DNA of 32,000 nucleotides from assembly GCA_900234795.1 (NCBI GenBank), contig LT962688.1, positions 600,001-632,000 on the forward strand, written 5' to 3'. This document shows positions 1 through 32,000 of this stretch, piece by piece. Position numbers and translations under genes: made by a program. How positions within the stretch are numbered: position 1 is the first letter of the stretch; the number at the start of each line of letters is the position of its first letter. The notes below the pieces were generated by a model that saw only the letters and a program-made list of their open reading frames with translations, had not been told where the DNA came from and searched no databases. The stretch comes from Methylorubrum extorquens. Lineage in GTDB: Bacteria; Pseudomonadota; Alphaproteobacteria; Rhizobiales; Beijerinckiaceae.

Positions 1-62
1 CCTTGGCTCCCGTGGCCCCCTTGGCTCCCGTGGCCCCCTTGGCTCCCGTGGCCCCCTTGGCC
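1..62. repeat. Perfect 18-bp tandem repeat (ccttggctcccgtggccc) x3 plus an 8-bp partial unit, cut by the window edge
   Basis: Read directly. Units 1-18, 19-36 and 37-54 are identical, and 55-62 is a partial fourth. The repeat ends 40 bp upstream of the ATG at 102. Confidence 0.95.
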
Positions 63-101
63 TGCAAACCGCCCCCCGGAACGGCTGCGCCGTTCCTGCC
101 G

Positions 102-2057
102 ATGAGCCGCGCCGAGATGACGGCGCTCGGGTGGGACGCCTGCGACATCGTGCTGGTGACCGGTGACGCCTATGTGGATCATCCCAGCTTCGGCATGGCG
201 ATCATCGGCCGGCTGCTCGAAGCGCAGGGGTTCCGGGTCGGCATCATCGCGCAGCCCGACTGGCAGTCGGCGGAGCCGTTCAAGGCCCTGGGCAAGCCGC
301 GTCTGTTCTTCGGCGTCACCGGCGGCAACCTCGATTCGATGGTGAACCGCTACACGGCGGACCGCCGCTTGCGCCACGACGACGCCTACACGGCCGGCGG
401 GGAAGGTGGCCGGCGGCCGGACCGCTCAACAATCGTCTACACGCAGCGCTGCCGCGAGGCCTACAAGGACGTGCCGATCGTGCTCGGCGGCATCGAGGCC
501 TCGCTGCGCCGTATCGCCCACTACGATTACTGGTCCGACAAGGTGCGCCGCTCGATCCTGGCGGACGCGAAAGCCGATCTGCTGCTCTACGGCAATGCCG
601 AGCGCGCCGTGGTCGAGGTGGCAAACCGCCTCGCGGCCGGCGAGGCACCGCACGAGCTCGAGTCGGTCCGGGGCGTCGCCCTGTTCCGCCGCGTACCCGA
701 GCATTACACCGAGCTGCCCGCCGACGATCTCGACTCGACAGACGAGGCCGCCGCCCGCCGGCCCGGCGACACCGTGATCCGGCTCCCCGCCTACGACGAG
801 GTCAAGGACGACAAGGAAGCCTATGCCCGCGCCTCGCGCGTGCTGCACCGAGAGGCCAATCCCGGCAACGCGCGCCCGCTCGTCCAGCGCCACGGCGACC
901 GCGACCTGTGGCTGAACCCGCCGCCGATCCCGCTGACCAGCGACGAGATGGATGCGGTCTACGACCTGCCCTATGCCCGCGCGCCCCACCCGTCCTACGG
1001 CGACGCGAAGATCCCCGCCTGGGACATGATCAAGTTCTCGGTGACGATCATGCGCGGCTGCTTCGGCGGCTGCACCTTCTGCTCCATCACCGAGCACGAG
1101 GGCCGCGTCATCCAGAACCGCTCGGAGGGCTCGATCCTGCGCGAGATCGAGCGGATCCGCGACAAGACGCCCGGCTTCACCGGCGTGATCTCGGATGTCG
1201 GCGGACCGACCGCCAACATGTACCGGATGGCCTGCAAGGACCCGAAGATCGAGGCGGCGTGCCGGCTGCCGTCCTGCGTCTTCCCGGACATCTGCCCCAA
1301 CCTGAACACCTCGCACGACGACCTGATCCGGCTCTATCGGAAGGTCCGCGAGGTGAAGGGCGTCAAGAAGGTGATGGTCGCCTCCGGCGTGCGCTATGAC
1401 CTCGCGGTCCGAAGCCCCGAATACGTCGAGGAGCTCGTGACCCACCATGTCGGCGGCCGTCTCAAGATCGCGCCCGAGCACACCGAGCGCGGCCCCCTCG
1501 ACCTGATGATGAAGCCGGGCATCGGCACCTACGACCGCTTCAAGGAGATGTTCGACGCCGCCGCCAAGAAGGCCGGCAAGAAATACTACCTGATCCCGTA
1601 TTTCATCGCGGCGCATCCGGGCACGACCGACGAGGACATGCTGAACCTCGCGCTCTGGCTCAAGAAGAACGACTACCGCGCCGACCAGGTCCAGACCTTC
1701 CTGCCCTCGCCCATGGCGACGGCCACGACCATGTATCACACCGAGATCAACCCGCTGCAGGGCGTGCGCCGCGGCGGCAGCGAGCCGGTCGCTGCGATCA
1801 AGGGCCTGCGGCAGCGCCGGCTGCACAAGGCGTTCCTGCGCTACCACGACCCCGAGAACTGGCCCCTGCTTCGCGAGGCGCTGCGCGACATGGGCCGCGC
1901 GGATCTCATCGGGCCGAGGCCGGACCAGCTCGTGCCGTTCTCGCAACCGCCGGGAACAGGCACAGGCGTGAGCAAGGGGCGAGGCCAGCCGCGCCCCATA
2001 CGCGCCGCGGGTGGCGGGCAGCGTTTCACCACGAAGGGCGTGCCGTTCAGGAAGTGA
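102..2057 (+). CDS. ygiQ: YgiQ-family (UPF0313) radical SAM protein
   Basis: ATG at 102 ([12 protein letters not shown]...). The N-terminal [23 protein letters not shown] block is typical of YgiQ. Radical-SAM CxxxCxxC motif [13 protein letters not shown]. Basic C-terminal tail. The ORF-track start at 3 is only an open upstream frame through the tandem repeat. Confidence 0.85.
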
Positions 2058-2203
2058 CGGCCTCCCGCGCCCAAGACGATTTCCGGATGATCGCTTTCGG
2101 GAACCGTTGATTCCCCTCATCGGGGAGCGTGGCGAGGCGGCAGCCGAAGGTGCGGGGGCTTGGCCGGACGAGCCTTTTGCCGAGCCGCCACCGGCTGCAC
2201 CCG

Positions 2204-3091
2204 TCACCCCCGCAGCCGCGCCACCGCCATCTTCCGCACCCGGCTCGCGTAGAACGAAAGAAACCCGCGCTGGGCGTGGTCGCCGGGGGTGCGCAGGACG
2301 AGGCCCGGATCGACAAGCATCCGCCTGCCCGTGGCGGCGGCGATGCGGCGGTTGAGAGTGAGATGCTCGCAGCGGGCGTAATCGTCGTCGAGATAGGAGC
2401 CGAGCCGGTAATCCGCGCCGCGGTAGAGCGTCAGCCCGTTGAAGGCCGAGAGGCAGGTGGTCTCGCGCTCCCGCGTCAGCGCGCTTTGTGCCGGGTAGAT
2501 CGTGTCGGAGAAGAAGCGGTAATAGCCGAGGGCGCCGCGGCGGTGGCGGGCGATGTCGTCGAGAAGGTACTCGTAGCTCACCGCCTCGTCCTCGTAGGCG
2601 AGCAGATCGTAATAGTGCGGCTGCGACGCCGCCGAGACGGCGAACAGGCCCGGCCGCTCCAGCTTGGCCAGCGCCGCGAGAACCGCCCCCGCTTCGGGCG
2701 GGCGCGCCATGACGTTGTCGATGTCGGCGACACAGACATAGGCGGGCGCCGGCCCCTGACCGTCGAGCACGCGCTTAAGATGTTCGCGGCCCCGGGCCAT
2801 CCGCGCCAGCCGGCCGCGGATGTCGGACATGAAGGCGGTGGGGACATGGCTGAGCTCGCCCCGCGCCTGCGCCGCCCAGAGCAGCGCCCCGGTGCCATCG
2901 CGGGAATCGTTCTCGCCGACGAGGGCGTGGCAATCGAGTCCCGCGTCCCTCAGGGAGGACAGGAAGCGCAGGAAGGCGGGGAGGGTGGCCGCACAATTGC
3001 GCGCCAAGGCCAGCACCACGATGTCGGGGCGCTCCGCATCGACGGGGTCTTGCAAGGAGTCTTGCACGCGGCCTTGCACCGGGTCGCTCAT
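2204..3091 (-). CDS. GT-A-fold glycosyltransferase-like protein (GT2-like signature)
   Basis: Start taken at MSDPVQGRV (ATG 3091), which overlaps the upstream stop as ATGA (3088-3091). VGENDSRDGT resembles the GT2 DDGSTDGT block. A DxD-like VADIDNV is present. No TM segments. The ORF-track N-terminal extension overlaps the upstream gene. Confidence 0.55.
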   Translation of the reverse strand: MSDPVQGRVQDSLQDPVDAERPDIVVLALARNCAATLPAFLRFLSSLRDAGLDCHALVGENDSRDGTGALLWAAQARGELSHVPTAFMSDIRGRLARMARGREHLKRVLDGQGPAPAYVCVADIDNVMARPPEAGAVLAALAKLERPGLFAVSAASQPHYYDLLAYEDEAVSYEYLLDDIARHRRGALGYYRFFSDTIYPAQSALTRERETTCLSAFNGLTLYRGADYRLGSYLDDDYARCEHLTLNRRIAAATGRRMLVDPGLVLRTPGDHAQRGFLSFYASRVRKMAVARLRG

Positions 3092-5451
3092 CGCGCGGCT
3101 TCCTTTGGGGTCTTGGGTAGGGCGGGGGATTGGGCGGTACGCCCGGCCGTCCGGCAGGCGCAGGGGGCTTGAGCCGCGATCTCGCGCTGCGGATCGAGGG
3201 TAAGCGTCCGGTTGAGCGACCAGAGCGTGCCGGCGCAGTTCTTGGCATCCCACCACGGGTTGGGCCGGCCGGTGCGGGCGCGCCAATCGACGCTGTTCCC
3301 GCTCACCGTCACGGTGTGGCAGGGCTCGGCGTACTGGTTCCAGACCGAGATGCCGACATTAGTGAAGAGCTGCGGCCGGGCGATCACCACGTTGCCGGCG
3401 ATGGTCATGTGGCTGCCGCTGGCCACCGCGATCCCGTACTGGCCCGGATCGATCAGCAGGTTGTCGCGGGCTTCCAGGTAGGCGCCGCCGCCGTCGCCGA
3501 GCATGATCCCGCCGCCGGACTGGCTCGGACCGCCGCCGACGAGGCGGTTGCGGCTGACCAGGATCGGCCGGCCCGGCTCGCCGCGCGATTGGAACAGGCT
3601 GATCGCGTCCTCCGGCACGCCGCGGCCGGGCTCGTTCTCGCCGATGTTGCACGAGATGCCGTTGCCGGGCCCCTTCACCTTGTCGAACTGCACGAACTGG
3701 CCGGCGGGGATCGGACCCCGGACATTGCGCACGCTGTTGCAGCGGACCTCGACCCCGGTGGAGGAGAGCGCGCGGATGCCCGAGAGGGTGTTGTCGATCC
3801 GGTTCTCCTCGATGGTGACGCCGTCGCTCCCCTCGACATAGATGCCGACATCCCCGGTGTCGCGGATCGTGAGATTGCGGATCGTCACGTTGCGCGAACG
3901 CTCGATCCGCACCCCCTCGCCGCCGCACGGCCCGAGGTCGAGGTTCTCGATCGTCCGGTCGGAGACGTCGCGCAGCACGAGGCAGGGACCGGACGGGTCG
4001 CTGACGGTACGGCGGCTCTCTTCGGCACGGGCGGGCGCAGCGGGCCAGGGCGCGAGGAGCGCGAGACCGGCGAGTGCGCCCAGGGACGTTCCCCGCACCC
4101 GTCGGGGCCGGTACGGCGTGTCGGGCGGGAGGGCGGCAACCTGCGCCCGGAAGATCATCGCGGCGCCGATGCCGATGCCGATCAGCGTCCAGAACGGGAT
4201 CGCCAGCATCGGCCCCTCCAGGGCAACGTCGAAGCTCGCATCGATGACGATCGAGGCGACGTAGCAGGCGATGAACAGGAAGAAGCTCTCCCATTTCCGC
4301 TCGCCCATTCGGCGCGCTCGCCAGAAGGCGGCGAGCATGGCCGCCATCCAGACGGCGCAGGTGAGGAGCCACAGGGCGAGGCCGGGCACGCCGCTGCGGG
4401 CGAGGTAGGTCATGTGGATGCTGTGCGGACTGCGCAGGGTCGGCCCGCCATTCTCCAGCCCGACCACGTAGCCGTCGGTCTCGGCCAGATTCGGCCCGAA
4501 CCCCTTGCCGGTCCAGAAATACGGCCCGTTCACGGTGTAGCCGACGATGGTGTTCCACCAGCGCAGCCGCCACTGCTTTGTGTCGTCGAGGTTGCCGCCG
4601 CTGCTCGGGGCGACGATGCTGACAATGTTGTTCACCACCGCCGCGGCGCTGACCGGCCGGTCGCTGTTGGGCAGTTCCACCTCGACATCAAGGGCGGCGG
4701 CGGCGCCCAGAAGGCCGGCGCCGAGGATCAGCGTCGCGGCCATCCGCTTCCATTGCCCGACCGCCAGAAGGGCGAGGCAGACCGGCACCGCGATCGCCAG
4801 CATCGAGCCGCGGTTCTGTGCGGCGGCGAGCACCGCGCCGAGGCCGACGAAGGCGACCCAACCCGGCCCGACCCGGACGAGGCCGACCAGGGCCAGAACG
4901 CAGGCACCGGTCAGATGGGCCGAGAGTTCGCCCGCCCGCGCCGCGAAGAACGGCACGTCGCCGAGGATGAAGGCGATGATCGCCATCGGGATCGCGATGC
5001 GCGCGAGCCAGCGGAACATCCGCAGCAGGGTCCCGAGCCGGCGCGGATCGTCGAGCAGGAGGGCGATCATGACGAAGGCGTAGCCGCCATAGAGCGCGAC
5101 CGCGCCATCGCGCAGGGCATCGACCCGGTATTCGCGCAGGCCGGTGAGCGTCCGCAGCAGCACCCAACCCATCAGCGCGGCCAGACAGAGTGCGGGTGCG
5201 GTGGCGAGCCCGGCCACGAGGTTGATGCCCGATCGCGCCCGCAGCGCGGCGAGCAGCCCTAGCAGGAACAGCAATTCGCCGGCATAGAGCGGCGGCAGGC
5301 CGAGATAGGCGAAGCTCTTGCCGAAGATCATGTACCCGGCAAACGCGATGCCGAGCGCCGCCAGGAACAACTCCGCAAGGCGGCTTTCCCGCGACAGGGC
5401 CGGGACGGTCGTCGTCGCTGCCATCAACACCCGCCCATCGACAATCGCCAT
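3088..5451 (-). CDS. Wzy/O-antigen-ligase-like polysaccharide polymerase fused to a C-terminal right-handed parallel beta-helix domain
   Basis: The N-terminal ~450 aa is polytopic membrane protein with a Wzy_C-like loop (AAAQNRGSMLAIAV ... SPHSIHMTYLARSGVPGL). Residues ~452-476 look like a signal peptide (RRVRGTSLGALAGLALLAPWPAAPARA/EE). The C-terminal ~310 aa carries beta-helix repeats (VTIRNLTIRDTGDVGIYVEGSDGVTIEENRIDNT...). Confidence 0.75.
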   Translation of the reverse strand: MAIVDGRVLMAATTTVPALSRESRLAELFLAALGIAFAGYMIFGKSFAYLGLPPLYAGELLFLLGLLAALRARSGINLVAGLATAPALCLAALMGWVLLRTLTGLREYRVDALRDGAVALYGGYAFVMIALLLDDPRRLGTLLRMFRWLARIAIPMAIIAFILGDVPFFAARAGELSAHLTGACVLALVGLVRVGPGWVAFVGLGAVLAAAQNRGSMLAIAVPVCLALLAVGQWKRMAATLILGAGLLGAAAALDVEVELPNSDRPVSAAAVVNNIVSIVAPSSGGNLDDTKQWRLRWWNTIVGYTVNGPYFWTGKGFGPNLAETDGYVVGLENGGPTLRSPHSIHMTYLARSGVPGLALWLLTCAVWMAAMLAAFWRARRMGERKWESFFLFIACYVASIVIDASFDVALEGPMLAIPFWTLIGIGIGAAMIFRAQVAALPPDTPYRPRRVRGTSLGALAGLALLAPWPAAPARAEESRRTVSDPSGPCLVLRDVSDRTIENLDLGPCGGEGVRIERSRNVTIRNLTIRDTGDVGIYVEGSDGVTIEENRIDNTLSGIRALSSTGVEVRCNSVRNVRGPIPAGQFVQFDKVKGPGNGISCNIGENEPGRGVPEDAISLFQSRGEPGRPILVSRNRLVGGGPSQSGGGIMLGDGGGAYLEARDNLLIDPGQYGIAVASGSHMTIAGNVVIARPQLFTNVGISVWNQYAEPCHTVTVSGNSVDWRARTGRPNPWWDAKNCAGTLWSLNRTLTLDPQREIAAQAPCACRTAGRTAQSPALPKTPKEAAR

Positions 5452-5677
5452 CGGTTCAGATCGGGGAGAAGTCTTGCGGGCGGCGCACCTCCTGACAATC
5501 GAGGCCGGCGGCGCATCGGGAGCGCGCCGGCCCGTACTTCCGACGTACCCCGAACGATCGAGGAATCGTCGCCGCCTCTCCCGATGTCCGCGTGGTGCGT
5601 GCGCCCGCCTCGTCTAGGGTCGCTCAGGCCTCCTTCCGGCAGGCATCTCCATCACCTCGCCCTCACCCGGACACAGC

Positions 5678-7012
5678 ATGCCCGCCCTCCCGCGCGACCT
5701 CCGTGCCCTGGCCGGCGCCCGACGCGCGGTTCTCGGGCGAAGGGTTCCTGGGAGACAGGTTCTCGCGCGGGTGGCGGCCGGCCCGGCACTCTCGGTGGCC
5801 GATCAGGCGCTGGTGAGCGCGTGCAACTTCGCCACCACCATCGTGCTGGCGCACGCGCTCGGCCTCGAGGCTTTCGGCCTGTTCTCGACGGCCTGGATCG
5901 CGGTGCTGCTCACCGTCAGCCTGCAGCTCGGCCTCGTCGTCTGCCCGATGATCAGCATCGGGCCGGGCCTGGGCGACGAGGCGCGGCCTGCCTATTACGC
6001 CATCGTCCTCGTCCACGAGGCCGCCTTCCTGACGCTGGCCGGCGGGGCTGTCGCGATCGGGCTCGCCTTGGCTTTCGGCGACCGGGCTTTGGGGCTCGCG
6101 GCGGGCGTGGCCTGCGCCGCCCACCTCGCCCAGGACTTTTGCCGCCGCTACCTGTTCGCCCGCGGGCGGCCCCCGGTCGTTCTGGGGATCGATGCGCTCA
6201 ACCAGGGGATCAAGCTCGCGGGCCTGATCCTGCTCAGCCGGGCAGGGATGCTCTCGCCGACCCGCGCCCTGGAGGTCGTCGCGGCCTCGGCCGCCCTGTC
6301 CTGCCTCTGCGCGATCCCGTTCCGGGGTGCGCTGGCGTGGCGGGCGGGCGAGTTCGGCGCAGCAAGCCGGCGGCAATGGCATTCCGGCCGCTGGCTGGTG
6401 CTCACGGGGCTAATGCAGTGGCTGAGCGGCTATGGCGGCCTGCTCGTCGCCGGAGCCCTGCTCGGCGTGACGCTGATCGGCGTGCTGCGCGCGGCGCAGA
6501 GCATCCTCGGGGTTCTCAACCTGATCCGTGACGCCCTCGAGAACATCGTCCCGCCGATCGCCGGCCGGGCGCTGGCGCAAGGCGGCCTCCACGGCCTGCG
6601 GCCGGTCATCGGCGTCACCGCCGCCATCGGCTTTGCCGGGGGCCTAAGCTTCACGGCGCTGCTGGCGCTCACCGGCAAGAGCCTGCTCGCGGCGGCGTTC
6701 GGGCCGGACATGGCGGCCTATGCCTGGGTGGTGGCGTGGTACTCGCTGCTGTTTCCGGTCTCGCTCGTGTCCTTCGCGCAGATCTGCGCGTTTCGCGCCC
6801 TGGAGCGGACGGGTGCGGTCTTCGCGGCCACGGCCGCCGCGGCGGCCCTCAACCTCGCCCTCGTCTATCCGGCGGTGCGCGGGTTCGGCATCGAGGGCCT
6901 GCTCGGCGTGGCGATCACGAGCGAAGTGCTGGTCTGCCTCGTCCTCGCCGGCCTGCTGAGGCGCGTTCTGCGAACCCCGTCAGGCACGCTCGGCAGCCTT
7001 CAGCCGGCCTGA
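5678..7012 (+). CDS. Wzx-like oligosaccharide flippase (MOP/polysaccharide biosynthesis protein family)
   Basis: 444 aa and hydrophobic throughout, with roughly 12 predicted helices. It is divergent from the polymerase gene and sits in a polysaccharide context. The family call rests on overall architecture, not a sharp motif. Confidence 0.6.
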   Translation: MPALPRDLRALAGARRAVLGRRVPGRQVLARVAAGPALSVADQALVSACNFATTIVLAHALGLEAFGLFSTAWIAVLLTVSLQLGLVVCPMISIGPGLGDEARPAYYAIVLVHEAAFLTLAGGAVAIGLALAFGDRALGLAAGVACAAHLAQDFCRRYLFARGRPPVVLGIDALNQGIKLAGLILLSRAGMLSPTRALEVVAASAALSCLCAIPFRGALAWRAGEFGAASRRQWHSGRWLVLTGLMQWLSGYGGLLVAGALLGVTLIGVLRAAQSILGVLNLIRDALENIVPPIAGRALAQGGLHGLRPVIGVTAAIGFAGGLSFTALLALTGKSLLAAAFGPDMAAYAWVVAWYSLLFPVSLVSFAQICAFRALERTGAVFAATAAAAALNLALVYPAVRGFGIEGLLGVAITSEVLVCLVLAGLLRRVLRTPSGTLGSLQPA

Positions 7013-7023
7013 CGATCGGGTTT

Positions 7024-7133
7024 CGAAAGGGATCATCCCTTTCGCGGGTCCAGGGCGGAGCCCTGGTTGAGGGAAGCCGGGGCGCTGCCCAGCTTTTTCA
7101 CTTTGCACCCCGCCAAAGGGATGATCCCTTTGG
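7024..7133. repeat. Pair of mutually reverse-complementary palindromic hairpins flanking a 68-nt spacer between convergent genes. Probable bidirectional terminators or a REP/MITE-like unit.
   Basis: 7024-7044 is cgaaaggga-tca-tccctttcg and 7113-7133 is ccaaaggga-tga-tccctttgg. The core aaagggatcatcccttt (7026-7042) is the exact reverse complement of 7115-7131. A further hairpin, ccaggg-cggag-ccctgg, lies at 7050-7066. Confidence 0.6.
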
Positions 7134-7142
7134 GAACCCACC

Positions 7143-8972
7143 TCAAAGCCGAAGCTCGCCCCCGGCGATCTCCGCGTGCATCGCTGCATCGATCCGGCGG
7201 TAGGCGCCGTCGCGGTCGATGTAGAGCGGGTCGTCGGTCCGGTCGGGGTCGAAGCCGTCCTCGGCCAGGGCGACCTTCTTCTGCTTGAACGTCTCGGTAT
7301 GGCCGAGTTCGTCGCTCAGGCGCAGGAACAGCGGCCGGGCATAGGCCGGAAGCCGGGTCTCCATCTCGGCGTGCAGGTGCGCGAGGTCGAAATCCGGCCC
7401 GACCGCGAGCGCCGCCATGCCGGCCCTTCCCTCCGCCCCCGGCACGGACACGCCGTAGACGTTGGCCTCGCGCACGCCCGCGACGCGGTGGAGCGCCTCG
7501 GCGACCTCGGTGGTCGCCACGTTCTCGCCCTTCCAGCGGAAAGTGTCGCCGATCCGATCGACGAAAGTGAAGTAGCCCTGCGCGTCCCGGCGCATCAGGT
7601 CGCCGGTGCGCATCCAGGCATCATTGGGTTCAATCACGTCGCGCAGCACCTTGCGCGCACTCTCGGCGGCGCTGGTATAGCCCTCGAACGTGTATTCCGC
7701 CCGCTCCGAGAGCCGGCCGAGCAATTCGCCGGCCTCGCCGAACTCGGCCGGGATGCAGCGCCCCCGCGCATCGCGCGCCGGCAGGCCCGTGGTGACGTCG
7801 TGGCGGACGATCAGGGCCGGCGAGCGCCGGGCCATGAACGAGGGCACGCGCCCCACCGCGCCGACCCGGCCCTCGACGTTGTAGAGCGAGAGCGTGCCCT
7901 CGGTCGCGGCGTAGAATTCGAGGATGCGGGGGATCGCGAAGCGCGCCTGGAACGCCTCCCAGACCTCCGCGCGCATGCCGTTGCCGGTGCAGAGCCGCAG
8001 GCGGTGCCGACCCTCGGCGGGGTCGGGGGCGGCAAGCGTGAGATAGCGGCACAGCTCACCGATATACTGGAACAAGGTCGCCCCGCTCTCGGCCACGTCG
8101 GCCCAGAACCGGCTGGCGGAAAATTTCTCGCGGATCACCACCGAGCCGCCGCCGAGCAGCACCGAGCCCGGCGCCACCACGCCGCCGACGCTGTGGTAGA
8201 GCGGCAGGCAATCGTACATGCGGTCGTCGGGCGTCGGGTCGATCAGGCCGGCGAACCAATGGGTCCACATCATCACCCGGTGGTGGCTCACCCGCGCGGC
8301 TTTGGGCAGGCCGGTGGTGCCGGAGGTGTAGATCAGCAGCGCGGGATCGCGCAGCGTGACGGGCGGCGCCTCGTCGAGCCCGAGCGGAGCCTCGCGAAAC
8401 CCCGCCGAGGCCGCGGCGAGCGTGTCGTTTGTGTCCGGCCCCTGCCACACGATCTCCGGCTGCTCGGCGAGATGGGGCAGAGCTCCCTCAAGCACGTCGG
8501 CGAGGTCGGCGGCGGCGATGACGAGGCGAGGGGCGGCGACCGCAAGGCAATGGGCGAGGCCGGCGCCGCGCAGGTGGGTGTTGAGCAGCGCCACGCAGAC
8601 GCCGACGCGGGTGAGCCCGAGCCAGATCGCGAGATAATCCGGGCAGTTCCGCATCAGGAGGGCGACGGTGTCGCCCTTGGCGAGCCCGCGCGCCAGCGCC
8701 CAGCGGGCGTAGCGGTTGCGGCGCGCGGCGAGTTCCCGATGGCTCAGGGTTTCGTCCCGGCCGATCAGGGCCGGCGCGTGGGCGCGCTCTACGGCGACGG
8801 CGTCCAGCACGAGGGGGAAGATGCGCTCCGGGCTCGCGTCAATCCGCGCCGTGCGGGCCAGGGCCCCGAGCCAGCCGGCGGTGGAGGAGGGCCGGGGCGG
8901 CGGGGCCGCGCTGTCTCGATCCGGGCGTCCCCCGAGCGGATCGGGGGAGGCTGCGGCGAAAGTCTGGTCCAT
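7143..8972 (-). CDS. FATP-type long-chain/very-long-chain acyl-CoA synthetase (adenylate-forming)
   Basis: Motifs YTSGTTGLPKAARVSHHR, YAATEG and TGDLMRRDAQGYFTFVDRIGDTFRWKGENVATTEV. Start taken at MDQTFAA (8972), 12 nt after the metA stop. Confidence 0.8.
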   Translation of the reverse strand: MDQTFAAASPDPLGGRPDRDSAAPPPRPSSTAGWLGALARTARIDASPERIFPLVLDAVAVERAHAPALIGRDETLSHRELAARRNRYARWALARGLAKGDTVALLMRNCPDYLAIWLGLTRVGVCVALLNTHLRGAGLAHCLAVAAPRLVIAAADLADVLEGALPHLAEQPEIVWQGPDTNDTLAAASAGFREAPLGLDEAPPVTLRDPALLIYTSGTTGLPKAARVSHHRVMMWTHWFAGLIDPTPDDRMYDCLPLYHSVGGVVAPGSVLLGGGSVVIREKFSASRFWADVAESGATLFQYIGELCRYLTLAAPDPAEGRHRLRLCTGNGMRAEVWEAFQARFAIPRILEFYAATEGTLSLYNVEGRVGAVGRVPSFMARRSPALIVRHDVTTGLPARDARGRCIPAEFGEAGELLGRLSERAEYTFEGYTSAAESARKVLRDVIEPNDAWMRTGDLMRRDAQGYFTFVDRIGDTFRWKGENVATTEVAEALHRVAGVREANVYGVSVPGAEGRAGMAALAVGPDFDLAHLHAEMETRLPAYARPLFLRLSDELGHTETFKQKKVALAEDGFDPDRTDDPLYIDRDGAYRRIDAAMHAEIAGGELRL

Positions 8973-8983
8973 CTCGGGCGCTC

Positions 8984-9980
8984 TCACGCGGCGAGCGCGA
9001 CGCGGTCCGAGACCAGCGCGAGCCAGTTGCGGAACAGCCCGGCGGCGGCCTCCTGCCAAGCGGCCGGACGGGGCAGGGTCTCGGCCATCGTCGGGAAGTC
9101 GGCGTGCAGGGCGGGCGAGCGATAGGCCCGTGCCACCGCGGCGAAGGCGTCGAGACGCCGGACGGCCTCGTCGACGTAGTAGTTCTCGGGCAGCGCGGGC
9201 GGGGTGTCCCGCTCGCCATCGAGGAAGCGGCCGATATCCCGGCGGTACTCGCGGGCGAGCGTATCGCCGTCATATTCCGGGTGGCCCTGGAGGAAGACCA
9301 TCAAGGCACCGCGCTCGCGGACGAACAGATCGACCCCGACCTGTTCGGAGCGCCGCAGGACACGGTAGCCGCGGGCGGTCAGCGCCTGTTCGGGCAGGTC
9401 GTTCCAGCGCGAATGCGGCACCGGCACGTTCGCCGGCATCCCCGCGAGCAACGGATGGTGGGCGACCGCCGTGCAGGCATAGATGCCGGAATGCTTGGTC
9501 GGCAGCGGCTGACGCTCGATGCCATCGAGGTGCAGCACGGCCGCATGCGCGGCCAGACACGAGAACAGGGTCGGGACGCCGCTCGCATCCGCCCAATCCA
9601 CCACCGCCGCGAGCGCCGGGAAGAATGGCTCGTCGGCAAGACCCTTGGCCTTCGGCTCGGCGCCGGTGACGACGAGGGCATCGAGCCCGGCTCCAGCCAG
9701 CGCGCCTTGCGTCTCGTAGAAGCGTTCGAGATGGGCGCGGGCGAGGGGGACCGCGCGGGACCGTATCGAGGCTGAACAGGCGCAGCTCGACGCCTGGGCC
9801 GATCAGGCGCCGGAACTGGCGCTCCGTCTGCACCAGGGCGCTGTCGGGCATGTTGTTGAGGAGGCCGACGCGAAGCTTTGGCTGCGCCGGCTCGTGCCAC
9901 GCGACGCCGCCGACTGCGCCGAGATCCAACTCCGCCGCGGGCAGGCTCACGGGTTGGATCGAGGTGCCGTAGTCCAGCAT
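8984..9980 (-). pseudogene. metA: Homoserine O-acyltransferase MetA, reading frame broken by a 1-nt shift near 9745-9765
   Basis: The N-terminal part is in the frame of ORF 9270..9980 (MLDYGT...KLRVGLLNNMPDSAL...LRLFSLDTVPR). The remainder is in the frame of ORF 8984..9604, which I extended upstream by hand (...LARAHLERFYETQGALAGAGLDALVVTGAEPKAKGL...HSRWNDL...QGHPEYD). The RBS GGAGGAG lies 7 nt before the ATG at 9980. Confidence 0.8.
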
Positions 9981-10013
9981 GGCGGGTCTCCTCCGGACGC
10001 GATGGGGAAGGGT

Positions 10014-11307
<1,294 letters not shown>

Positions 11308-11620
11308 GTCTTGAAGCTGTCCCGAAACCGCGGAGTTAAGGTCTTGAGCGCAAGGCTTGGACCAGACTTGGCCGTACCGGAACGGGATGACAGCTTGCGA
11401 GACTTGCTGAACGCGAAACTTCGACAAGTCTTGATCGATGACTTCGATGATGGGGAAATCGCCCGGCAGACGTCGGCTCCGGCCGCACGGCTCCGTCTTT
11501 CCGGCCTAATCTCTGTTGCCCGGCCGCTGTCTCGAAACGGGGCAGGCGTGCCAAATCGGACCTAGTCTTGATACGGCGCAAGATCGGCTGAAATTCCACA
11601 GTCTTCGCCGGCCCTCGCGT
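11308..11620 (-). promoter_or_regulatory. Long structured 5' leader/promoter region of metY, with a repeated GTCTTGA heptamer and competing helices that cover the translation start region
   Basis: GTCTTGA occurs at 11308, 11341, 11428 and 11565, and GACTTG at 11365 and 11401. mRNA segment 11396->11383 (AAGCUGUCAUCCCG) can pair with 11324->11314 (CGGGACAGCUU), which ends 6 nt before the AUG. An alternative helix is CGCAAG (11399->11394) with CUUGCG (11354->11349). Confidence 0.35.
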
Positions 11621-11785
11621 TAGTCATAACCACACAATCGACTTGTCATGCGATCGGAACCGTGATTTCCGATAAGCTCGGCGCTTCCGGAATGGTCCCG
11701 AACGTCCGCTCCCTTTGTCATCAACGCGTTCTCGCGCGCCGAACCGGCGCCCCGTTTCGGCGGAGAGCGCTTCAGCGAGGATGCC

Positions 11786-12235
11786 GTGTCGACCACAGCG
11801 ATGATTCCGTCCGTGACCTCGGGCGAGCTGCGCGCCGCCCCGATCGAGCCGAGCTGGATCCACGAGGGACGGCCCGTGGCCCGCAACACCATGCTCTCGC
11901 GCAGCGCCGACGGCATGGCCTGGACCCTGGTCTGGGACTGCACCGCCGGGCGGTTCGAGTGGCACTACGACATCGACGAGACGATCCACTTCATCGAGGG
12001 CTCGGCCACGATCAGCGACGGCCTCTCCCCGCCCAAGACCTTCCGGGCCGGCGATGTGTTGTTCATTCCCCGCGGCGCGGTCTGCCATTGGCATGTCGAG
12101 AGCTACGTGCGGAAGGTCGCCTTCTGCCGGAAGACGCAGCCGAAGGTCGTGGCGCTCGCCCTGCGCGCGGCCGGCAAGGCCAAGCGGATGCTGAGCCGCC
12201 GCTCCGGCGCCGGCAGCGCGCTCGAAGCCGCCTGA
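11786..12235 (+). CDS. Cupin-fold protein (DUF861/cupin_3-like)
   Basis: DETIHFIEGSATISDG...GDVLFIPRGAVCHWHV is a typical single cupin barrel. The start is uncertain: GTG at 11786 or ATG at 11801. Confidence 0.6.
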   Translation: MSTTAMIPSVTSGELRAAPIEPSWIHEGRPVARNTMLSRSADGMAWTLVWDCTAGRFEWHYDIDETIHFIEGSATISDGLSPPKTFRAGDVLFIPRGAVCHWHVESYVRKVAFCRKTQPKVVALALRAAGKAKRMLSRRSGAGSALEAA

Positions 12236-12257
12236 ATGCATCGAGGCTGAGCCTCAG

Positions 12258-12367
12258 ACGCCGGCGGTCGCCTCCGCGGCCTTGGCTTTCGTTCCGCTCT
12301 GTCTTCGGAAGGACGGTTCGTCCTCCCGAACCCGCTCCACGGGGCGCTCTTCGCGCCCGGCTGGCGG
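12258..12367 (+). repeat. Intergenic structured repeat, copy A (conserved flanks around a variable central hairpin)
   Basis: 12258-12290 matches 18124-18156 at 31/33 positions. 12331-12367 matches 18187-18223 at 34/37. The centre at 12304-12330 forms ttcggaaggacg-gtt-cgtcctcccgaa. A conserved hairpin gggcgc-tcttc-gcgccc lies in the 3' block. Confidence 0.8.
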
Positions 12368-12422
12368 TGCCATCGCTGTTCGAGCGATGGCCTGTTCAGC
12401 ACATCCCGGAGGCTCGGCCGCG

Positions 12423-13304
12423 ATGACGACGCCCGATCACGACACCTCGCCCCCCGACACCTGGACCTTCTTCGAGGGCGCGTGGCATCCCGGCAATGTC
12501 CGGATCATGGGGCCACGCACCCACGGCGCGTGGCTCGGCTCGACGGTGTTCGACGGCGCCCGCGCCTTTGAGGGCGTCACGCCCGATCTCGATCTGCACC
12601 TCGCCCGGGTCAACCGCTCGGCCACCGCCCTCGGGCTCACGCCGAAGGTCGCGGTCGAGGAATGGGCCCGCCTCGTCGCCGAAGGGCTGACGCGCTTTGC
12701 GCCCGACGCCGAACTCTACATCCGGCCGATGTACTGGGCCGAGAGCGGGTTTGCCGGCGGCGTGCGCTTCGATCCCGCCTCCACCAACTGGTGCCTGTCG
12801 CTCTACACGGCACCGATGCCGCTGCCGTCGGGCGTCAAGGCGACGCTCTCGCCCTTCCGCCGCCCGTCGATCGAGGTCGCCCCCGTCGATGCCAAGGCCG
12901 GATGCCTTTACCCCAACGGGGCGCGGGCGCTGACAGAGGCGCTGTCGCGCGGCTTCGGCAATTGCCTGATGCTCGACGGGCTCGGCAACATCGCCGAGTT
13001 CGCCAACGCCAATGCGTTCTTCGCGCGGGACGGGGTGGTCTACACCCCGGTCCCGAACGGGACGTTCCTCGCGGGCATCACCCGCGCCCGCGTCCTCGCG
13101 CTGTTGCGCGGGGCCGGTGTCACGGTGGTGGAAAAGACCCTGCGCTACGAGGACTTCCTGAGCGCCGACGAGGTCTTCACCGCCGGCAACTTCGCCAAGG
13201 TCGCCCCGGTCACCGGGCTCGATGACATACGCTTCGAGCCGGGACCGATGTTTCGCCTCGCACGCCAGCTTTACTGGGATTTCGCGCACGGACGGCTGTC
13301 GTAG
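12423..13304 (+). CDS. Class-IV (branched-chain or D-amino-acid) aminotransferase
   Basis: 293 aa from ATG 12423 (MTTPDHD...). Blocks GAWLGSTVFDGARAF, ELYIRPMYWAE and EFANANAFFARDGVVYTP are typical of fold-type IV PLP aminotransferases. Confidence 0.8.
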   Translation: MTTPDHDTSPPDTWTFFEGAWHPGNVRIMGPRTHGAWLGSTVFDGARAFEGVTPDLDLHLARVNRSATALGLTPKVAVEEWARLVAEGLTRFAPDAELYIRPMYWAESGFAGGVRFDPASTNWCLSLYTAPMPLPSGVKATLSPFRRPSIEVAPVDAKAGCLYPNGARALTEALSRGFGNCLMLDGLGNIAEFANANAFFARDGVVYTPVPNGTFLAGITRARVLALLRGAGVTVVEKTLRYEDFLSADEVFTAGNFAKVAPVTGLDDIRFEPGPMFRLARQLYWDFAHGRLS

Positions 13305-13333
13305 CGGCACAAAGTTCAAGCTTTGCAGCCGCT
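13305..13333. terminator. Hairpin between convergent genes (candidate bidirectional terminator)
   Basis: gcggcacaaag-ttcaag-ctttgcagccgc starts immediately after the TAG at 13302-13304 and lies 16 nt before the convergent stop at 13349. Confidence 0.45.
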
Positions 13334-13348
13334 ACAGACTCATCTCGA

Positions 13349-13672
13349 TCAGCAGCTCAGACGGCGGCGCTCACGGCGACCGAAGGTCTGGTAGTGCGCA
13401 GCTCCGGATTCCATCTGGCCCCGTCGGACCGCGCGGAGCACGTCCGGATTGCAGCGCAGATACTCGCGCTCATCGAAGCCGTAATCGCGCCGGCCATAGC
13501 CACGACCACCATAACCACGGCCGCGGTCCTCGTCGTCGTAATCGCGGCCACCATAGCCACGGCCGCGTTCTTCGTAGCCATAGTCACGGCTGCCATAGGG
13601 CTGGGCCGACACTGAGGCGATGGATCCCATCAAGCCCAGGCCTACGGCCGCCACTGCATAAATCGCCTTCAT
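13349..13672 (-). CDS. Small secreted low-complexity protein with RGRGYGGRDY repeats and a Cys-flanked C-terminal NPDV...HY..FG module
   Basis: ATG at 13672 is preceded by GAGGAG. Signal peptide MKAIYAVAAVGLGLMGSIASVSA/QP, then a G/R/Y/D/E-rich repeat region, then EYLRCNPDVLRAVRRGQMESGAAHYQTFGRRERRRLSC. Confidence 0.6.
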   Translation of the reverse strand: MKAIYAVAAVGLGLMGSIASVSAQPYGSRDYGYEERGRGYGGRDYDDEDRGRGYGGRGYGRRDYGFDEREYLRCNPDVLRAVRRGQMESGAAHYQTFGRRERRRLSC

Positions 13673-13802
13673 ATCGGGTGGTCTCCTCATCAGCCGCTAG
13701 GAACGCGACGAAACGAATTTTGGTTCGCGGCCGGGGCCGAACGGCCGTGCTTGTGTCTCGCATGCCTCGCCCGAACGGTCATGGTGGGGTGGCTTCGATG
13801 TT

Positions 13803-15506
13803 TCAATCGCCCGCCAGCGCCTTCTCGCGGATCGCCGTGAGGCTCAGGCCCGGCGTGATCGCATCGACCGAGAACTTCACGTGGATGATCGCCGGGCGCT
13901 GCGCCGCCAGGGCCTCCTCCAACGCCGCCGGAAAATCCTCGGTCCGCTCCACGGTGAAGCCGACGCCGCCGAAGGCGCGGGCATAGGCGGCAAAGTCCGG
14001 GTTTACGAGGTCGGTGGCGAGGACGCGACCCGGAAAATCGCGCTCCTGATGCATGCGGATCGTGCCGTAGCTCGCATTGTCGGCGACGATGCAGACGATG
14101 TTCAGGCCGTACTGCACCGCGGTCGCGAATTCCTGGCCGTTCATCAGGAAGTCGCCGTCACCGTTGATTGAGATCACGGTGCGTTCGGGAAAGATCCGCT
14201 TCATCGCCACAGCCGCCGGGACGCCGTAGCCCATCGAGCCGGAGGTCGGCGCCATGTGGGTGGCAAGGCGGCGGAAGCGGTAGAAGCGGTGGATCCAAGC
14301 GGCGTAGTTGCCCGCGCCGTTGCACAGGATCGCGTCCTCCGGCAGCGCCTCGCGCAGATGCACCATCACCTGCCCGAGATTGACCGGGCCGGGCTGCGGC
14401 GTCGGGGTCTGCGACCACGCCAGATATGCGTCATGGGCCGCGCGGGTCTCGGCCGCCCACGGGACGGAAGCGGGCGCATCGAGCCGCGCCAGAGCCGCCG
14501 CCATCCGGGCCGGCGCGGCGGTGATGCCGAGATGCGGAACGTAGACCCGGCCGAGTTCCTCCGCTCCGGGATGAATATGGACGAGGCGGGTGCGGGGGGC
14601 CGGGATGTCGAGGAGCGAATAGGTCTGGCTCGCGACCTCGCCGAGGCGGCCGCCGAGCACGATCATCAGGTCGGCGGACTTGGCCCGCGCCACCAGCTTC
14701 GGGTTGGCGGCAAGCCCGAGATCGCCCGCGTAGTTCGGATGCAGCGGGTCGAACAGCGGCAGGCGGCGGTAGCTCGTGGCCACCGGCAGATCGAAGGCTT
14801 CAGCAAAGCGGCGGATATCGGCATAGGCCTGCTCGGTCCAGCGGCTGCCGCCGAGCACCAGGAAAGGGCTTTTGGCCTCCGCCAGCAGGGCGGCGAGGGA
14901 CGCGAGATCCTCCGCGCCGGGCGCGGCCTCGACGGCTTGGAAGGGCGGGGCCAGCAGCCCTTCCGCGGCATCCTTCAGCATGTCCTTCGGCAGCGCCACC
15001 ACCACCGGACCCGGCCGGCCGCCGGTGGCGGTGTGGAAGGCGCGCGAGACGTATTCCGGCATCCGCGCGCCGGTCTCGATCTCGGTGGCCCATTTCGCGA
15101 TCGGCCCGAAGGCGGCGCGGTAATCGACCTCCTGCCACGCCTCGCGGTCGCGCAGACCCCGCTCGATCTGGCCGACGAACAGGATCATCGGCGTCGAATC
15201 CTGCTGGGCGATGTGGATGCCGGCCGAGGCGTTGGTGGCGCCGGGACCGCGGGTGACGAAGCAGATGCCGGGTTGCCCCGTCGCCTTGCCGTGGGCTTCC
15301 GCCATCATCGCCGCGCCACCCTCCTGGCGGCAGACGGTGAGGGCGATGCCCGATTCGTAGAGCGCATCGAGCACCGGCAGGTAGCTCTCGCCCGGCACTG
15401 CGAAGACATGGGTGACGCCGTTGGCCGCGAGTTGGTCCACGAGCGCCTGGGCGGCGTTCCGCCCGCGGCTTCGGGCGGGGAGGGCGGCGTCTGGGCTCTG
15501 GGACAT
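13803..15506 (-). CDS. Thiamine-diphosphate-dependent enzyme of the acetolactate synthase large-subunit family (substrate unknown)
   Basis: Start at MSQSPDAALP (ATG 15506). N-terminal VTHVFAVPGESYLPVLDAL. ThDP motif GSMGYGVPAAVA...INGDGDFLMNGQE...VADNASYG. The 243-codon upstream extension in the ORF track has no family features and runs antisense into the flavin reductase gene. Confidence 0.8.
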   Translation of the reverse strand: MSQSPDAALPARSRGRNAAQALVDQLAANGVTHVFAVPGESYLPVLDALYESGIALTVCRQEGGAAMMAEAHGKATGQPGICFVTRGPGATNASAGIHIAQQDSTPMILFVGQIERGLRDREAWQEVDYRAAFGPIAKWATEIETGARMPEYVSRAFHTATGGRPGPVVVALPKDMLKDAAEGLLAPPFQAVEAAPGAEDLASLAALLAEAKSPFLVLGGSRWTEQAYADIRRFAEAFDLPVATSYRRLPLFDPLHPNYAGDLGLAANPKLVARAKSADLMIVLGGRLGEVASQTYSLLDIPAPRTRLVHIHPGAEELGRVYVPHLGITAAPARMAAALARLDAPASVPWAAETRAAHDAYLAWSQTPTPQPGPVNLGQVMVHLREALPEDAILCNGAGNYAAWIHRFYRFRRLATHMAPTSGSMGYGVPAAVAMKRIFPERTVISINGDGDFLMNGQEFATAVQYGLNIVCIVADNASYGTIRMHQERDFPGRVLATDLVNPDFAAYARAFGGVGFTVERTEDFPAALEEALAAQRPAIIHVKFSVDAITPGLSLTAIREKALAGD

Positions 15507-15578
15507 CGCTTCGATCTCGCTTGACGGCAGGACGCGTCCCGGTTCGGGACCATCCCTCGGCACATCCTGCGGTTCGTA

Positions 15579-15599
15579 CCGGAACTGAACAGTTTCCGG
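15579..15599. promoter_or_regulatory. Near-perfect palindrome in the divergent promoter region (candidate operator)
   Basis: ccggaactg-aa-cagtttccgg lies between the divergent ThDP-enzyme and flavin-reductase genes. Confidence 0.25.
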
Positions 15600-15803
15600 C
15601 CCGTCCAGCCGGGCCCTGGACTTGCACAGACGAGCCGCAAGGACAGGCAACGTCATAGAGATGAACCGATAACGTCCGGTTTCGACCGGTGCGGAACGGG
15701 CAGGTTTCTCAAGGTCCCATTTCACATCGACGAACGGATTGCGAACCATGCTTGCGCACCGGAGATCATCGACACCGGGCACCTCGGCCGGCTCGTTCGG
15801 CGG

Positions 15804-16391
15804 ATGGGGGGCGTGATGGCCGCCGCCGCGCTGGCGCCGGAGCCAGCCATCGACGGGGAGCTCCTCAAGCAGGCGATGCGCCGCCTCGTCGGCGGGGTCG
15901 TCGTGATCACCGCCGGAACCGGCGAGGACCGGGTCGGGCTCACCGCGACCTCGGCCGTCTCCCTCTCCGTCGATCCGCCGACCATGCTGGTCTGCGTCAA
16001 CCGCGCCTCCTCGACCTGGCCGGTCATCGCCCGGCGGCGGCATTTCTGCGTCAGCATCCTCGGGGCCGGGCAGCAGGCGACCGCCGAGCGCTTTGCCGGC
16101 ATCGGCGGGCTGCGGGGCGCCGCCCGCTATCGCGGCGCGGATTGGACGATCATGGAATCGGGCGCCTCCGGTCTCACCGAGGCGCAGGCCATCGTCGATT
16201 GCGCGCTGGAAGAGGTCATCGAGCGGCACAGCCACGCCATCCTCCTCGGCGCGGTGCGGGCAGTGCGTCTGAACCGGATCGAGCGGCCCTCCCTGGCCTA
16301 TGGCGGCGGGCGCTTCATCGGGATCTCACCGCATGAGGCGGCACGCGGCACCGGCCGCATTCACAGTGCCGCTGACAACAAGACAGATTAA
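15804..16391 (+). CDS. Flavin reductase (FMN-binding split-barrel, HpaC/NtaB-like)
   Basis: LVGGVVVITAGTGEDRVGLTATSAVSLSVDPPTMLVCV is the characteristic Flavin_Reduct core. The start is ATG 15804 or 15816. Confidence 0.8.
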   Translation: MGGVMAAAALAPEPAIDGELLKQAMRRLVGGVVVITAGTGEDRVGLTATSAVSLSVDPPTMLVCVNRASSTWPVIARRRHFCVSILGAGQQATAERFAGIGGLRGAARYRGADWTIMESGASGLTEAQAIVDCALEEVIERHSHAILLGAVRAVRLNRIERPSLAYGGGRFIGISPHEAARGTGRIHSAADNKTD

Positions 16392-16524
16392 CCAGCAACA
16401 CACTTAACATCGATAAATGCTTTTTCGGCACAATCAGCAAGAGTATTGATAAAACTCAGGCTGTATTGAAATCGAAGCGGCCACAGATCAATCCAGTCGG
16501 CACAGGCCAAAGGGAAAAAGGACA
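16392..16524 (+). promoter_or_regulatory. AT-rich island (about 44% G+C by hand count) upstream of the carrier-protein cassette, with a direct repeat GTATTGA spaced 20 bp apart
   Basis: GTATTGA occurs at 16443-16449 and 16463-16469. AGGA lies 4 nt before the ATG at 16525. I could not place a convincing -35/-10 pair. Confidence 0.4.
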
Positions 16525-16794
16525 ATGTCGCAAGCGGTGGCAGCCAGCGTCGCGGATCGCACCATGGGCCTCGCCTACGCGATCGCCGCGCGCCACACGA
16601 TCAAGCCGAAATTCGATCAAGCGGACGCCCTGGTCGATGTCGGGCTCTCGTCGCTCGATCTCGTCAACCTGATGGTCGCGGTCGAGGCGGAGTTCGACAT
16701 CATGATCCCGCCCGCGAGCCTGACGCCGAAGAACTTCTACTCGATCGAGACCATCGCCCGGATGGTCGAGAGCGTGCGCGGCCCGAACGCCTGA
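16525..16794 (+). CDS. Carrier protein 1 (phosphopantetheine-binding, ACP/PCP-like)
   Basis: 89 aa. DVGLSSLDLVNLMVAVEAEF matches the carrier-protein helix-II attachment motif, with Ser in LSSLD. Confidence 0.8.
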   Translation: MSQAVAASVADRTMGLAYAIAARHTIKPKFDQADALVDVGLSSLDLVNLMVAVEAEFDIMIPPASLTPKNFYSIETIARMVESVRGPNA

Positions 16795-16889
16795 GCGGCC
16801 AAGTCCGGATCGCCCAGACTGCGCCGCCCCTCACGAACATCCCTGACGTGCCGCCGGCCCGGCCGGCTTCAGTCCAACGGAGCCCAGCC

Positions 16890-18092
16890 ATGACGATGCA
16901 GCCCACGACCCGGCCGGACGGTTACGTCGGCGATGCCGCCGACCTTTTGACCCGCGCGGCGGCCGCCGCCGCGATCGCCGCCACCCATGCGGACGCGGTG
17001 GACCGCGACGGGCGCTTCCCCGAGGAAGCCGTCGCCGCCTTCCGCTCGCAGCGCCTGCTCGGTGCGGCCGTGCCGATCGAACTCGGCGGGGAGGGCGCCT
17101 CGGTCCGGATGCTGGCCGAAATCTGCTACGTGCTGGGCCGCGCCTGCGCCTCCTCGGCGATGATCTTCGCCATGCACCAGACCAAGGTGGCCTGCCTGAT
17201 CCGGCATGGCCGCGGCGAGCCCTGGCAGGACGGCCTCTTGCGCCGCATCGCCGGCGAACAGCTCCTGATGGCGTCCTCGACGACCGAGGGCCAGGGCGGC
17301 GGCAATGTCCGCTCCTCCTCCGCGGCGATCGAGGCCGACGGCGATGCAGTCACCCTGGAGCGGGCCGCGACCGTAATTTCCTACGGCGCCCAGGCCGACG
17401 GCGTCGTCACCGTCGCCCGCCGCTCGGCCGAGGCCGGCCCCTCCGACCAAGTGCTCTGCGTCTTCCTGCGTGAGGACTACACCCTGGAGCGCCTGAGCGG
17501 CTGGGAAACGCTCGGCATGCGCGGCACCTGCAGCAGCGGCTTCCGACTCGTCGCCCGCGGCCGCCCCGAGCAGGTGCTCGCCGCCCGCTACAGCGACCTC
17601 CACAACCGGACCATGACGCCGGTCTCGCACATCCTCTGGTCGAGCGCCTGGACCGGCATCGCCGCCTCCGCCGTCGATCGCGCCCAGGCCTTCACCCGCA
17701 CGGCGATGCGCGGCGCGGGCGGCGTCGCCCCGCCCGGCGCGCTGCACTACGCGCGCGCCGTCTCCAGCCTGAAGCAGGCCCGCGCCCTCGTCACGCAGGC
17801 GCTCGACACCTTCGAGGGAGCCGAGGGCGACCCGGCGGCTTTGGCCGGCCTCGACGTGCAGACCGCGCTGACGATGCTGAAGGTCGAAGTCTCCGAACTC
17901 GCCGTCGCCACCGTGTCGAGCGCGCTGCGCGCCAATGGGCTCGCCGGCTACCGCCAGGACGGCGCGTTCAGCATCGGCCGGGCGCTGCGCGACATCCTCT
18001 CGGCACCGATCATGATCCACAACGACCGGATCCTGGCCAACCTCGCCACCGCGACGCTGATGTCGCCGGTCGCCGCCTCGCTCAGCGCCTGA
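16890..18092 (+). CDS. Acyl-CoA dehydrogenase-fold flavoenzyme lacking the MCAD-type catalytic Glu
   Basis: ATG 16890 is preceded by GGAG. The ~400-aa ACAD architecture includes ASSTTEGQGGGNVRSS, which is like the (S/T)E..GSD segment. The C-terminal RALRDILSAPIMIHNDRILANLA aligns to R-D-x(6)-I-Y-E-G-T, with E replaced by I/H. Confidence 0.75.
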   Translation: MTMQPTTRPDGYVGDAADLLTRAAAAAAIAATHADAVDRDGRFPEEAVAAFRSQRLLGAAVPIELGGEGASVRMLAEICYVLGRACASSAMIFAMHQTKVACLIRHGRGEPWQDGLLRRIAGEQLLMASSTTEGQGGGNVRSSSAAIEADGDAVTLERAATVISYGAQADGVVTVARRSAEAGPSDQVLCVFLREDYTLERLSGWETLGMRGTCSSGFRLVARGRPEQVLAARYSDLHNRTMTPVSHILWSSAWTGIAASAVDRAQAFTRTAMRGAGGVAPPGALHYARAVSSLKQARALVTQALDTFEGAEGDPAALAGLDVQTALTMLKVEVSELAVATVSSALRANGLAGYRQDGAFSIGRALRDILSAPIMIHNDRILANLATATLMSPVAASLSA

Positions 18093-18123
18093 AGGCGCTC
18101 GGCGACGTTCGTTCCTGCCTCGA

Positions 18124-18223
18124 ACGCCGGCGGTCGCCTCCGCGACCTTGGCTCTCGCTACGCTCGACGCCTCGGCTTGGCCGAGGCCCGCTCCGCGGGG
18201 CGCTCTTCGCGCCCGACAGGCGG
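18124..18223 (+). repeat. Intergenic structured repeat, copy B (inside the carrier-protein cassette)
   Basis: Same conserved flanks as 12258-12367. The central hairpin here is gcctcggc-ttg-gccgaggc (18169-18187), which differs in sequence from copy A but sits in the same position. Confidence 0.8.
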
Positions 18224-18265
18224 AGCACAGGCTCCACTGCCCCCTTTGCCGAAGGACTGCCCGCC

Positions 18266-19198
18266 ATGAACATGTCCGTGATGAACGCGCCGGCCTCGCC
18301 GACCGCGACCGACCCGCTCGACGCCCTGTTCGATGCGATGTTCAAGCCGATGAACGCGCAGGGCGTCTACGCCCGCACCGGCGCCTACGAGTCGGTGGTG
18401 GAGGCGCTGGCCGCCTTCATCTCGGCGCGGCGCGAGGCCGAGACGGAGGTGTTCCGCTTCCCGCCGGTGATGAGCCGGGCGCATCTGGAGCGGCACGGCT
18501 ACCTCAAGAGCTTCCCGAACCTCCTCGGCTGCGTCTCCTGCCTGGAAGGCACCGAGACGGAGATCCGCGCCTCGGCCGACAAGCATCTGGAGGGCGGCGA
18601 CTGGACCGCGGACCTCGAGACCGCCGACCTCGTGCTGACCCCGGCTGCCTGCTACCCGGTCTACCCGATCGCCGCCGCCCGCGGAGCGGTGCCGGCCACC
18701 GGCTACTGCTTCGATGTCGCCTGCGACTGCTTCCGCCGTGAGCCCTCGCGCCATCTCGACCGGCTGCAATCCTTCCGGATGCGCGAATACGTCCGCATCG
18801 GCACGCCGGAGCAGATCGTCGCCTTCCGCGAGAGCTGGATCGAGACCGCCACCGCGATGGCCGACGAACTCGGGCTGCCCTACACGGTCGAGACCGCGAG
18901 CGACCCGTTCTTCGGCCGGCTCGGCCAGATCATGGCCTTCAGCCAGCTCGAACAGGCCTTGAAGTTCGAGCTGCTGATCCCGCTCCGGGGGGCGGCCGCC
19001 GGCACCGCCTGCATGAGCTTCAACTATCACCGCGAGCATTTCGGCACGACCTGGGGCCTCAACCTGGAGGATGGCGAGCCCGCCCATACCGGTTGCGTCG
19101 CCTTCGGCATGGACCGCCTCGCGGTGGCCCTGTTCGCCACCCACGGCGAGCGCATCGACGCGTGGCCGGCCCCGGTCCGCGCGGCGCTGAAGCTCTGA
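18266..19198 (+). CDS. Amino acid--[acyl-carrier-protein] ligase. This is a truncated class-II, SerRS-like aaRS catalytic core without a tRNA-binding domain.
   Basis: 310 aa. Blocks FPPVMSRAHLERHGYLKSFPNLLGCV and TPAACYPVYP. Motif-2-like DCFRREPSRHLDRLQSFRMREY. ASDPFFGR and CMSFNYHREHFGTTWG. Motif-3-like HTGCVAFGMDRLAVALF. There is no N-terminal coiled-coil or anticodon domain. Confidence 0.85.
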   Translation: MNMSVMNAPASPTATDPLDALFDAMFKPMNAQGVYARTGAYESVVEALAAFISARREAETEVFRFPPVMSRAHLERHGYLKSFPNLLGCVSCLEGTETEIRASADKHLEGGDWTADLETADLVLTPAACYPVYPIAAARGAVPATGYCFDVACDCFRREPSRHLDRLQSFRMREYVRIGTPEQIVAFRESWIETATAMADELGLPYTVETASDPFFGRLGQIMAFSQLEQALKFELLIPLRGAAAGTACMSFNYHREHFGTTWGLNLEDGEPAHTGCVAFGMDRLAVALFATHGERIDAWPAPVRAALKL

Positions 19199-19215
19199 CG
19201 TCAAAGCGCCGTCAG

Positions 19216-20133
19216 ATGCCGCTCGATCCGCATGTCAGCCGCTTCCTCGACATGATGGCGCTCGGAAGCTCGGACGGCATCACCCTCGACGCCCGCCGGG
19301 AGGGGATGCGCGGGCTCGCGCGCCTCGCCGGGCTGACCGCCGAGGGCGTCGCGACCCGTGACCTCGTCCTGCCGGGCCCGGCCGGGCCGATTTCCGCGCG
19401 GCTCTACGCGCCCGAGGGCAGCGCGAGCGGCCCCGGCCTCGTCTACCTGCATGGCGGCGGCCTCGTGACCGGCGGCCTCGACACCCATGACGGACTCTGC
19501 CGGGTGCTGGCCGAGGCCGGCGCCCTGCGCATCGTCTCGGTCGATTACCGGCTCGCGCCCGAACACCCGTTCCCGGCCGCCCTCGACGACGCGCTGGCGG
19601 CGATGGACGGGGTCGCCGCGCAGGCGGACACGCTCGGGATCGATCCGGCCCGGCTCGGGATCGGCGGCGATTCCGCCGGGGCCGGGCTCGCGGCACGGGT
19701 CTGCCAGGAACGGCGCGGCGGCCCGATCCGGGCGCAGCTCCTGATCTGCCCCGTGCTCGACGTCCACGGCAGCTACCCCTCGCGCCGCGATTTCGCTCAA
19801 GGATACTTCCTCGACGAGGCGACGATCCGGCGCGACCTTGCGGCCTGCGGCCCCGAGGCCGCCGGCCCGTCGCCCCGTCTCTCGCCCCTGCGCGAGGCGG
19901 ATCTTACCGGCCTGCCCCCGGCCCGCATCCACACGGCGGAGTACGATCCCGTCCGCGACGAGGGGGCGGCCTATGCCGCGCGTCTGGAGCGGGCGGGCGT
20001 CGAGACCGCCCACACCGTTCACGCCGGCATGATCCACTTCTTCTACGGCCTCGGGCGGCTGGTGCCGCGCGGCCGGCCGATCCTGTCCGAGATCGCCCGC
20101 GACTTCGGCGCCTGCCTCCGCGGCGCCTCCTAA
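19216..20133 (+). CDS. Alpha/beta-hydrolase, hormone-sensitive-lipase family (family IV esterase)
   Basis: Oxyanion motif YLHGGGLVTGG, nucleophile elbow GGDSAGAGL, then DPVRDEG and HAGMIHFF for Asp/His. ATG 19216 lies 17 nt after the ligase stop. Confidence 0.8.
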   Translation: MPLDPHVSRFLDMMALGSSDGITLDARREGMRGLARLAGLTAEGVATRDLVLPGPAGPISARLYAPEGSASGPGLVYLHGGGLVTGGLDTHDGLCRVLAEAGALRIVSVDYRLAPEHPFPAALDDALAAMDGVAAQADTLGIDPARLGIGGDSAGAGLAARVCQERRGGPIRAQLLICPVLDVHGSYPSRRDFAQGYFLDEATIRRDLAACGPEAAGPSPRLSPLREADLTGLPPARIHTAEYDPVRDEGAAYAARLERAGVETAHTVHAGMIHFFYGLGRLVPRGRPILSEIARDFGACLRGAS

Positions 20134-20183
20134 CCCCACCCCTTGTCCACCCCTTGCCCAACCCAGCCTTGAGGAGAGCCACC

Positions 20184-20441
20184 ATGTCCCTGCGTGAGAC
20201 CGTCTTCGCCGAGATCGCCGCCATCGCCGCCGAGCAGGAAAAGGCGATGCCGCCGATCACCGACGACCTCGTGATGCTCGACACCGAGTTCGACTCGCTC
20301 TGCTTCGCGCTCCTCGTCGCGCGGATGGAGGATCTCACCGGCGCCGACCCGTTCGGCGAGATGGATGCCTCCGACCTGCCGGTGACGGTCGGCGACCTCG
20401 TCGCCCTCTACGACCGCGCCGCGGCCCGGCAGGCGGCCTGA
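20184..20441 (+). CDS. Carrier protein 2 (ACP/PCP-like)
   Basis: 85 aa from ATG 20184, with RBS GAGGAG upstream. LDTEFDSLCFALLVARME contains the DSL phosphopantetheine attachment motif. Confidence 0.8.
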   Translation: MSLRETVFAEIAAIAAEQEKAMPPITDDLVMLDTEFDSLCFALLVARMEDLTGADPFGEMDASDLPVTVGDLVALYDRAAARQAA

Positions 20442-20446
20442 CCCCG

Positions 20447-21808
20447 ATGATCCTGCGCGAGAGGCTTCTGGCGGCGGGCGGACTCGAGGGCCTGTTCCTG
20501 TCCGACCACCGCAGCAAACAAGATCTCGCCGGGATCGTCTCCGGCGAGCGCGACGCCGCCGCGACCGCGGCGCTCGCCGGCCGCCGGGTGCTGCTCGCGG
20601 TCGGCGGGCAGATGGCGGCGGCCCGCGCCATGATCGCGCTCGACGGCCTCGCGGCCCGGCTCGCCCTCGTCCCCCCGAAGCTCGCGCCGGAGCACATCGC
20701 CCGGATCGCATTGGATTCCGAGGCGGAGATCTGCGTCACCGATGCCGAGGGGCTGCCCCCCGACGCGCTGCCGGGCCTGCCCCGGATCGACGCGGCCGAC
20801 GCGTTCCGCGCGGGCTCCGAGACAGTGCGGGAGACGGAATGGGCACTGGCCACCTCCGGCACCACCGGCGCGCCGAAGCTCGTCGCCCACACCCTCGAAG
20901 GCCTCGCCGGCGGCATCAACACCGCCGCGGCGCCGGAGCCCGGCACGGTGTGGAGCACCTTCTACGACATCCGCCGCTACGGCGGGCTCCAAGTATTCCT
21001 GCGGGCGATGCTCGGGCCGTCCTCGCTCGTGCTCTCCGACGCGGGCGAGCCGGTGCGCGACTATCTCATCCGCGTCGGCGCGGCGGGCGTCACCCACATC
21101 CTCGGCACGCCCTCGCACTGGCGCCTCGCCCTGATGAGCGCGGCGCTCGACCGGCTGAGCCCCCGCTACGTGCGGCTCTCGGGCGAGATCGCCGACCAGA
21201 ACATCCTCGACGCCCTGCGCGACGCCTTCCCTGACGCGCGCATCGCCCACGCCTACGCCTCGACCGAGGGCGGGGTCGGCTTCACCGTCGAGGACGGGCA
21301 GGAGGGTTTCCCGGCCGCGCTGATCGGCACCCGCGCCGGGATCGAGATCACCGTGCGCGAGGACAGCCTGTTCGTGCGCTCCGGCCGCACCGGGCGTCGC
21401 TATCTCGGCGCGGCGCCCGAGGCGCTGATCGCCGCGGACGGCTTCATCGACACCGGCGACCTCGTGGAGCGACGGGGCGAGCGCTACCACTTCCTCGGCC
21501 GGCGCAGCGGCGTGATCAATGTCGGCGGCGCCAAGGTGCAGCCGGAGGAGGTCGAGACCGTCATCAACGTCTTCCCCGGCGTCTCGATGTCCCGCGTGCG
21601 CGCCCGGCCCAACCCGATCCTCGGCGCGGTGGTCGAGGCGGAGGTGGTGTTGCGCGCCGATGCGGGCACGGATCAGGCGGTGCTGAAGAAAGCGATCATC
21701 GCCCACTGCCGCCCGCGCCTGGCCGGACACAAGGTGCCGGCGAGCGTGAAATTCGTGGATGCGCTGCCGATCACGTCGGGCGGCAAGCTGGTGCGGAGGG
21801 GCGCGTGA
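20447..21808 (+). CDS. Adenylate-forming acyl/aryl ligase (ANL superfamily). Likely loads carrier protein 2.
   Basis: Motifs ATSGTTGAPKLVAHT, YASTEGG, GDLVERRGERYHFLGRRSGVINVGGAKV and PITSGGKLVRR. Starts 5 nt after the carrier protein 2 stop. Confidence 0.8.
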   Translation: MILRERLLAAGGLEGLFLSDHRSKQDLAGIVSGERDAAATAALAGRRVLLAVGGQMAAARAMIALDGLAARLALVPPKLAPEHIARIALDSEAEICVTDAEGLPPDALPGLPRIDAADAFRAGSETVRETEWALATSGTTGAPKLVAHTLEGLAGGINTAAAPEPGTVWSTFYDIRRYGGLQVFLRAMLGPSSLVLSDAGEPVRDYLIRVGAAGVTHILGTPSHWRLALMSAALDRLSPRYVRLSGEIADQNILDALRDAFPDARIAHAYASTEGGVGFTVEDGQEGFPAALIGTRAGIEITVREDSLFVRSGRTGRRYLGAAPEALIAADGFIDTGDLVERRGERYHFLGRRSGVINVGGAKVQPEEVETVINVFPGVSMSRVRARPNPILGAVVEAEVVLRADAGTDQAVLKKAIIAHCRPRLAGHKVPASVKFVDALPITSGGKLVRRGA

Positions 21809-22548
21809 GCGACGATCTCGAGACCGGACGCCTCGTCGTCGTCACGGGCGCGAGCCGCGGGCTCGGCCTCGCCATGGCCGAAACCCTTGCCGCCGACGGG
21901 TTTCGCGTGGTGGCGCTCGCCCGGCGACCGAGCGAGGCGCTGGAGGCGGCGCAAGTGGCTGCTCCCGGCCGGATCGCTTTCATGGCCGCGGATCTCGGCG
22001 AGATCGACGCGCTCCAGGCTCTCGCCCAGAGAATCCGGGCCGAGCACGGGCCGGTCTACGGCCTCGTCAACAACGCTGCGCTCGGCACGCCCGGCCTGCT
22101 CACGACGATGCCGGCAAGCAAGATCGCCGAACTCGTCCACCTCAACACCCTCGCGCCGATGGTGCTGACCAAGTATCTCGCCCGCGGGATGATGACGGCC
22201 GGCGCCGGCCGCATCGTCAATGTTAGCTCGATCATCGCCTTCACCGGCTACAACGCCCTGTCGGTCTACGCCGCGACCAAGGCCTCGATGATCGGCTTCA
22301 CCAAGTCGCTCGCCCGCGAGGTCGGGCGGCTGGGGGTAACGGTGAACGCGGTGGCGCCCGGCTTCATCGAGACGGCGATGACCGGCGAGATGGACGAGGC
22401 GGAGCGCGGGCGCGTGGCCAACCGCAGCGCCCTCAAGCGGCTGGCCGAGCCGCAGGACGTGGCCGACGCCGTCGCCTACCTGATGTCGGACCGCGCCCGT
22501 AACGTCACCGGCACCGTTCTGACCATCGACGCCGGCAGCACCGCCTGA
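21805..22548 (+). CDS. Short-chain dehydrogenase/reductase (FabG-like)
   Basis: Motifs VVVTGASRGLGLA, NNAA and YAATKAS. The GTG start overlaps the ligase stop as GTGA, and GGAGGGG lies upstream. Confidence 0.85.
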   Translation: MSDDLETGRLVVVTGASRGLGLAMAETLAADGFRVVALARRPSEALEAAQVAAPGRIAFMAADLGEIDALQALAQRIRAEHGPVYGLVNNAALGTPGLLTTMPASKIAELVHLNTLAPMVLTKYLARGMMTAGAGRIVNVSSIIAFTGYNALSVYAATKASMIGFTKSLAREVGRLGVTVNAVAPGFIETAMTGEMDEAERGRVANRSALKRLAEPQDVADAVAYLMSDRARNVTGTVLTIDAGSTA

Positions 22549-22569
22549 AGCCGGCCAGCAACCTTGAGC

Positions 22570-22720
22570 CATGACTTCACTCGATAGGAATGTGCGCGAG
22601 ATCAATAAATTTCGGTTGGTCTGGGCGAAAAATCAACGTCTATACTAATTCAACCAACAAGACCGGCAGTCCCGAAACGGCATCGGCCGGCTGGCATTGA
22701 TTTCGCTCTGTTTCGAGCGC
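22570..22720. promoter_or_regulatory. AT-rich island (about 40% G+C over 22581-22660 by hand count) separating the cassette from the GNAT/polysaccharide genes. Weak sigma70-like TTGGTC-N19-TATACT.
   Basis: The composition drop was read directly. TTGGTC is at 22616-22621 and TATACT at 22641-22646. The 19-nt spacer is long, so the promoter call is weak. Confidence 0.3.
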
Positions 22721-22823
22721 GTCTCCGAGCGGGACGAGAGCGCGCCTTGCTCACGGTTCGATCGCGCGGAGCCGTGGAACGAAATGGGTGCCGGACAGCG
22801 CGACGAGCCGGAGGGGGCCGCCG

Positions 22824-23768
22824 ATGATTGGGGTGAGCGAGACCGTGGAAGACGTCCCACCCGCGGGGGAGGGCGTCCGCAGCGCGCGGGTCAAGGTCCG
22901 CTGCCGCACCATCGAGGAGGATGACCTCGCCTCCGTGGTACGGCTGTTACAGGTCGGCTTCCCCGATCGCTCCGAACCCTATTGGCGGACCGGGCTCGAC
23001 CGGCACCGCACCCAGCCGCTGCCCGACGACGTGCCGCGCTACGGCTATGTGCTGGAACGGGACGGGGCCATTGTCGGCGTCCTGCTCGCACTCTACCGCA
23101 TGGTGACGGACGAGGCCGGCACGCATCTGCGCTGCAACCTTTCGAGCTGGTACGTTCTGCCGGAATTCCGCGCGCTGGGCACCCTGCTCGACGGCTTCGC
23201 CATGCGCGACCGGCGGGTGACCTACACCAACGTCTCGCCCGCTCCGCAGACGTGGCAGATTCATAAAGCGCGCGGCTTCAAGCCGGTCTGCTCGGGCCAG
23301 ATGCTCGTCATGCCGCTGCTCGCCGACCTCGGCCGGGGGCGCCGCGTCCGCGTGGCCACGCCGGAGACCCTACGCCTGCTGCCGGAGCCGGAGGCCCGGC
23401 TGGTGGCCGACCACCTCGCCTATGGCTGCATCGGCCTCGTCTGTTCGGATGGGGAGAAGGCGTGGGCCGTCCTGTTCCAGCGGCGCGCCATCAAGCTGCG
23501 GCCGGGGGAAACCCGGTGGCCGCGCCTGCCCTGCCTTCAGCTCGTCTACCGCTCGACCGCGCTCGACCTGTCCGCCTTCCTCGGCGCGATCGGCCGGCAT
23601 CTCATGCTGCACCACGCCATGCCGTGGTTCGTGCTCGATGCCGTGGGCAAGCTGCCGGGCTTTGCCGGACACTTCTTCGAGGGCCGCGCCCCGAAATACG
23701 CCCGCGGCCCGAACCCGCCGGCCACCGGAGACCTCACCTATACCGAGGTCGTCCTGTTCGGTGCCTAA
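22824..23768 (+). CDS. GNAT-fold acyltransferase-like protein with a C-terminal second lobe (314 aa)
   Basis: ATG 22824 is preceded by GGAGGGGG. The N-terminal lobe reads IEEDDLASVVRLLQVGF...YGYVLERDGAIVGVLLALY...SSWYVLPEFRALG, which looks like GNAT beta4-alpha3. The C-terminal ~150 aa has no motif I can name. Confidence 0.55.
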   Translation: MIGVSETVEDVPPAGEGVRSARVKVRCRTIEEDDLASVVRLLQVGFPDRSEPYWRTGLDRHRTQPLPDDVPRYGYVLERDGAIVGVLLALYRMVTDEAGTHLRCNLSSWYVLPEFRALGTLLDGFAMRDRRVTYTNVSPAPQTWQIHKARGFKPVCSGQMLVMPLLADLGRGRRVRVATPETLRLLPEPEARLVADHLAYGCIGLVCSDGEKAWAVLFQRRAIKLRPGETRWPRLPCLQLVYRSTALDLSAFLGAIGRHLMLHHAMPWFVLDAVGKLPGFAGHFFEGRAPKYARGPNPPATGDLTYTEVVLFGA

Positions 23769-24109
23769 GGGCGCTTTCCGCCGAAGCGGCACCGTTCCGG
23801 ATCGGGAAACGCATCGAAACAGGGATCGACGCGGTTTCCCGCCGATGTCGTCGCGCGCCTCCACGCGGCGATCCGCCGAGAGCAGCAGCTTCTAGCGCTC
23901 AGCGTAAACCGACCGTCCGATCAAGCCGCCGCGAGATCGATCCGGCGCCGTTCCGAGTGGTCACGAAGTCGCGCGCACGCCTCACAGCCTGAAAGACGCC
24001 ATAAACCAAGACTCCACGGAGTGTTGGCCCGCACGGGATCGACGGGGCACGAGTTCGGCTTTCCCGACACCCGGACCAGACCGAGACGACGTTCCATGGA
24101 AGTGCCGGA

Positions 24110-25480
24110 ATGCTGAACTTCCTCTTGGTCGTCGCGGTGGCGGTCTGGTTCGTGCTGCTCTACCCGCTGGCGCGCCACCGACTCGAGACCCGGATGGGGC
24201 CGCTGAACGGTCCGCTGGCGGTCCCGTTCGCCCTGACGACGATCTTCGCGCTGCTGCCGCTGGTCTTCAACGTCCCGCGGGATGACGGCAACGCCGTGCT
24301 GGAGCAGGGGCTGACGGCCTCCAACCTCGCGCTCATCGTCATGACCGGGCTGACCGGGCTCTATCTCATCGCCCGGATCGCGGTGGACCGGCGCGTCCTG
24401 CTGGTGGCGTTCTCGATGCCGTACCTGCCGTTCACGCTGATGATCCTCGTGAACGGCCTCAGCACCGCGTGGTCGATCGTGCCGAGCTACACCGTCTATC
24501 GGACCGTGGAGCTTGCGATCTTCACGCTCACCTCAATCCTGATCTTCGACCGCAGCGATATCGAGCGGCGGCTGGCCAACCTCTTCGCGCTGTTCACCGT
24601 CGCGTGGCTGGTCGCCACGACACCGATCATCCTCGACAATCTGGCGCATGGGGTCGTGTTCTCGTCGGCCAAGCACAACCTGATGCCATATCTCTGCGCC
24701 GCGCACGCCTTCCTCGTCATCTTCGACGACCGCATCCCGCACCGGCGCGCCCATCTCCTGCTTGCCTTCGTCGGCTTCGTCATCGCGGGCTCGGCCGCGA
24801 GCACCGCCTCGCTCATCGCGGCAGCCCCCGGCCTGATGGTGGCGTCACGCCACCGCCGCCTACGCCTCCTCGGCTACACGGCCTTCACCGTCTACCTGAT
24901 CGTGTTCGTGGTGCTGATGGTCGGCCTGTCGGCCTTCCCCGCCCTGCTCGACGTGGTCTCGGTCGTGCTGCAGAAGCCCCCGGAAGAGCTGGCCGACGCC
25001 ACCGGGCGCGGCACCTTCTGGCCGGTCTTCATCGAGGCGACCAAGGACCGCTTCGTCGGCGCCGGCTACGCGGCGGGAGACCGCTTCATCCAGCTCCTCA
25101 TTCCCACCACGGCTTTGGCGGAGACGCTGGCACGCGACGCCGTGTTCATCTCCAGCTCGCACAACATGGTGCTGAGCGCCTGGGCCGGCACCGGCCTGAT
25201 CGGGCTCGGCCTCTGCGCGATGGTGCTGGGGACCGCCCTGCGCTGGGGGATGAAGCTCGACCGTCCCGGACGCCGCCTCGTCGCTACCTGCGTGTTCTTC
25301 CTGATCCTCAACGGCATGACGACGCCGGGCATCTTTCAGGACTGGAACATCAACGTCCTCACCTTCGTGGGTCTGTTGGCCTATGCCCGCATCGGCGCCC
25401 TACGTCGCGCGCCGGTGGGCGCGGCCACCCCCGTTCCGGCGGCCACCGCCTTCGGTCTCCCGGTTGCGGCGTCCGCGTGA
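24110..25480 (+). CDS. Wzy/O-antigen-ligase-like polysaccharide polymerase (second copy in the window)
   Basis: 456 aa and polytopic. Wzy_C-like region GSAASTASLIAA...GRGTFWPVFIEATKDRFVGAGYAAG...SSSHNMVLSAWAGTGLIGL. Confidence 0.7.
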   Translation: MLNFLLVVAVAVWFVLLYPLARHRLETRMGPLNGPLAVPFALTTIFALLPLVFNVPRDDGNAVLEQGLTASNLALIVMTGLTGLYLIARIAVDRRVLLVAFSMPYLPFTLMILVNGLSTAWSIVPSYTVYRTVELAIFTLTSILIFDRSDIERRLANLFALFTVAWLVATTPIILDNLAHGVVFSSAKHNLMPYLCAAHAFLVIFDDRIPHRRAHLLLAFVGFVIAGSAASTASLIAAAPGLMVASRHRRLRLLGYTAFTVYLIVFVVLMVGLSAFPALLDVVSVVLQKPPEELADATGRGTFWPVFIEATKDRFVGAGYAAGDRFIQLLIPTTALAETLARDAVFISSSHNMVLSAWAGTGLIGLGLCAMVLGTALRWGMKLDRPGRRLVATCVFFLILNGMTTPGIFQDWNINVLTFVGLLAYARIGALRRAPVGAATPVPAATAFGLPVAASA

Positions 25481-25658
25481 TGCGCATCCTGGCGCACATC
25501 TTGAAGTGTGAGACCCAAACGACCTTCGGCCCGCGGCCGCTGTCCCGAAACGAGAAGGATCGTCCCCGGACGACCCACTCGGGGACGGAAATGGCGGACC
25601 GGATCGGTTGCTGCGGGCTGACGAGGCCCGCAGGCGCGTATTGTTCGAGAGTTTCGCG

Positions 25659-27782
25659 ATGACGATGATCGAGCGGATGCCTTCGCGGTTCTTCGTCGGC
25701 GCCGAGCCGGGCAAGCCGGACGTGACGCCTGAACCCTGGTTCCTCGAACCGCGTGAGATCGGACGGGCCCTGCGCGCGCGCTGGGCGCTCGTGCTGGCCC
25801 CGGCTGTGCTCCTCTTGGTGGCGGCGGTGGCGTGGCTCGCGCTGGTGCCGCCGCTCTACGCCGCCGTGACGCAGATCCTGATCGACCCGCGCGGCATCCA
25901 AGTGGTCAAGGACGGCGTGACGCCCTCGGATCAGGCGAGCGATGCGAGCCTGTTCCTCGTCGACAGCCAGATCCGGGTCCTCATCTCCGACGAAGTGCTG
26001 CGGCAGGTCGTGACTCGGTTCAAGCTCGATCAAGACCCGGACTTCGTTCGTCCCGCCTCGCTGCTCGAGACGCTCAAGAGCCGCCTCTCCTCGCTGATCG
26101 TCACCGCCGGCGGCCCTGCCGATGACACGCTCACCGCCCTGCGCACGCTGCGCGATCGCACCACCGCGCGCCGCCTGGAGCGCAGCTTCGTGGTCGAGCT
26201 CGCCGTCTCCAGCGAGGAGCGCCGGAAATCCGCCGAGCTCGCCCAGGCCATCGCCGAAACCTACCTCACCACCGTCTCGCAGGCGCAGGCGCAGGTCACC
26301 CGCAAGGCCGGCGAGGCGGTGTCGAGCCGCCTCGGCGAGTTGCAGGACGACCTCCGGCAGGCCGAGGACAAGGCGCAGAAGTTCCGCGCCGCCAACAACC
26401 TCGTCGGCACCCGCGGCCAGCTCGTCAGCGAGCAGGCGCTGACCCAGCTCAACCAGCAGCTCGGCGCGGCGCGTGCCCGGGCCGGCGAACTGCGCGGGCG
26501 GCTCGCCCAGATCGAAGCGGTCGCCAACGGGCGGGCCGACCTCAACTCGGTGACCGAAATCGTCCAGTCCACGACGGTCGCGCAATTGCGCGCCCAGCTC
26601 GCCCAGATCGAGGCGGCCCGGGCCGACACCCTGTCCAACCTCGGCCCCCGTCACCCCACCCTGCGCACCGGCGAGCTGCAGGTGCAGACCCTGCGCAACG
26701 ACATCAACGCCGAGATCCGCCGCATCGCCGCGGCCACGCGCAACGACTACCGGTCGGCCTTGTCCAACGAGGCCTCGCTCGCCGCCACCCTGGAGAGCCG
26801 CAAGAAGGAGGCTCTGTCCGTCGACAAGAGCTTCGTGCGCCTGCGCGAACTGGAGCGGCAGGTCGAAGCGAGCCGCGCGGTCTACGAGGCCTTCCTCGTC
26901 CGCGCCCGCGAGCTTCAGGAGCAGCAGCGCCTCGACACCTCGACCTCGCGCGTCATCTCGCCCGCCTCGCTGCCGGAGCGCCGGCTCGGGCCGCCGATCC
27001 CGGCCATCTTCGCCGCGGCGCTGGCGGCCGGGCTCGGCCTCGGCACCGCGCTCGCCCTCCTCGCCGTGCCGGCCGCGGGGCGGATCGGTTCGCGCCGCCG
27101 GTTTCAGCAGCTCGCGGGGCTCCCCGTGGTCGCCGCCCTGCCGGCCAAGGTGCCGACCCGGACGCGAAGCAAGGCAGGCAGCGAATCCCTGCGCGCCGAC
27201 ACCGCCTACGACGTGGCCGTGGCCCGTCTCGGCAGCCGTCTGCAGCGCGACTTCGGCGCCACGCGGCCGACGGTGGTCCTCGTTACCTCGGCGGACGACC
27301 GGAGCGGCAAGTCGGAGCTGGCGCGCAGCCTCGCCGCCTCGGCCGCGCTCGACGGCCAGCGGGTGCTGCTCGTCGATGCCGACCCGGAGGCGATGATCTC
27401 GCGCGATCTCCGGAGCCAGGCCAAGCGCGGCGCCGCCGAGGTGCTGCGGACGCATTCGGGGCTTAGCGACGCGCTGGTCGAGGGGCCGACCGGGGTCAAG
27501 ATCCTGCCCTTCGACGACGCGGCTCTGCGCCTCGGCACCGCGGCCTATACCGGCGCGATCCTGACGGCGGCGGCCGCTTTCGACACGGTCTTCGTCGATA
27601 TCGGTCTGATCGGCACCGACATCGCCGCCGAGCGTCTCGCCCAGGACCAGCGCTTCCCGGCCCTGCTGCTGACGGCCAGCGCCGCCCGCAGCGGCACCGC
27701 CCGGCTGCGGCGGGCGCTCGACGCCCTCGGCCGCGACCCGCGGGTGCAGCTCGTCATGACCGACGCCGAGGCCGAGGGGTGA
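25659..27782 (+). CDS. GumC/ExoP-like polysaccharide co-polymerase (Wzz domain, coiled coil, degenerate BY-kinase-like P-loop domain)
   Basis: ATG 25659. TM1 plus PLYAAVTQILIDPRG, then a long periplasmic coiled coil. TM2 is PPIPAIFAAALAAGLGLGTALALLAV. C-terminal VVLVTSADDRSGKSELA...VLLVDADPE...VFVDIG. No terminal Tyr cluster. Confidence 0.75.
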   Translation: MTMIERMPSRFFVGAEPGKPDVTPEPWFLEPREIGRALRARWALVLAPAVLLLVAAVAWLALVPPLYAAVTQILIDPRGIQVVKDGVTPSDQASDASLFLVDSQIRVLISDEVLRQVVTRFKLDQDPDFVRPASLLETLKSRLSSLIVTAGGPADDTLTALRTLRDRTTARRLERSFVVELAVSSEERRKSAELAQAIAETYLTTVSQAQAQVTRKAGEAVSSRLGELQDDLRQAEDKAQKFRAANNLVGTRGQLVSEQALTQLNQQLGAARARAGELRGRLAQIEAVANGRADLNSVTEIVQSTTVAQLRAQLAQIEAARADTLSNLGPRHPTLRTGELQVQTLRNDINAEIRRIAAATRNDYRSALSNEASLAATLESRKKEALSVDKSFVRLRELERQVEASRAVYEAFLVRARELQEQQRLDTSTSRVISPASLPERRLGPPIPAIFAAALAAGLGLGTALALLAVPAAGRIGSRRRFQQLAGLPVVAALPAKVPTRTRSKAGSESLRADTAYDVAVARLGSRLQRDFGATRPTVVLVTSADDRSGKSELARSLAASAALDGQRVLLVDADPEAMISRDLRSQAKRGAAEVLRTHSGLSDALVEGPTGVKILPFDDAALRLGTAAYTGAILTAAAAFDTVFVDIGLIGTDIAAERLAQDQRFPALLLTASAARSGTARLRRALDALGRDPRVQLVMTDAEAEG

Positions 27783-29833
27783 GCCTCGGCCCGCCGCGGA
27801 GCGCGGCGGCGTTCCTCGCCGCCGTCCTCATCGGATCGCAGCTCTTCGGCTTCACCGCGGCAGTTCGGGGCGGCGAGGCGAAAGCGCCGCTGGTCCTGCG
27901 GGTTGCGCCCACCGGAGACAGAGCCCCCCGTCGCGACAACCGCTTTGCGGACCTGCCGCGGGCGCTTGCATATGTCGCCGCGCTACGCCGTCAGGGCGAG
28001 GGGCGGGCGATCGTTGTCGAGCTGGAACCCGGAACGCACCGGATCTCGGCGCCCGTCCAGATCGGCCCCGACCATGCCGGCACGGCCGAGGCGCCGCTGA
28101 TCCTGCGCGGGGCCGCCGACGGATCGAGCCGGCTCGTCGGCAGCGTGCCCCTCGCGCCCGCATCGCTGCCGCCGCGCCTGCGCGCCCGGTTGCCCGCCTC
28201 GGCCCGCGGTGCGGTGCGCGCCTACCGATTGCCCGAGGCTTTGCGCGGGGAACTCGCCTACCGCGCGCCGCGGCGCCTGCGCGAGACGCACCCGCGCGTC
28301 ACCGAGATCTTCGATGCGGGCGGTGCGTTGCGCCCGGCGCAGTGGCCGAACCCTGGGCCGAACCCTGGACCGAACTCCGGCTGGACGACGGTCGCCGCTG
28401 CCGAAGCGGGGGGCCTAGCCTTCACCCTCAAGGACGGGCCGGGCCTGCCCGATCTGTCCCTGGAGCGCGACCTGTGGGTGGAGGGCTTCTGGCGCTGGGA
28501 CTGGCTGCTGGAAACGCTTCACGTGGCGCAGCTCGATCAGCGCCGCCGCCGGCTCGAACTAGACCTACCGCCCTACGAGGGCATCCGTGACGGCGCCCGG
28601 ATGCGGCTGGTCCATGCGCTCGGTGCCCTCGATGAACCCGGTGAATGGTGGCGCGACGGCGAGAGCGGCCTGCTGCTGGCCTGGCCGTCTCCCGGCGCGG
28701 CCGACCTCGAAGTCAGCCTCGCCGAGACGCTGATCCGAGCCGATGGCGCGCGGCATCTACGCATCGAGCGGCTTCGGCTGGAGCGCGCGCGCGGCGACCT
28801 GATCGTCGTGCGGGGGGGCGAGGATATTGAGATCCGCGCGAGCGAACTGGCCTGGGCGGCGGGCCGTGCGGCGGTGTTCGAGGGTGTGACCGGGGGCGGC
28901 GTCTCCGGCAGCGCGATCCATGATATCGGCGCGAGCGCGGTCCGCCTCGTCGGCGGCGACCGCGCCACGCTCCGGCGGGGCGGGCTGTTTGTGCGCGACA
29001 CCCGCTTCACCCGCTTCTCGCGGCTGAGCCAGACCCAGAGTTCCGCGATCGAACTCGACGGCGTCGGCGCGGAGGCGAGCGGAAACCTCATCACCGACGC
29101 GATCGGCTACGCCATCTACCTGCGCGGCAACGACCACGTGTTTCGCGGCAACGAGGTCGCCCGCCTGATCCACGGCCTGAGCGATACCGGCGCGATCTAT
29201 GCCGGACGCGACTTCACCGCCCGCGGCTCGATCATCGAGGACAACTACGTCCACGACATCCGCACCGTGCCTGGCATGGAGGTGAAGGGCGTCTATCTCG
29301 ACGACATGGCGAGCGGCTTCACCATCCGCCGCAACCTGTTCGTCGATGTGCAGCAGCCGGTCTTCATCGGCGGCGGCAACGACAACACGATCACCCGCAA
29401 CGTCTTCGTCGCGTCGAGCCCGATGGTCGCCCTCGATGCGCGGGGTCTGACGTGGATGAAGTCATCGCTGAACGAGGCGGATTCGGAGTTCCGGGCCGCC
29501 TTCGCCGCGATGCCGCTCGACGCCCCGCCCTGGCGGATGCGCTACCCCAAGCTTGCGGAGGCGCTGACCGACGAGCCGGGCGTGGCTCGCAACAACCAGA
29601 TCGTCGACAATGTGAGCATCGGCAGCGACGACCTCGCACTCACCGACAAGGCGGAGGCGGGCCGGCAGATCATCCTGTTCAACACCCGCCTCAACGGCCC
29701 GGTCCCGAATCCGGGCGACCTCGAGGCGCTGGCCCACTTCACCGCCGAGCACGGCATCACGCTTCGCCTCGACCCGTCGAAGATGCGGCGGGATGGGTTA
29801 CCGGCCTCGCCGTTCACGGACGCGCGGCGCTGA
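27779..29833 (+). CDS. Secreted right-handed parallel beta-helix repeat protein (candidate glycanase, lyase or epimerase)
   Basis: The GTG start overlaps the upstream stop as GTGA. Signal-like MSLGPPRSAAAFLAAVLIGSQLFGFTAAVRG. Beta-helix repeats include NLITDAIGYAIYLRGNDHVFRGNEV...GSIIEDNYVHDI...FTIRRNLFVDV...NTITRNVFV. Confidence 0.7.
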   Translation: MSLGPPRSAAAFLAAVLIGSQLFGFTAAVRGGEAKAPLVLRVAPTGDRAPRRDNRFADLPRALAYVAALRRQGEGRAIVVELEPGTHRISAPVQIGPDHAGTAEAPLILRGAADGSSRLVGSVPLAPASLPPRLRARLPASARGAVRAYRLPEALRGELAYRAPRRLRETHPRVTEIFDAGGALRPAQWPNPGPNPGPNSGWTTVAAAEAGGLAFTLKDGPGLPDLSLERDLWVEGFWRWDWLLETLHVAQLDQRRRRLELDLPPYEGIRDGARMRLVHALGALDEPGEWWRDGESGLLLAWPSPGAADLEVSLAETLIRADGARHLRIERLRLERARGDLIVVRGGEDIEIRASELAWAAGRAAVFEGVTGGGVSGSAIHDIGASAVRLVGGDRATLRRGGLFVRDTRFTRFSRLSQTQSSAIELDGVGAEASGNLITDAIGYAIYLRGNDHVFRGNEVARLIHGLSDTGAIYAGRDFTARGSIIEDNYVHDIRTVPGMEVKGVYLDDMASGFTIRRNLFVDVQQPVFIGGGNDNTITRNVFVASSPMVALDARGLTWMKSSLNEADSEFRAAFAAMPLDAPPWRMRYPKLAEALTDEPGVARNNQIVDNVSIGSDDLALTDKAEAGRQIILFNTRLNGPVPNPGDLEALAHFTAEHGITLRLDPSKMRRDGLPASPFTDARR
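28346..28381 (+). repeat. Imperfect 12-bp tandem repeat x3 encoding PNPG-PNPG-PNSG inside the beta-helix gene
   Basis: ccgaaccctggg / ccgaaccctgga / ccgaactccggc, read directly. Confidence 0.8.
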
Positions 29834-29870
29834 CCGCTTGACCAAGCGGCACTGAGGCCGACCTGCGGCC
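29834..29870. terminator. Two short GC hairpins between convergent genes
   Basis: ccgctt-gacc-aagcgg (29834-29849) starts directly after the TGA at 29831-29833. ggccg-acctg-cggcc is at 29856-29870. Confidence 0.4.
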
Positions 29871-29953
29871 GGCTCTCCCCGTGCGCCCGGCTGTTGGGGG
29901 GCAATTGGCGAGGAGCCACATCATCGCCGATCGGGATCACGACCGCGGACGTT

Positions 29954-30496
29954 TCACGCAGCCTTGGACGGCACCTCGGTGAGGGTCGAGAACTCGCTGA
30001 CGATGGCCTCGTGCACCTGCTTCAGCCAATCCTCGGCGATCCGCGCGCGCTCCTCGGCAGCCTCGGCCCGCTCTTCCGCCGCGCGGATGCGCTGCTCGGC
30101 CTGAGCCTGCACGTTGGCCGCCTTGGTCTCCGCGGCCCGGACCCGCTCGCTGGCGAGTTTCACGTCGTCACGAACGCGTTCCAGCAGTTCGTGCACGCGC
30201 TGCTCCTGCTCCTGAGCTTGCGCCTCGACTTCGCGCGTCCGCTGGGCGGCGGCCCGCACGCGGTCGATCAGGTTCGCCCAATCCTGAGAGGAGGAGGGCG
30301 ACGCCACCACCACGGAGGCGTTCGCATCGGCATCCGATTGGACGAGACGCAGAATACTCGTCAGGCTATCGGCCTGCTTCGGAGCATCGTGAGAAGCGGC
30401 AGTCATCTCTTGAGACTCAGCGTGATCAAGATCAAGTGGACGCTCCCAGCGCATTTTCTTGATTATGTCCATTATGAAACGCTTCCAGCGAGACAT
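29954..30496 (-). CDS. Hypothetical coiled-coil protein (A/E/R/Q-rich heptad region). Start uncertain.
   Basis: The C-terminal 120 aa is coiled-coil-like (REVEAQAQEQEQRVHELLERVRDDVKLASERVRAAETKAANVQAQAEQRIRAAEERAEAAEERARIAEDWLKQV). Candidate ATGs are at 30496, 30472, 30454 and 30406. The 5' end uses rare AT-rich codons (ATA x2, AAA, CTT). Confidence 0.5.
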   Translation of the reverse strand: MSRWKRFIMDIIKKMRWERPLDLDHAESQEMTAASHDAPKQADSLTSILRLVQSDADANASVVVASPSSSQDWANLIDRVRAAAQRTREVEAQAQEQEQRVHELLERVRDDVKLASERVRAAETKAANVQAQAEQRIRAAEERAEAAEERARIAEDWLKQVHEAIVSEFSTLTEVPSKAA

Positions 30497-30499
30497 GGA

Positions 30500-30760
30500 T
30501 GCCAGGCGGACACAAGCGGGCGATGAATGATCCGCAAAACCACAATCGTTCGAAATAAACAGCCGAAGCAAGTCAAATTTTTAAGGACGATATTGCCGAT
30601 TTTGTCTTCCATTAAGATGTTGTAAAAATATCACTAATAGGGCCGATGTATTCTCAATTTGCTATAGAATGTTAATTGCTTTCCTGCGAGACGCTTGGCA
30701 GTTCGATAGAGGTGAGTCGTAGCCTTTACGGACTATCGACCAAGGCTTGTCCCTGAGCTG
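30500..30760. promoter_or_regulatory. Strongly AT-rich island (59/160 = 37% G+C over 30541-30700 by hand count). Promoter region of the coiled-coil gene and 3' flank of the GT4 gene.
   Basis: Composition was counted directly. A/T tracts such as aaatttttaagg, tgtaaaaatatcactaatag and gctatagaatgttaattgc are present. Confidence 0.5.
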
Positions 30761-30902
30761 GCTGGATAGATCGAGTATCTGCGCTCCCGCCGTCGAATGT
30801 AGCCTCCGCTCGGAGCGGCTGCAGAACGCCTCCCTTCCGTCCTGCGCCGTGACCAAGTCTGCATACAACTTCGCATTGCGTGCTCCAGGCCGGAGGGCAC
30901 GG

Positions 30903-32000
30903 TCAGGTGCGCTCCGCCAGAAGGGGCTCGAGGGCATCGAGATATCCCGCGACGGCCGCCTCCACCGTGAAATGCGGGAGCGCGCGCTCGGCCGCCCGGC
31001 GCAGGTCCCGGCGGCGGCCCTCATCGTCGAGGAGCCGCAGGGTCGCATCGACCCAATCCACCACCGCCATCGGCCGCACCTCGCCACAGCCATAGGTTTC
31101 GAGGAGACTACGGGCCGCGCCGGAATGGGGTGAGGCGAGCACCGGCGTCCCGCTCTGGAGCGCCTCCTGCACGACGATTCCCCACACGTCGCCGCGGCTC
31201 GTAAACAGGAAGAGTCGGGCCGAGGCGTAGACCGCGGGCAGCGCCTCCTGGCCCAGGAAGCCATCGAAGCGGGCGGAGATTCCCGCCTGCGCGAACCGCG
31301 CCTCCATCTCCCCCCGCAGCGGGCCGTCCCCGGCGACCCGGACCGACAGGCGCCGGCCGCGGGCACAGCAGCCGAGCACCACGTCGGTGAAGAAGCGTGC
31401 GCCCTTCACCTCCTCGTTCAGCATGCCGCAGAACAGGAGGTCGTAGGGCCGTTCGGAGTCGGGCGGGGGCGGGGCGGGCGGCGTCCAGGCCGGAAAGAGC
31501 GGGCTCAGGACGAAGTTCCGAGCCGGCAAGCCGTAGCGGGCCAGCACGGCGCCGCTGCCCTCGCTCGGTCCGATCCCGGCGGCAGCCCCCGCGACGATGG
31601 CACGGCGCAGCCAGCGATGCGGGGCCGAGCGCTCGCCGGGATCGGTCTCGGGCACCCCGTCGGTGCGGATCAGGGTGGGGATGCGCCGCAGGCGCGCGGC
31701 GCCGGCCGCCAACAGCATGGTCGGCGAGAAGTCGTTGAGCACCACCGCCGCCGGATGGAGGGCGGCGAGCCGCGGCACCACCGCCGGGTTGACGTAGAGG
31801 TTGCGGATCGAGGAGCGGTGCCAGCGCAGGCCCGGCAGCACGGCATGCCGGTAGAGGCGCGGCGGCGGCATCACCCATTGCCGTGCGCTCTCGCGCGGCG
31901 TGCAGGACAGGACGTGCAGGGCCCGGCCGTCTCGGCCGGCGAGCCGTTCCGCCAGATGCTCGTAGAGAACATGCGTGTAGGGCGCGAGCGCCCCGGTCAC
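30903..32000 (-). CDS. GT4-family (GT-B fold) glycosyltransferase. The 5' end lies beyond the window.
   Basis: C-terminal Glycos_transf_1 signature: RVAGDGPLRGEM...GFLGQEALPAVYASARLFLFTSRGDVWGIVVQEALQSGTPVLASPHSGA. The open frame continues to position 32000. Confidence 0.8.
   Translation of the reverse strand: MTGALAPYTHVLYEHLAERLAGRDGRALHVLSCTPRESARQWVMPPPRLYRHAVLPGLRWHRSSIRNLYVNPAVVPRLAALHPAAVVLNDFSPTMLLAAGAARLRRIPTLIRTDGVPETDPGERSAPHRWLRRAIVAGAAAGIGPSEGSGAVLARYGLPARNFVLSPLFPAWTPPAPPPPDSERPYDLLFCGMLNEEVKGARFFTDVVLGCCARGRRLSVRVAGDGPLRGEMEARFAQAGISARFDGFLGQEALPAVYASARLFLFTSRGDVWGIVVQEALQSGTPVLASPHSGAARSLLETYGCGEVRPMAVVDWVDATLRLLDDEGRRRDLRRAAERALPHFTVEAAVAGYLDALEPLLAERT

What the first reader, a model, noticed from the sequence alone, without database searches (positions are those of the whole stretch)
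3088..5451. Wzy-like polymerase fused in frame to a beta-helix domain that keeps its own signal peptide at the junction
Seen in sequence. The 787-aa ORF has three parts:
- a polytopic Wzy/O-antigen-ligase-like region (nt 5451-4099);
- the segment RRVRGTSLGALAGLALLAPWPAAPARA|EE, which has the n-h-c layout and an AxA site of a cleavable signal peptide. Its Val452 codon is a GTG at 4098-4096;
- a ~310-aa right-handed beta-helix domain (nt 4023-3088).

In the second polysaccharide module of this window the same two functions are separate genes (24110-25480 and 27779-29833).

Inference. This looks like a gene fusion of a polymerase with a periplasmic glycan-modifying or glycan-cleaving enzyme (lyase, glycanase or epimerase fold). 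The beta-helix part could stay tethered, be released by signal peptidase, or be made separately from the internal GTG. Coupling polymerisation to trimming or epimerisation in one polypeptide would be unusual.
Basis: partly seen in the sequence, partly recalled or inferred. Interest (0 to 1): 0.6.

Follow-up and report, generated by a model that had tools for sequence, protein, structure and literature searches.

The report
Wzy polymerase fused to periplasmic glycanase
A Methylorubrum gene joins a membrane sugar-chain polymerase to the secreted beta-helix enzyme normally encoded by the next gene, keeping that enzyme's export signal in the middle of the protein; it is a real, recurrent but uncharacterised variant of a known gene pair.

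Summary
ORF 3088-5451(-) encodes 787 aa in three parts: a 12-TM Wzy_C/WaaL-fold module (1-435), a basic linker followed by a signal-peptide-like segment (RRVRGTSLGALAGLALLAPWPAAPARA|EE), and a 311-aa right-handed beta-helix (AF2 pLDDT 91.7).

It is not a sequencing artefact. The same fused ORF occurs in several independent Methylorubrum/Methylobacterium genomes and in about 60 protein clusters in all.

- Solo homologues of the Wzy half end just before the junction.
- Stand-alone homologues of the beta-helix (50-59% id) carry N-terminal signal peptides at the junction's position.
- In close relatives of other fused lineages, the two genes lie adjacent or overlapping (L007, L009). The L007 beta-helix protein is 80% identical to the C-half of fused P0076, and its signal peptide aligns residue for residue with the fused junction.

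Fused forms are polyphyletic and involve two different beta-helix families.

Topology (positive-inside 20:7) and 8 Cys place the beta-helix in the periplasm. Its domain partners (NPCBM, malectin, PA14, T9SS tails) and three conserved carboxylates suggest a glycanase.

Whether the junction is cleaved (favoured: ARA is invariant and AxA is enriched) or acts as a tether remains unresolved. This is a new variant of a known kind, of moderate interest.

The parts
3088..5451 (-). Complete fused ORF, 787 aa (an alternative start at Met10, nt 5424, gives 778 aa as annotated in orthologues)
4147..5451 (-). Wzy_C / WaaL-fold module, residues 1-435. It has 12 hydrophobic segments and a large periplasmic loop at 255-352 carrying the family-invariant R265, R340, P342 and H343. 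R214 is also invariant.
   Evidence: Pfam; profile hit to WaaL 7TPG at E = 6e-7; Foldseek 7TPG E = 1.7e-7, TM 0.61; invariant columns; topology
4084..4146 (-). Cytoplasmic linker, residues 436-456 (AQVAALPPDTPYRPRRVRGTS), with 4 Arg. It corresponds to the n-region of the former signal peptide plus the read-through of the former gene boundary.
4096..4098 (-). GTG codon of Val452, the likely relic of the start codon of the once separate beta-helix gene. No Shine-Dalgarno lies upstream.
   Evidence: analogy with the L007 GTGA-overlap start (MRSPVSMAAALGF... versus fused VRSFLSISAALGL...)
4024..4083 (-). Signal-peptide-like h- and c-regions, residues 457-476 (LGALAGLALLAPWPAAPARA). The predicted signal peptidase I site is A476|E477, between nt 4024 and 4023.
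   Evidence: AF2 pLDDT < 50 for residues 457-479
3091..4023 (-). Right-handed parallel beta-helix domain, residues 477-787, with about 10 rungs and 8 Cys. The stop codon is at 3088-3090.
   Evidence: Pfam; AF2 pLDDT 91.7; Foldseek; Cys
3607..3612 (-). E614-D615 (E138/D139 in domain numbering, motif PEDAISL): conserved carboxylates (99% and 100% of the family) and candidate catalytic residues
3493..3495 (-). D653 (D177 in domain numbering, motif GGGIMLGD): family-invariant carboxylate and candidate catalytic residue
2204..3091 (-). Downstream 295-aa gene. Its ATG overlaps the target's TGA (ATGA) and is preceded by AAGGAA. It is probably a GT-A glycosyltransferase (sub-threshold Glyco_tranf_2_4, E = 0.0017).
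5678..7012 (+). Divergently transcribed 444-aa polytopic membrane protein. The same arrangement is conserved next to the Bosea fusion (49% id). It is probably a Wzx/MOP-type flippase (weak MatE and Polysacc_synt hints only).

Best explanation
The gene is a genuine fusion of two formerly adjacent genes of a Wzx/Wzy-type polysaccharide locus. The upstream gene encoded a 12-TM Wzy_C-family polymerase. The gene immediately downstream encoded a Sec-exported beta-helix glycan-active enzyme, most likely an endo-glycanase acting on the locus's own polymer. Loss of the stop/start boundary put both in one frame, so the former N-terminal signal peptide of the beta-helix protein now lies internally. The proposed mechanism has four steps. 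(1) The 12 TM helices insert co-translationally with both ends in the cytoplasm. (2) The basic linker (RPRRVR) stays inside, and the hydrophobic segment 457-470 initiates export of the beta-helix into the periplasm, where its 8 Cys can form disulfides. (3) Signal peptidase I then most probably cuts after A476 (ARA|EE). This releases a soluble ~33-kDa enzyme identical in form to that made by split loci and leaves Wzy with an extra C-terminal membrane segment. (4) The released enzyme trims or clears polymer in the periplasm, as PslG and WceF do. On this reading the fusion is a 'polyprotein' that fixes 1:1 co-synthesis and co-localisation. Shown: the fusion is real; the junction derives from a signal peptide; the beta-helix is periplasmic; the fusion is recurrent. 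Inferred: cleavage; glycanase activity; polymerase rather than ligase activity for the N-terminal half.
For: Domains and folds:
- Pfam assigns both domains.
- The N-terminal half has the WaaL fold.
- The beta-helix model has pLDDT 91.7.

Not an artefact:
- The fused ORF is present in independent genomes.

Origin of the junction:
- Solo Wzy homologues end at query residues 436-456.
- Stand-alone beta-helix homologues (330-350 aa, 50-59% id) have n-h-c signal peptides, and their mature parts align from 'NPxGxCL'.
- L007 has solo Wzy P0068 followed after 15 nt by a 486-aa beta-helix gene. That protein is 80% identical to residues 476-947 of fused P0076. Its MAAALGFALLAIGPARA aligns to the fused SAALGLALLAIEPVPAVA.
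- In L009 the two genes overlap by 16 nt.
- Humitalea has an operon Wzy (43% id to the target's Wzy half) - acyltransferase - beta-helix (55% id to the target's beta-helix).

Recurrence:
- All-fused monophyly was found in 0 of 100 bootstraps.
- The Bosea-type C-terminal domain belongs to a different beta-helix family.

Topology:
- K+R count is 20 inside versus 7 outside for the N-in model.
- The Wzy_C loop faces outward.
- There are 8 Cys in the beta-helix domain.

Cleavage:
- ARA is invariant in 13 Methylorubrum/Methylobacterium sequences, although the junction is otherwise the most variable part of the protein.
- A strict AxA motif follows the hydrophobic core in 32 of 61 fused proteins, against a background of 0.07.
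- AF2 does not pack the junction as a 13th TM helix (pLDDT < 50).

Glycanase function:
- All fold matches are polysaccharide hydrolases, lyases or depolymerases.
- The same beta-helix family is found fused to NPCBM, malectin, PA14, B_lectin, GH10 and T9SS tails.
- The only conserved charged residues are E138, D139 and D177.
- The family resides in EPS clusters.

Polymerase function:
- Homologues sit with Bac_transf, GT, Wzz and export genes.
- One homologue is fused to a Wzc-type module (P0344).

Precedent for locus-encoded glycanases in Wzy pathways:
- WceF (PMC7949094) and PslG (PMC13434223).
Against: - No signal-peptide or topology predictor (SignalP, DeepTMHMM) and no experiment was available, so cleavage is an inference.
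- The uncharged stretch at the junction is 21 residues long (14 without Pro). Bona fide TM segments of the same protein have uncharged runs of 11-25 residues, so its length does not exclude a membrane anchor.
- The loose -3/-1 rule is uninformative in these Ala-rich proteins (background 0.81).
- The sequences used for the AxA enrichment are related, so the counts are not independent.
- Fold matches are distant (TM 0.3-0.5, 9-14% id), so no CAZy family or catalytic geometry could be assigned.
- The Wzy_C family also contains WaaL ligases and O-oligosaccharyltransferases.
- Deep nodes of the NJ tree are weak, so some of the apparent polyphyly could reflect fissions.
Confidence: 0.5

Rival explanations
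1. Tethered enzyme. The junction is not cleaved and serves as a 13th membrane-spanning anchor. The beta-helix domain is then held at the periplasmic face next to the Wzy active-site loop. It acts in cis on the nascent chain, for example by setting chain length, terminating polymerisation or releasing polymer.
For: The fusion has arisen or been kept repeatedly, and with two different beta-helix families. This hints at a selective benefit of physical linkage beyond co-expression, which operon adjacency and overlap already provide. The 21-residue uncharged stretch could span a membrane. No PCP or OPX gene lies next to the target, so a built-in regulator is conceivable. Loss of WceF lengthens stewartan.
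Against: ARA is invariant and AxA is enriched at the junction, and a plain anchor would not need this. The C-terminal half of the segment is Pro-rich (APWPAAPA) and is modelled as non-helical with low confidence. If Wzy sits inside the PCP octamer lumen, as proposed for PslJ-PslE and WzyE-WzzE, a tethered 33-kDa domain would be sterically awkward. That model also shields the nascent chain from the glycanase.
Confidence: 0.33
2. Two products from one ORF by internal initiation. The beta-helix protein is made separately from the relic GTG (Val452, nt 4098-4096) with its own signal peptide, in addition to or instead of the full-length protein.
For: The GTG sits exactly where the ancestral start is expected (MRGTSLGAL...). 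This parallels the GTG start that overlaps the Wzy stop in the split locus L007.
Against: No Shine-Dalgarno lies upstream (CCCCGACGG directly abuts the GTG). In split loci the start depends on termination-reinitiation coupling, which is lost once the stop codon is gone. Val452 is not conserved as a start-capable codon position in other fused lineages (junction alignment).
Confidence: 0.07
3. A question separate from cleavage: the beta-helix domain is not a depolymerase. It would instead be a C5-epimerase-like modifying enzyme or a non-catalytic glycan-binding or scaffold module (NosD-like or adhesin-like).
For: AlgG, AlgE epimerases, NosD and the adhesin PfbA are among the weak sequence and fold matches. 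No catalytic geometry could be verified.
Against: No His, Lys or Arg is conserved in 74 family members, and there is no DPHD motif in the sequence. AlgG-type epimerases and beta-helix lyases use such residues (own knowledge). Three conserved carboxylates (E138 at 99%, D139 and D177 invariant) fit a hydrolase. Family members carry carbohydrate-binding modules and a GH10 domain typical of secreted glycosidases.
Confidence: 0.2
4. Assembly or annotation artefact, or a pseudogene: two genes wrongly joined by a sequencing error at the junction.
For: Truncated versions exist in some assemblies (P0013 at 512 aa, P0121 at 214 aa).
Against: The intact fused ORF is present in many independent assemblies, down to 78% identity within the genus and 45-48% identity outside it. 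GC3 is 0.89 throughout the ORF. Both domains are under clear purifying selection.
Confidence: 0.01

Closest known systems
Split Wzy_C + beta-helix gene pairs in polysaccharide loci (L007 metagenome contig; Bosea sp. WAO, L009; Humitalea rosea, L002)
   Same: They have homologous Wzy halves (43-50% id) and homologous beta-helix proteins (55% id for the A-type; 80% id between L007 and fused P0076). The gene order is the same and the genes are adjacent or overlapping. The signal peptide lies at the position of the fused junction.
   Different: These are two polypeptides. The beta-helix protein has a normal N-terminal signal peptide. In the target, the stop/start boundary is gone.
WceF of Pantoea stewartii (stewartan locus), PMC7949094
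   Same: It is a right-handed beta-helix glycanase encoded inside a Wzy-dependent EPS cluster. It is exported across the inner membrane, and its loss increases polymer chain length.
   Different: WceF is a separate 736-aa trimeric tailspike-like protein with a Tat signal. There is no detectable sequence relationship, and the target's twin-Arg is not conserved (RPGRVR in P0004), so Sec export is expected.
PslG of Pseudomonas aeruginosa (psl operon), PMC13434223
   Same: It is a periplasmic endoglycosidase encoded in a Wzx/Wzy-type operon. It is needed for normal biosynthesis and proposed to act as a failsafe that clears misdirected polymer.
   Different: PslG has a different fold from the beta-helix (GH39 TIM barrel, own knowledge) and is a separate gene. 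In that model the polymerase PslJ is shielded from PslG inside the PslE octamer.
RbmB of Vibrio cholerae (VPS lyase), PDB 9OZL/9OZD
   Same: It is the best Foldseek match of the beta-helix domain. It is a matrix-polysaccharide-cleaving beta-helix enzyme encoded with the biosynthetic genes.
   Different: The match is distant (E ~1e-4, TM ~0.3, 9-11% id). RbmB is a lyase, whereas the target family lacks a conserved basic residue.
WaaL O-antigen ligase, Cupriavidus metallidurans, PDB 7TPG
   Same: The N-terminal half shares the fold (TM 0.61) and the loop Arg and His-containing motif.
   Different: Identity is only 15%. The genomic context points to a polymerase rather than a lipid A-core ligase. 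WaaL has no C-terminal extension.
Bacterial polyproteins split at an internal signal peptide: Bradyrhizobium FbcH (cytochrome b-c1), and Komagataeibacter AcsAB (BcsA-BcsB) as a processed synthase-partner fusion (own knowledge; not retrievable)
   Same: A polytopic membrane protein is followed in the same ORF by a periplasmic partner whose former signal peptide lies at the junction, and the precursor is processed into two proteins.
   Different: These are different protein families. Processing of the target is untested.

Membership tests
Wzy_C / O-antigen-ligase-like superfamily (PF04932; WaaL, Wzy, PglL) | Significant match to the family profile above the curated threshold | tested here: met
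   53.4 bits against a cut-off of 31.7, residues 200-362
Wzy_C / O-antigen-ligase-like superfamily (PF04932; WaaL, Wzy, PglL) | Polytopic (about 12 TM) topology with a large periplasmic loop between late TM helices that carries conserved Arg and His | tested here: met
   12 hydrophobic segments; the loop at 255-352 faces outward; K+R is 20 inside and 7 outside. R214, R265, R340 and H343 are invariant in 34 homologues. The His motif aligns to WaaL 'AHN'.
Wzy_C / O-antigen-ligase-like superfamily (PF04932; WaaL, Wzy, PglL) | Fold similarity to a solved member | tested here: met
   Foldseek 7TPG_B: E = 1.7e-7, TM (target) 0.61, 432 columns. Profile hmmsearch: E = 6e-7.
Wzy polymerase (as opposed to WaaL ligase) | Polymerises Und-PP-linked repeat units; works with Wzx and a PCP | not testable with these tools
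   Context evidence only. There is a conserved divergent Wzx-like gene. Homologues sit next to Bac_transf, GTs and Wzz-like genes. Homologue P0344 is fused to Wzz/GNVR/ParA.
Right-handed parallel beta-helix (pectate-lyase-like) fold | Profile match plus a stacked three-strand-per-rung helix | tested here: met
   Beta_helix 72.6 bits. AF2 pLDDT 91.7 with about 30 short strands in regular rungs. All top Foldseek hits are beta-helix enzymes.
A defined CAZy beta-helix family (GH28, GH87, GH110, PL1/3/6/9) | Close sequence or structure relationship and family catalytic motifs | tested here: not met
   The PDB profile search found only repeat-level hits. Foldseek gave TM 0.3-0.5 and 9-14% id. Pfam Glyco_hydro_28 did not hit the target.
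AlgG/AlgE-type mannuronan C5-epimerase | Catalytic His-containing motif (DPHD; own knowledge) conserved in the beta-helix | tested here: not met
   There is no DPHD in the translation, no conserved His, Lys or Arg in 74 family members, and only weak hits to 4NK6, 4OZY and 2PYG.
Sec-type signal peptide cleaved by signal peptidase I | Basic n-region, hydrophobic h-region of about 7-15 residues, c-region with small residues at -3 and -1, and no Pro at +1 | tested here: met
   RPRRVR / LGALAGLALLA(PW) / PAAPARA|E. ARA is invariant in the clade, and AxA occurs in 32 of 61 fused proteins against a background of 0.07.
Sec-type signal peptide cleaved by signal peptidase I | Located at the N-terminus of the precursor | tested here: not met
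   It lies at residues 452-476, after 12 TM segments. It is positionally homologous to the N-terminal signal peptides of stand-alone and split homologues.
Sec-type signal peptide cleaved by signal peptidase I | Actually cleaved in vivo | not testable with these tools
   This needs a Western blot or N-terminal mass spectrometry. SignalP and DeepTMHMM were not available.
Tat signal peptide (as in WceF) | Conserved twin-arginine S/T-R-R-x-F-L-K motif | tested here: not met
   The target has RPRRVRG, but orthologues have RPGRVRG, RPGRARG and RAKRWRG.

The most novel reading that the evidence does not exclude
The beta-helix domain stays tethered to Wzy (or docks back onto it after cleavage) and acts as a built-in terminator or release factor. 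It would cut the growing chain at a set distance from the polymerase, or cut it off its undecaprenyl-diphosphate carrier. This would replace or complement the Wzz/Wzc co-polymerase in a minimal three-gene module (Wzx-like, Wzy-glycanase, GT) that has no PCP or OPX of its own. That would explain why fusion recurred with two unrelated beta-helix families. It would also offer a handle on how Wzy-made exopolysaccharides are terminated and released.
Probability: 0.12. Interest if true: 0.8.

Novelty: new variant of a known kind. Interest (0 to 1): 0.45.

Why it matters
Polysaccharide loci of every pathway type tend to encode a cognate glycanase or lyase (PslG, WceF, AlgL, BcsZ, RbmB). The role of these enzymes during synthesis is still debated: failsafe, chain-length control or release.

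This family offers a natural series for that question. Split, overlapping and fused versions of the same polymerase-glycanase pair exist, with fusion having happened several times. This argues for a tight functional, and possibly physical, coupling between the polymerase and the glycanase.

The series also gives a simple experimental system. Methylorubrum extorquens is genetically tractable (own knowledge), so one can test whether proximity or stoichiometry matters.

It is also a candidate bacterial example of an internal signal peptide that processes a polytopic membrane protein into two products. Few such cases are known.

For annotation, these proteins are currently named only 'right-handed parallel beta-helix repeat-containing protein', which hides the polymerase half.

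Tried and rejected
- Sequencing or frameshift artefact: rejected, because the intact ORF is present in many independent genomes.
- Paralogy between the target halves and the second-module genes: rejected (E = 0.4 and 0.05).
- Internal start at the GTG: there is no SD, so it is kept only as a minor rival.
- Tat export: the twin-Arg is not conserved.
- Lipoprotein (lipobox) reading of the conserved Cys just after the Bosea-type junction: residues at -1 to -3 do not fit L-[AS]-[GA]-C. The Cys more likely forms a disulfide.
- 'Short h-region proves a signal peptide': dropped as decisive, because true TM segments of the same protein have uncharged runs of 11-25 residues.
- Loose -3/-1 motif test: uninformative (61 of 61, but background 0.81).
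- Single-sequence PDB search with the Wzy half: nothing found. A profile was needed.
- NCBIfam and Pfam for the neighbouring genes: no or only sub-threshold hits.
- Literature: no paper describing a Wzy_C + beta-helix fusion was found.
- Literature: searches for the FbcH and AcsAB processing precedents failed or were badly specified. The WaaL structure paper is not held. Those points rest on my own knowledge.
- Single origin of all fusions: rejected by the NJ bootstrap (0 of 100), though deep nodes are weak.

Full report
OBSERVATION

The ORF at 3088..5451 on the minus strand is real.

- Pfam places Wzy_C at residues 200-362 (53.4 bits, cut-off 31.7) and Beta_helix/NosD from residue 481 (72.6 bits). 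NCBIfam sees only generic parallel beta-helix repeats.
- The junction reads ...RPRRVRGTSLGALAGLALLAPWPAAPARA|EESRR. Val452 is a GTG at 4098-4096 and E477 begins at 4023.
- GC3 is 0.89 across the ORF.
- The window is from Methylorubrum extorquens or a very close relative. P0001 and P0002 are 99% identical and are annotated merely as 'right-handed parallel beta-helix repeat-containing protein', with the start at Met10.
- The second module exists as stated: Wzy_C at 24110-25480, a Wzz/GNVR/P-loop PCP at 25608-27782 and a Beta_helix protein at 27779-29833. Its proteins are not detectably paralogous to the target's halves.

NOT AN ARTEFACT

The same fused ORF occurs in independent assemblies, including contigs of 5.0-5.8 Mb:
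- at 78-99% identity within Methylorubrum/Methylobacterium;
- at 45-48% identity in four further ~780-aa proteins;
- as a ~950-aa version in Bosea and other Hyphomicrobiales.

About 60 clusters at 90% identity carry both Pfam domains. In an exhaustive search of 1.84 billion representatives there were 2,957 hits. Only four fused representatives (P0008, P0051, P0076, P0252) appear among the top 150, and the rest are solo Wzy or solo beta-helix proteins. The architecture is therefore real, rare and unnamed.

WHERE THE JUNCTION COMES FROM

Solo homologues of the Wzy half (~450 aa, 43-50% id) end at query residues 436-456, right after the 12th hydrophobic segment.

Stand-alone homologues of the beta-helix half (330-350 aa, 50-59% id, 93% coverage) are abundant. 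They begin with ordinary n-h-c signal peptides, and their mature parts align with the target from the conserved 'NPxGxCL...IGPCGGxGI' onward.

The decisive evidence comes from the nearest solo relatives of other fused lineages:
- In L007 the solo Wzy P0068 (5001-6374) is followed after 15 nt by a 486-aa Beta_helix gene.
- In Bosea sp. WAO (L009) the Wzy gene P0096 and a 492-aa Beta_helix gene overlap by 16 nt.
- The L007 beta-helix protein is 80% identical to residues 476-947 of the fused P0076.
- Its N-terminus MAAALGFALLAIGPARA|ADG aligns position by position with the fused junction ...VRSFLSISAALGLALLAIEPVPAVA|SP. With an in-frame GTG that overlaps the Wzy TGA, the N-terminus would read MRSPVSMAAALGF....
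- In Humitalea rosea an operon carries a Wzy gene (43% id to the target's N-half), an acyltransferase gene and a beta-helix gene (55% id to the target's C-half).

The fusion is thus a read-through of two neighbouring, translationally coupled genes. The junction is the downstream gene's signal peptide, and the target's GTG at Val452 is plausibly the relic start codon.

RECURRENCE

In an NJ tree of the Wzy halves the fused proteins fall into at least five places:
- the Methylorubrum clade, sister to the core Bosea clade;
- P0014-17;
- P0076/80/81, beside solo P0068;
- P0114, beside solo P0096, P0110 and P0120;
- P0252.

Monophyly of all fused proteins was recovered in 0 of 100 bootstraps. The ~480-aa C-terminal domain of the Bosea type is a different beta-helix family (hhalign probability 64% over 106 columns). 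Deep nodes are weak, and some events may be fissions. Because stand-alone beta-helix proteins with signal peptides occur across distant phyla, the split state is ancestral.

TOPOLOGY

Twelve hydrophobic segments precede the junction.
- A positive-inside count gives 20 K+R in cytoplasmic loops versus 7 in periplasmic short loops for the N-in model.
- That model puts the Wzy_C loop (255-352) outside.
- It puts the linker 435-456 (5 Arg) inside and everything beyond the junction outside.

The beta-helix half has 8 Cys in semi-conserved pairs, as expected for an oxidising compartment.

The full-length AF2 model (pLDDT 85.3, pTM 0.62) has two confident domains. It has a low-confidence junction (residues 457-479, pLDDT < 50, only a 7-residue helix) that is not packed as a 13th TM helix. 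Its best PDB match is the WaaL ligase 7TPG (E = 1.7e-7, TM 0.61). This is corroborated by a profile hit (E = 6e-7) that aligns the invariant R214 and the R340-x-P-H343 loop motif to WaaL's.

CLEAVED OR TETHERED?

Evidence for cleavage:
- In 13 Methylorubrum/Methylobacterium sequences the stretch between TM12 and the mature domain is the most variable part of the protein, yet A-R-A is invariant.
- A strict AxA (not followed by Pro) lies within 16 residues after the hydrophobic core in 32 of 61 fused proteins, against 7% of background windows.
- All lineages keep a +2 to +5 n-region, an 11-16-residue hydrophobic core and a Pro/Gly/Ser break.

Evidence against relying on this:
- The looser -3/-1 rule is uninformative (background 0.81).
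- The uncharged run of 21 residues is within the range of true TM segments of this protein.
- The sequences are related, so the counts are not independent.

Internal initiation at the GTG lacks a Shine-Dalgarno. It would also have lost the termination-reinitiation coupling that the split loci use.

I therefore favour signal peptidase I processing (about 0.5) over a permanent tether (about 0.33). Internal initiation is a minor possibility. The Psl model places the Wzy polymerase inside the PCP octamer, shielded from the periplasmic glycanase (PMC13434223). That model also fits a released enzyme more easily than a tethered one.

WHAT THE BETA-HELIX DOES

The domain model is confident (pLDDT 91.7). 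Its structural neighbours are all polysaccharide-cleaving or polysaccharide-modifying beta-helix proteins, but they are distant (E ~1e-4, TM 0.3-0.5, 9-14% id):
- RbmB lyase;
- GH87, GH110 and GH28 hydrolases;
- PL6 lyases;
- phage tailspikes and depolymerases;
- AlgG.

No CAZy family can be assigned.

Across 74 family members the only conserved charged residues are E138, D139 and D177 (full-length E614, D615, D653). No His, Lys or Arg is conserved. By analogy with carboxylate-only beta-helix hydrolases, this argues for a glycoside hydrolase rather than a lyase or an AlgG-type epimerase. That step is an inference, and the geometry was not checked.

The same domain family is found joined to NPCBM, Big_5, PA14, B_lectin, malectin, GH10 and T9SS sorting domains. 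It also sits in EPS clusters with Poly_export, Bac_transf, GTs and exosortase. This fits a secreted carbohydrate-active enzyme.

WHAT THE N-TERMINAL HALF DOES

The Wzy_C family includes both ligases and polymerases. Context favours a polymerase:
- A divergently transcribed 444-aa polytopic protein (5678-7012) is conserved in the same arrangement beside the Bosea fusion (49% id). It has a distant relative in the P0014 locus, and it has weak MatE and Polysacc_synt signals, so it is Wzx-like.
- The downstream gene (2204-3091) overlaps the target's stop as ATGA, behind an AAGGAA. It has a sub-threshold GT2 signal.
- Homologues lie next to Bac_transf, GTs and Wzz-like genes.
- One homologue (P0344) is itself fused to a Wzz/GNVR/ParA module.

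No PCP or OPX gene adjoins the target.

COMPARISON WITH KNOWN SYSTEMS

Functionally the closest systems are locus-encoded glycanases of Wzy-dependent pathways.
- WceF of Pantoea stewartii is a Tat-exported, trimeric, tailspike-like beta-helix enzyme, and its loss lengthens stewartan (PMC7949094).
- PslG is a periplasmic endoglycosidase proposed to act as a failsafe (PMC13434223).
- RbmB is the VPS lyase and the top fold match.

None of these is fused to the polymerase, and none is a sequence relative of the target.

Architecturally the nearest precedents are bacterial polyproteins processed at an internal signal peptide: Bradyrhizobium FbcH cytochrome b-c1 and the processed AcsAB cellulose synthase. 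I cite these from my own knowledge because the searches did not retrieve them. No paper describing a Wzy_C-beta-helix fusion was found.

VERDICT

This is a new variant of a known kind: a known gene pair welded into one ORF, repeatedly. It is not a new system.

Interest is moderate (0.45). The finding does not overturn anything. It does offer a natural split/overlapping/fused series for testing how tightly polymerase and glycanase are coupled, and a likely new example of internal signal-peptide processing in bacteria.

The most novel reading still open has a probability of about 0.12. In it, a tethered or re-docking glycanase serves as a built-in chain terminator or release factor in a PCP-less minimal module.

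Noticed in passing
P0344 (1025 aa; found): A homologue of the target's Wzy half is fused to Wzz + GNVR + ParA/CbiA domains. This is a single-chain Wzy-Wzc (polymerase plus co-polymerase/tyrosine-kinase) protein, a second kind of Wzy fusion in this family.
   Followed up: partly
window 5678-7012 (+): A 444-aa polytopic protein with no Pfam or NCBIfam hit is divergently transcribed from the target. It is conserved in the same arrangement beside the Bosea fusion (49% id, L006 5358-6707). The only signals are weak MatE and Polysacc_synt hits in orthologues, so it is probably a divergent Wzx flippase that current profiles miss.
   Followed up: partly
window 2204-3091 (-): A 295-aa gene whose ATG overlaps the target's TGA (ATGA), with an AAGGAA 9 nt upstream. 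It has no family hit above threshold (Glyco_tranf_2_4, E = 0.0017) and is probably a GT-A glycosyltransferase translationally coupled to the fusion.
   Followed up: partly
window 24110-29833 (+): The second polysaccharide module has Wzy_C, a Wzc-like PCP and a 684-aa beta-helix protein whose start overlaps the PCP stop by 4 nt. The beta-helix protein has an N-terminal signal/anchor (VSLGPPRSAAAFLAAVLIGSQLFGFTAAV). It is a different beta-helix family from the target's.
   Followed up: partly
window 16848-22548 (+): A run of genes that resembles an amino-acid:carrier-protein ligase / acyl-modification cassette. It comprises an acyl-CoA-dehydrogenase-like protein, a 310-aa class-II aaRS-core-like protein (tRNA-synt_2b, just below threshold), an alpha/beta hydrolase, an AMP-binding enzyme and an SDR.
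   Followed up: no
window 7143-16235: The two polysaccharide modules are separated by an AMP-binding enzyme, a Cys/Met-metabolism PLP enzyme, a class IV aminotransferase and a TPP enzyme (acetolactate-synthase-like). These genes appear unrelated to the finding.
   Followed up: no
P0013 (512 aa) and P0121 (214 aa, Methylorubrum podarium); These are truncated versions of the target: the N-terminal 504 residues at 100% id, and the C-terminal ~214 residues at 91% id. They may be assembly or annotation breaks, or pseudogenisation in some strains.
   Followed up: no
L004 7382-9811 (Dankookia sp.): An 809-aa HemolysinCabind + Beta_helix protein lies convergent to a solo homologue of the target's Wzy half. 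It resembles rhizobial PlyA/PlyB-type T1SS-secreted EPS glycanases (own knowledge). A second 511-aa beta-helix gene lies in the same cluster.
   Followed up: no
L007 1942-5004: A 1020-aa protein with only a weak N-terminal Wzz hit overlaps the start of the solo Wzy gene by 4 nt. It is possibly a divergent PCP coupled to the polymerase.
   Followed up: no
window 3-2057 (+): A YgiQ-type radical SAM protein (Radical_SAM_N + Radical_SAM + DUF3362) flanks the three-gene polysaccharide module. The module therefore looks like a small island and not part of a large EPS cluster.
   Followed up: partly

Follow-up and report, generated by a model that had tools for sequence, protein, structure and literature searches.

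A conserved amino acid:carrier-protein ligase cassette within a polysaccharide-export locus of Methylorubrum extorquens

Results

Organization of the locus

We analysed a 32,000-nucleotide stretch of M. extorquens DNA, hereafter the window. Nine ORFs, all on the + strand, lie between positions 15804 and 23768 (Table 1). The original prediction had described nine genes there, and each was found at its predicted coordinates and on its predicted strand. Profile searches of each ORF upheld eight of the family assignments; the ninth, "GNAT-like", was right only at the level of the fold, and its finer label is tandem GNAT. The predicted junctions were also borne out: the SDR start overlaps the ANL stop (GTGA, 21805-21808), and the gaps 16392-16524 and 22549-22823 are AT-rich (GC 0.46-0.53 vs about 0.72).

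Table 1. Features of the window, with their occurrence in related loci (L numbers designate individual loci).
Feature	Positions	Strand	Evidence	Occurrence (identity)
GT2-like glycosyltransferase (weak), left EPS flank	2204-3286	-	Pfam Glyco_tranf_2_4 E 0.003; GC3 0.83	0/80
Wzy_C (O-antigen polymerase/ligase-like) and right-handed beta-helix fusion, left EPS flank	3088-5451	-	Wzy_C E 3e-14, Beta_helix E 4e-20; about 11 TM segments	0/80
Wzx-type flippase (MOP superfamily), left EPS flank	5678-7012	+	via homologues; about 9 TM segments	
ANL2, long-chain/FATP-type acyl-CoA synthetase	7143-9059	-	NF006134 757 bits > cutoff 625	24-25/81 (52-75%)
MetA homoserine O-succinyltransferase	8984-9980	-	NF003776 385 bits > cutoff 358	23-25/81
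MetY-type O-acetylhomoserine aminocarboxypropyltransferase (PLP)	10013-11427	-	PF01053 E 5e-111; TIGR01326 525 bits > cutoff 495	30-32/81 (68-90%)
Cupin_3 (EutQ-like) protein	11786-12235	+	PF05899 E 1e-18	9-10/81; also L088
Three-hairpin repeat (~120 nt), copy 1	12246-12373	+	upstream of class-IV aminotransferase	
Class-IV (BCAT-type) aminotransferase	12423-13304	+	PF01063 E 8e-42; NF009896 467 bits > cutoff 262	23/81 (66-86%)
ThDP-dependent enzyme (PRK08199, acetolactate-synthase-like)	13803-15500, start approximate	-	three TPP_enzyme domains; NF006052 887 bits > cutoff 539	17/81
HpaC/RutF-type flavin reductase	15804-16391	+	Flavin_Reduct PF01613 E 6e-32	2/81
CP1, carrier protein (Bsr0959-type)	16525-16794	+	PP-binding E 3e-6; serine motif GLSSLD	65/81
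ACAD-fold flavoenzyme (Bll0958-type)	16890-18092	+	Pfam ACAD N/M/C, three domains, all weak	
Three-hairpin repeat, copy 2	18112-18230	+	inserted between ACAD and ligase	
Amino acid:[carrier protein] ligase	18266-19198	+	NF005479 474 bits > cutoff 357; PDB 3mey (Bll0957) E 8e-135	
HSL-family alpha/beta hydrolase, candidate esterase or thioesterase	19216-20133	+	Abhydrolase_3 PF07859 E 2e-61	25-31/81
CP2, probable second carrier protein	20184-20441	+	invariant DSL serine in 26 homologues	25/80
ANL adenylating ligase	20447-21808	+	AMP-binding PF00501, AMP-binding_C PF13193	25-26/81
FabG-like SDR (3-oxoacyl reductase-type)	21805-22548	+	PF00106 E 2e-50	26-28/81
Tandem-GNAT acyltransferase	22824-23768	+	own AT-rich upstream region	60/81
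Wzy-type polymerase, right EPS block	24110-25480	+	PF04932 E 6e-9	same position in L085, L086
GumC-ExoP-like polysaccharide co-polymerase, C-terminal ATPase	25608-27782	+	Wzz, GNVR, CbiA domains	
Right-handed beta-helix protein, right EPS block	27779-29833	+	PF13229 E 2e-13	kept in L085-L087, L089, L094
GT4 glycosyltransferase, runs off window	30903-32000	-	L085, L086, L087 gene tables compared	

Conservation and limits of the cassette

The ACAD-fold flavoenzyme and the ligase were adjacent in all 80 independent related loci. Together with CP1, whose gene is usually divergent from the ACAD gene, they form an invariant core that matches bsr0959-bll0958-bll0957 of B. diazoefficiens, and the tandem GNAT is its usual companion. 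The minimal core is the commonest form (38 loci). Members other than the ACAD protein recur in 17 to 65 of the 81 loci, the cupin being rarer, a co-occurrence that far exceeds chance. The accessory set (HSL esterase, CP2, ANL and SDR, with MetA, MetY, the second acyl-CoA synthetase, cupin, BCAT-type aminotransferase and ThDP enzyme upstream) co-localises with the core, in shuffled order, in alpha-, beta- and gammaproteobacteria. Since the ligase-centred cassette is kept as a syntenic unit, as had been anticipated, the idea that its genes occur independently of one another falls.

The cassette had been thought to start at 15804, with boundaries acknowledged as uncertain. Six additional genes between 7143 and 15500 (ANL2 to the ThDP enzyme) recur with the core in related loci, and we therefore place its start near 7143. 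The class-IV aminotransferase, suspected of membership on account of an upstream repeat shared with the ligase, indeed belongs to the set, because of its synteny and not of the repeat, which is a dispersed element (see below). MetA and MetY each carry an apparent 1-nt frameshift here (near 9745-9750 and near 10146, respectively) and are intact in the 96%-identical L081. Conversely, the flavin reductase, previously counted as a member, is a local addition outside the conserved cassette: L004 was alone among the 80 related loci in having it, and it was further found in L085 and L088.

The loading modules

The ligase exceeds the cutoff of the 'amino acid--[acyl-carrier-protein] ligase' model (NF005479), confirming its predicted identity, and is by sequence a clear orthologue of the crystallised Bll0957, a Gly-specific, Zn-dependent, SerRS-derived enzyme. 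The positions aligned with C131, E176, C279 and A281 of Bll0957 are invariant in 81/81 ligases; by this orthology, the window enzyme is predicted to be glycine-specific. CP1, for which the closest NCBIfam model is the ACP model NF005480 (50 bits, under cutoff), is probably the dedicated carrier protein of the ligase. The ACAD-fold flavoenzyme lacks the canonical catalytic Glu: the base position, inside an invariant PIMI-x-NDRI motif, is N in 72, H in 7 and S in 2 of the 81 sequences. This protein is equidistant from ACADs and from DszC/nitrososynthases, and its closest solved structure is a true dehydrogenase, though a non-canonical one.

In the second module, CP2 had no Pfam or NCBIfam match. 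When compared with the CP1 profile it gave an hhalign probability of 76% (E 2e-5) with the attachment serine aligned, and ANL always adjoins it; CP2 is thus a probable carrier protein, presumably loaded by ANL. Every NCBIfam match of ANL was far under cutoff; the LipP1-like match of the HSL hydrolase (275 bits) was under its cutoff too. Two loading modules of unrelated fold had been proposed; both are present, but their conservation is unequal, CP1/ACAD/ligase being universal whereas HSL/CP2/ANL/SDR occur in about 30% of loci. The cassette has no ketosynthase, NRPS condensation or dedicated thioesterase domain, as predicted, and there is no transporter, exporter, regulator, resistance gene or PPTase among the set members.

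The 22824-23768 protein had no Pfam or NCBIfam match either. Its AlphaFold model (pLDDT 91.3) matched tandem-GNAT acyltransferases, among them Eis, Eis2 and N-myristoyltransferase (NMT), in Foldseek (probability 1.0, E 1e-9), the likeness to NMT being fold-level (TM about 0.5, 12-13% identity), and its CoA pyrophosphate motif is degenerate. After ACAD and CP1, the tandem GNAT is the most frequent partner of the ligase.

Polysaccharide genes around the cassette

The genes predicted downstream (Wzy_C, GumC/ExoP-like, beta-helix and GT4) were confirmed, and Wzx/Wzy-pathway genes in fact lie on both sides of the cassette, the upstream ones having been overlooked. The Wzx flippase itself lacks a Pfam match; homologues 45-50% identical to it contain PF01943/PF01554 and bear the annotation O-antigen export protein. 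The predicted association with EPS genes was recurrent, in rearranged forms, in Methylobacteriaceae, Bosea and Lichenibacterium, but absent in most lineages. Near relatives (L001, L003, L004, L005, L075 and L088) carry EPS genes next to or within the set, each time arranged differently: Wzx-like genes in or beside the cassette in L001, L004, L005 and L088, and adjoining GumC-like homologues in L003, L004, L005 and L075. The window Wzy, beta-helix and GT4 had no homologue in the 80 related loci and the GumC-like gene had one in 4 near relatives. Around the ligase of the 46 Bradyrhizobium loci, of Caulobacterales, of Rhodopseudomonas and of the beta/gamma MAGs we found no EPS genes, meaning that polysaccharide modification is not demonstrable as an ancestral or general role.

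We then considered the tandem GNAT. In six of ten sampled genomes of the window's GNAT clade it lies in EPS blocks, in three layouts, accompanied by GT4 and Polysacc_deac_1 in all six except L095; three of the ten orthologues had neither a ligase nor an EPS context. Its nearest orthologues (in M. nodulans, sp. ID0610, Lichenibacterium, L094 and L095) stand first in EPS blocks. Wzx-like genes stand beside the GNAT in L086, L087 and L089, and in L085, L086 and L087 genes for a NodB-type polysaccharide deacetylase and for a FemAB/Acetyltransf_6 protein come after GT4. In M. nodulans, CP1-ACAD-ligase lies beside a WecG glycosyltransferase with no adjacent GNAT, the latter heading an EPS block about 70 kb away. 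In Methylobacteriaceae, Bosea and Lichenibacterium, the tandem GNAT is often found at the head of a Wzx/Wzy block that includes a NodB-type deacetylase. This lends the link to EPS real support, limited to these lineages, and makes the GNAT a candidate bridge between cassette and EPS block. With only 36-45% identity to the ligase-adjacent copies, the window GNAT may have a different donor specificity, and the donor in the EPS-linked clade might simply be an acyl-CoA. The adjacency in Methylobacteriaceae could also reflect a few inherited juxtapositions.

Discussion

As the original prediction had stated, the pathway that consumes the aminoacyl-carrier protein is still without an assignment in the literature consulted, a 2022 review noting that the "biological role ... 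remains unknown". The embedding of the cassette in a polysaccharide-export locus in this bacterial family offers a testable clue to a question open since 2010. As the best overall explanation we tentatively propose, with a confidence falling somewhat short of even, a stand-alone thiotemplated pathway based on the Bll0957-type ligase and feeding a lineage-specific N-acylation of polysaccharide. The ligase would activate glycine with ATP and thioesterify it onto the phosphopantetheine arm of CP1, as orthology to the characterised enzyme suggests. The ACAD-fold flavoenzyme may redox-tailor the CP1-bound unit, by C-N oxidation or by N- or C-oxygenation, for which the flavin reductase encoded nearby would supply reduced flavin. 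A flavin reductase gene adjoins here, in L004 and in L085. The cytoplasmic tandem GNAT would transfer the carrier-bound acyl or aminoacyl group to an amine acceptor, for which SbzL/SbzG/SbzI, where carrier-protein-dependent transfer by a GNAT enzyme was demonstrated (PMC6331615, PMC11685415), offers a biochemical precedent. In this genome and its relatives in Methylobacteriaceae, Bosea and Lichenibacterium, the acceptor would most likely be an amino sugar of the Wzx/Wzy-dependent repeat unit, whose amine the NodB-type deacetylase encoded in that EPS block would free.

Such an N-acyl exchange at the cytoplasmic face would resemble NodB/NodF/NodA, unlike the extracytoplasmic esterification of the Dlt system. 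The Dlt-like decoration first suggested lacks mechanistic support: neither an MBOAT/DltB nor a DltD analogue is present, the recurring membrane protein being instead the Wzx flippase, and a NodF/NodA-like N-acylation is therefore likelier. In the weakest part of the scheme, MetA, MetY, the BCAT-type aminotransferase, the ThDP enzyme, cupin, ANL2, ANL, CP2, SDR and HSL hydrolase may make a second acid unit, perhaps from homoserine or methionine, and load it; this unit would either elaborate the substituent or join the glycine-derived unit. For a simple substituent, a set of fourteen enzymes is large.

It is possible, if doubtful, that the product is a free small molecule functionally unrelated to the polysaccharide, the EPS adjacency in Methylobacteriaceae being incidental. 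This could be an amino acid, modified or N-acylated, or a signal compound made of a glycine-derived and a homoserine-, methionine- or SAM-derived unit, formed or released by the GNAT or the HSL hydrolase. The 14-gene set is indeed conserved and shuffled across classes without EPS genes found nearby, and the M. nodulans core is separate from the EPS block; MetA and MetY accompany the ligase across many genera (23-32 loci), and the aminotransferase, ThDP enzyme, SDR and two ANL ligases are typical of building-block synthesis. In about 46 Bradyrhizobium loci, CP1 has MTA phosphorylase and MtnA on its flanks, methionine-salvage neighbours that also fit a small molecule and that may reflect phylogenetic inertia. 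However, no exporter, regulator or resistance gene belongs to the set, the tandem GNAT lies repeatedly within EPS operons with a deacetylase, and Wzx genes occur within the cassette neighbourhood of four near relatives (L001, L004, L005 and L088).

A lipid product, be it a membrane lipoamino acid or another lipid such as one of the N-acyl-glycine type, is unlikely. Here the FATP-type synthetase or ANL/CP2 would activate a fatty acid, the FabG-like SDR would reduce it and the NMT-like tandem GNAT would join it to Gly-S-CP1. ANL2 is a long-chain acyl-CoA synthetase above cutoff, an HSL-family lipase-type hydrolase accompanies the SDR, and the GNAT model matches glycylpeptide N-myristoyltransferases, but this last likeness stops at the fold, the minimal core lacks a fatty-acid-activating enzyme, nothing matched an OlsB/OlsA- or GlsB-type acyltransferase, and MetA, MetY, the ThDP enzyme and the aminotransferase are left unexplained. 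We consider very unlikely a catabolic or nutrient-salvage set, for instance for sulfur or methionine, in which an SfnB/DszC/desulfinase-type ACAD would release sulfur for recapture by MetY. The presence of dedicated carrier proteins and of an amino-acid ligase is characteristic of biosynthesis, and no substrate transporter is in the set. On the side of salvage, the ACAD protein has NCBIfam matches to SfnB, DszC and 3-sulfinopropanoyl-CoA desulfinase and a PDB match to MsuC, but these are all far under family cutoffs (SfnB, 60 bits vs 431). In addition, MetY is highly conserved and above the sulfhydrylase cutoff, sulfoacetaldehyde acetyltransferase is a relative of the ThDP enzyme, and a metabolic regulator mutation affects bll0957 and bll0958.

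A dispersed repeat in the locus

The three-hairpin repeat had no Rfam match and was absent from the related loci; in the 90%-identical L085, a 39-nt gap without it separates ACAD and ligase. We rejected it as a conserved regulator: it is a species-specific dispersed element that occurs elsewhere in an unrelated context.

Gene content of the cassette

All nine plus-strand ORFs of the original prediction are present where it had placed them, and the GTGA overlap and both AT-rich gaps that it described match the sequence. Pfam and NCBIfam models back the assignments as flavin reductase, PP-binding carrier protein (CP), three-domain ACAD, ligase, HSL-type hydrolase, ANL enzyme and FabG-like SDR. 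Eight of the nine family calls were borne out; the remaining one, "GNAT-like", found no sequence-family match, and the structural model is that of a tandem GNAT. The genes had also been read as a thiotemplated pathway with two carriers and without ketosynthase, condensation or thioesterase domains, and this was right: Pfam and NCBIfam detected none of these domains in any ORF from 7143 to 23768.

The cassette is real and conserved, and its extent is larger than first described. The true genes from 7143 to 15500 encode a long-chain acyl-CoA synthetase (ANL2), MetA, a MetY-type enzyme, a Cupin_3 protein, a BCAT-type class-IV aminotransferase and a PRK08199 ThDP enzyme. Four other ORFs in this region were rejected as antisense shadows of the MetY, cupin and ThDP genes on the basis of codon-position GC. 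To the left of 7143 lie genes for a Wzx flippase, a Wzy_C/beta-helix protein and a GT2-like protein. Since Wzx/Wzy-pathway genes stand on both sides, the cassette is bracketed by a polysaccharide locus. A scan for sigma-70 promoters and terminators gave nothing above shuffled sequences.

Features of the window, with the number of ligase loci in which each conserved gene was found
Feature	Position	Strand	Remark	Loci
YgiQ-type gene	3-2057	+	left window edge
Inverted repeat	7018-7048 / 7109-7139		left cassette boundary
ANL2	7143-9059	-		24-25
MetA	8984-9980	-	frame switch at 9740-9750	23-25
MetY	10013-11427	-	frame switch at 10140-10150	30-32
Cupin	11786-12235	+		9-10
Dispersed repeat, copy 1	12246-12373		before aminotransferase
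Aminotransferase	12423-13304	+		23
113-aa ORF	13349-13690	-	RGYG/RDY-rich
Direct repeats	13465-13606		three, 43 nt each
ThDP enzyme	13803-15500	-		17
Antisense shadow ORFs	9979-10968 (+), 10975-11565 (+), 11624-12241 (-), 14256-15524 (+)		rejected
Flavin reductase		+
CP1	16525-16794	+		65/81
ACAD-fold enzyme	16890-18092	+	directly beside ligase	80/80
Dispersed repeat, copy 2	18112-18230		before ligase
Ligase	18266-19198	+
HSL hydrolase	19216-20133	+		25-31
CP2	20184-20441	+		about 25
ANL	20447-21808	+		25-26
SDR	21805-22548	+		26-28
Tandem GNAT	22824-23768	+		60/81
Low-GC region	29834-30900		between beta-helix gene and GT4
ORF in low-GC region	29894-30526	+	no family match

The metA and metY genes each contain one frame switch. 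Both are intact in a metagenome contig 96% identical to the window (L081), and the window has single extra bases, one of them in a G-run; the switches reflect an assembly error or else pseudogenisation, specific to this strain, of two conserved members. At the left boundary, between the convergent Wzx and ANL2 genes, lies a 31-nt inverted repeat whose arms are 90% complementary and each palindromic (AAAGGGATCATCCCTTT); possible roles are a bidirectional terminator or a further repeat element. A small ORF that separates the convergent aminotransferase and ThDP genes starts with a signal-peptide-like segment, continues into RGYG/RDY-rich repeats and overlaps the direct repeats.

The ligase and the carrier proteins

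The 310-aa ligase matches NF005479, "amino acid--[acyl-carrier-protein] ligase", with 474 bits (cutoff 357), and the crystal structure of Bll0957 (PDB 3mey) with an E value of 8e-135 and about 66% identity. SerRS models cover only residues ~118-306 (type-2 SerRS 3w3s, E 1e-17 over 117-305), and no tRNA-binding domain was found among its family and PDB matches. The protein is predicted from these profiles to be a class II aaRS catalytic core related to the methanogen-type SerRS. Residues C129, E174, C277 and A279 align to C131, E176, C279 and A281 of Bll0957, and each is invariant in 81/81 orthologues. C131, E176 and C279 are taken as the Zn ligands of Bll0957 and A281 as its pocket alanine, in the numbering attributed to the Mocibob papers, which fits the alignment. 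Because the Zn-site and pocket-alanine positions are invariant, glycine loading is the likely activity of the window ligase.

A dedicated CP gene, CP1, lies near the ligase gene; the DltC model, whose cutoff is 68 bits, gives its product 17. The putative second carrier, CP2, found no Pfam or NCBIfam match, even at E <= 1; it carries the invariant serine of a D-S-L motif and is aligned to the CP1 profile by hhalign across the attachment site (probability 76%, E 2e-5). ANL and ANL2 score 67 and 126 bits against TIGR03098, the exosortase-A/PEP-CTERM EPS-associated acyl-CoA ligase, whose cutoff is 592.

The set resembles the Bll0957/Bsr0959 system of Bradyrhizobium (PDB 3mey, 4h2s) in its orthologous ligase, its dedicated small CP and its bll0958-type ACAD neighbour. 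That ligase system was reportedly described by Mocibob et al. in 2010 and 2013, and the 2010 study is said to have established that amino acid:CP (aa:CP) ligases charge carrier proteins instead of tRNA. In the Bradyrhizobium system the loading step alone is characterised, whereas the window adds a CP2/ANL/SDR/hydrolase module, Met/homoserine-related genes and a flavin reductase; moreover, the window CP1 gene is co-directional and not divergent, and a Wzx/Wzy polysaccharide locus surrounds the whole set. The ligase family itself is known; what represents a new variation on CP-dependent acyl-transfer systems is how the pathway is built and that it has merged with a polysaccharide locus.

The aa:CP ligases have been cited as connecting ribosomal with non-ribosomal peptide synthesis. 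A 2022 review gives their biological role as unknown. Our literature search returned no later function for Bll0957, Atu2573 or Bll6282 and no pathway or product assigned to aa:CP ligases; in the literature searched, bll0957 and bll0958 appear only in a table of the PhaR regulon.

Conservation of the ligase-centred gene set

More than 565 ligase relatives were found in a scan of one genome per species, and the best 80 loci were analysed with 10-kb flanks. Genes were counted by tblastn over these 80 loci and by de novo ORF clustering over 81 (window included), and the ranges in the table are differences between methods. Across these best 80 of more than 565 loci, the ligase-centred cassette is conserved as a syntenic unit. 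Members of the set were found in Methylobacteriaceae, Bosea, Caulobacterales, Rhizomicrobium, Rhodopseudomonas, photosynthetic Bradyrhizobium and beta- and gammaproteobacterial MAGs. Their recurrence with extensively shuffled gene order and orientation is a signature of functional linkage, and three proteobacterial classes share the set as a unit. The partners conserved with the ligase are now defined as a CP, an ACAD-fold enzyme of unusual catalytic make-up, a tandem GNAT and an accessory set of 10 genes with a homoserine/methionine flavour.

The commonest form among the best 80 loci is a minimal core of CP1(-) / ACAD-ligase-GNAT(+), present at 38 loci in Bradyrhizobium, where it corresponds to bsr0959 / bll0958-bll0957-(bll0956). 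The flavin reductase is not conserved: it was found at 1/80 loci, plus a relative 90% identical to the window (L085) and one further relative (L088), and it adjoins the ACAD/ligase set only in the window, L004 and L085.

A non-canonical ACAD-fold partner

The ACAD-fold protein matches PF02771 and PF00441 above their cutoffs and PF02770 below it (19.6 bits against 33.3), and its profile matches span full-length ACAD structures. The position of the canonical catalytic glutamate (Y-E-G-T) is a histidine in the window and N, H or S in 72, 7 and 2 of the 81 orthologues, respectively; it lies in an invariant P-I-M-I-x-N-D-R-I motif. When the alignment was read by eye, no glutamate was seen at the IVD-type alternative position. 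In lacking the Y-E-G-T glutamate throughout, the family departs from canonical alpha,beta-dehydrogenases. Single-sequence and profile searches of the PDB favoured neither the dehydrogenases nor the group D two-component flavin monooxygenases. Searched against the PDB, the family profile is about equidistant from true dehydrogenases (ACADs, 52-79 bits) and from ACAD-fold oxygenases (DszC, the nitrososynthases KijD3 and ORF36, and MsuC, 46-48 bits). Its best PDB relative, 7p98, is a non-canonical ACAD without the glutamate that performs a 1,4-elimination (PMC9293079). For the window enzyme, we favour C-N bond oxidation or flavin-dependent oxygenation of the CP-bound unit as the putative reaction.

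The tandem GNAT

The GNAT protein has no Pfam or NCBIfam match. Its AlphaFold model (pLDDT 91.3, pTM 0.86) matches Eis, Eis2 and N-myristoyltransferase (NMT) with a Foldseek probability of 1.0 and a TM score of about 0.5, and the protein is thus modelled as two GNAT lobes in one chain. The CoA-pyrophosphate motif Q/R-x-x-G-x-G/A is degenerate: the window has R-A-L-G-T-L, and the glycine is not conserved across the family. Such a motif would be compatible with an acyl-S-CP donor and does not prove one.

FemABX and MprF proteins have the GNAT fold and use aminoacyl-tRNA donors, moving Gly, Ala or Lys onto envelope components. They share the tandem-GNAT type with the window protein, and a FemAB/Acetyltransf_6 gene stands in the same EPS block in three relatives (L085-L087). 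They differ in the donor, which for the window GNAT would be an aminoacyl-S-CP, and FemX was not among its 50 best Foldseek matches, where Eis and NMT appeared instead.

A GNAT with an acyl-S-CP donor, SbzI of the altemicidin pathway, has been established biochemically (PMC6331615, PMC11685415). In the SbzL/SbzG/SbzI system, adenylation of an acid and its loading on a stand-alone CP are followed by transfer to an amine, and the GNAT responsible takes acyl-S-CP, not acyl-CoA, as its donor. SbzL, considered as an aaRS-like CP ligase of a homologous characterised pathway, was rejected since it is an ANL AMP-ligase and not an aaRS homologue; SbzI is described just as a GNAT and not, like the window protein, as a tandem one; its acceptor is an azaindane dinucleotide, and the pathway has no ACAD step. 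The likeness to the window is thus one of logic and not of demonstrated sequence relationship.

Association with polysaccharide genes

The original prediction proposed a Dlt-like aminoacyl or acyl decoration of the exopolysaccharide. By tblastn, none of the best 80 loci has a homologue of the window's genes for Wzy, beta-helix protein, GT4, GT2 or Wzx, and a general link to EPS genes therefore fails. What stands is a recurrent but lineage-restricted association in the window's own clade. In near relatives (L001, L003, L004, L005, L075 and L088), polysaccharide genes adjoin the set or lie within it, at differing junctions; these include a GumC-like co-polymerase, GT4/DUF1972, GH5 and GINT1_N-like proteins, a group-1 (GT4-type) glycosyltransferase and Wzx.

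Ten genomes with orthologues of the window GNAT (47-87% identity) were sampled. The GNAT gene lies inside EPS blocks of three distinct layouts in six of them (L085, L086, L087, L089, L094 and L095), all of which but L095 have a GT4 and a NodB-type polysaccharide deacetylase. In one genome (L088) it is part of the accessory set and has GT genes as neighbours, and three show neither context. In M. nodulans ORS 2060 the core is cut to CP1-ACAD-ligase and adjoins a WecG-type glycosyltransferase, and the GNAT gene, about 70 kb away, heads a Wzy - co-polymerase - beta-helix - GT4 - deacetylase - FemAB-like block. The GNAT family is the ligase's top partner after ACAD and CP1, and in this clade it is a polysaccharide-locus gene, which makes it the best available bridge between the two systems, through guilt by association. 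A clean split between ligase-linked and EPS-linked GNAT paralogues was not supported by a neighbour-joining tree, in which the accessory-linked GNAT of M. haplocladii nests among the EPS-linked copies. In relatives, the EPS block past the right end of the window carries the deacetylase and FemAB/Acetyltransf_6 genes (L085 19064-20945, L086 18011-20009, L087 17497-19503), a pair which suggests a polysaccharide with non-acetyl N-acyl or aminoacyl groups.

The set resembles DltABCD in that an adenylating enzyme loads an amino acid on a small CP for decoration of a cell-envelope polymer. It differs in that the ligase is aaRS-derived and not ANL, the transferase is a soluble GNAT and the recurring membrane protein of ~450 aa, considered as a DltB/MBOAT-like acyltransferase and rejected, is the Wzx flippase. 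No MBOAT/DltB or DltD match was found among the annotated window ORFs or in the Pfam tables of L085-L095, which leaves a Dlt-like route unsupported. If a glycan is the target, this absence and the soluble GNAT point to modification at the cytoplasmic face, by an N-acyl exchange of the NodB/NodF/NodA kind. In the synthesis of rhizobial Nod factor, a NodB-type deacetylase removes the N-acetyl group of a sugar, and an acyl group on a dedicated carrier (NodF) replaces it, NodA being the acyltransferase. The EPS block likewise has a PF01522 deacetylase next to GT4 and GNAT genes, this deacetylase lying outside the window. In contrast to the Nod system, homologues of NodA and NodE are absent here, a glycine-derived unit would take the place of the fatty acid as donor, and the acceptor would be a polysaccharide repeat unit instead of a chitooligosaccharide.

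Possible functions of the cassette

A possible reading, on balance a doubtful one, is that the aa:CP ligase system serves widely among proteobacteria to decorate glycans with aminoacyl-type groups independently of tRNA. The aaRS-derived ligase would load glycine on a carrier protein, the non-canonical ACAD-fold flavoenzyme would turn the CP-bound glycine into a modified (oxidised or N-oxygenated) C2 unit, and the tandem GNAT would attach this unit to amino sugars of Wzx/Wzy polysaccharides from which the N-acetyl group had been removed; a second acid, derived from homoserine or methionine, would come from the accessory genes. For the narrower idea of EPS decoration in the window's own clade, which needs a NodA-like mechanism, the rival that the cassette makes a free metabolite is nearly as likely. 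The EPS-block position of the GNAT gene in the window's clade speaks for the glycan, and the lack of window EPS genes across the 80 loci speaks against a general link to it. Glycan decoration, if true, would mean a polysaccharide substituent not known before and would give the aa:CP ligase family its first biological role; it would also be a new way in which polysaccharides are decorated with groups derived from amino acids. If the glycan link fails, what the gene set suggests is a small molecule that is still undiscovered but common among rhizobia and methylotrophs. Physical merger of the set with a polysaccharide locus is seen in Methylorubrum/Methylobacterium, a lineage from a group with established genetic tools, and the 15-year-old question of the role of aa:CP ligases is now experimentally approachable.

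The accessory genes are the least secure part of this model. Keto or hydroxy acids derived from homoserine or methionine are suggested by MetA, MetY, the BCAT-type aminotransferase, the ThDP enzyme and the cupin, the formal activity of MetY being, by family assignment, aminocarboxypropyl transfer from O-acylhomoserine. Such an acid could serve as a second building block, with the SDR as its reductase and ANL as the enzyme that would load it on CP2. At about 46 Bradyrhizobium loci (L013-L070), genes for an MTA phosphorylase (NF006492, 548 bits) and MtnA (NF004326, 482 bits) lie ~2-4 kb upstream of ACAD and share the strand of CP1. Their place beside CP1 echoes the MetA/MetY of other lineages and points to the same acids; as the association is nearly confined to one genus, we regard a functional link to CP1 as a lead only.

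The dispersed repeat and flanking regions

The same ~120-nt sequence does precede the aminotransferase and ligase genes, as noted originally; the suggestion that it bears on pathway membership did not hold. The two copies are 88-90% identical in two blocks and both fold into three hairpins, the outer ones conserved and the middle one wholly different in sequence. Against Rfam there was no match at the gathering score and just noise at E <= 5. The repeat was not found in the 80 related loci or in the 90%-identical relative, whose ACAD-ligase gap is 39 nt. A third copy, on another contig (L084, 1176-1297), adjoins an unrelated LTXXQ-family gene in the opposite orientation. A shared riboswitch or co-regulator was rejected, given the lack of an Rfam family, the absence from relatives and the copy in an unrelated context. 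The repeat is probably a REP-like mobile intergenic dispersed element of this species group and is uninformative on pathway membership.

At the left window edge, a gene for a YgiQ-type radical SAM protein (Radical_SAM_N, DUF3362), found in no related locus, apparently has no tie to the cassette. On the right, the region between the beta-helix gene and GT4 has a GC content of 0.60, compared with ~0.70, and contains a single ORF; at this place the 90%-identical relative has a 172-aa gene on the opposite strand.

Follow-up and report, generated by a model that had tools for sequence, protein, structure and literature searches.

The 32,000-nt window of Methylorubrum extorquens DNA analysed here holds, between positions 16,525 and 18,092, two genes in different frames: a carrier protein (CP1; 16525-16794, + strand, 89 aa) and a flavoenzyme with the acyl-CoA dehydrogenase (ACAD) fold (16890-18092, + strand, 400 aa). 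The preliminary description of this DNA had recognized real features in the interval but merged the carrier-protein gene into the enzyme, giving it the wrong start. The ACAD-fold gene begins at an ATG (MTMQ...) with GGAG 7 nt upstream, and its start is fixed by a homologue (P0001) of 400 aa that is 99% identical at 100% coverage. The enzyme is the orthologue of Bradyrhizobium bll0958, and its identification draws on Pfam, PDB, AF2 and Foldseek comparisons and on a family alignment. CP1 (PF00550, E 2.8e-6) matches its B. japonicum homologue, 'aminoacyl carrier protein 1' (PDB 4h2s_C), at 2.6e-16 and bears the phosphopantetheine site G-L-S-S-L-D.

On the far side of the ACAD-fold gene, at 18266-19198 (+), lies a ligase of the amino acid:[carrier protein] type (aa:CP ligase), a truncated class II SerRS homologue and Bll0957 orthologue that scores 474 bits against NCBIfam NF005479 (cut-off, 357) and 452 bits against Bll0957 itself (PDB 3mey). 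The setting between carrier protein and ligase is therefore as previously proposed, and a ligase above its cut-off, a homologous carrier protein and an adjacent ACAD-fold gene together make up an aa:CP ligase module. An NAD(P)H:flavin reductase (15804-16391, +; PF01613, E 5.7e-32) is also genuinely present upstream, as had been noted, though it is not a conserved neighbor: it is a recurrent, non-universal accessory, clustered in 8 of 81 loci (the window plus 7 of the 80 related ones), and the clustered copies show no fewer than four distinct arrangements. In L074 the reductase gene stands immediately upstream of the ACAD-fold gene, and in L019, L054 and L071 it adjoins the PLP and HTS genes on their downstream side; an ORF-by-ORF reading of one of these loci, L019, shows it overlapping the ORF on each side. 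No clustered reductase was found within 10 kb in 73/81 loci, some of which end just past the HTS gene, so that the number of loci with a reductase is a lower bound. No second oxygenase candidate was found within about 10 kb of the ACAD-fold gene.

Conservation of the gene cluster

The ACAD-fold gene sits in a conserved supercluster of at least 12 genes. Downstream of the ligase, all on the + strand, are an alpha/beta hydrolase of the hormone-sensitive-lipase type (Abhydrolase_3; 19216-20133; 24-28 of ~80 loci); a probable divergent second carrier protein (CP2; 20154-20441) with an F-D-S-L motif, a weak match to MacpD and no Pfam match; an AMP-binding acyl ligase recognized by Pfam/NCBIfam (20447-21808), the likely loader of CP2; a FabG-like short-chain dehydrogenase/reductase (SDR; 21805-22548); and a conserved hypothetical protein (22821-23768) whose fold is of the tandem-GNAT type (Eis / N-myristoyltransferase-like), making it a putative acyl or aminoacyl transferase. 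CP2, its AMP ligase and the SDR occur in 44-46 of the 80 loci, the SDR being linked to CP2 and the AMP ligase rather than to CP1. The tandem-GNAT gene (55-56 of ~80 loci) is the fourth most conserved module member; a suspected relationship of its product to the DUF1839 protein beside a distant family member was dropped, BLASTP finding no similarity.

Upstream lie a class IV aminotransferase (12282-13304, +; 40/81 loci) and, on the - strand, a ThDP-dependent enzyme of the PRK08199 family (acetolactate-synthase-like; 13803-15500; 16-17 of ~80 loci), a pair of genes spanning 8993-11334 and a second AMP-binding enzyme of 638 aa (7143-9059; 39/81 loci). The pair accompanies the cluster in 36-50 of 81 loci; its first gene encodes a Cys/Met-metabolism PLP enzyme (about 11334-10053) and its second a homoserine O-acyltransferase (about 9881-8993), and both are frameshifted in the window. 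A cupin occurs in 14/81 loci. MTA phosphorylase and MTR-1-P isomerase (methionine salvage), pirin, a lactonase and RecQ, each found in 11-14 of 81 loci, were rejected as pathway members and regarded as lineage-specific; the lactonase was named with a Pfam check, the others from their translated sequences alone. Scanning 15500-24200 for promoters and terminators yielded no signal over shuffle expectation.

The core of the cluster is far more constant than its periphery. In 77 of 80 related species-level loci, the next gene downstream of the ACAD-fold gene is the ligase, and CP1 adjoins the ACAD-fold gene in the same fraction (77/80), co-directional in the window but divergently transcribed in most relatives. 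Synteny of the three genes survives many rearrangements, and CP1 and the ligase stay with the ACAD-fold gene where CP2, the AMP ligase, the SDR and the GNAT gene are missing within 10 kb. The larger carrier-protein-associated family of the enzyme comprises 486 clusters (50% identity; E <= 1e-30), and a genome scan confirmed relatives by tblastn in at least 587 stretches. Among distant relatives (35-47% identical), five of the six with informative contigs adjoin either a free-standing carrier protein or a C-A-PCP module of an NRPS. These patterns uphold the earlier proposal that the enzyme is tied to a carrier protein and ligase, not to a fatty acyl-CoA. The ACAD-fold enzyme is the tightest-linked partner of the ligase and carrier protein, and hence the natural next step of the pathway.

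Fold and active site of the enzyme

Sequence and structure comparisons agree, well beyond chance, on the ACAD fold that had been proposed for this protein. Pfam places the N-terminal (E 4.1e-11) and C-terminal (1.1e-4) domains above their cut-offs and the middle domain (1.1e-3) under its own, and the best PDB sequence match is Ch1CoA dehydrogenase (Ch1DH; 7p98) at E 4.4e-18. The protein has the three ACAD domains (N-terminal helical, middle beta, C-terminal helical); its AF2 model (pLDDT 84.9, pTM 0.88) gave 357 Foldseek matches in the PDB at E<=1e-3, the best 50 of the 357 being ACAD-fold proteins throughout, with TM 0.72-0.79 between the model and ACADs. The C-terminal segment on which the preliminary description had relied, RALRDILSAPIMIHNDRILANLA, is present at residues 364-386.

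The canonical catalytic base is missing, as had been suggested. I376 pairs with T363 of Ch1DH in the sequence alignment, and T363 fills the MCAD-type Glu site (PMC9293079), so that this position is Ile376 in the present enzyme; of the 'Ile/His' given for it earlier, the Ile is correct, whereas His377 is the next residue. S246 pairs with N241 of Ch1DH at the IVD/LCAD-type Glu site, and the Ch1DH base D91 maps to T98/K99. Across the family, in 119 cluster representatives sharing 35-55% identity with the query, the MCAD-type position (E376) is I/V, the IVD/LCAD-type position (E254/E261) S/A/T and the Ch1DH-type position (D91) Q/K/M, with an acidic residue in none. The relocated base at the IVD/LCAD position that the preliminary description had allowed for is therefore absent as well. 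Because no acid stands at any known base position, the alignments show an enzyme that, judged by its residues, cannot work in the classical manner of fatty acyl-CoA dehydrogenases, in which a Glu abstracts the alpha-proton and the beta-hydride is transferred.

Other residues are conserved across the family, namely H96, S164-Y165, H247 and N378-D379-R380. Where an Arg otherwise comes after the IVD-type base position, the family has H247; H96 is located in the helix that bears the Ch1DH base. The family has ACAD-like flavin-proximal motifs (S-x-T-x-E, I-S-Y-G-x-x-A-D and L-G-M-R-G-T), and the protein itself retains the FMN-proximal motifs T132-E133, S164 and N378. Bona fide ACADs bind FAD tightly, the neighboring subunit contributing contacts to its adenosine part; positions that we take to be those of MCAD W166, S142, Q349 and G353 read V/T, G, variable and I/L/M, respectively, in the present family.

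Sequence and fold favor neither an N-hydroxylase nor a dehydrogenase, and the PDB sequence search, Foldseek, the family profile against the PDB, NCBIfam and Pfam cannot decide between them. By fold and profile searches, the family is approximately equidistant from true ACADs and from ACAD-fold oxygenases (DszC, KijD3 and the nitrososynthases). The top Foldseek match of the model is FMN-bound DszC (3.6e-16), and the family profile scores KijD3 (2.7e-31) close to the best true ACAD, Ch1CoA dehydrogenase (6.3e-32), with the amine N-oxygenases DnmZ and ORF36 also on par with the best true ACADs. By contrast, the best sequence matches, Ch1CoA dehydrogenase and butyryl-CoA dehydrogenase, are both genuine dehydrogenases, and the dehydrogenase-type C-terminal domain PF00441 matches 44 of 46 members versus 5 of 46 for the oxygenase-type PF08028, which does not match the query in Pfam. 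The query also falls under the cut-offs of the NCBIfam oxygenase models SfnB (61 bits vs 431), DszC (34 vs 850) and HpaH-C2 (25 vs 650).

Substrate and chemistry

On the account that we prefer, the enzyme would be a carrier-protein-dependent ACAD-fold flavoenzyme serving as a two-component oxygenase on aminoacyl-S-CP1, and to this account, taken whole, we assign a probability of roughly 0.42. Its best-supported part is the tethered substrate: action on a CP1-bound group is very likely, since the ligase and CP1 are each adjacent in 77/80 loci, whereas CP2 with its AMP ligase occurs in only 44-46/80. Glycine is said to have been reported by Mocibob et al. in 2010 as the amino acid of Bll0957 itself. 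Ligases of the Bll0957 type load Gly or Ala (PMC5370406); glycine is most probably the amino acid loaded on CP1 as far as orthology can indicate, and glycyl-S-carrier protein is probably the substrate of the ACAD-fold enzyme. In this scheme, the ligase would attach the amino acid in thioester linkage to the phosphopantetheine arm of CP1, the ACAD-fold enzyme would dock the loaded CP1 and oxidize the tethered aminoacyl group, and the product would then be processed by the tandem-GNAT protein and other cluster enzymes. Glycine has no beta-carbon, and alpha,beta-dehydrogenation of glycyl-S-CP1 would thus be impossible.

As to chemistry, we tentatively favor reductase-dependent oxygenation over Cα-N dehydrogenation. 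The enzyme may supply the oxygenase component of a group D-like system of two components, with reduced flavin supplied by the neighboring PF01613 reductase, or by a housekeeping reductase where none is clustered; a flavin hydroperoxide would then oxygenate the substrate, most plausibly by N-hydroxylation of the alpha-amine. An ACAD-type fold lacking the dehydrogenase catalytic base, which characterizes group D, is what we find here, and group D enzymes include N-hydroxylases and members that use carrier-protein-tethered substrates (PMC6165268). The recurrent reductase, the lack of a rival oxygenase nearby, the top match to DszC and the KijD3-level profile score support oxygenation, which is weakened by the 73/81 loci that have no clustered reductase, the PF00441-type C-terminus, the ACAD-like flavin motifs and the best sequence matches being genuine dehydrogenases.

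Alternatively, an FAD-bound dehydrogenase or oxidase may oxidize the tethered amino acid at its C-alpha-N bond, with hydride passing from C-alpha to flavin N5 and no carboxylate base, much as in amino-acid and amine oxidases. H96 or H247 might then be an alternative base, and the resulting 2-imino thioester would give, on hydrolysis, glyoxylyl-S-CP, or pyruvoyl-S-CP with alanine loaded. The missing acid base would suit direct hydride transfer from an amine-bearing carbon, and the placing of the two histidines at or near known base sites, the clustered reductase missing from most loci, the C-terminal domain type, the flavin-proximal motifs and the matches to true ACADs all speak for this rather unlikely option, as do two 2-oxo-acid enzymes that accompany the cluster, the ThDP enzyme (17/81) and the class IV aminotransferase (40/81). 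Yet it leaves unexplained why a reductase joined the cluster in at least four independent arrangements, neither an ETF gene nor another electron acceptor is found among the neighbors of the ACAD-fold gene, and we know of no characterized ACAD-fold enzyme that carries out amine C-N oxidation on a thioester. A different possibility, which we consider improbable, is that the substrate is not free aminoacyl-S-CP1 but a later intermediate, an acyl chain on CP2 or a free amine. The tandem-GNAT protein may make N-acyl-glycyl-S-CP1 from acyl-S-CP2, or a hydroxylamine may be formed from the free amine and receive its aminoacyl group from CP1, much as in valanimycin biosynthesis or in the hydrazine synthetases. 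For substrates of this kind speak the tandem-GNAT protein and CP2 with its AMP ligase and SDR, all frequent partners, and the cupin in some loci. For comparison, the ACAD-fold N-hydroxylase of valanimycin biosynthesis works together with a reductase and a SerRS on a free amine. Against such substrates, CP1 and the ligase are kept where the CP2 genes and GNAT are absent, and distant relatives directly adjoin single carrier proteins.

Chemistry without net oxidation, in which the flavin is structural or stabilizes a carbanion, or an ordinary acyl-CoA dehydrogenase whose link to the ligase is merely positional, seems highly improbable. The cyclopropane-forming KtzA and 3-sulfinopropionyl-CoA (3SP-CoA) desulfinase offer comparisons for the former. 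The desulfinase, a base-less ACAD-fold enzyme with non-dehydrogenase chemistry (PMC9293079), is among the Foldseek matches listed (5af7), and databases annotate the present family as 'acyl-CoA dehydrogenase'. The family-wide lack of a base at the three known positions, together with synteny that persists through many rearrangements, excludes an ordinary ACAD, while glycyl-S-CP would offer neither a leaving group nor other obvious non-redox chemistry. The SerRS-derived ligase and nearby SDR also led us to consider an aminomalonyl- or hydroxymalonyl-ACP route (a ZmaI/FkbI-type ACAD plus a 3-hydroxyacyl dehydrogenase), which we set aside because no entry named FkbI appears among the PDB matches listed for the sequence and profile searches, the SDR is tied to CP2, and the ligase family loads Gly/Ala.

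If oxygenation of aminoacyl-S-CP1 is the correct reading, one specific extension would be a carrier-protein-dependent amine N-oxygenase yielding N-hydroxyglycyl-S-CP, which the supercluster would use for an N-O- or N-N-linked amino-acid metabolite; we regard this full sequence of steps as quite improbable. In an N-O route, the homoserine O-acyltransferase and the gamma-replacement PLP enzyme would couple activated homoserine to the oxygen of the hydroxylamine, with assistance from the tandem-GNAT transferase and at times the cupin, paralleling the DcsE/DcsD logic of cycloserine biosynthesis. In an N-N route, the glycyl unit would be passed to a hydroxylamine and then rearranged; valanimycin and the hydrazine synthetases are parallels. 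Either route, if real, would at last give the aaRS-like aa:CP ligases a biological role and would imply a widespread, unrecognized metabolite in Bradyrhizobium, Methylobacterium and related soil and plant alphaproteobacteria.

Relation to characterized systems

The ligase/carrier-protein system of Bradyrhizobium was reportedly described by Mocibob et al. in 2010 and 2013, and structural work of 2010-2013 is said to have presented aaRS-like aa:CP ligases as connecting ribosomal with non-ribosomal peptide synthesis. The window ligase and CP1 are orthologues of its components, Bll0957 and Bsr0959 (PDB 3mey and 4h2s), and bll0958 ('acd') is the counterpart of the window ACAD-fold gene beside them, with CP1 inverted in the window relative to most relatives. 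In Bradyrhizobium, bll0958 adjoins bll0957, and both are up 3.0-fold in a phaR mutant (PMC10888616). The Bradyrhizobium study covers the ligase and carrier protein; in the literature searched, we found no description of the ACAD-fold partner or pathway purpose of the Bll0957 system, no functional work on bll0958 or Atu2572, no newer aa:CP ligase biology and no biochemical data for any family member, and a 2022 review considers the biological role of the aa:CP ligase system still open. A bll0958-type enzyme is the likely next step, after CP1 loading, in a widespread pathway, and the availability of proteins known to express and crystallize makes the purpose of the aminoacylated carrier protein amenable to direct testing. 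The ACAD fold and the general logic of tailoring carrier-protein-tethered substrates are already known, and the association is visible in public annotations; the ACAD-fold/ligase/CP1 locus is thus an informative lead, not a categorically new system.

Group D enzymes (DszC/TdsC; the amino-sugar N-oxygenases KijD3/DnmZ/ORF36; the isobutylamine N-hydroxylase VlmH with its reductase VlmR) share with the window enzyme the fold and the lack of the ACAD catalytic Glu, and the window holds a PF01613-type reductase as a candidate partner. They differ in that the present family has its reductase clustered in 8/81 loci and a Pfam C-terminal domain of type 1, not type 2; the ACAD-like flavin motifs kept in this family are absent from KijD3 in the profile alignment. 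Ch1CoA dehydrogenase, the best solved-structure match by sequence and profile, likewise has non-acidic residues at the canonical Glu positions, but it acts on a CoA ester with a relocated Asp91 base, whereas the present family has T/I-K/Q at that site and a carrier-protein link.

The preliminary description had also likened the locus to the PltL/PltF/PltE type of pathway. The prolyl-S-PCP dehydrogenases (PltE, RedW and AnaB) do share its logic of a stand-alone carrier protein, a dedicated loader and an ACAD-fold tailoring enzyme, and the analogy is limited to that logic because the ligase family loads Gly/Ala and glycine would permit no alpha,beta-dehydrogenation. In those systems the loader is an adenylation domain and proline is dehydrogenated at C-alpha-C-beta, whereas the window loader is an aaRS homologue. 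The AnaB structure paper reportedly shows that prolyl-S-PCP dehydrogenases retain the catalytic Glu. Membership in that family was rejected on the absence of this Glu and on scores of 25 bits against the RedW model NF045652 (cut-off, 650) and 28 against the PigA model (500), and similarity to the prolyl-PCP dehydrogenase structure 4irn is marginal (E 4.8e-3). EpxF/EpnF, an ACAD-like decarboxylase-dehydrogenase-monooxygenase of epoxyketone biosynthesis (PMC11212132), is alike by description as a secondary-metabolism ACAD-fold enzyme with both oxygenation and dehydrogenation, though its substrate is a beta-keto acid after assembly-line release.

The ACAD-fold gene and its immediate module

The stretch 16525-18092 (+), taken in the preliminary description as a single gene for an enzyme of the acyl-CoA dehydrogenase (ACAD) fold, consists instead of two genes in different frames with a 95-bp gap between them. 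The first, at 16525-16794 (+), encodes the 89-aa carrier protein CP1 (PF00550, E 2.8e-6), which matches the B. japonicum 'aminoacyl carrier protein 1' (PDB 4h2s_C) at 2.6e-16. The second is the ACAD-fold gene. Its mechanical ORF begins earlier, at GTG 16848; we set the gene at 16890-18092 (+) because GGAG lies 7 nt upstream of the ATG at 16890 (MTMQ...) and because this start is shared with homologue P0001 (400 aa, 99% identity, whole query covered) and nearly all other listed homologues. The window has a G+C content of about 70%, and proteins of Methylobacterium and Methylorubrum are the closest matches to its products. At such G+C, numerous long antisense or overlapping ORFs arise that are spurious, among them one of 810 aa (13803-16235, -) that prolongs the gene of the ThDP enzyme over that of the flavin reductase and one of 383 aa antisense to the ACAD-fold gene, so mechanical ORF lists of the window need filtering by codon-position G+C.

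Every gene from the flavin reductase (15804-16391, +; PF01613, 5.7e-32) to the tandem-GNAT gene lies on the + strand; the exception is the ThDP enzyme (PRK08199; 13803 to ~15500), which is divergently transcribed. The gene at 18266-19198 (+) encodes the amino acid:[carrier protein] ligase, whose 474 bits exceed the NF005479 cut-off of 357 and which scores 452 bits against Bll0957 (PDB 3mey), a Bradyrhizobium ligase that aminoacylates the carrier-protein phosphopantetheine with Gly or Ala (PMC5370406). In B. diazoefficiens, bll0957 is adjoined by bll0958, annotated 'acd, acyl-CoA dehydrogenase', and both are up 3.0-fold in a phaR mutant (PMC10888616). Given the ligase match and the position of bll0958 beside bll0957, the ACAD-fold gene is the bll0958 orthologue, and it clearly belongs to the Bll0957 aminoacyl-carrier-protein module.

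Downstream of the ligase follow a hormone-sensitive-lipase-type hydrolase, CP2, an AMP-binding ligase, a FabG-like SDR and a conserved hypothetical protein. CP2, a 95-aa ORF upstream of the AMP ligase (20154-20441, +), probably represents a highly divergent carrier protein: it carries an F-D-S-L motif and weakly matches the mupirocin ACP MacpD (E 0.011), with no Pfam PP-binding match. The tandem-GNAT protein (22821-23768, +), labeled 'hypothetical' and with no Pfam or NCBIfam match, has a high-confidence predicted fold (pLDDT 91.5) of tandem GNAT type, like Eis and N-myristoyltransferase, which suggests an acyl or aminoacyl transferase.

This arrangement is widely conserved. A genome scan with one genome per species confirmed at least 587 matching stretches, mostly in Hyphomicrobiales, with some in Caulobacter, Acidobacteriaceae, Burkholderiales and gammaproteobacterial MAGs. 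Among the best 80 of these loci, counted with 10-kb flanks, the ligase is directly downstream of the ACAD-fold gene in 77 and CP1 is adjacent to it in 77; the tandem-GNAT protein occurs in 56, CP2 in 46, the AMP ligase and SDR in 44 each, the hydrolase in 28 and the ThDP enzyme in 16. CP1 is co-directional with and upstream of the ACAD-fold gene only in the window and its closest relative, L001; in nearly all other loci (compared: L002-L073) it is divergently transcribed, usually ~600 bp upstream (range ~550-750 bp), which points to an inversion of local extent in the lineage of the window. CP1 is also co-directional in locus L074, there downstream of the ligase.

Fold and catalytic base

Pfam recognizes all three ACAD domains, though weakly (4.1e-11 for the N-terminal domain, 1.1e-4 for the C-terminal one and 1.1e-3 for the middle one, the last below its own cut-off), and none of the NCBIfam models approaches its cut-off: the top scorer, the Rv1679/FadE16 family, scores 76 bits against 600, followed by SfnB (61 bits) and DszC (34 bits). 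AlphaFold2 modeling from 46 homologues (pLDDT 84.9, pTM 0.88) gave the expected helix/beta/helix layout, and Foldseek against the PDB returned 357 chains at E <= 1e-3, with all 50 of the 50 listed being ACAD-fold proteins. FMN-bound DszC ranks first among the matches listed (3.6e-16, TM 0.77), effectively level with genuine ACADs (3pfd, Tfu_1647, SCAD) and with KijD3, nitrososynthases, TcsD and 3-sulfinopropionyl-CoA desulfinase. The protein falls outside the bona fide ACADs (base absent), the prolyl-PCP dehydrogenases (missed by the curated model, no Glu) and the curated group D oxygenase models (scores far under cut-offs).

Base positions were mapped through residue-by-residue alignments with Ch1CoA dehydrogenase (Ch1DH), in which T363 occupies the space of the MCAD-type glutamate, N241 that of the IVD/LCAD-type glutamate, and the base is instead D91, on a broken helix of the N-terminal domain (PMC9293079). 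The family set comprised 119 representatives of 50%-identity clusters, 35-55% identical to the query. T363 corresponds to query I376 (I in 79 representatives, V in 32), N241 to S246 (S 82, A 23, T 5), and D91 to T98 or K99 depending on the alignment (position 99: Q 97, K 7, M 5). At none of these three sites does any of the 119 carry an acid. The preliminary description was thus right that the canonical base is absent, and the absence is family-wide; the conserved acid at the IVD/LCAD position that it had named as contrary evidence was looked for, with a negative result. I376 is invariant in 46 close homologues, within the motif S-x-P-[ILV]-M-I-[HNS]-N-D-R-I. Polar residues kept across the family include H96 (98%), S164 (100%), Y165, D170, R177, R211, H247 (92%), Y354, R364, R367-D368, N378 (92%), D/E379 (77%) and R380, all candidates for catalysis or flavin binding; H247 stands in place of the Ch1DH Arg that follows the IVD-type position.

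Flavin reductase linkage and candidate reactions

A flavin reductase was found in five of the 80 loci at first count and in seven by a more sensitive search, the latter figure including a remnant in L002 and a copy in L018 that follows the homoserine O-acyltransferase (HTS) gene and is cut off by the locus end. In L001, as in the window, the gene lies upstream of CP1; in L074 it immediately precedes the ACAD-fold gene (with two GT2 glycosyltransferases before it), and in L019, L054 and L071 it lies just downstream of the PLP enzyme and HTS genes. L019, the one locus of these three read ORF by ORF, has the order PLP-HTS-reductase-x-AMP ligase, the reductase ORF overlapping both neighbors. No other candidate oxygenase component was found nearby in any of the reductase-bearing loci (window, L001, L074, L019, L054, L071, L018). 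Since it recurs in different arrangements with no other oxygenase candidate nearby, the reductase is an accessory but non-random cluster member. In L002, an Enterovirga MAG locus, a 43-aa fragment beside CP1 (9177-9305) is 70% identical to the window reductase and looks like the remnant of a decayed reductase gene.

The data show directly the ACAD fold, the lack of any known base, an obligate tie to CP1 and its ligase (77 of 80 loci for each), the carrier-protein association of the whole family, and a tie to a flavin reductase that recurs but in a minority of loci; the substrate is an inference. Judging from orthology with Bll0957, it is probably aminoacyl-S-CP1, most likely in glycyl form; glycine is reportedly the amino acid of Bll0957 in Mocibob's 2010 work, and for the family the literature gives Gly or Ala. 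If glycine is loaded, classical alpha,beta-dehydrogenation is chemically excluded, since glycine has no beta-carbon, and the sequence, with no known base, would leave it catalytically unsupported as well. We tentatively favor, with a probability of roughly 0.4, a reading in which the ACAD-fold enzyme would supply the oxygenase component of a two-component system resembling group D, with N-hydroxylation of the alpha-amine as its most plausible reaction. The flavin reductase and the missing base both favor such an oxygenase; the amine N-oxygenases KijD3 (2.7e-31), DnmZ and ORF36 are as similar to the family as the best true ACADs (6.3e-32).

Alternatively, an FAD-bound dehydrogenase or oxidase might take hydride from C-alpha, giving a 2-imino and then a 2-oxoacyl thioester. 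The lack of a clustered reductase in 73 of 81 loci points this way, as do the C-terminal domain (Pfam type 1 in 44 of 46 members, type 2 in five), flavin motifs that are still ACAD-like, and 2-oxo-acid-handling enzymes close by; we rate this route somewhat below the oxygenase. Less likely, even when pooled, are a role outside redox chemistry and action on a later intermediate (e.g. N-acylated glycyl-S-CP), on a CP2-bound acyl group or on an amine in free form.

The ACAD-fold enzyme probably works in the manner of known tailoring enzymes whose amino-acid substrates are tethered to carrier proteins. We found no functional study of bll0958-type proteins in the literature searched, and according to a 2022 review it is still unknown what carrier-protein aminoacylation by aa:CP-type ligases does biologically. 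The ACAD-fold enzyme offers a defined, testable next step for this 15-year-old question on the aminoacylated carrier protein, and also exposes a large conserved cluster around itself.

Wider family and wider cluster

The wider ACAD-fold family (486 representatives at E <= 1e-30, 50%-identity clustering) is, as a whole, carrier-protein-associated. Among six distant members with informative contigs, L084 and L093 have a carrier protein immediately upstream of the ACAD-fold gene, L085 has ACP and KAS III-like genes with an AurF/AMP-ligase/carrier-protein operon alongside, L092 an NRPS C-A-PCP module and a PPTase, and L091 a PCP-thioesterase fusion; in L090 no carrier protein was seen near the gene. 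The L085 member (P0123, 47% identical) has a KAS III-like gene on either side and follows closely on an AmcB-like ACP gene; the operon beside this group encodes an AurF-type diiron N-oxygenase, PhyH and a NUDIX protein as well as an AMP ligase and a second carrier protein, which looks like a different, uncharacterized carrier-protein-dependent pathway.

Clustering all coding-like ORFs of 81 loci revealed a conserved gene set around the CP1/ACAD/ligase core, its order and orientation repeatedly shuffled between genomes: the ACAD-fold enzyme (78/81), ligase (70), tandem-GNAT protein (55), CP1 (at least 55), a Cys/Met-metabolism PLP enzyme (50), AMP ligase (46), SDR (44), a class IV aminotransferase (40), a second AMP-binding enzyme of ~620 aa (39), HTS (36), hydrolase (24), ThDP enzyme (17) and a cupin (14). 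The tandem-GNAT protein is the module's fourth most conserved partner. In B. japonicum-type loci, CP1 is divergent from a run of ACAD, ligase, PLP, HTS, GNAT and aminotransferase genes, an order that makes the PLP-HTS pair part of the operon, flanked by the ligase and GNAT genes. In the window this wider set, to which CP2 also belongs, spans 7143-23768. The window's own PLP and HTS genes (8993-11334, -) are each split across frames relative to their intact L001 orthologues, the frame shifting near 10146 and near 9755, and are either pseudogenes or the result of assembly indel errors.

Polysaccharide genes flank the cluster on both sides (3088-5451, -; 24110-25480; 25608-27782; 27779-29833; 30903-32000, -). 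They encode two Wzy_C O-antigen-ligase-like proteins, one with a fused beta-helix domain, a chain-length regulator of Wzz/GNVR type that has an ATPase domain as well, a beta-helix protein and a GT4 glycosyltransferase. Glycosyltransferases also precede the L074 reductase-ACAD operon and lie near the distant homologue in L090, and a link between the cluster and polysaccharide modification is possible.

Follow-up and report, generated by a model that had tools for sequence, protein, structure and literature searches.

The reading frame at positions 18266-19198 of the window (the whole 32,000-nucleotide stretch of DNA analyzed) encodes what appears to be the catalytic core of a class II aminoacyl-tRNA synthetase (aaRS), located among genes for two carrier proteins. 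This raises the question of what such a protein does, which amino acid it handles and which carrier protein it serves. [quoted passage not shown] Our data indicate that it is very probably an orthologue of Bll0957 (glycine:[carrier protein] ligase 1), which would load an amino acid, most probably glycine, onto the carrier protein CP1 without the use of tRNA. The enzyme is already known and is ordinary for the aa:CP ligase family, which was described and crystallized in 2010-2013.

Family membership and the relation to seryl-tRNA synthetase

The 310-residue reading frame is real, beginning at the first ATG past an in-frame stop and remaining intact in the ORF listing. Across almost the whole of its length (query residues 2-308) the protein matches Bll0957 (PDB 3MEY/4H2S) with a phmmer E-value of 8.1e-135, and BLASTP gives 66% identity over 309 aa to the Bradyrhizobium japonicum enzyme. 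The NCBIfam equivalog NF005479, "amino acid--[acyl-carrier-protein] ligase", scores 474 bits over residues 4-309 of 310, above its cut-off of 357 bits. A 99%-identical Methylorubrum protein already bears this name, and the correct name is in place for the protein in RefSeq. Confidence in the AF2 model is moderate (mean pLDDT 75, with low values at residues 84-94 and 213-226), and the model superposes over the whole chain on the Bll0957 structures 4H2S, 3MF1 and 3MEY, with TM scores of 0.82-0.87 in Foldseek; these are followed in the ranking by class II SerRS, ThrRS and ProRS cores. Membership of the ligase family is therefore supported by homology and fold, as well as by the conserved residues and gene linkage described below.

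The SerRS equivalogs NF002120 and TIGR00415 score 70.9 and 57.4 bits, below their respective cut-offs of 611 and 489.6 bits, and are matched in the C-terminal catalytic part alone, with ligase residues about 117-306 covering SerRS positions about 307-506. Likewise, the Foldseek superposition of the model spans ~45% of SerRS chains, giving a TM score normalized to SerRS length of ~0.45 as against 0.86 for Bll0957. Since the similarity to SerRS is limited to the catalytic half, the ligase has no tRNA-binding module, neither an N-terminal arm nor an anticodon-binding domain, in line with the initial annotation. The protein would thus be a truncated descendant of methanogen-type SerRS in which the class II catalytic core alone has been retained.

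Two other readings of the reading frame have to be considered. It could be a true seryl-tRNA synthetase of minimal size, or an enzyme derived from SerRS in which the use of tRNA persists, given that methanogen-type SerRS are its nearest relatives outside the aa:CP ligase family and that many homologues are labelled 'seryl-tRNA synthetase' by the JGI automatic annotation. This is very difficult to reconcile with equivalog scores so far below the cut-offs, with the loss of the whole N-terminal tRNA-binding domain, and with the published work on the family: aa:CP ligases, including the characterized orthologue, have lost tRNA aminoacylation and are zinc-dependent enzymes that load Gly or Ala onto the phosphopantetheine (Ppant) arm of a carrier protein whose gene lies close by (PMC9437257; PMC5370406). 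That the Methylorubrum ligase should be zinc-dependent and catalyze such loading without charging tRNA is a prediction taken from this orthologue work. Equally improbable is a decayed, catalytically dead paralogue with a structural or regulatory role. The only Pfam match, to the class II core (tRNA-synt_2b, PF00587; residues 152-290), does fall under the gathering score, at 27.0 against 29.3 bits, but the reading frame is intact, 101 positions are invariant in 81 orthologues, among them the Cys/Glu/Cys triad and the arginines of both motifs, and expression of the orthologue bll0957 is documented, with regulation at both the transcript and protein level (PMC10888616). The practical consequence is one of caution in annotation, as some pipelines still carry the 'seryl-tRNA synthetase' mislabel and the ligase domain goes unseen when Pfam is used by itself.

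Active site and amino-acid substrate

The ligase gene and the active-site elements within it are as follows.

18266..19198, + strand: amino acid:[carrier protein] ligase of 310 aa, probably glycine-type, consisting of a class II aaRS catalytic core alone
18650..18652, + strand: codon of Cys129, first putative Zn ligand, in PAACYP; aligns with Cys of Bll0957 and of M. kandleri SerRS (PAQCEPFY)
18728..18790, + strand: class II motif 2, CFRREPS...FRMREY, residues 155-175, holding R157, E159 and Glu174
18785-18787, + strand: codon of Glu174, second putative Zn ligand, in FRMREY; aligns with Glu of Bll0957 and SerRS
19091..19135, + strand: class II motif 3, GCVAFGMDRLAVALF, residues 276-290, including GCVAFGMDRL and holding Cys277, Ala279 and Arg284
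19094-19096, + strand: codon of Cys277, third putative Zn ligand, in TGCVAF; aligns with Cys of Bll0957 and SerRS
19100-19102, + strand: codon of Ala279, in motif 3; Gly at the same place in SerRS

Both class II motifs are present in the translation, and C129 (PAACYP), E174 (RMREY) and C277 (TGCVAF) carry the residue numbers originally given to them. In the alignment these three residues match the Cys/Glu/Cys of Bll0957 and M. kandleri SerRS residue for residue. They are invariant in 81/81 orthologues, as are R157 and E159 of motif 2 and A279, G281 and R284 of motif 3. Within a broader set of 95 family representatives at 31-53% identity, the triad residues are present in 87-94 sequences (C129 in 94), the exceptions being fragmentary or frameshifted-looking. 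The active-site blocks PAACYPVYPIAA, CFRREPS, LDRLQSFRMREYV, ASDPFFGR, TACMSFNYHREHFGTTWG and GEPAHTGCVAFGMDRLAVA are the same in the ligase and Bll0957. We take the zinc ligands in the solved structures to be C131/E176/C279 in Bll0957 and C306/E355/C461 in M. barkeri SerRS. We regard C129, E174 and C277 as the putative active-site zinc site of the ligase. Methanogen-type SerRS recognizes its amino acid via zinc (PMC7373986). The call originally made from the sequence by itself, zinc triad included, was accurate.

The amino acid was at first considered unreadable from the sequence. This was too cautious, because orthology with Bll0957 and the conservation of Ala279 allow glycine to be put forward as the probable substrate. 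Ala279 is shared by the ligase, Bll0957 and all 81 syntenic orthologues; its equivalent in Bll0957 is Ala281, which presumably plays a role in glycine specificity. This position, +2 from the third zinc ligand, is dimorphic in the 95 family representatives (Gly in 51, Ala in 38), which suggests subfamilies with different pockets. We take the paralogue Bll6282 to be Ala-specific and the family member Atu2573 to be a glycine enzyme.

An aa:CP ligase acting on CP1 might instead use alanine or another small amino acid. The same dimorphism speaks for this, as do an identity to the glycine enzyme of 66% and not 100% and the occurrence of both Gly- and Ala-specific enzymes in the family (PMC5370406). 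Nevertheless, the ligase has the alanine found in Bll0957 and the 81 syntenic orthologues, the blocks around its triad are those of an enzyme crystallized with a glycyl-adenylate analogue, and synteny is seen between the window locus and that of bll0957 in B. diazoefficiens (L055). A substrate other than glycine is thus a real but distinctly less likely alternative.

Carrier-protein partner

The genes around the ligase, together with the docking segment discussed below, are listed here in order along the window.

15804..16391, + strand: flavin reductase (Pfam Flavin_Reduct, E 6e-32)
16525..16794, + strand: CP1, aminoacyl carrier protein and predicted ligase substrate (PP-binding Pfam match), two genes upstream of the ligase
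16651-16653, + strand: phosphopantetheine site Ser43 of CP1, in GLSSLD, invariant
16848..18092, + strand: ACAD-fold flavoenzyme, probable start 16890 (Acyl-CoA_dh N, M and C Pfam domains)
18914..18958, + strand: predicted carrier-protein recognition helix of the ligase, GRLGQIMAFSQLEQA, residues 217-231, the segment swapped in engineered 4H2W
19216..20133, + strand: alpha/beta hydrolase (Abhydrolase_3, hormone-sensitive-lipase type; Pfam E 3e-61), start codon at 19216
20184..20441, + strand: CP2 (also delimited as 20154-20441), divergent acyl carrier protein of the PKS type, DSL motif invariant (Ser codon 20295-20297), two genes downstream of the ligase
20447..21808, + strand: AMP-binding (adenylate-forming) enzyme, predicted CP2 loader (Pfam AMP-binding and AMP-binding_C)
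21805..22548, + strand: short-chain dehydrogenase/reductase (SDR), a FabG-like ketoreductase (Pfam adh_short, E 2e-50)
22824..23768, + strand: tandem-GNAT acyltransferase of no described family (AF2 pLDDT 91.6; double-GNAT fold)

The gene layout is that of the initial annotation, which had held that CP1 and CP2 could not be told apart as partners of the ligase. This can be improved upon, because CP1 is assigned by homology to Bsr0959 and by linkage. Its best PDB match is chain C of 4H2S, 'Aminoacyl carrier protein 1' (Bsr0959), at E 2.6e-16 and 46% identity, followed by PltL and the Bmp1 carrier domain. The Bll0957 entries are themselves titled 'glycine:[carrier protein] ligase complexed with cognate carrier protein' and 'complexed with an analogue of glycyl adenylate'. 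Among the 80 ligase loci (genomes) compared, which are the basis of all linkage counts given here, CP1 is linked to the ligase in 79. We therefore identify CP1 as the partner with good confidence.

Charging of CP2, or of both carrier proteins, in place of CP1 alone is improbable. CP2 does lie two genes 3' of the ligase in the same co-directional gene string, and it has the invariant DSL phosphopantetheinylation motif. However, 54 of the 80 ligase-bearing loci are without CP2, and in the other 26 it is always directly upstream of the AMP-ligase, its own adenylate-forming enzyme, whereas the homologue of the co-crystallized partner is almost universal. Pairwise comparison detects no similarity of CP2 to either CP1 or Bsr0959. 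The single CP2 sequence has no family match in Pfam or NCBIfam, and a profile built from 15 orthologues reaches PKS-type ACPs (MacpD at 1e-8), whereas the aminoacyl carrier protein is absent from its matches at E <= 0.1. As an unrelated ACP of a separate module with its own AMP-ligase and SDR, CP2 is most unlikely to be the partner of the ligase.

The manner in which CP1 docks on the ligase may be somewhat altered. The engineered ligase crystallized with a different carrier protein (4H2W) departs from wild-type Bll0957 (3MEY) in one segment only, VGQMKAVSQKQQQ, which becomes AGKMLANNQRDQQ, and the corresponding segment of the Methylorubrum ligase is helical at residues 218-229 of the AF2 model, where pLDDT is about 50. 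The surface positions of this helix are variable among orthologues. Relative to Bll0957, 8 of its 15 positions differ, including two lost lysines (K to M and K to L), and because of this divergence the details of docking may not be those of Bll0957. CP1, for its part, has lost three glutamates relative to Bsr0959, one of which, at position 69 of CP1, has given way to a lysine. Where the ligase lysines K223/K228 are lost, CP1 acidic residues such as E69 tend to be lost as well, a co-variation of charge that is suggestive only, since it is confounded by phylogeny (33 identical Bradyrhizobium pairs). Compared with 78 of 80 relatives, the CP1 gene lies in inverted orientation, and no convincing inverted repeats were found flanking it.

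A conserved cassette and its possible role

The reaction catalyzed would proceed as follows. The amino acid, most probably glycine, would be bound by its alpha-amino group to the zinc held by Cys129, Glu174 and Cys277, and ATP would be held by the motif 2 and 3 arginines R157 and R284, leading to the aminoacyl-adenylate. With CP1 docked on the predicted recognition helix of the ligase (217-231), the phosphopantetheine thiol on Ser43 of holo-CP1 would then attack the adenylate to give aminoacyl-S-CP1 and AMP, with tRNA not involved. The chemistry downstream of this thioester is inferred from the neighboring genes.

The ACAD-fold flavoenzyme is linked to the ligase in 80/80 loci, and in Bradyrhizobium bll0958 is co-regulated with bll0957 (PMC10888616). 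The flavoenzyme is without the canonical catalytic Glu and has weak matches to prolyl-carrier-protein dehydrogenases and ACAD-fold monooxygenases; it may modify the amino acid tethered to CP1. The tandem-GNAT protein is linked in 65/80 loci and lies directly 3' of the ligase in Bradyrhizobium. It falls into no family of Pfam or NCBIfam, a weak GNAT match (E 0.079) apart, and has no match in a PDB sequence search, and its closest structures in Foldseek are the double-GNAT folds of Eis and N-myristoyltransferase (E about 1e-9). A FemX-like aminoacyl-transferase fold was considered for this protein and rejected, as Foldseek ranks the tandem GNATs of the Eis/N-myristoyltransferase type highest. 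It could transfer an acyl group from the thioester or acylate the amine of the thioester.

The remaining genes are less widely shared. The order CP2-AMP-ligase-SDR is fixed in 26-28 of the 80 loci, consistent with a separate module whose AMP-ligase would load CP2. The SDR is matched by NCBIfam models for 3-oxoacyl-ACP reductase, below their cut-offs. The alpha/beta hydrolase, linked in 31/80 loci and matching NCBIfam LipP1 at 275 bits, below the cut-off, is possibly a releasing esterase or thioesterase. The flavin reductase is linked in 3/80 loci only, with the same position in locus L081, and is possibly the partner of the ACAD-fold enzyme in the Methylorubrum-type lineage only. Searches for regulatory elements gave no match to Rfam families, including the glycine riboswitch, in the whole window, no sigma-70-like promoters, and terminator-like sites at a frequency not above chance, and folding of the 173-nt spacer 5' of the ligase does not surpass that of shuffled sequence (z = -1.4).

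While the enzyme itself adds nothing new, the conserved cassette of carrier protein, ACAD-like flavoenzyme, ligase and tandem-GNAT is a source of testable ideas about its role. A 2022 review describes the biological role of aa:CP ligases as still unknown, and our search of the literature on this point found only reviews that say the same. The linkage figures (ACAD-like 80/80, carrier protein 79/80, tandem-GNAT 65/80) now name concrete partners. We tentatively propose, as a possibility that we rate below even, that these four proteins are the unit behind the role of the family and that they make a glycine-derived product. In such a pathway the flavoenzyme would oxidize or N-oxygenate glycyl-S-CP1 on the carrier, and the NMT/Eis-like GNAT would then N-acylate the tethered product or pass it to an amine acceptor. 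The Methylorubrum-type operon joins this cassette with the second module (ACP, adenylase, ketoreductase and esterase) and lies beside Wzy/Wzz polysaccharide genes. Because of these neighbors, the product could be a glycine-derived acyl group that decorates an exopolysaccharide, or else an N-acyl-glycine lipid.

Comparison with known systems

The closest known system is Bll0957 (PDB 3MEY, 3MF1, 3MF2, 3PZC and 4H2S-4H2V; NCBIfam NF005479), with which the ligase is collinear over its full length and of the same length class (310 aa; Bll0957 has about 326), sharing the class II motifs, the Cys/Glu/Cys triad and the alanine at +2 from the third ligand. The two differ in the predicted recognition helix, which is diverged. 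The loci share the neighboring carrier protein, ACAD-like and tandem-GNAT genes. However, the carrier-protein gene points the same way as the ligase here but is divergent in Bradyrhizobium, and in the Methylorubrum-type lineage the ligase and GNAT genes are separated by an insertion of the esterase, second ACP, AMP-ligase and SDR, with the flavin reductase upstream.

Methanogen-type SerRS (M. barkeri 2CIM/2CJ9, M. kandleri 3W3S) has the same catalytic-core fold, Cys/Glu/Cys positions and aligned motifs 2 and 3. The ligase differs from it in being without the N-terminal tRNA-binding domain, so that ~190 residues align at 14-23% identity, in having Ala279 in place of Gly, and in its predicted acceptor, which is a protein-bound pantetheine thiol and not the 3' end of tRNA.

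In overall logic the locus recalls the prolyl-S-PCP systems PltF/PltL/PltE and Bmp1/Bmp3, in that adenylation is predicted to give a thioester on a free-standing carrier, and the amino acid so tethered to become the target of an ACAD-fold flavoenzyme. As this amino acid is probably glycine, the pyrrole-type oxidation of the prolyl systems would be impossible here. The resemblance to pairs of NRPS adenylation enzyme and PCP is one of analogy and not homology: stand-alone NRPS adenylation enzymes have the ANL/AMP-binding fold, whereas the ligase has that of a class II aaRS.

Identity of the ligase and its putative zinc site

The open reading frame at 18266-19198 (+) encodes a 310-residue protein whose start is the first ATG past an in-frame stop in the ORF listing. 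Its translation reproduces the frame and residue numbering of the initial annotation, with C129 in PAACYP, E174 in FRMREY and C277 in TGCVAF, and places the proposed motif-2-like CFRREPS...FRMREY at residues 155-175 and the motif-3-like GCVAFGMDRLAVALF at residues 276-290. The G+C content of the window is ~70%. Proteins of Methylorubrum sp. SL192 (locus L081) are 99% identical to those of the window, and the gene order in that genome is the same.

A sequence search of the PDB returned the B. japonicum Bll0957 structures as top matches (E 8.1e-135, query residues 2-308). These entries, 3MEY, 3MF1, 3MF2, 3PZC and 4H2S-4H2V, are labelled 'Amino acid--[acyl-carrier-protein] ligase 1', and BLASTP gives 66% identity to Bll0957 over 309 residues with 2 gaps. 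The next PDB match is the methanogen-type seryl-tRNA synthetase (SerRS) of M. kandleri (3W3S, E 1e-17), with an alignment limited to query residues 117-305 against SerRS residues 307-506. The protein passes the NCBIfam equivalog NF005479, 'amino acid--[acyl-carrier-protein] ligase', with 474 bits versus a cut-off of 357; two SerRS equivalogs reach 70.9 and 57.4 bits versus cut-offs of 611 and 489.6, their match being confined to the C-terminal catalytic part.

The AlphaFold2 model of the ligase (mean pLDDT 75) matches the Bll0957 structures at TM 0.82-0.87, whichever chain is used for normalisation. On the M. barkeri and M. kandleri SerRS the TM is ~0.70 when normalised to the query but only ~0.45 when normalised to SerRS, a difference indicating that the protein is equivalent to the catalytic half of a methanogen-type SerRS and nothing more. 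It lacks a tRNA-binding module. [quoted passage not shown]

HMMER alignments set C129, E174 and C277, the putative zinc triad of the initial annotation, opposite the Cys/Glu/Cys of both Bll0957 and M. kandleri SerRS. The local contexts in the window protein and SerRS are PAACYPVY/PAQCEPFY, FRMREYV/FQRIEHV and TGCVAFG/TGCAGLG. We take the zinc ligands in the crystal structures to be C131/E176/C279 in Bll0957 and C306/E355/C461 in M. barkeri SerRS; the alignment offset is consistent with these numbers, a 20-residue tag and a 2-residue insertion making C129 equivalent to native position 131. No substitution at any of the three positions occurs among the window protein and 80 orthologues from genomes, and Cys, Glu and Cys are kept in 94, 94 and 87 of 95 full-length family representatives whose identity to the query is only 31-53%. 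Representatives without triad residues have garbled C-termini resembling frameshifts or fragments. What was first observed in the sequence is confirmed, and its interpretation supported.

The family comprises >7,600 homologues in 90% clusters and 268 clusters at 50% clustering (E <= 1e-30). Many homologues carry the JGI label 'seryl-tRNA synthetase', while the NCBI name is correct, and the Pfam class II core PF00587 matches the ligase below threshold (27.0 bits versus a gathering score of 29.3); domain-based pipelines therefore miss or misname this family. The enzyme type is already known and structurally characterised, and the window protein is already rightly named in public annotation. The enzyme per se is of low interest, and the conserved, unexplained gene cassette surrounding it of modest interest.

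The carrier-protein partner

The initial annotation correctly placed one carrier protein gene two genes 5' of the ligase (CP1) and another two genes 3' (CP2), but could not tell which of them is the partner. Homology and gene linkage now allow CP1 to be assigned.

Genes linked to the ligase in 80 genome loci retrieved around its orthologues
16848-18092, +, ACAD-like flavoenzyme gene: 80/80
16525-16794, +, CP1 homologue: 79/80
22788 (probable start 22824)-23768, +, tandem-GNAT acyltransferase gene (314 aa): 65/80
20154 (probable start 20184)-20441, +, CP2 homologue: 26/80, every time in a fixed CP2, AMP-ligase, SDR block
AMP-ligase gene: 27/80
SDR gene: 28/80

CP1 has a PP-binding Pfam match, and its closest PDB entry by a wide margin is 4H2S chain C, 'Aminoacyl carrier protein 1' (E 2.6e-16, 46% identity), which is Bsr0959 co-crystallised with Bll0957. 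Its phosphopantetheine Ser43 (GLSSLD) is conserved without exception across 81 sequences. Pairwise comparison detected no similarity of CP2 to CP1 or Bsr0959, and as a single sequence CP2 had no Pfam or NCBIfam family match. A profile of 15 CP2 orthologues, among which a DSL motif is invariant, matches MacpD (E 1e-8) and fungal PKS ACP domains and retrieved no aminoacyl carrier protein at E <= 0.1; the profile identifies CP2 as a PKS-type ACP. Given the homology of CP1 to Bsr0959 and its near-constant linkage, and given that CP2 is dissimilar and tied to its own block, CP1 is assigned as the partner of the ligase. The adenylate-forming enzyme whose gene lies 6 nt 3' of CP2 is predicted to load it. 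The orientation of the CP2 block (26-28/80 loci) relative to the ligase cassette varies.

In the window and SL192 the CP1 gene runs in the same direction as the genes for the ACAD-like protein and the ligase; in 78/80 other genomes it sits on the other strand and diverges from the ACAD-like gene. The window orientation marks an inversion, specific to this lineage, of a gene of roughly 300 bp in whose flanks no convincing inverted repeats were found.

A predicted docking helix is marked by the Bll0957 segment that was exchanged in 4H2W, the complex of an engineered ligase with a non-native carrier protein. The equivalent residues 217-231, helical in our model at low confidence, have lost two lysines relative to Bll0957, and CP1 lacks three glutamates present in Bsr0959, one such position (69) now being lysine. 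Across loci the two losses are associated, but confounded by phylogeny.

The conserved cassette and its surroundings

The tandem-GNAT protein belongs to no family described in Pfam or NCBIfam, its sole match being GNAT at E 0.079. Its predicted fold (pLDDT 91.6) resembles Eis and N-myristoyltransferase (Foldseek E ~1e-9, TM 0.5-0.59), and its Bradyrhizobium counterpart lies directly 3' of the ligase gene. The aminoacyl-carrier-protein thioester may be consumed by this protein.

The ACAD-like protein is similar to short-chain acyl-CoA dehydrogenases, with weaker matches to prolyl-carrier-protein dehydrogenases and to ACAD-fold monooxygenases (SfnB, DszC and nitrososynthase among them) and N-oxygenases. 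Where the canonical YEGT catalytic Glu would lie (residues 388-393), all 81 orthologues have I-(N/H/S)-N-(D/E), and a flavin reductase gene lies just 5' of the cassette in the window lineage. The protein may act as an oxygenase and not as a dehydrogenase. In a B. diazoefficiens phaR mutant, bll0957 and bll0958 (acd) are upregulated together (PMC10888616).

In the window lineage, an esterase gene and the CP2/AMP-ligase/SDR module are inserted in the cassette. Polysaccharide genes flank the cluster, with Wzy/Wzz genes 3' of the cassette.

Genes flanking the cassette
3088-5451, -, Wzy_C protein fused to a right-handed beta-helix domain
12420-13304, +, class IV aminotransferase, 5' of the cassette; near the ligase cassette in 23/80 genomes
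13803-15500, -, acetolactate-synthase-like ThDP enzyme, 5' of the cassette; near the ligase cassette in 19/80 genomes
15804-16391, +, flavin reductase; window lineage only (3/80 loci)
24110-25480, +, second Wzy_C protein
25608-27782, +, Wzz/GNVR chain-length determinant with a tyrosine-kinase-like ATPase domain

The recurrence of the aminotransferase and ThDP enzyme near the ligase cassette, in varied arrangements, suggests that they belong to the same extended pathway. The ACAD-like/ligase spacer (18093-18265) is 173 nt long in the window, 140 nt in SL192 and 7-98 nt in 40 other loci. Its sequence is GC-rich, with a perfect hairpin, GCCTCGGCTTGGCCGAGGC; it has no Rfam match, and its predicted folding is no better than that of shuffled sequence (z = -1.4).

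Proposed mechanism and amino-acid specificity

By homology with Bll0957, for which these steps are published, the alpha-amino group of the amino acid would be bound to the Cys/Glu/Cys zinc while the motif 2 and motif 3 arginines (R157, R284) hold ATP, and an adenylate would form. Attack by the pantetheine thiol of holo-CP1 would then yield aminoacyl-S-CP1 and AMP.

The initial annotation considered the amino acid unreadable from sequence; orthology now makes glycine the probable substrate. PDB titles name Bll0957 a glycine:[carrier protein] ligase, 3MF1 containing a glycyl-adenylate analogue; the window locus and the B. diazoefficiens bll0957 region (L055) are syntenic; every block around the triad is identical in the two proteins; and they share an alanine two residues after the third zinc ligand. 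On this evidence glycine is our best inference. The conserved cassette suggests that tethered glycine might be oxidised and then handled by the GNAT protein. The biological role of the family was described as unknown in a 2022 review (PMC9437257), and our search of later literature on that role found nothing newer.

The alanine at the +2 position (A279) is present in Bll0957 and all 81 orthologues, and a published A281G mutant of Bll0957 reportedly has widened specificity. Among the 95 representatives of the wider family the position is dimorphic, with Gly in 51 and Ala in 38, and the aa:CP ligases include an Ala-specific member (PMC5370406). SerRS has Gly at this position, whereas the window protein has Ala279.
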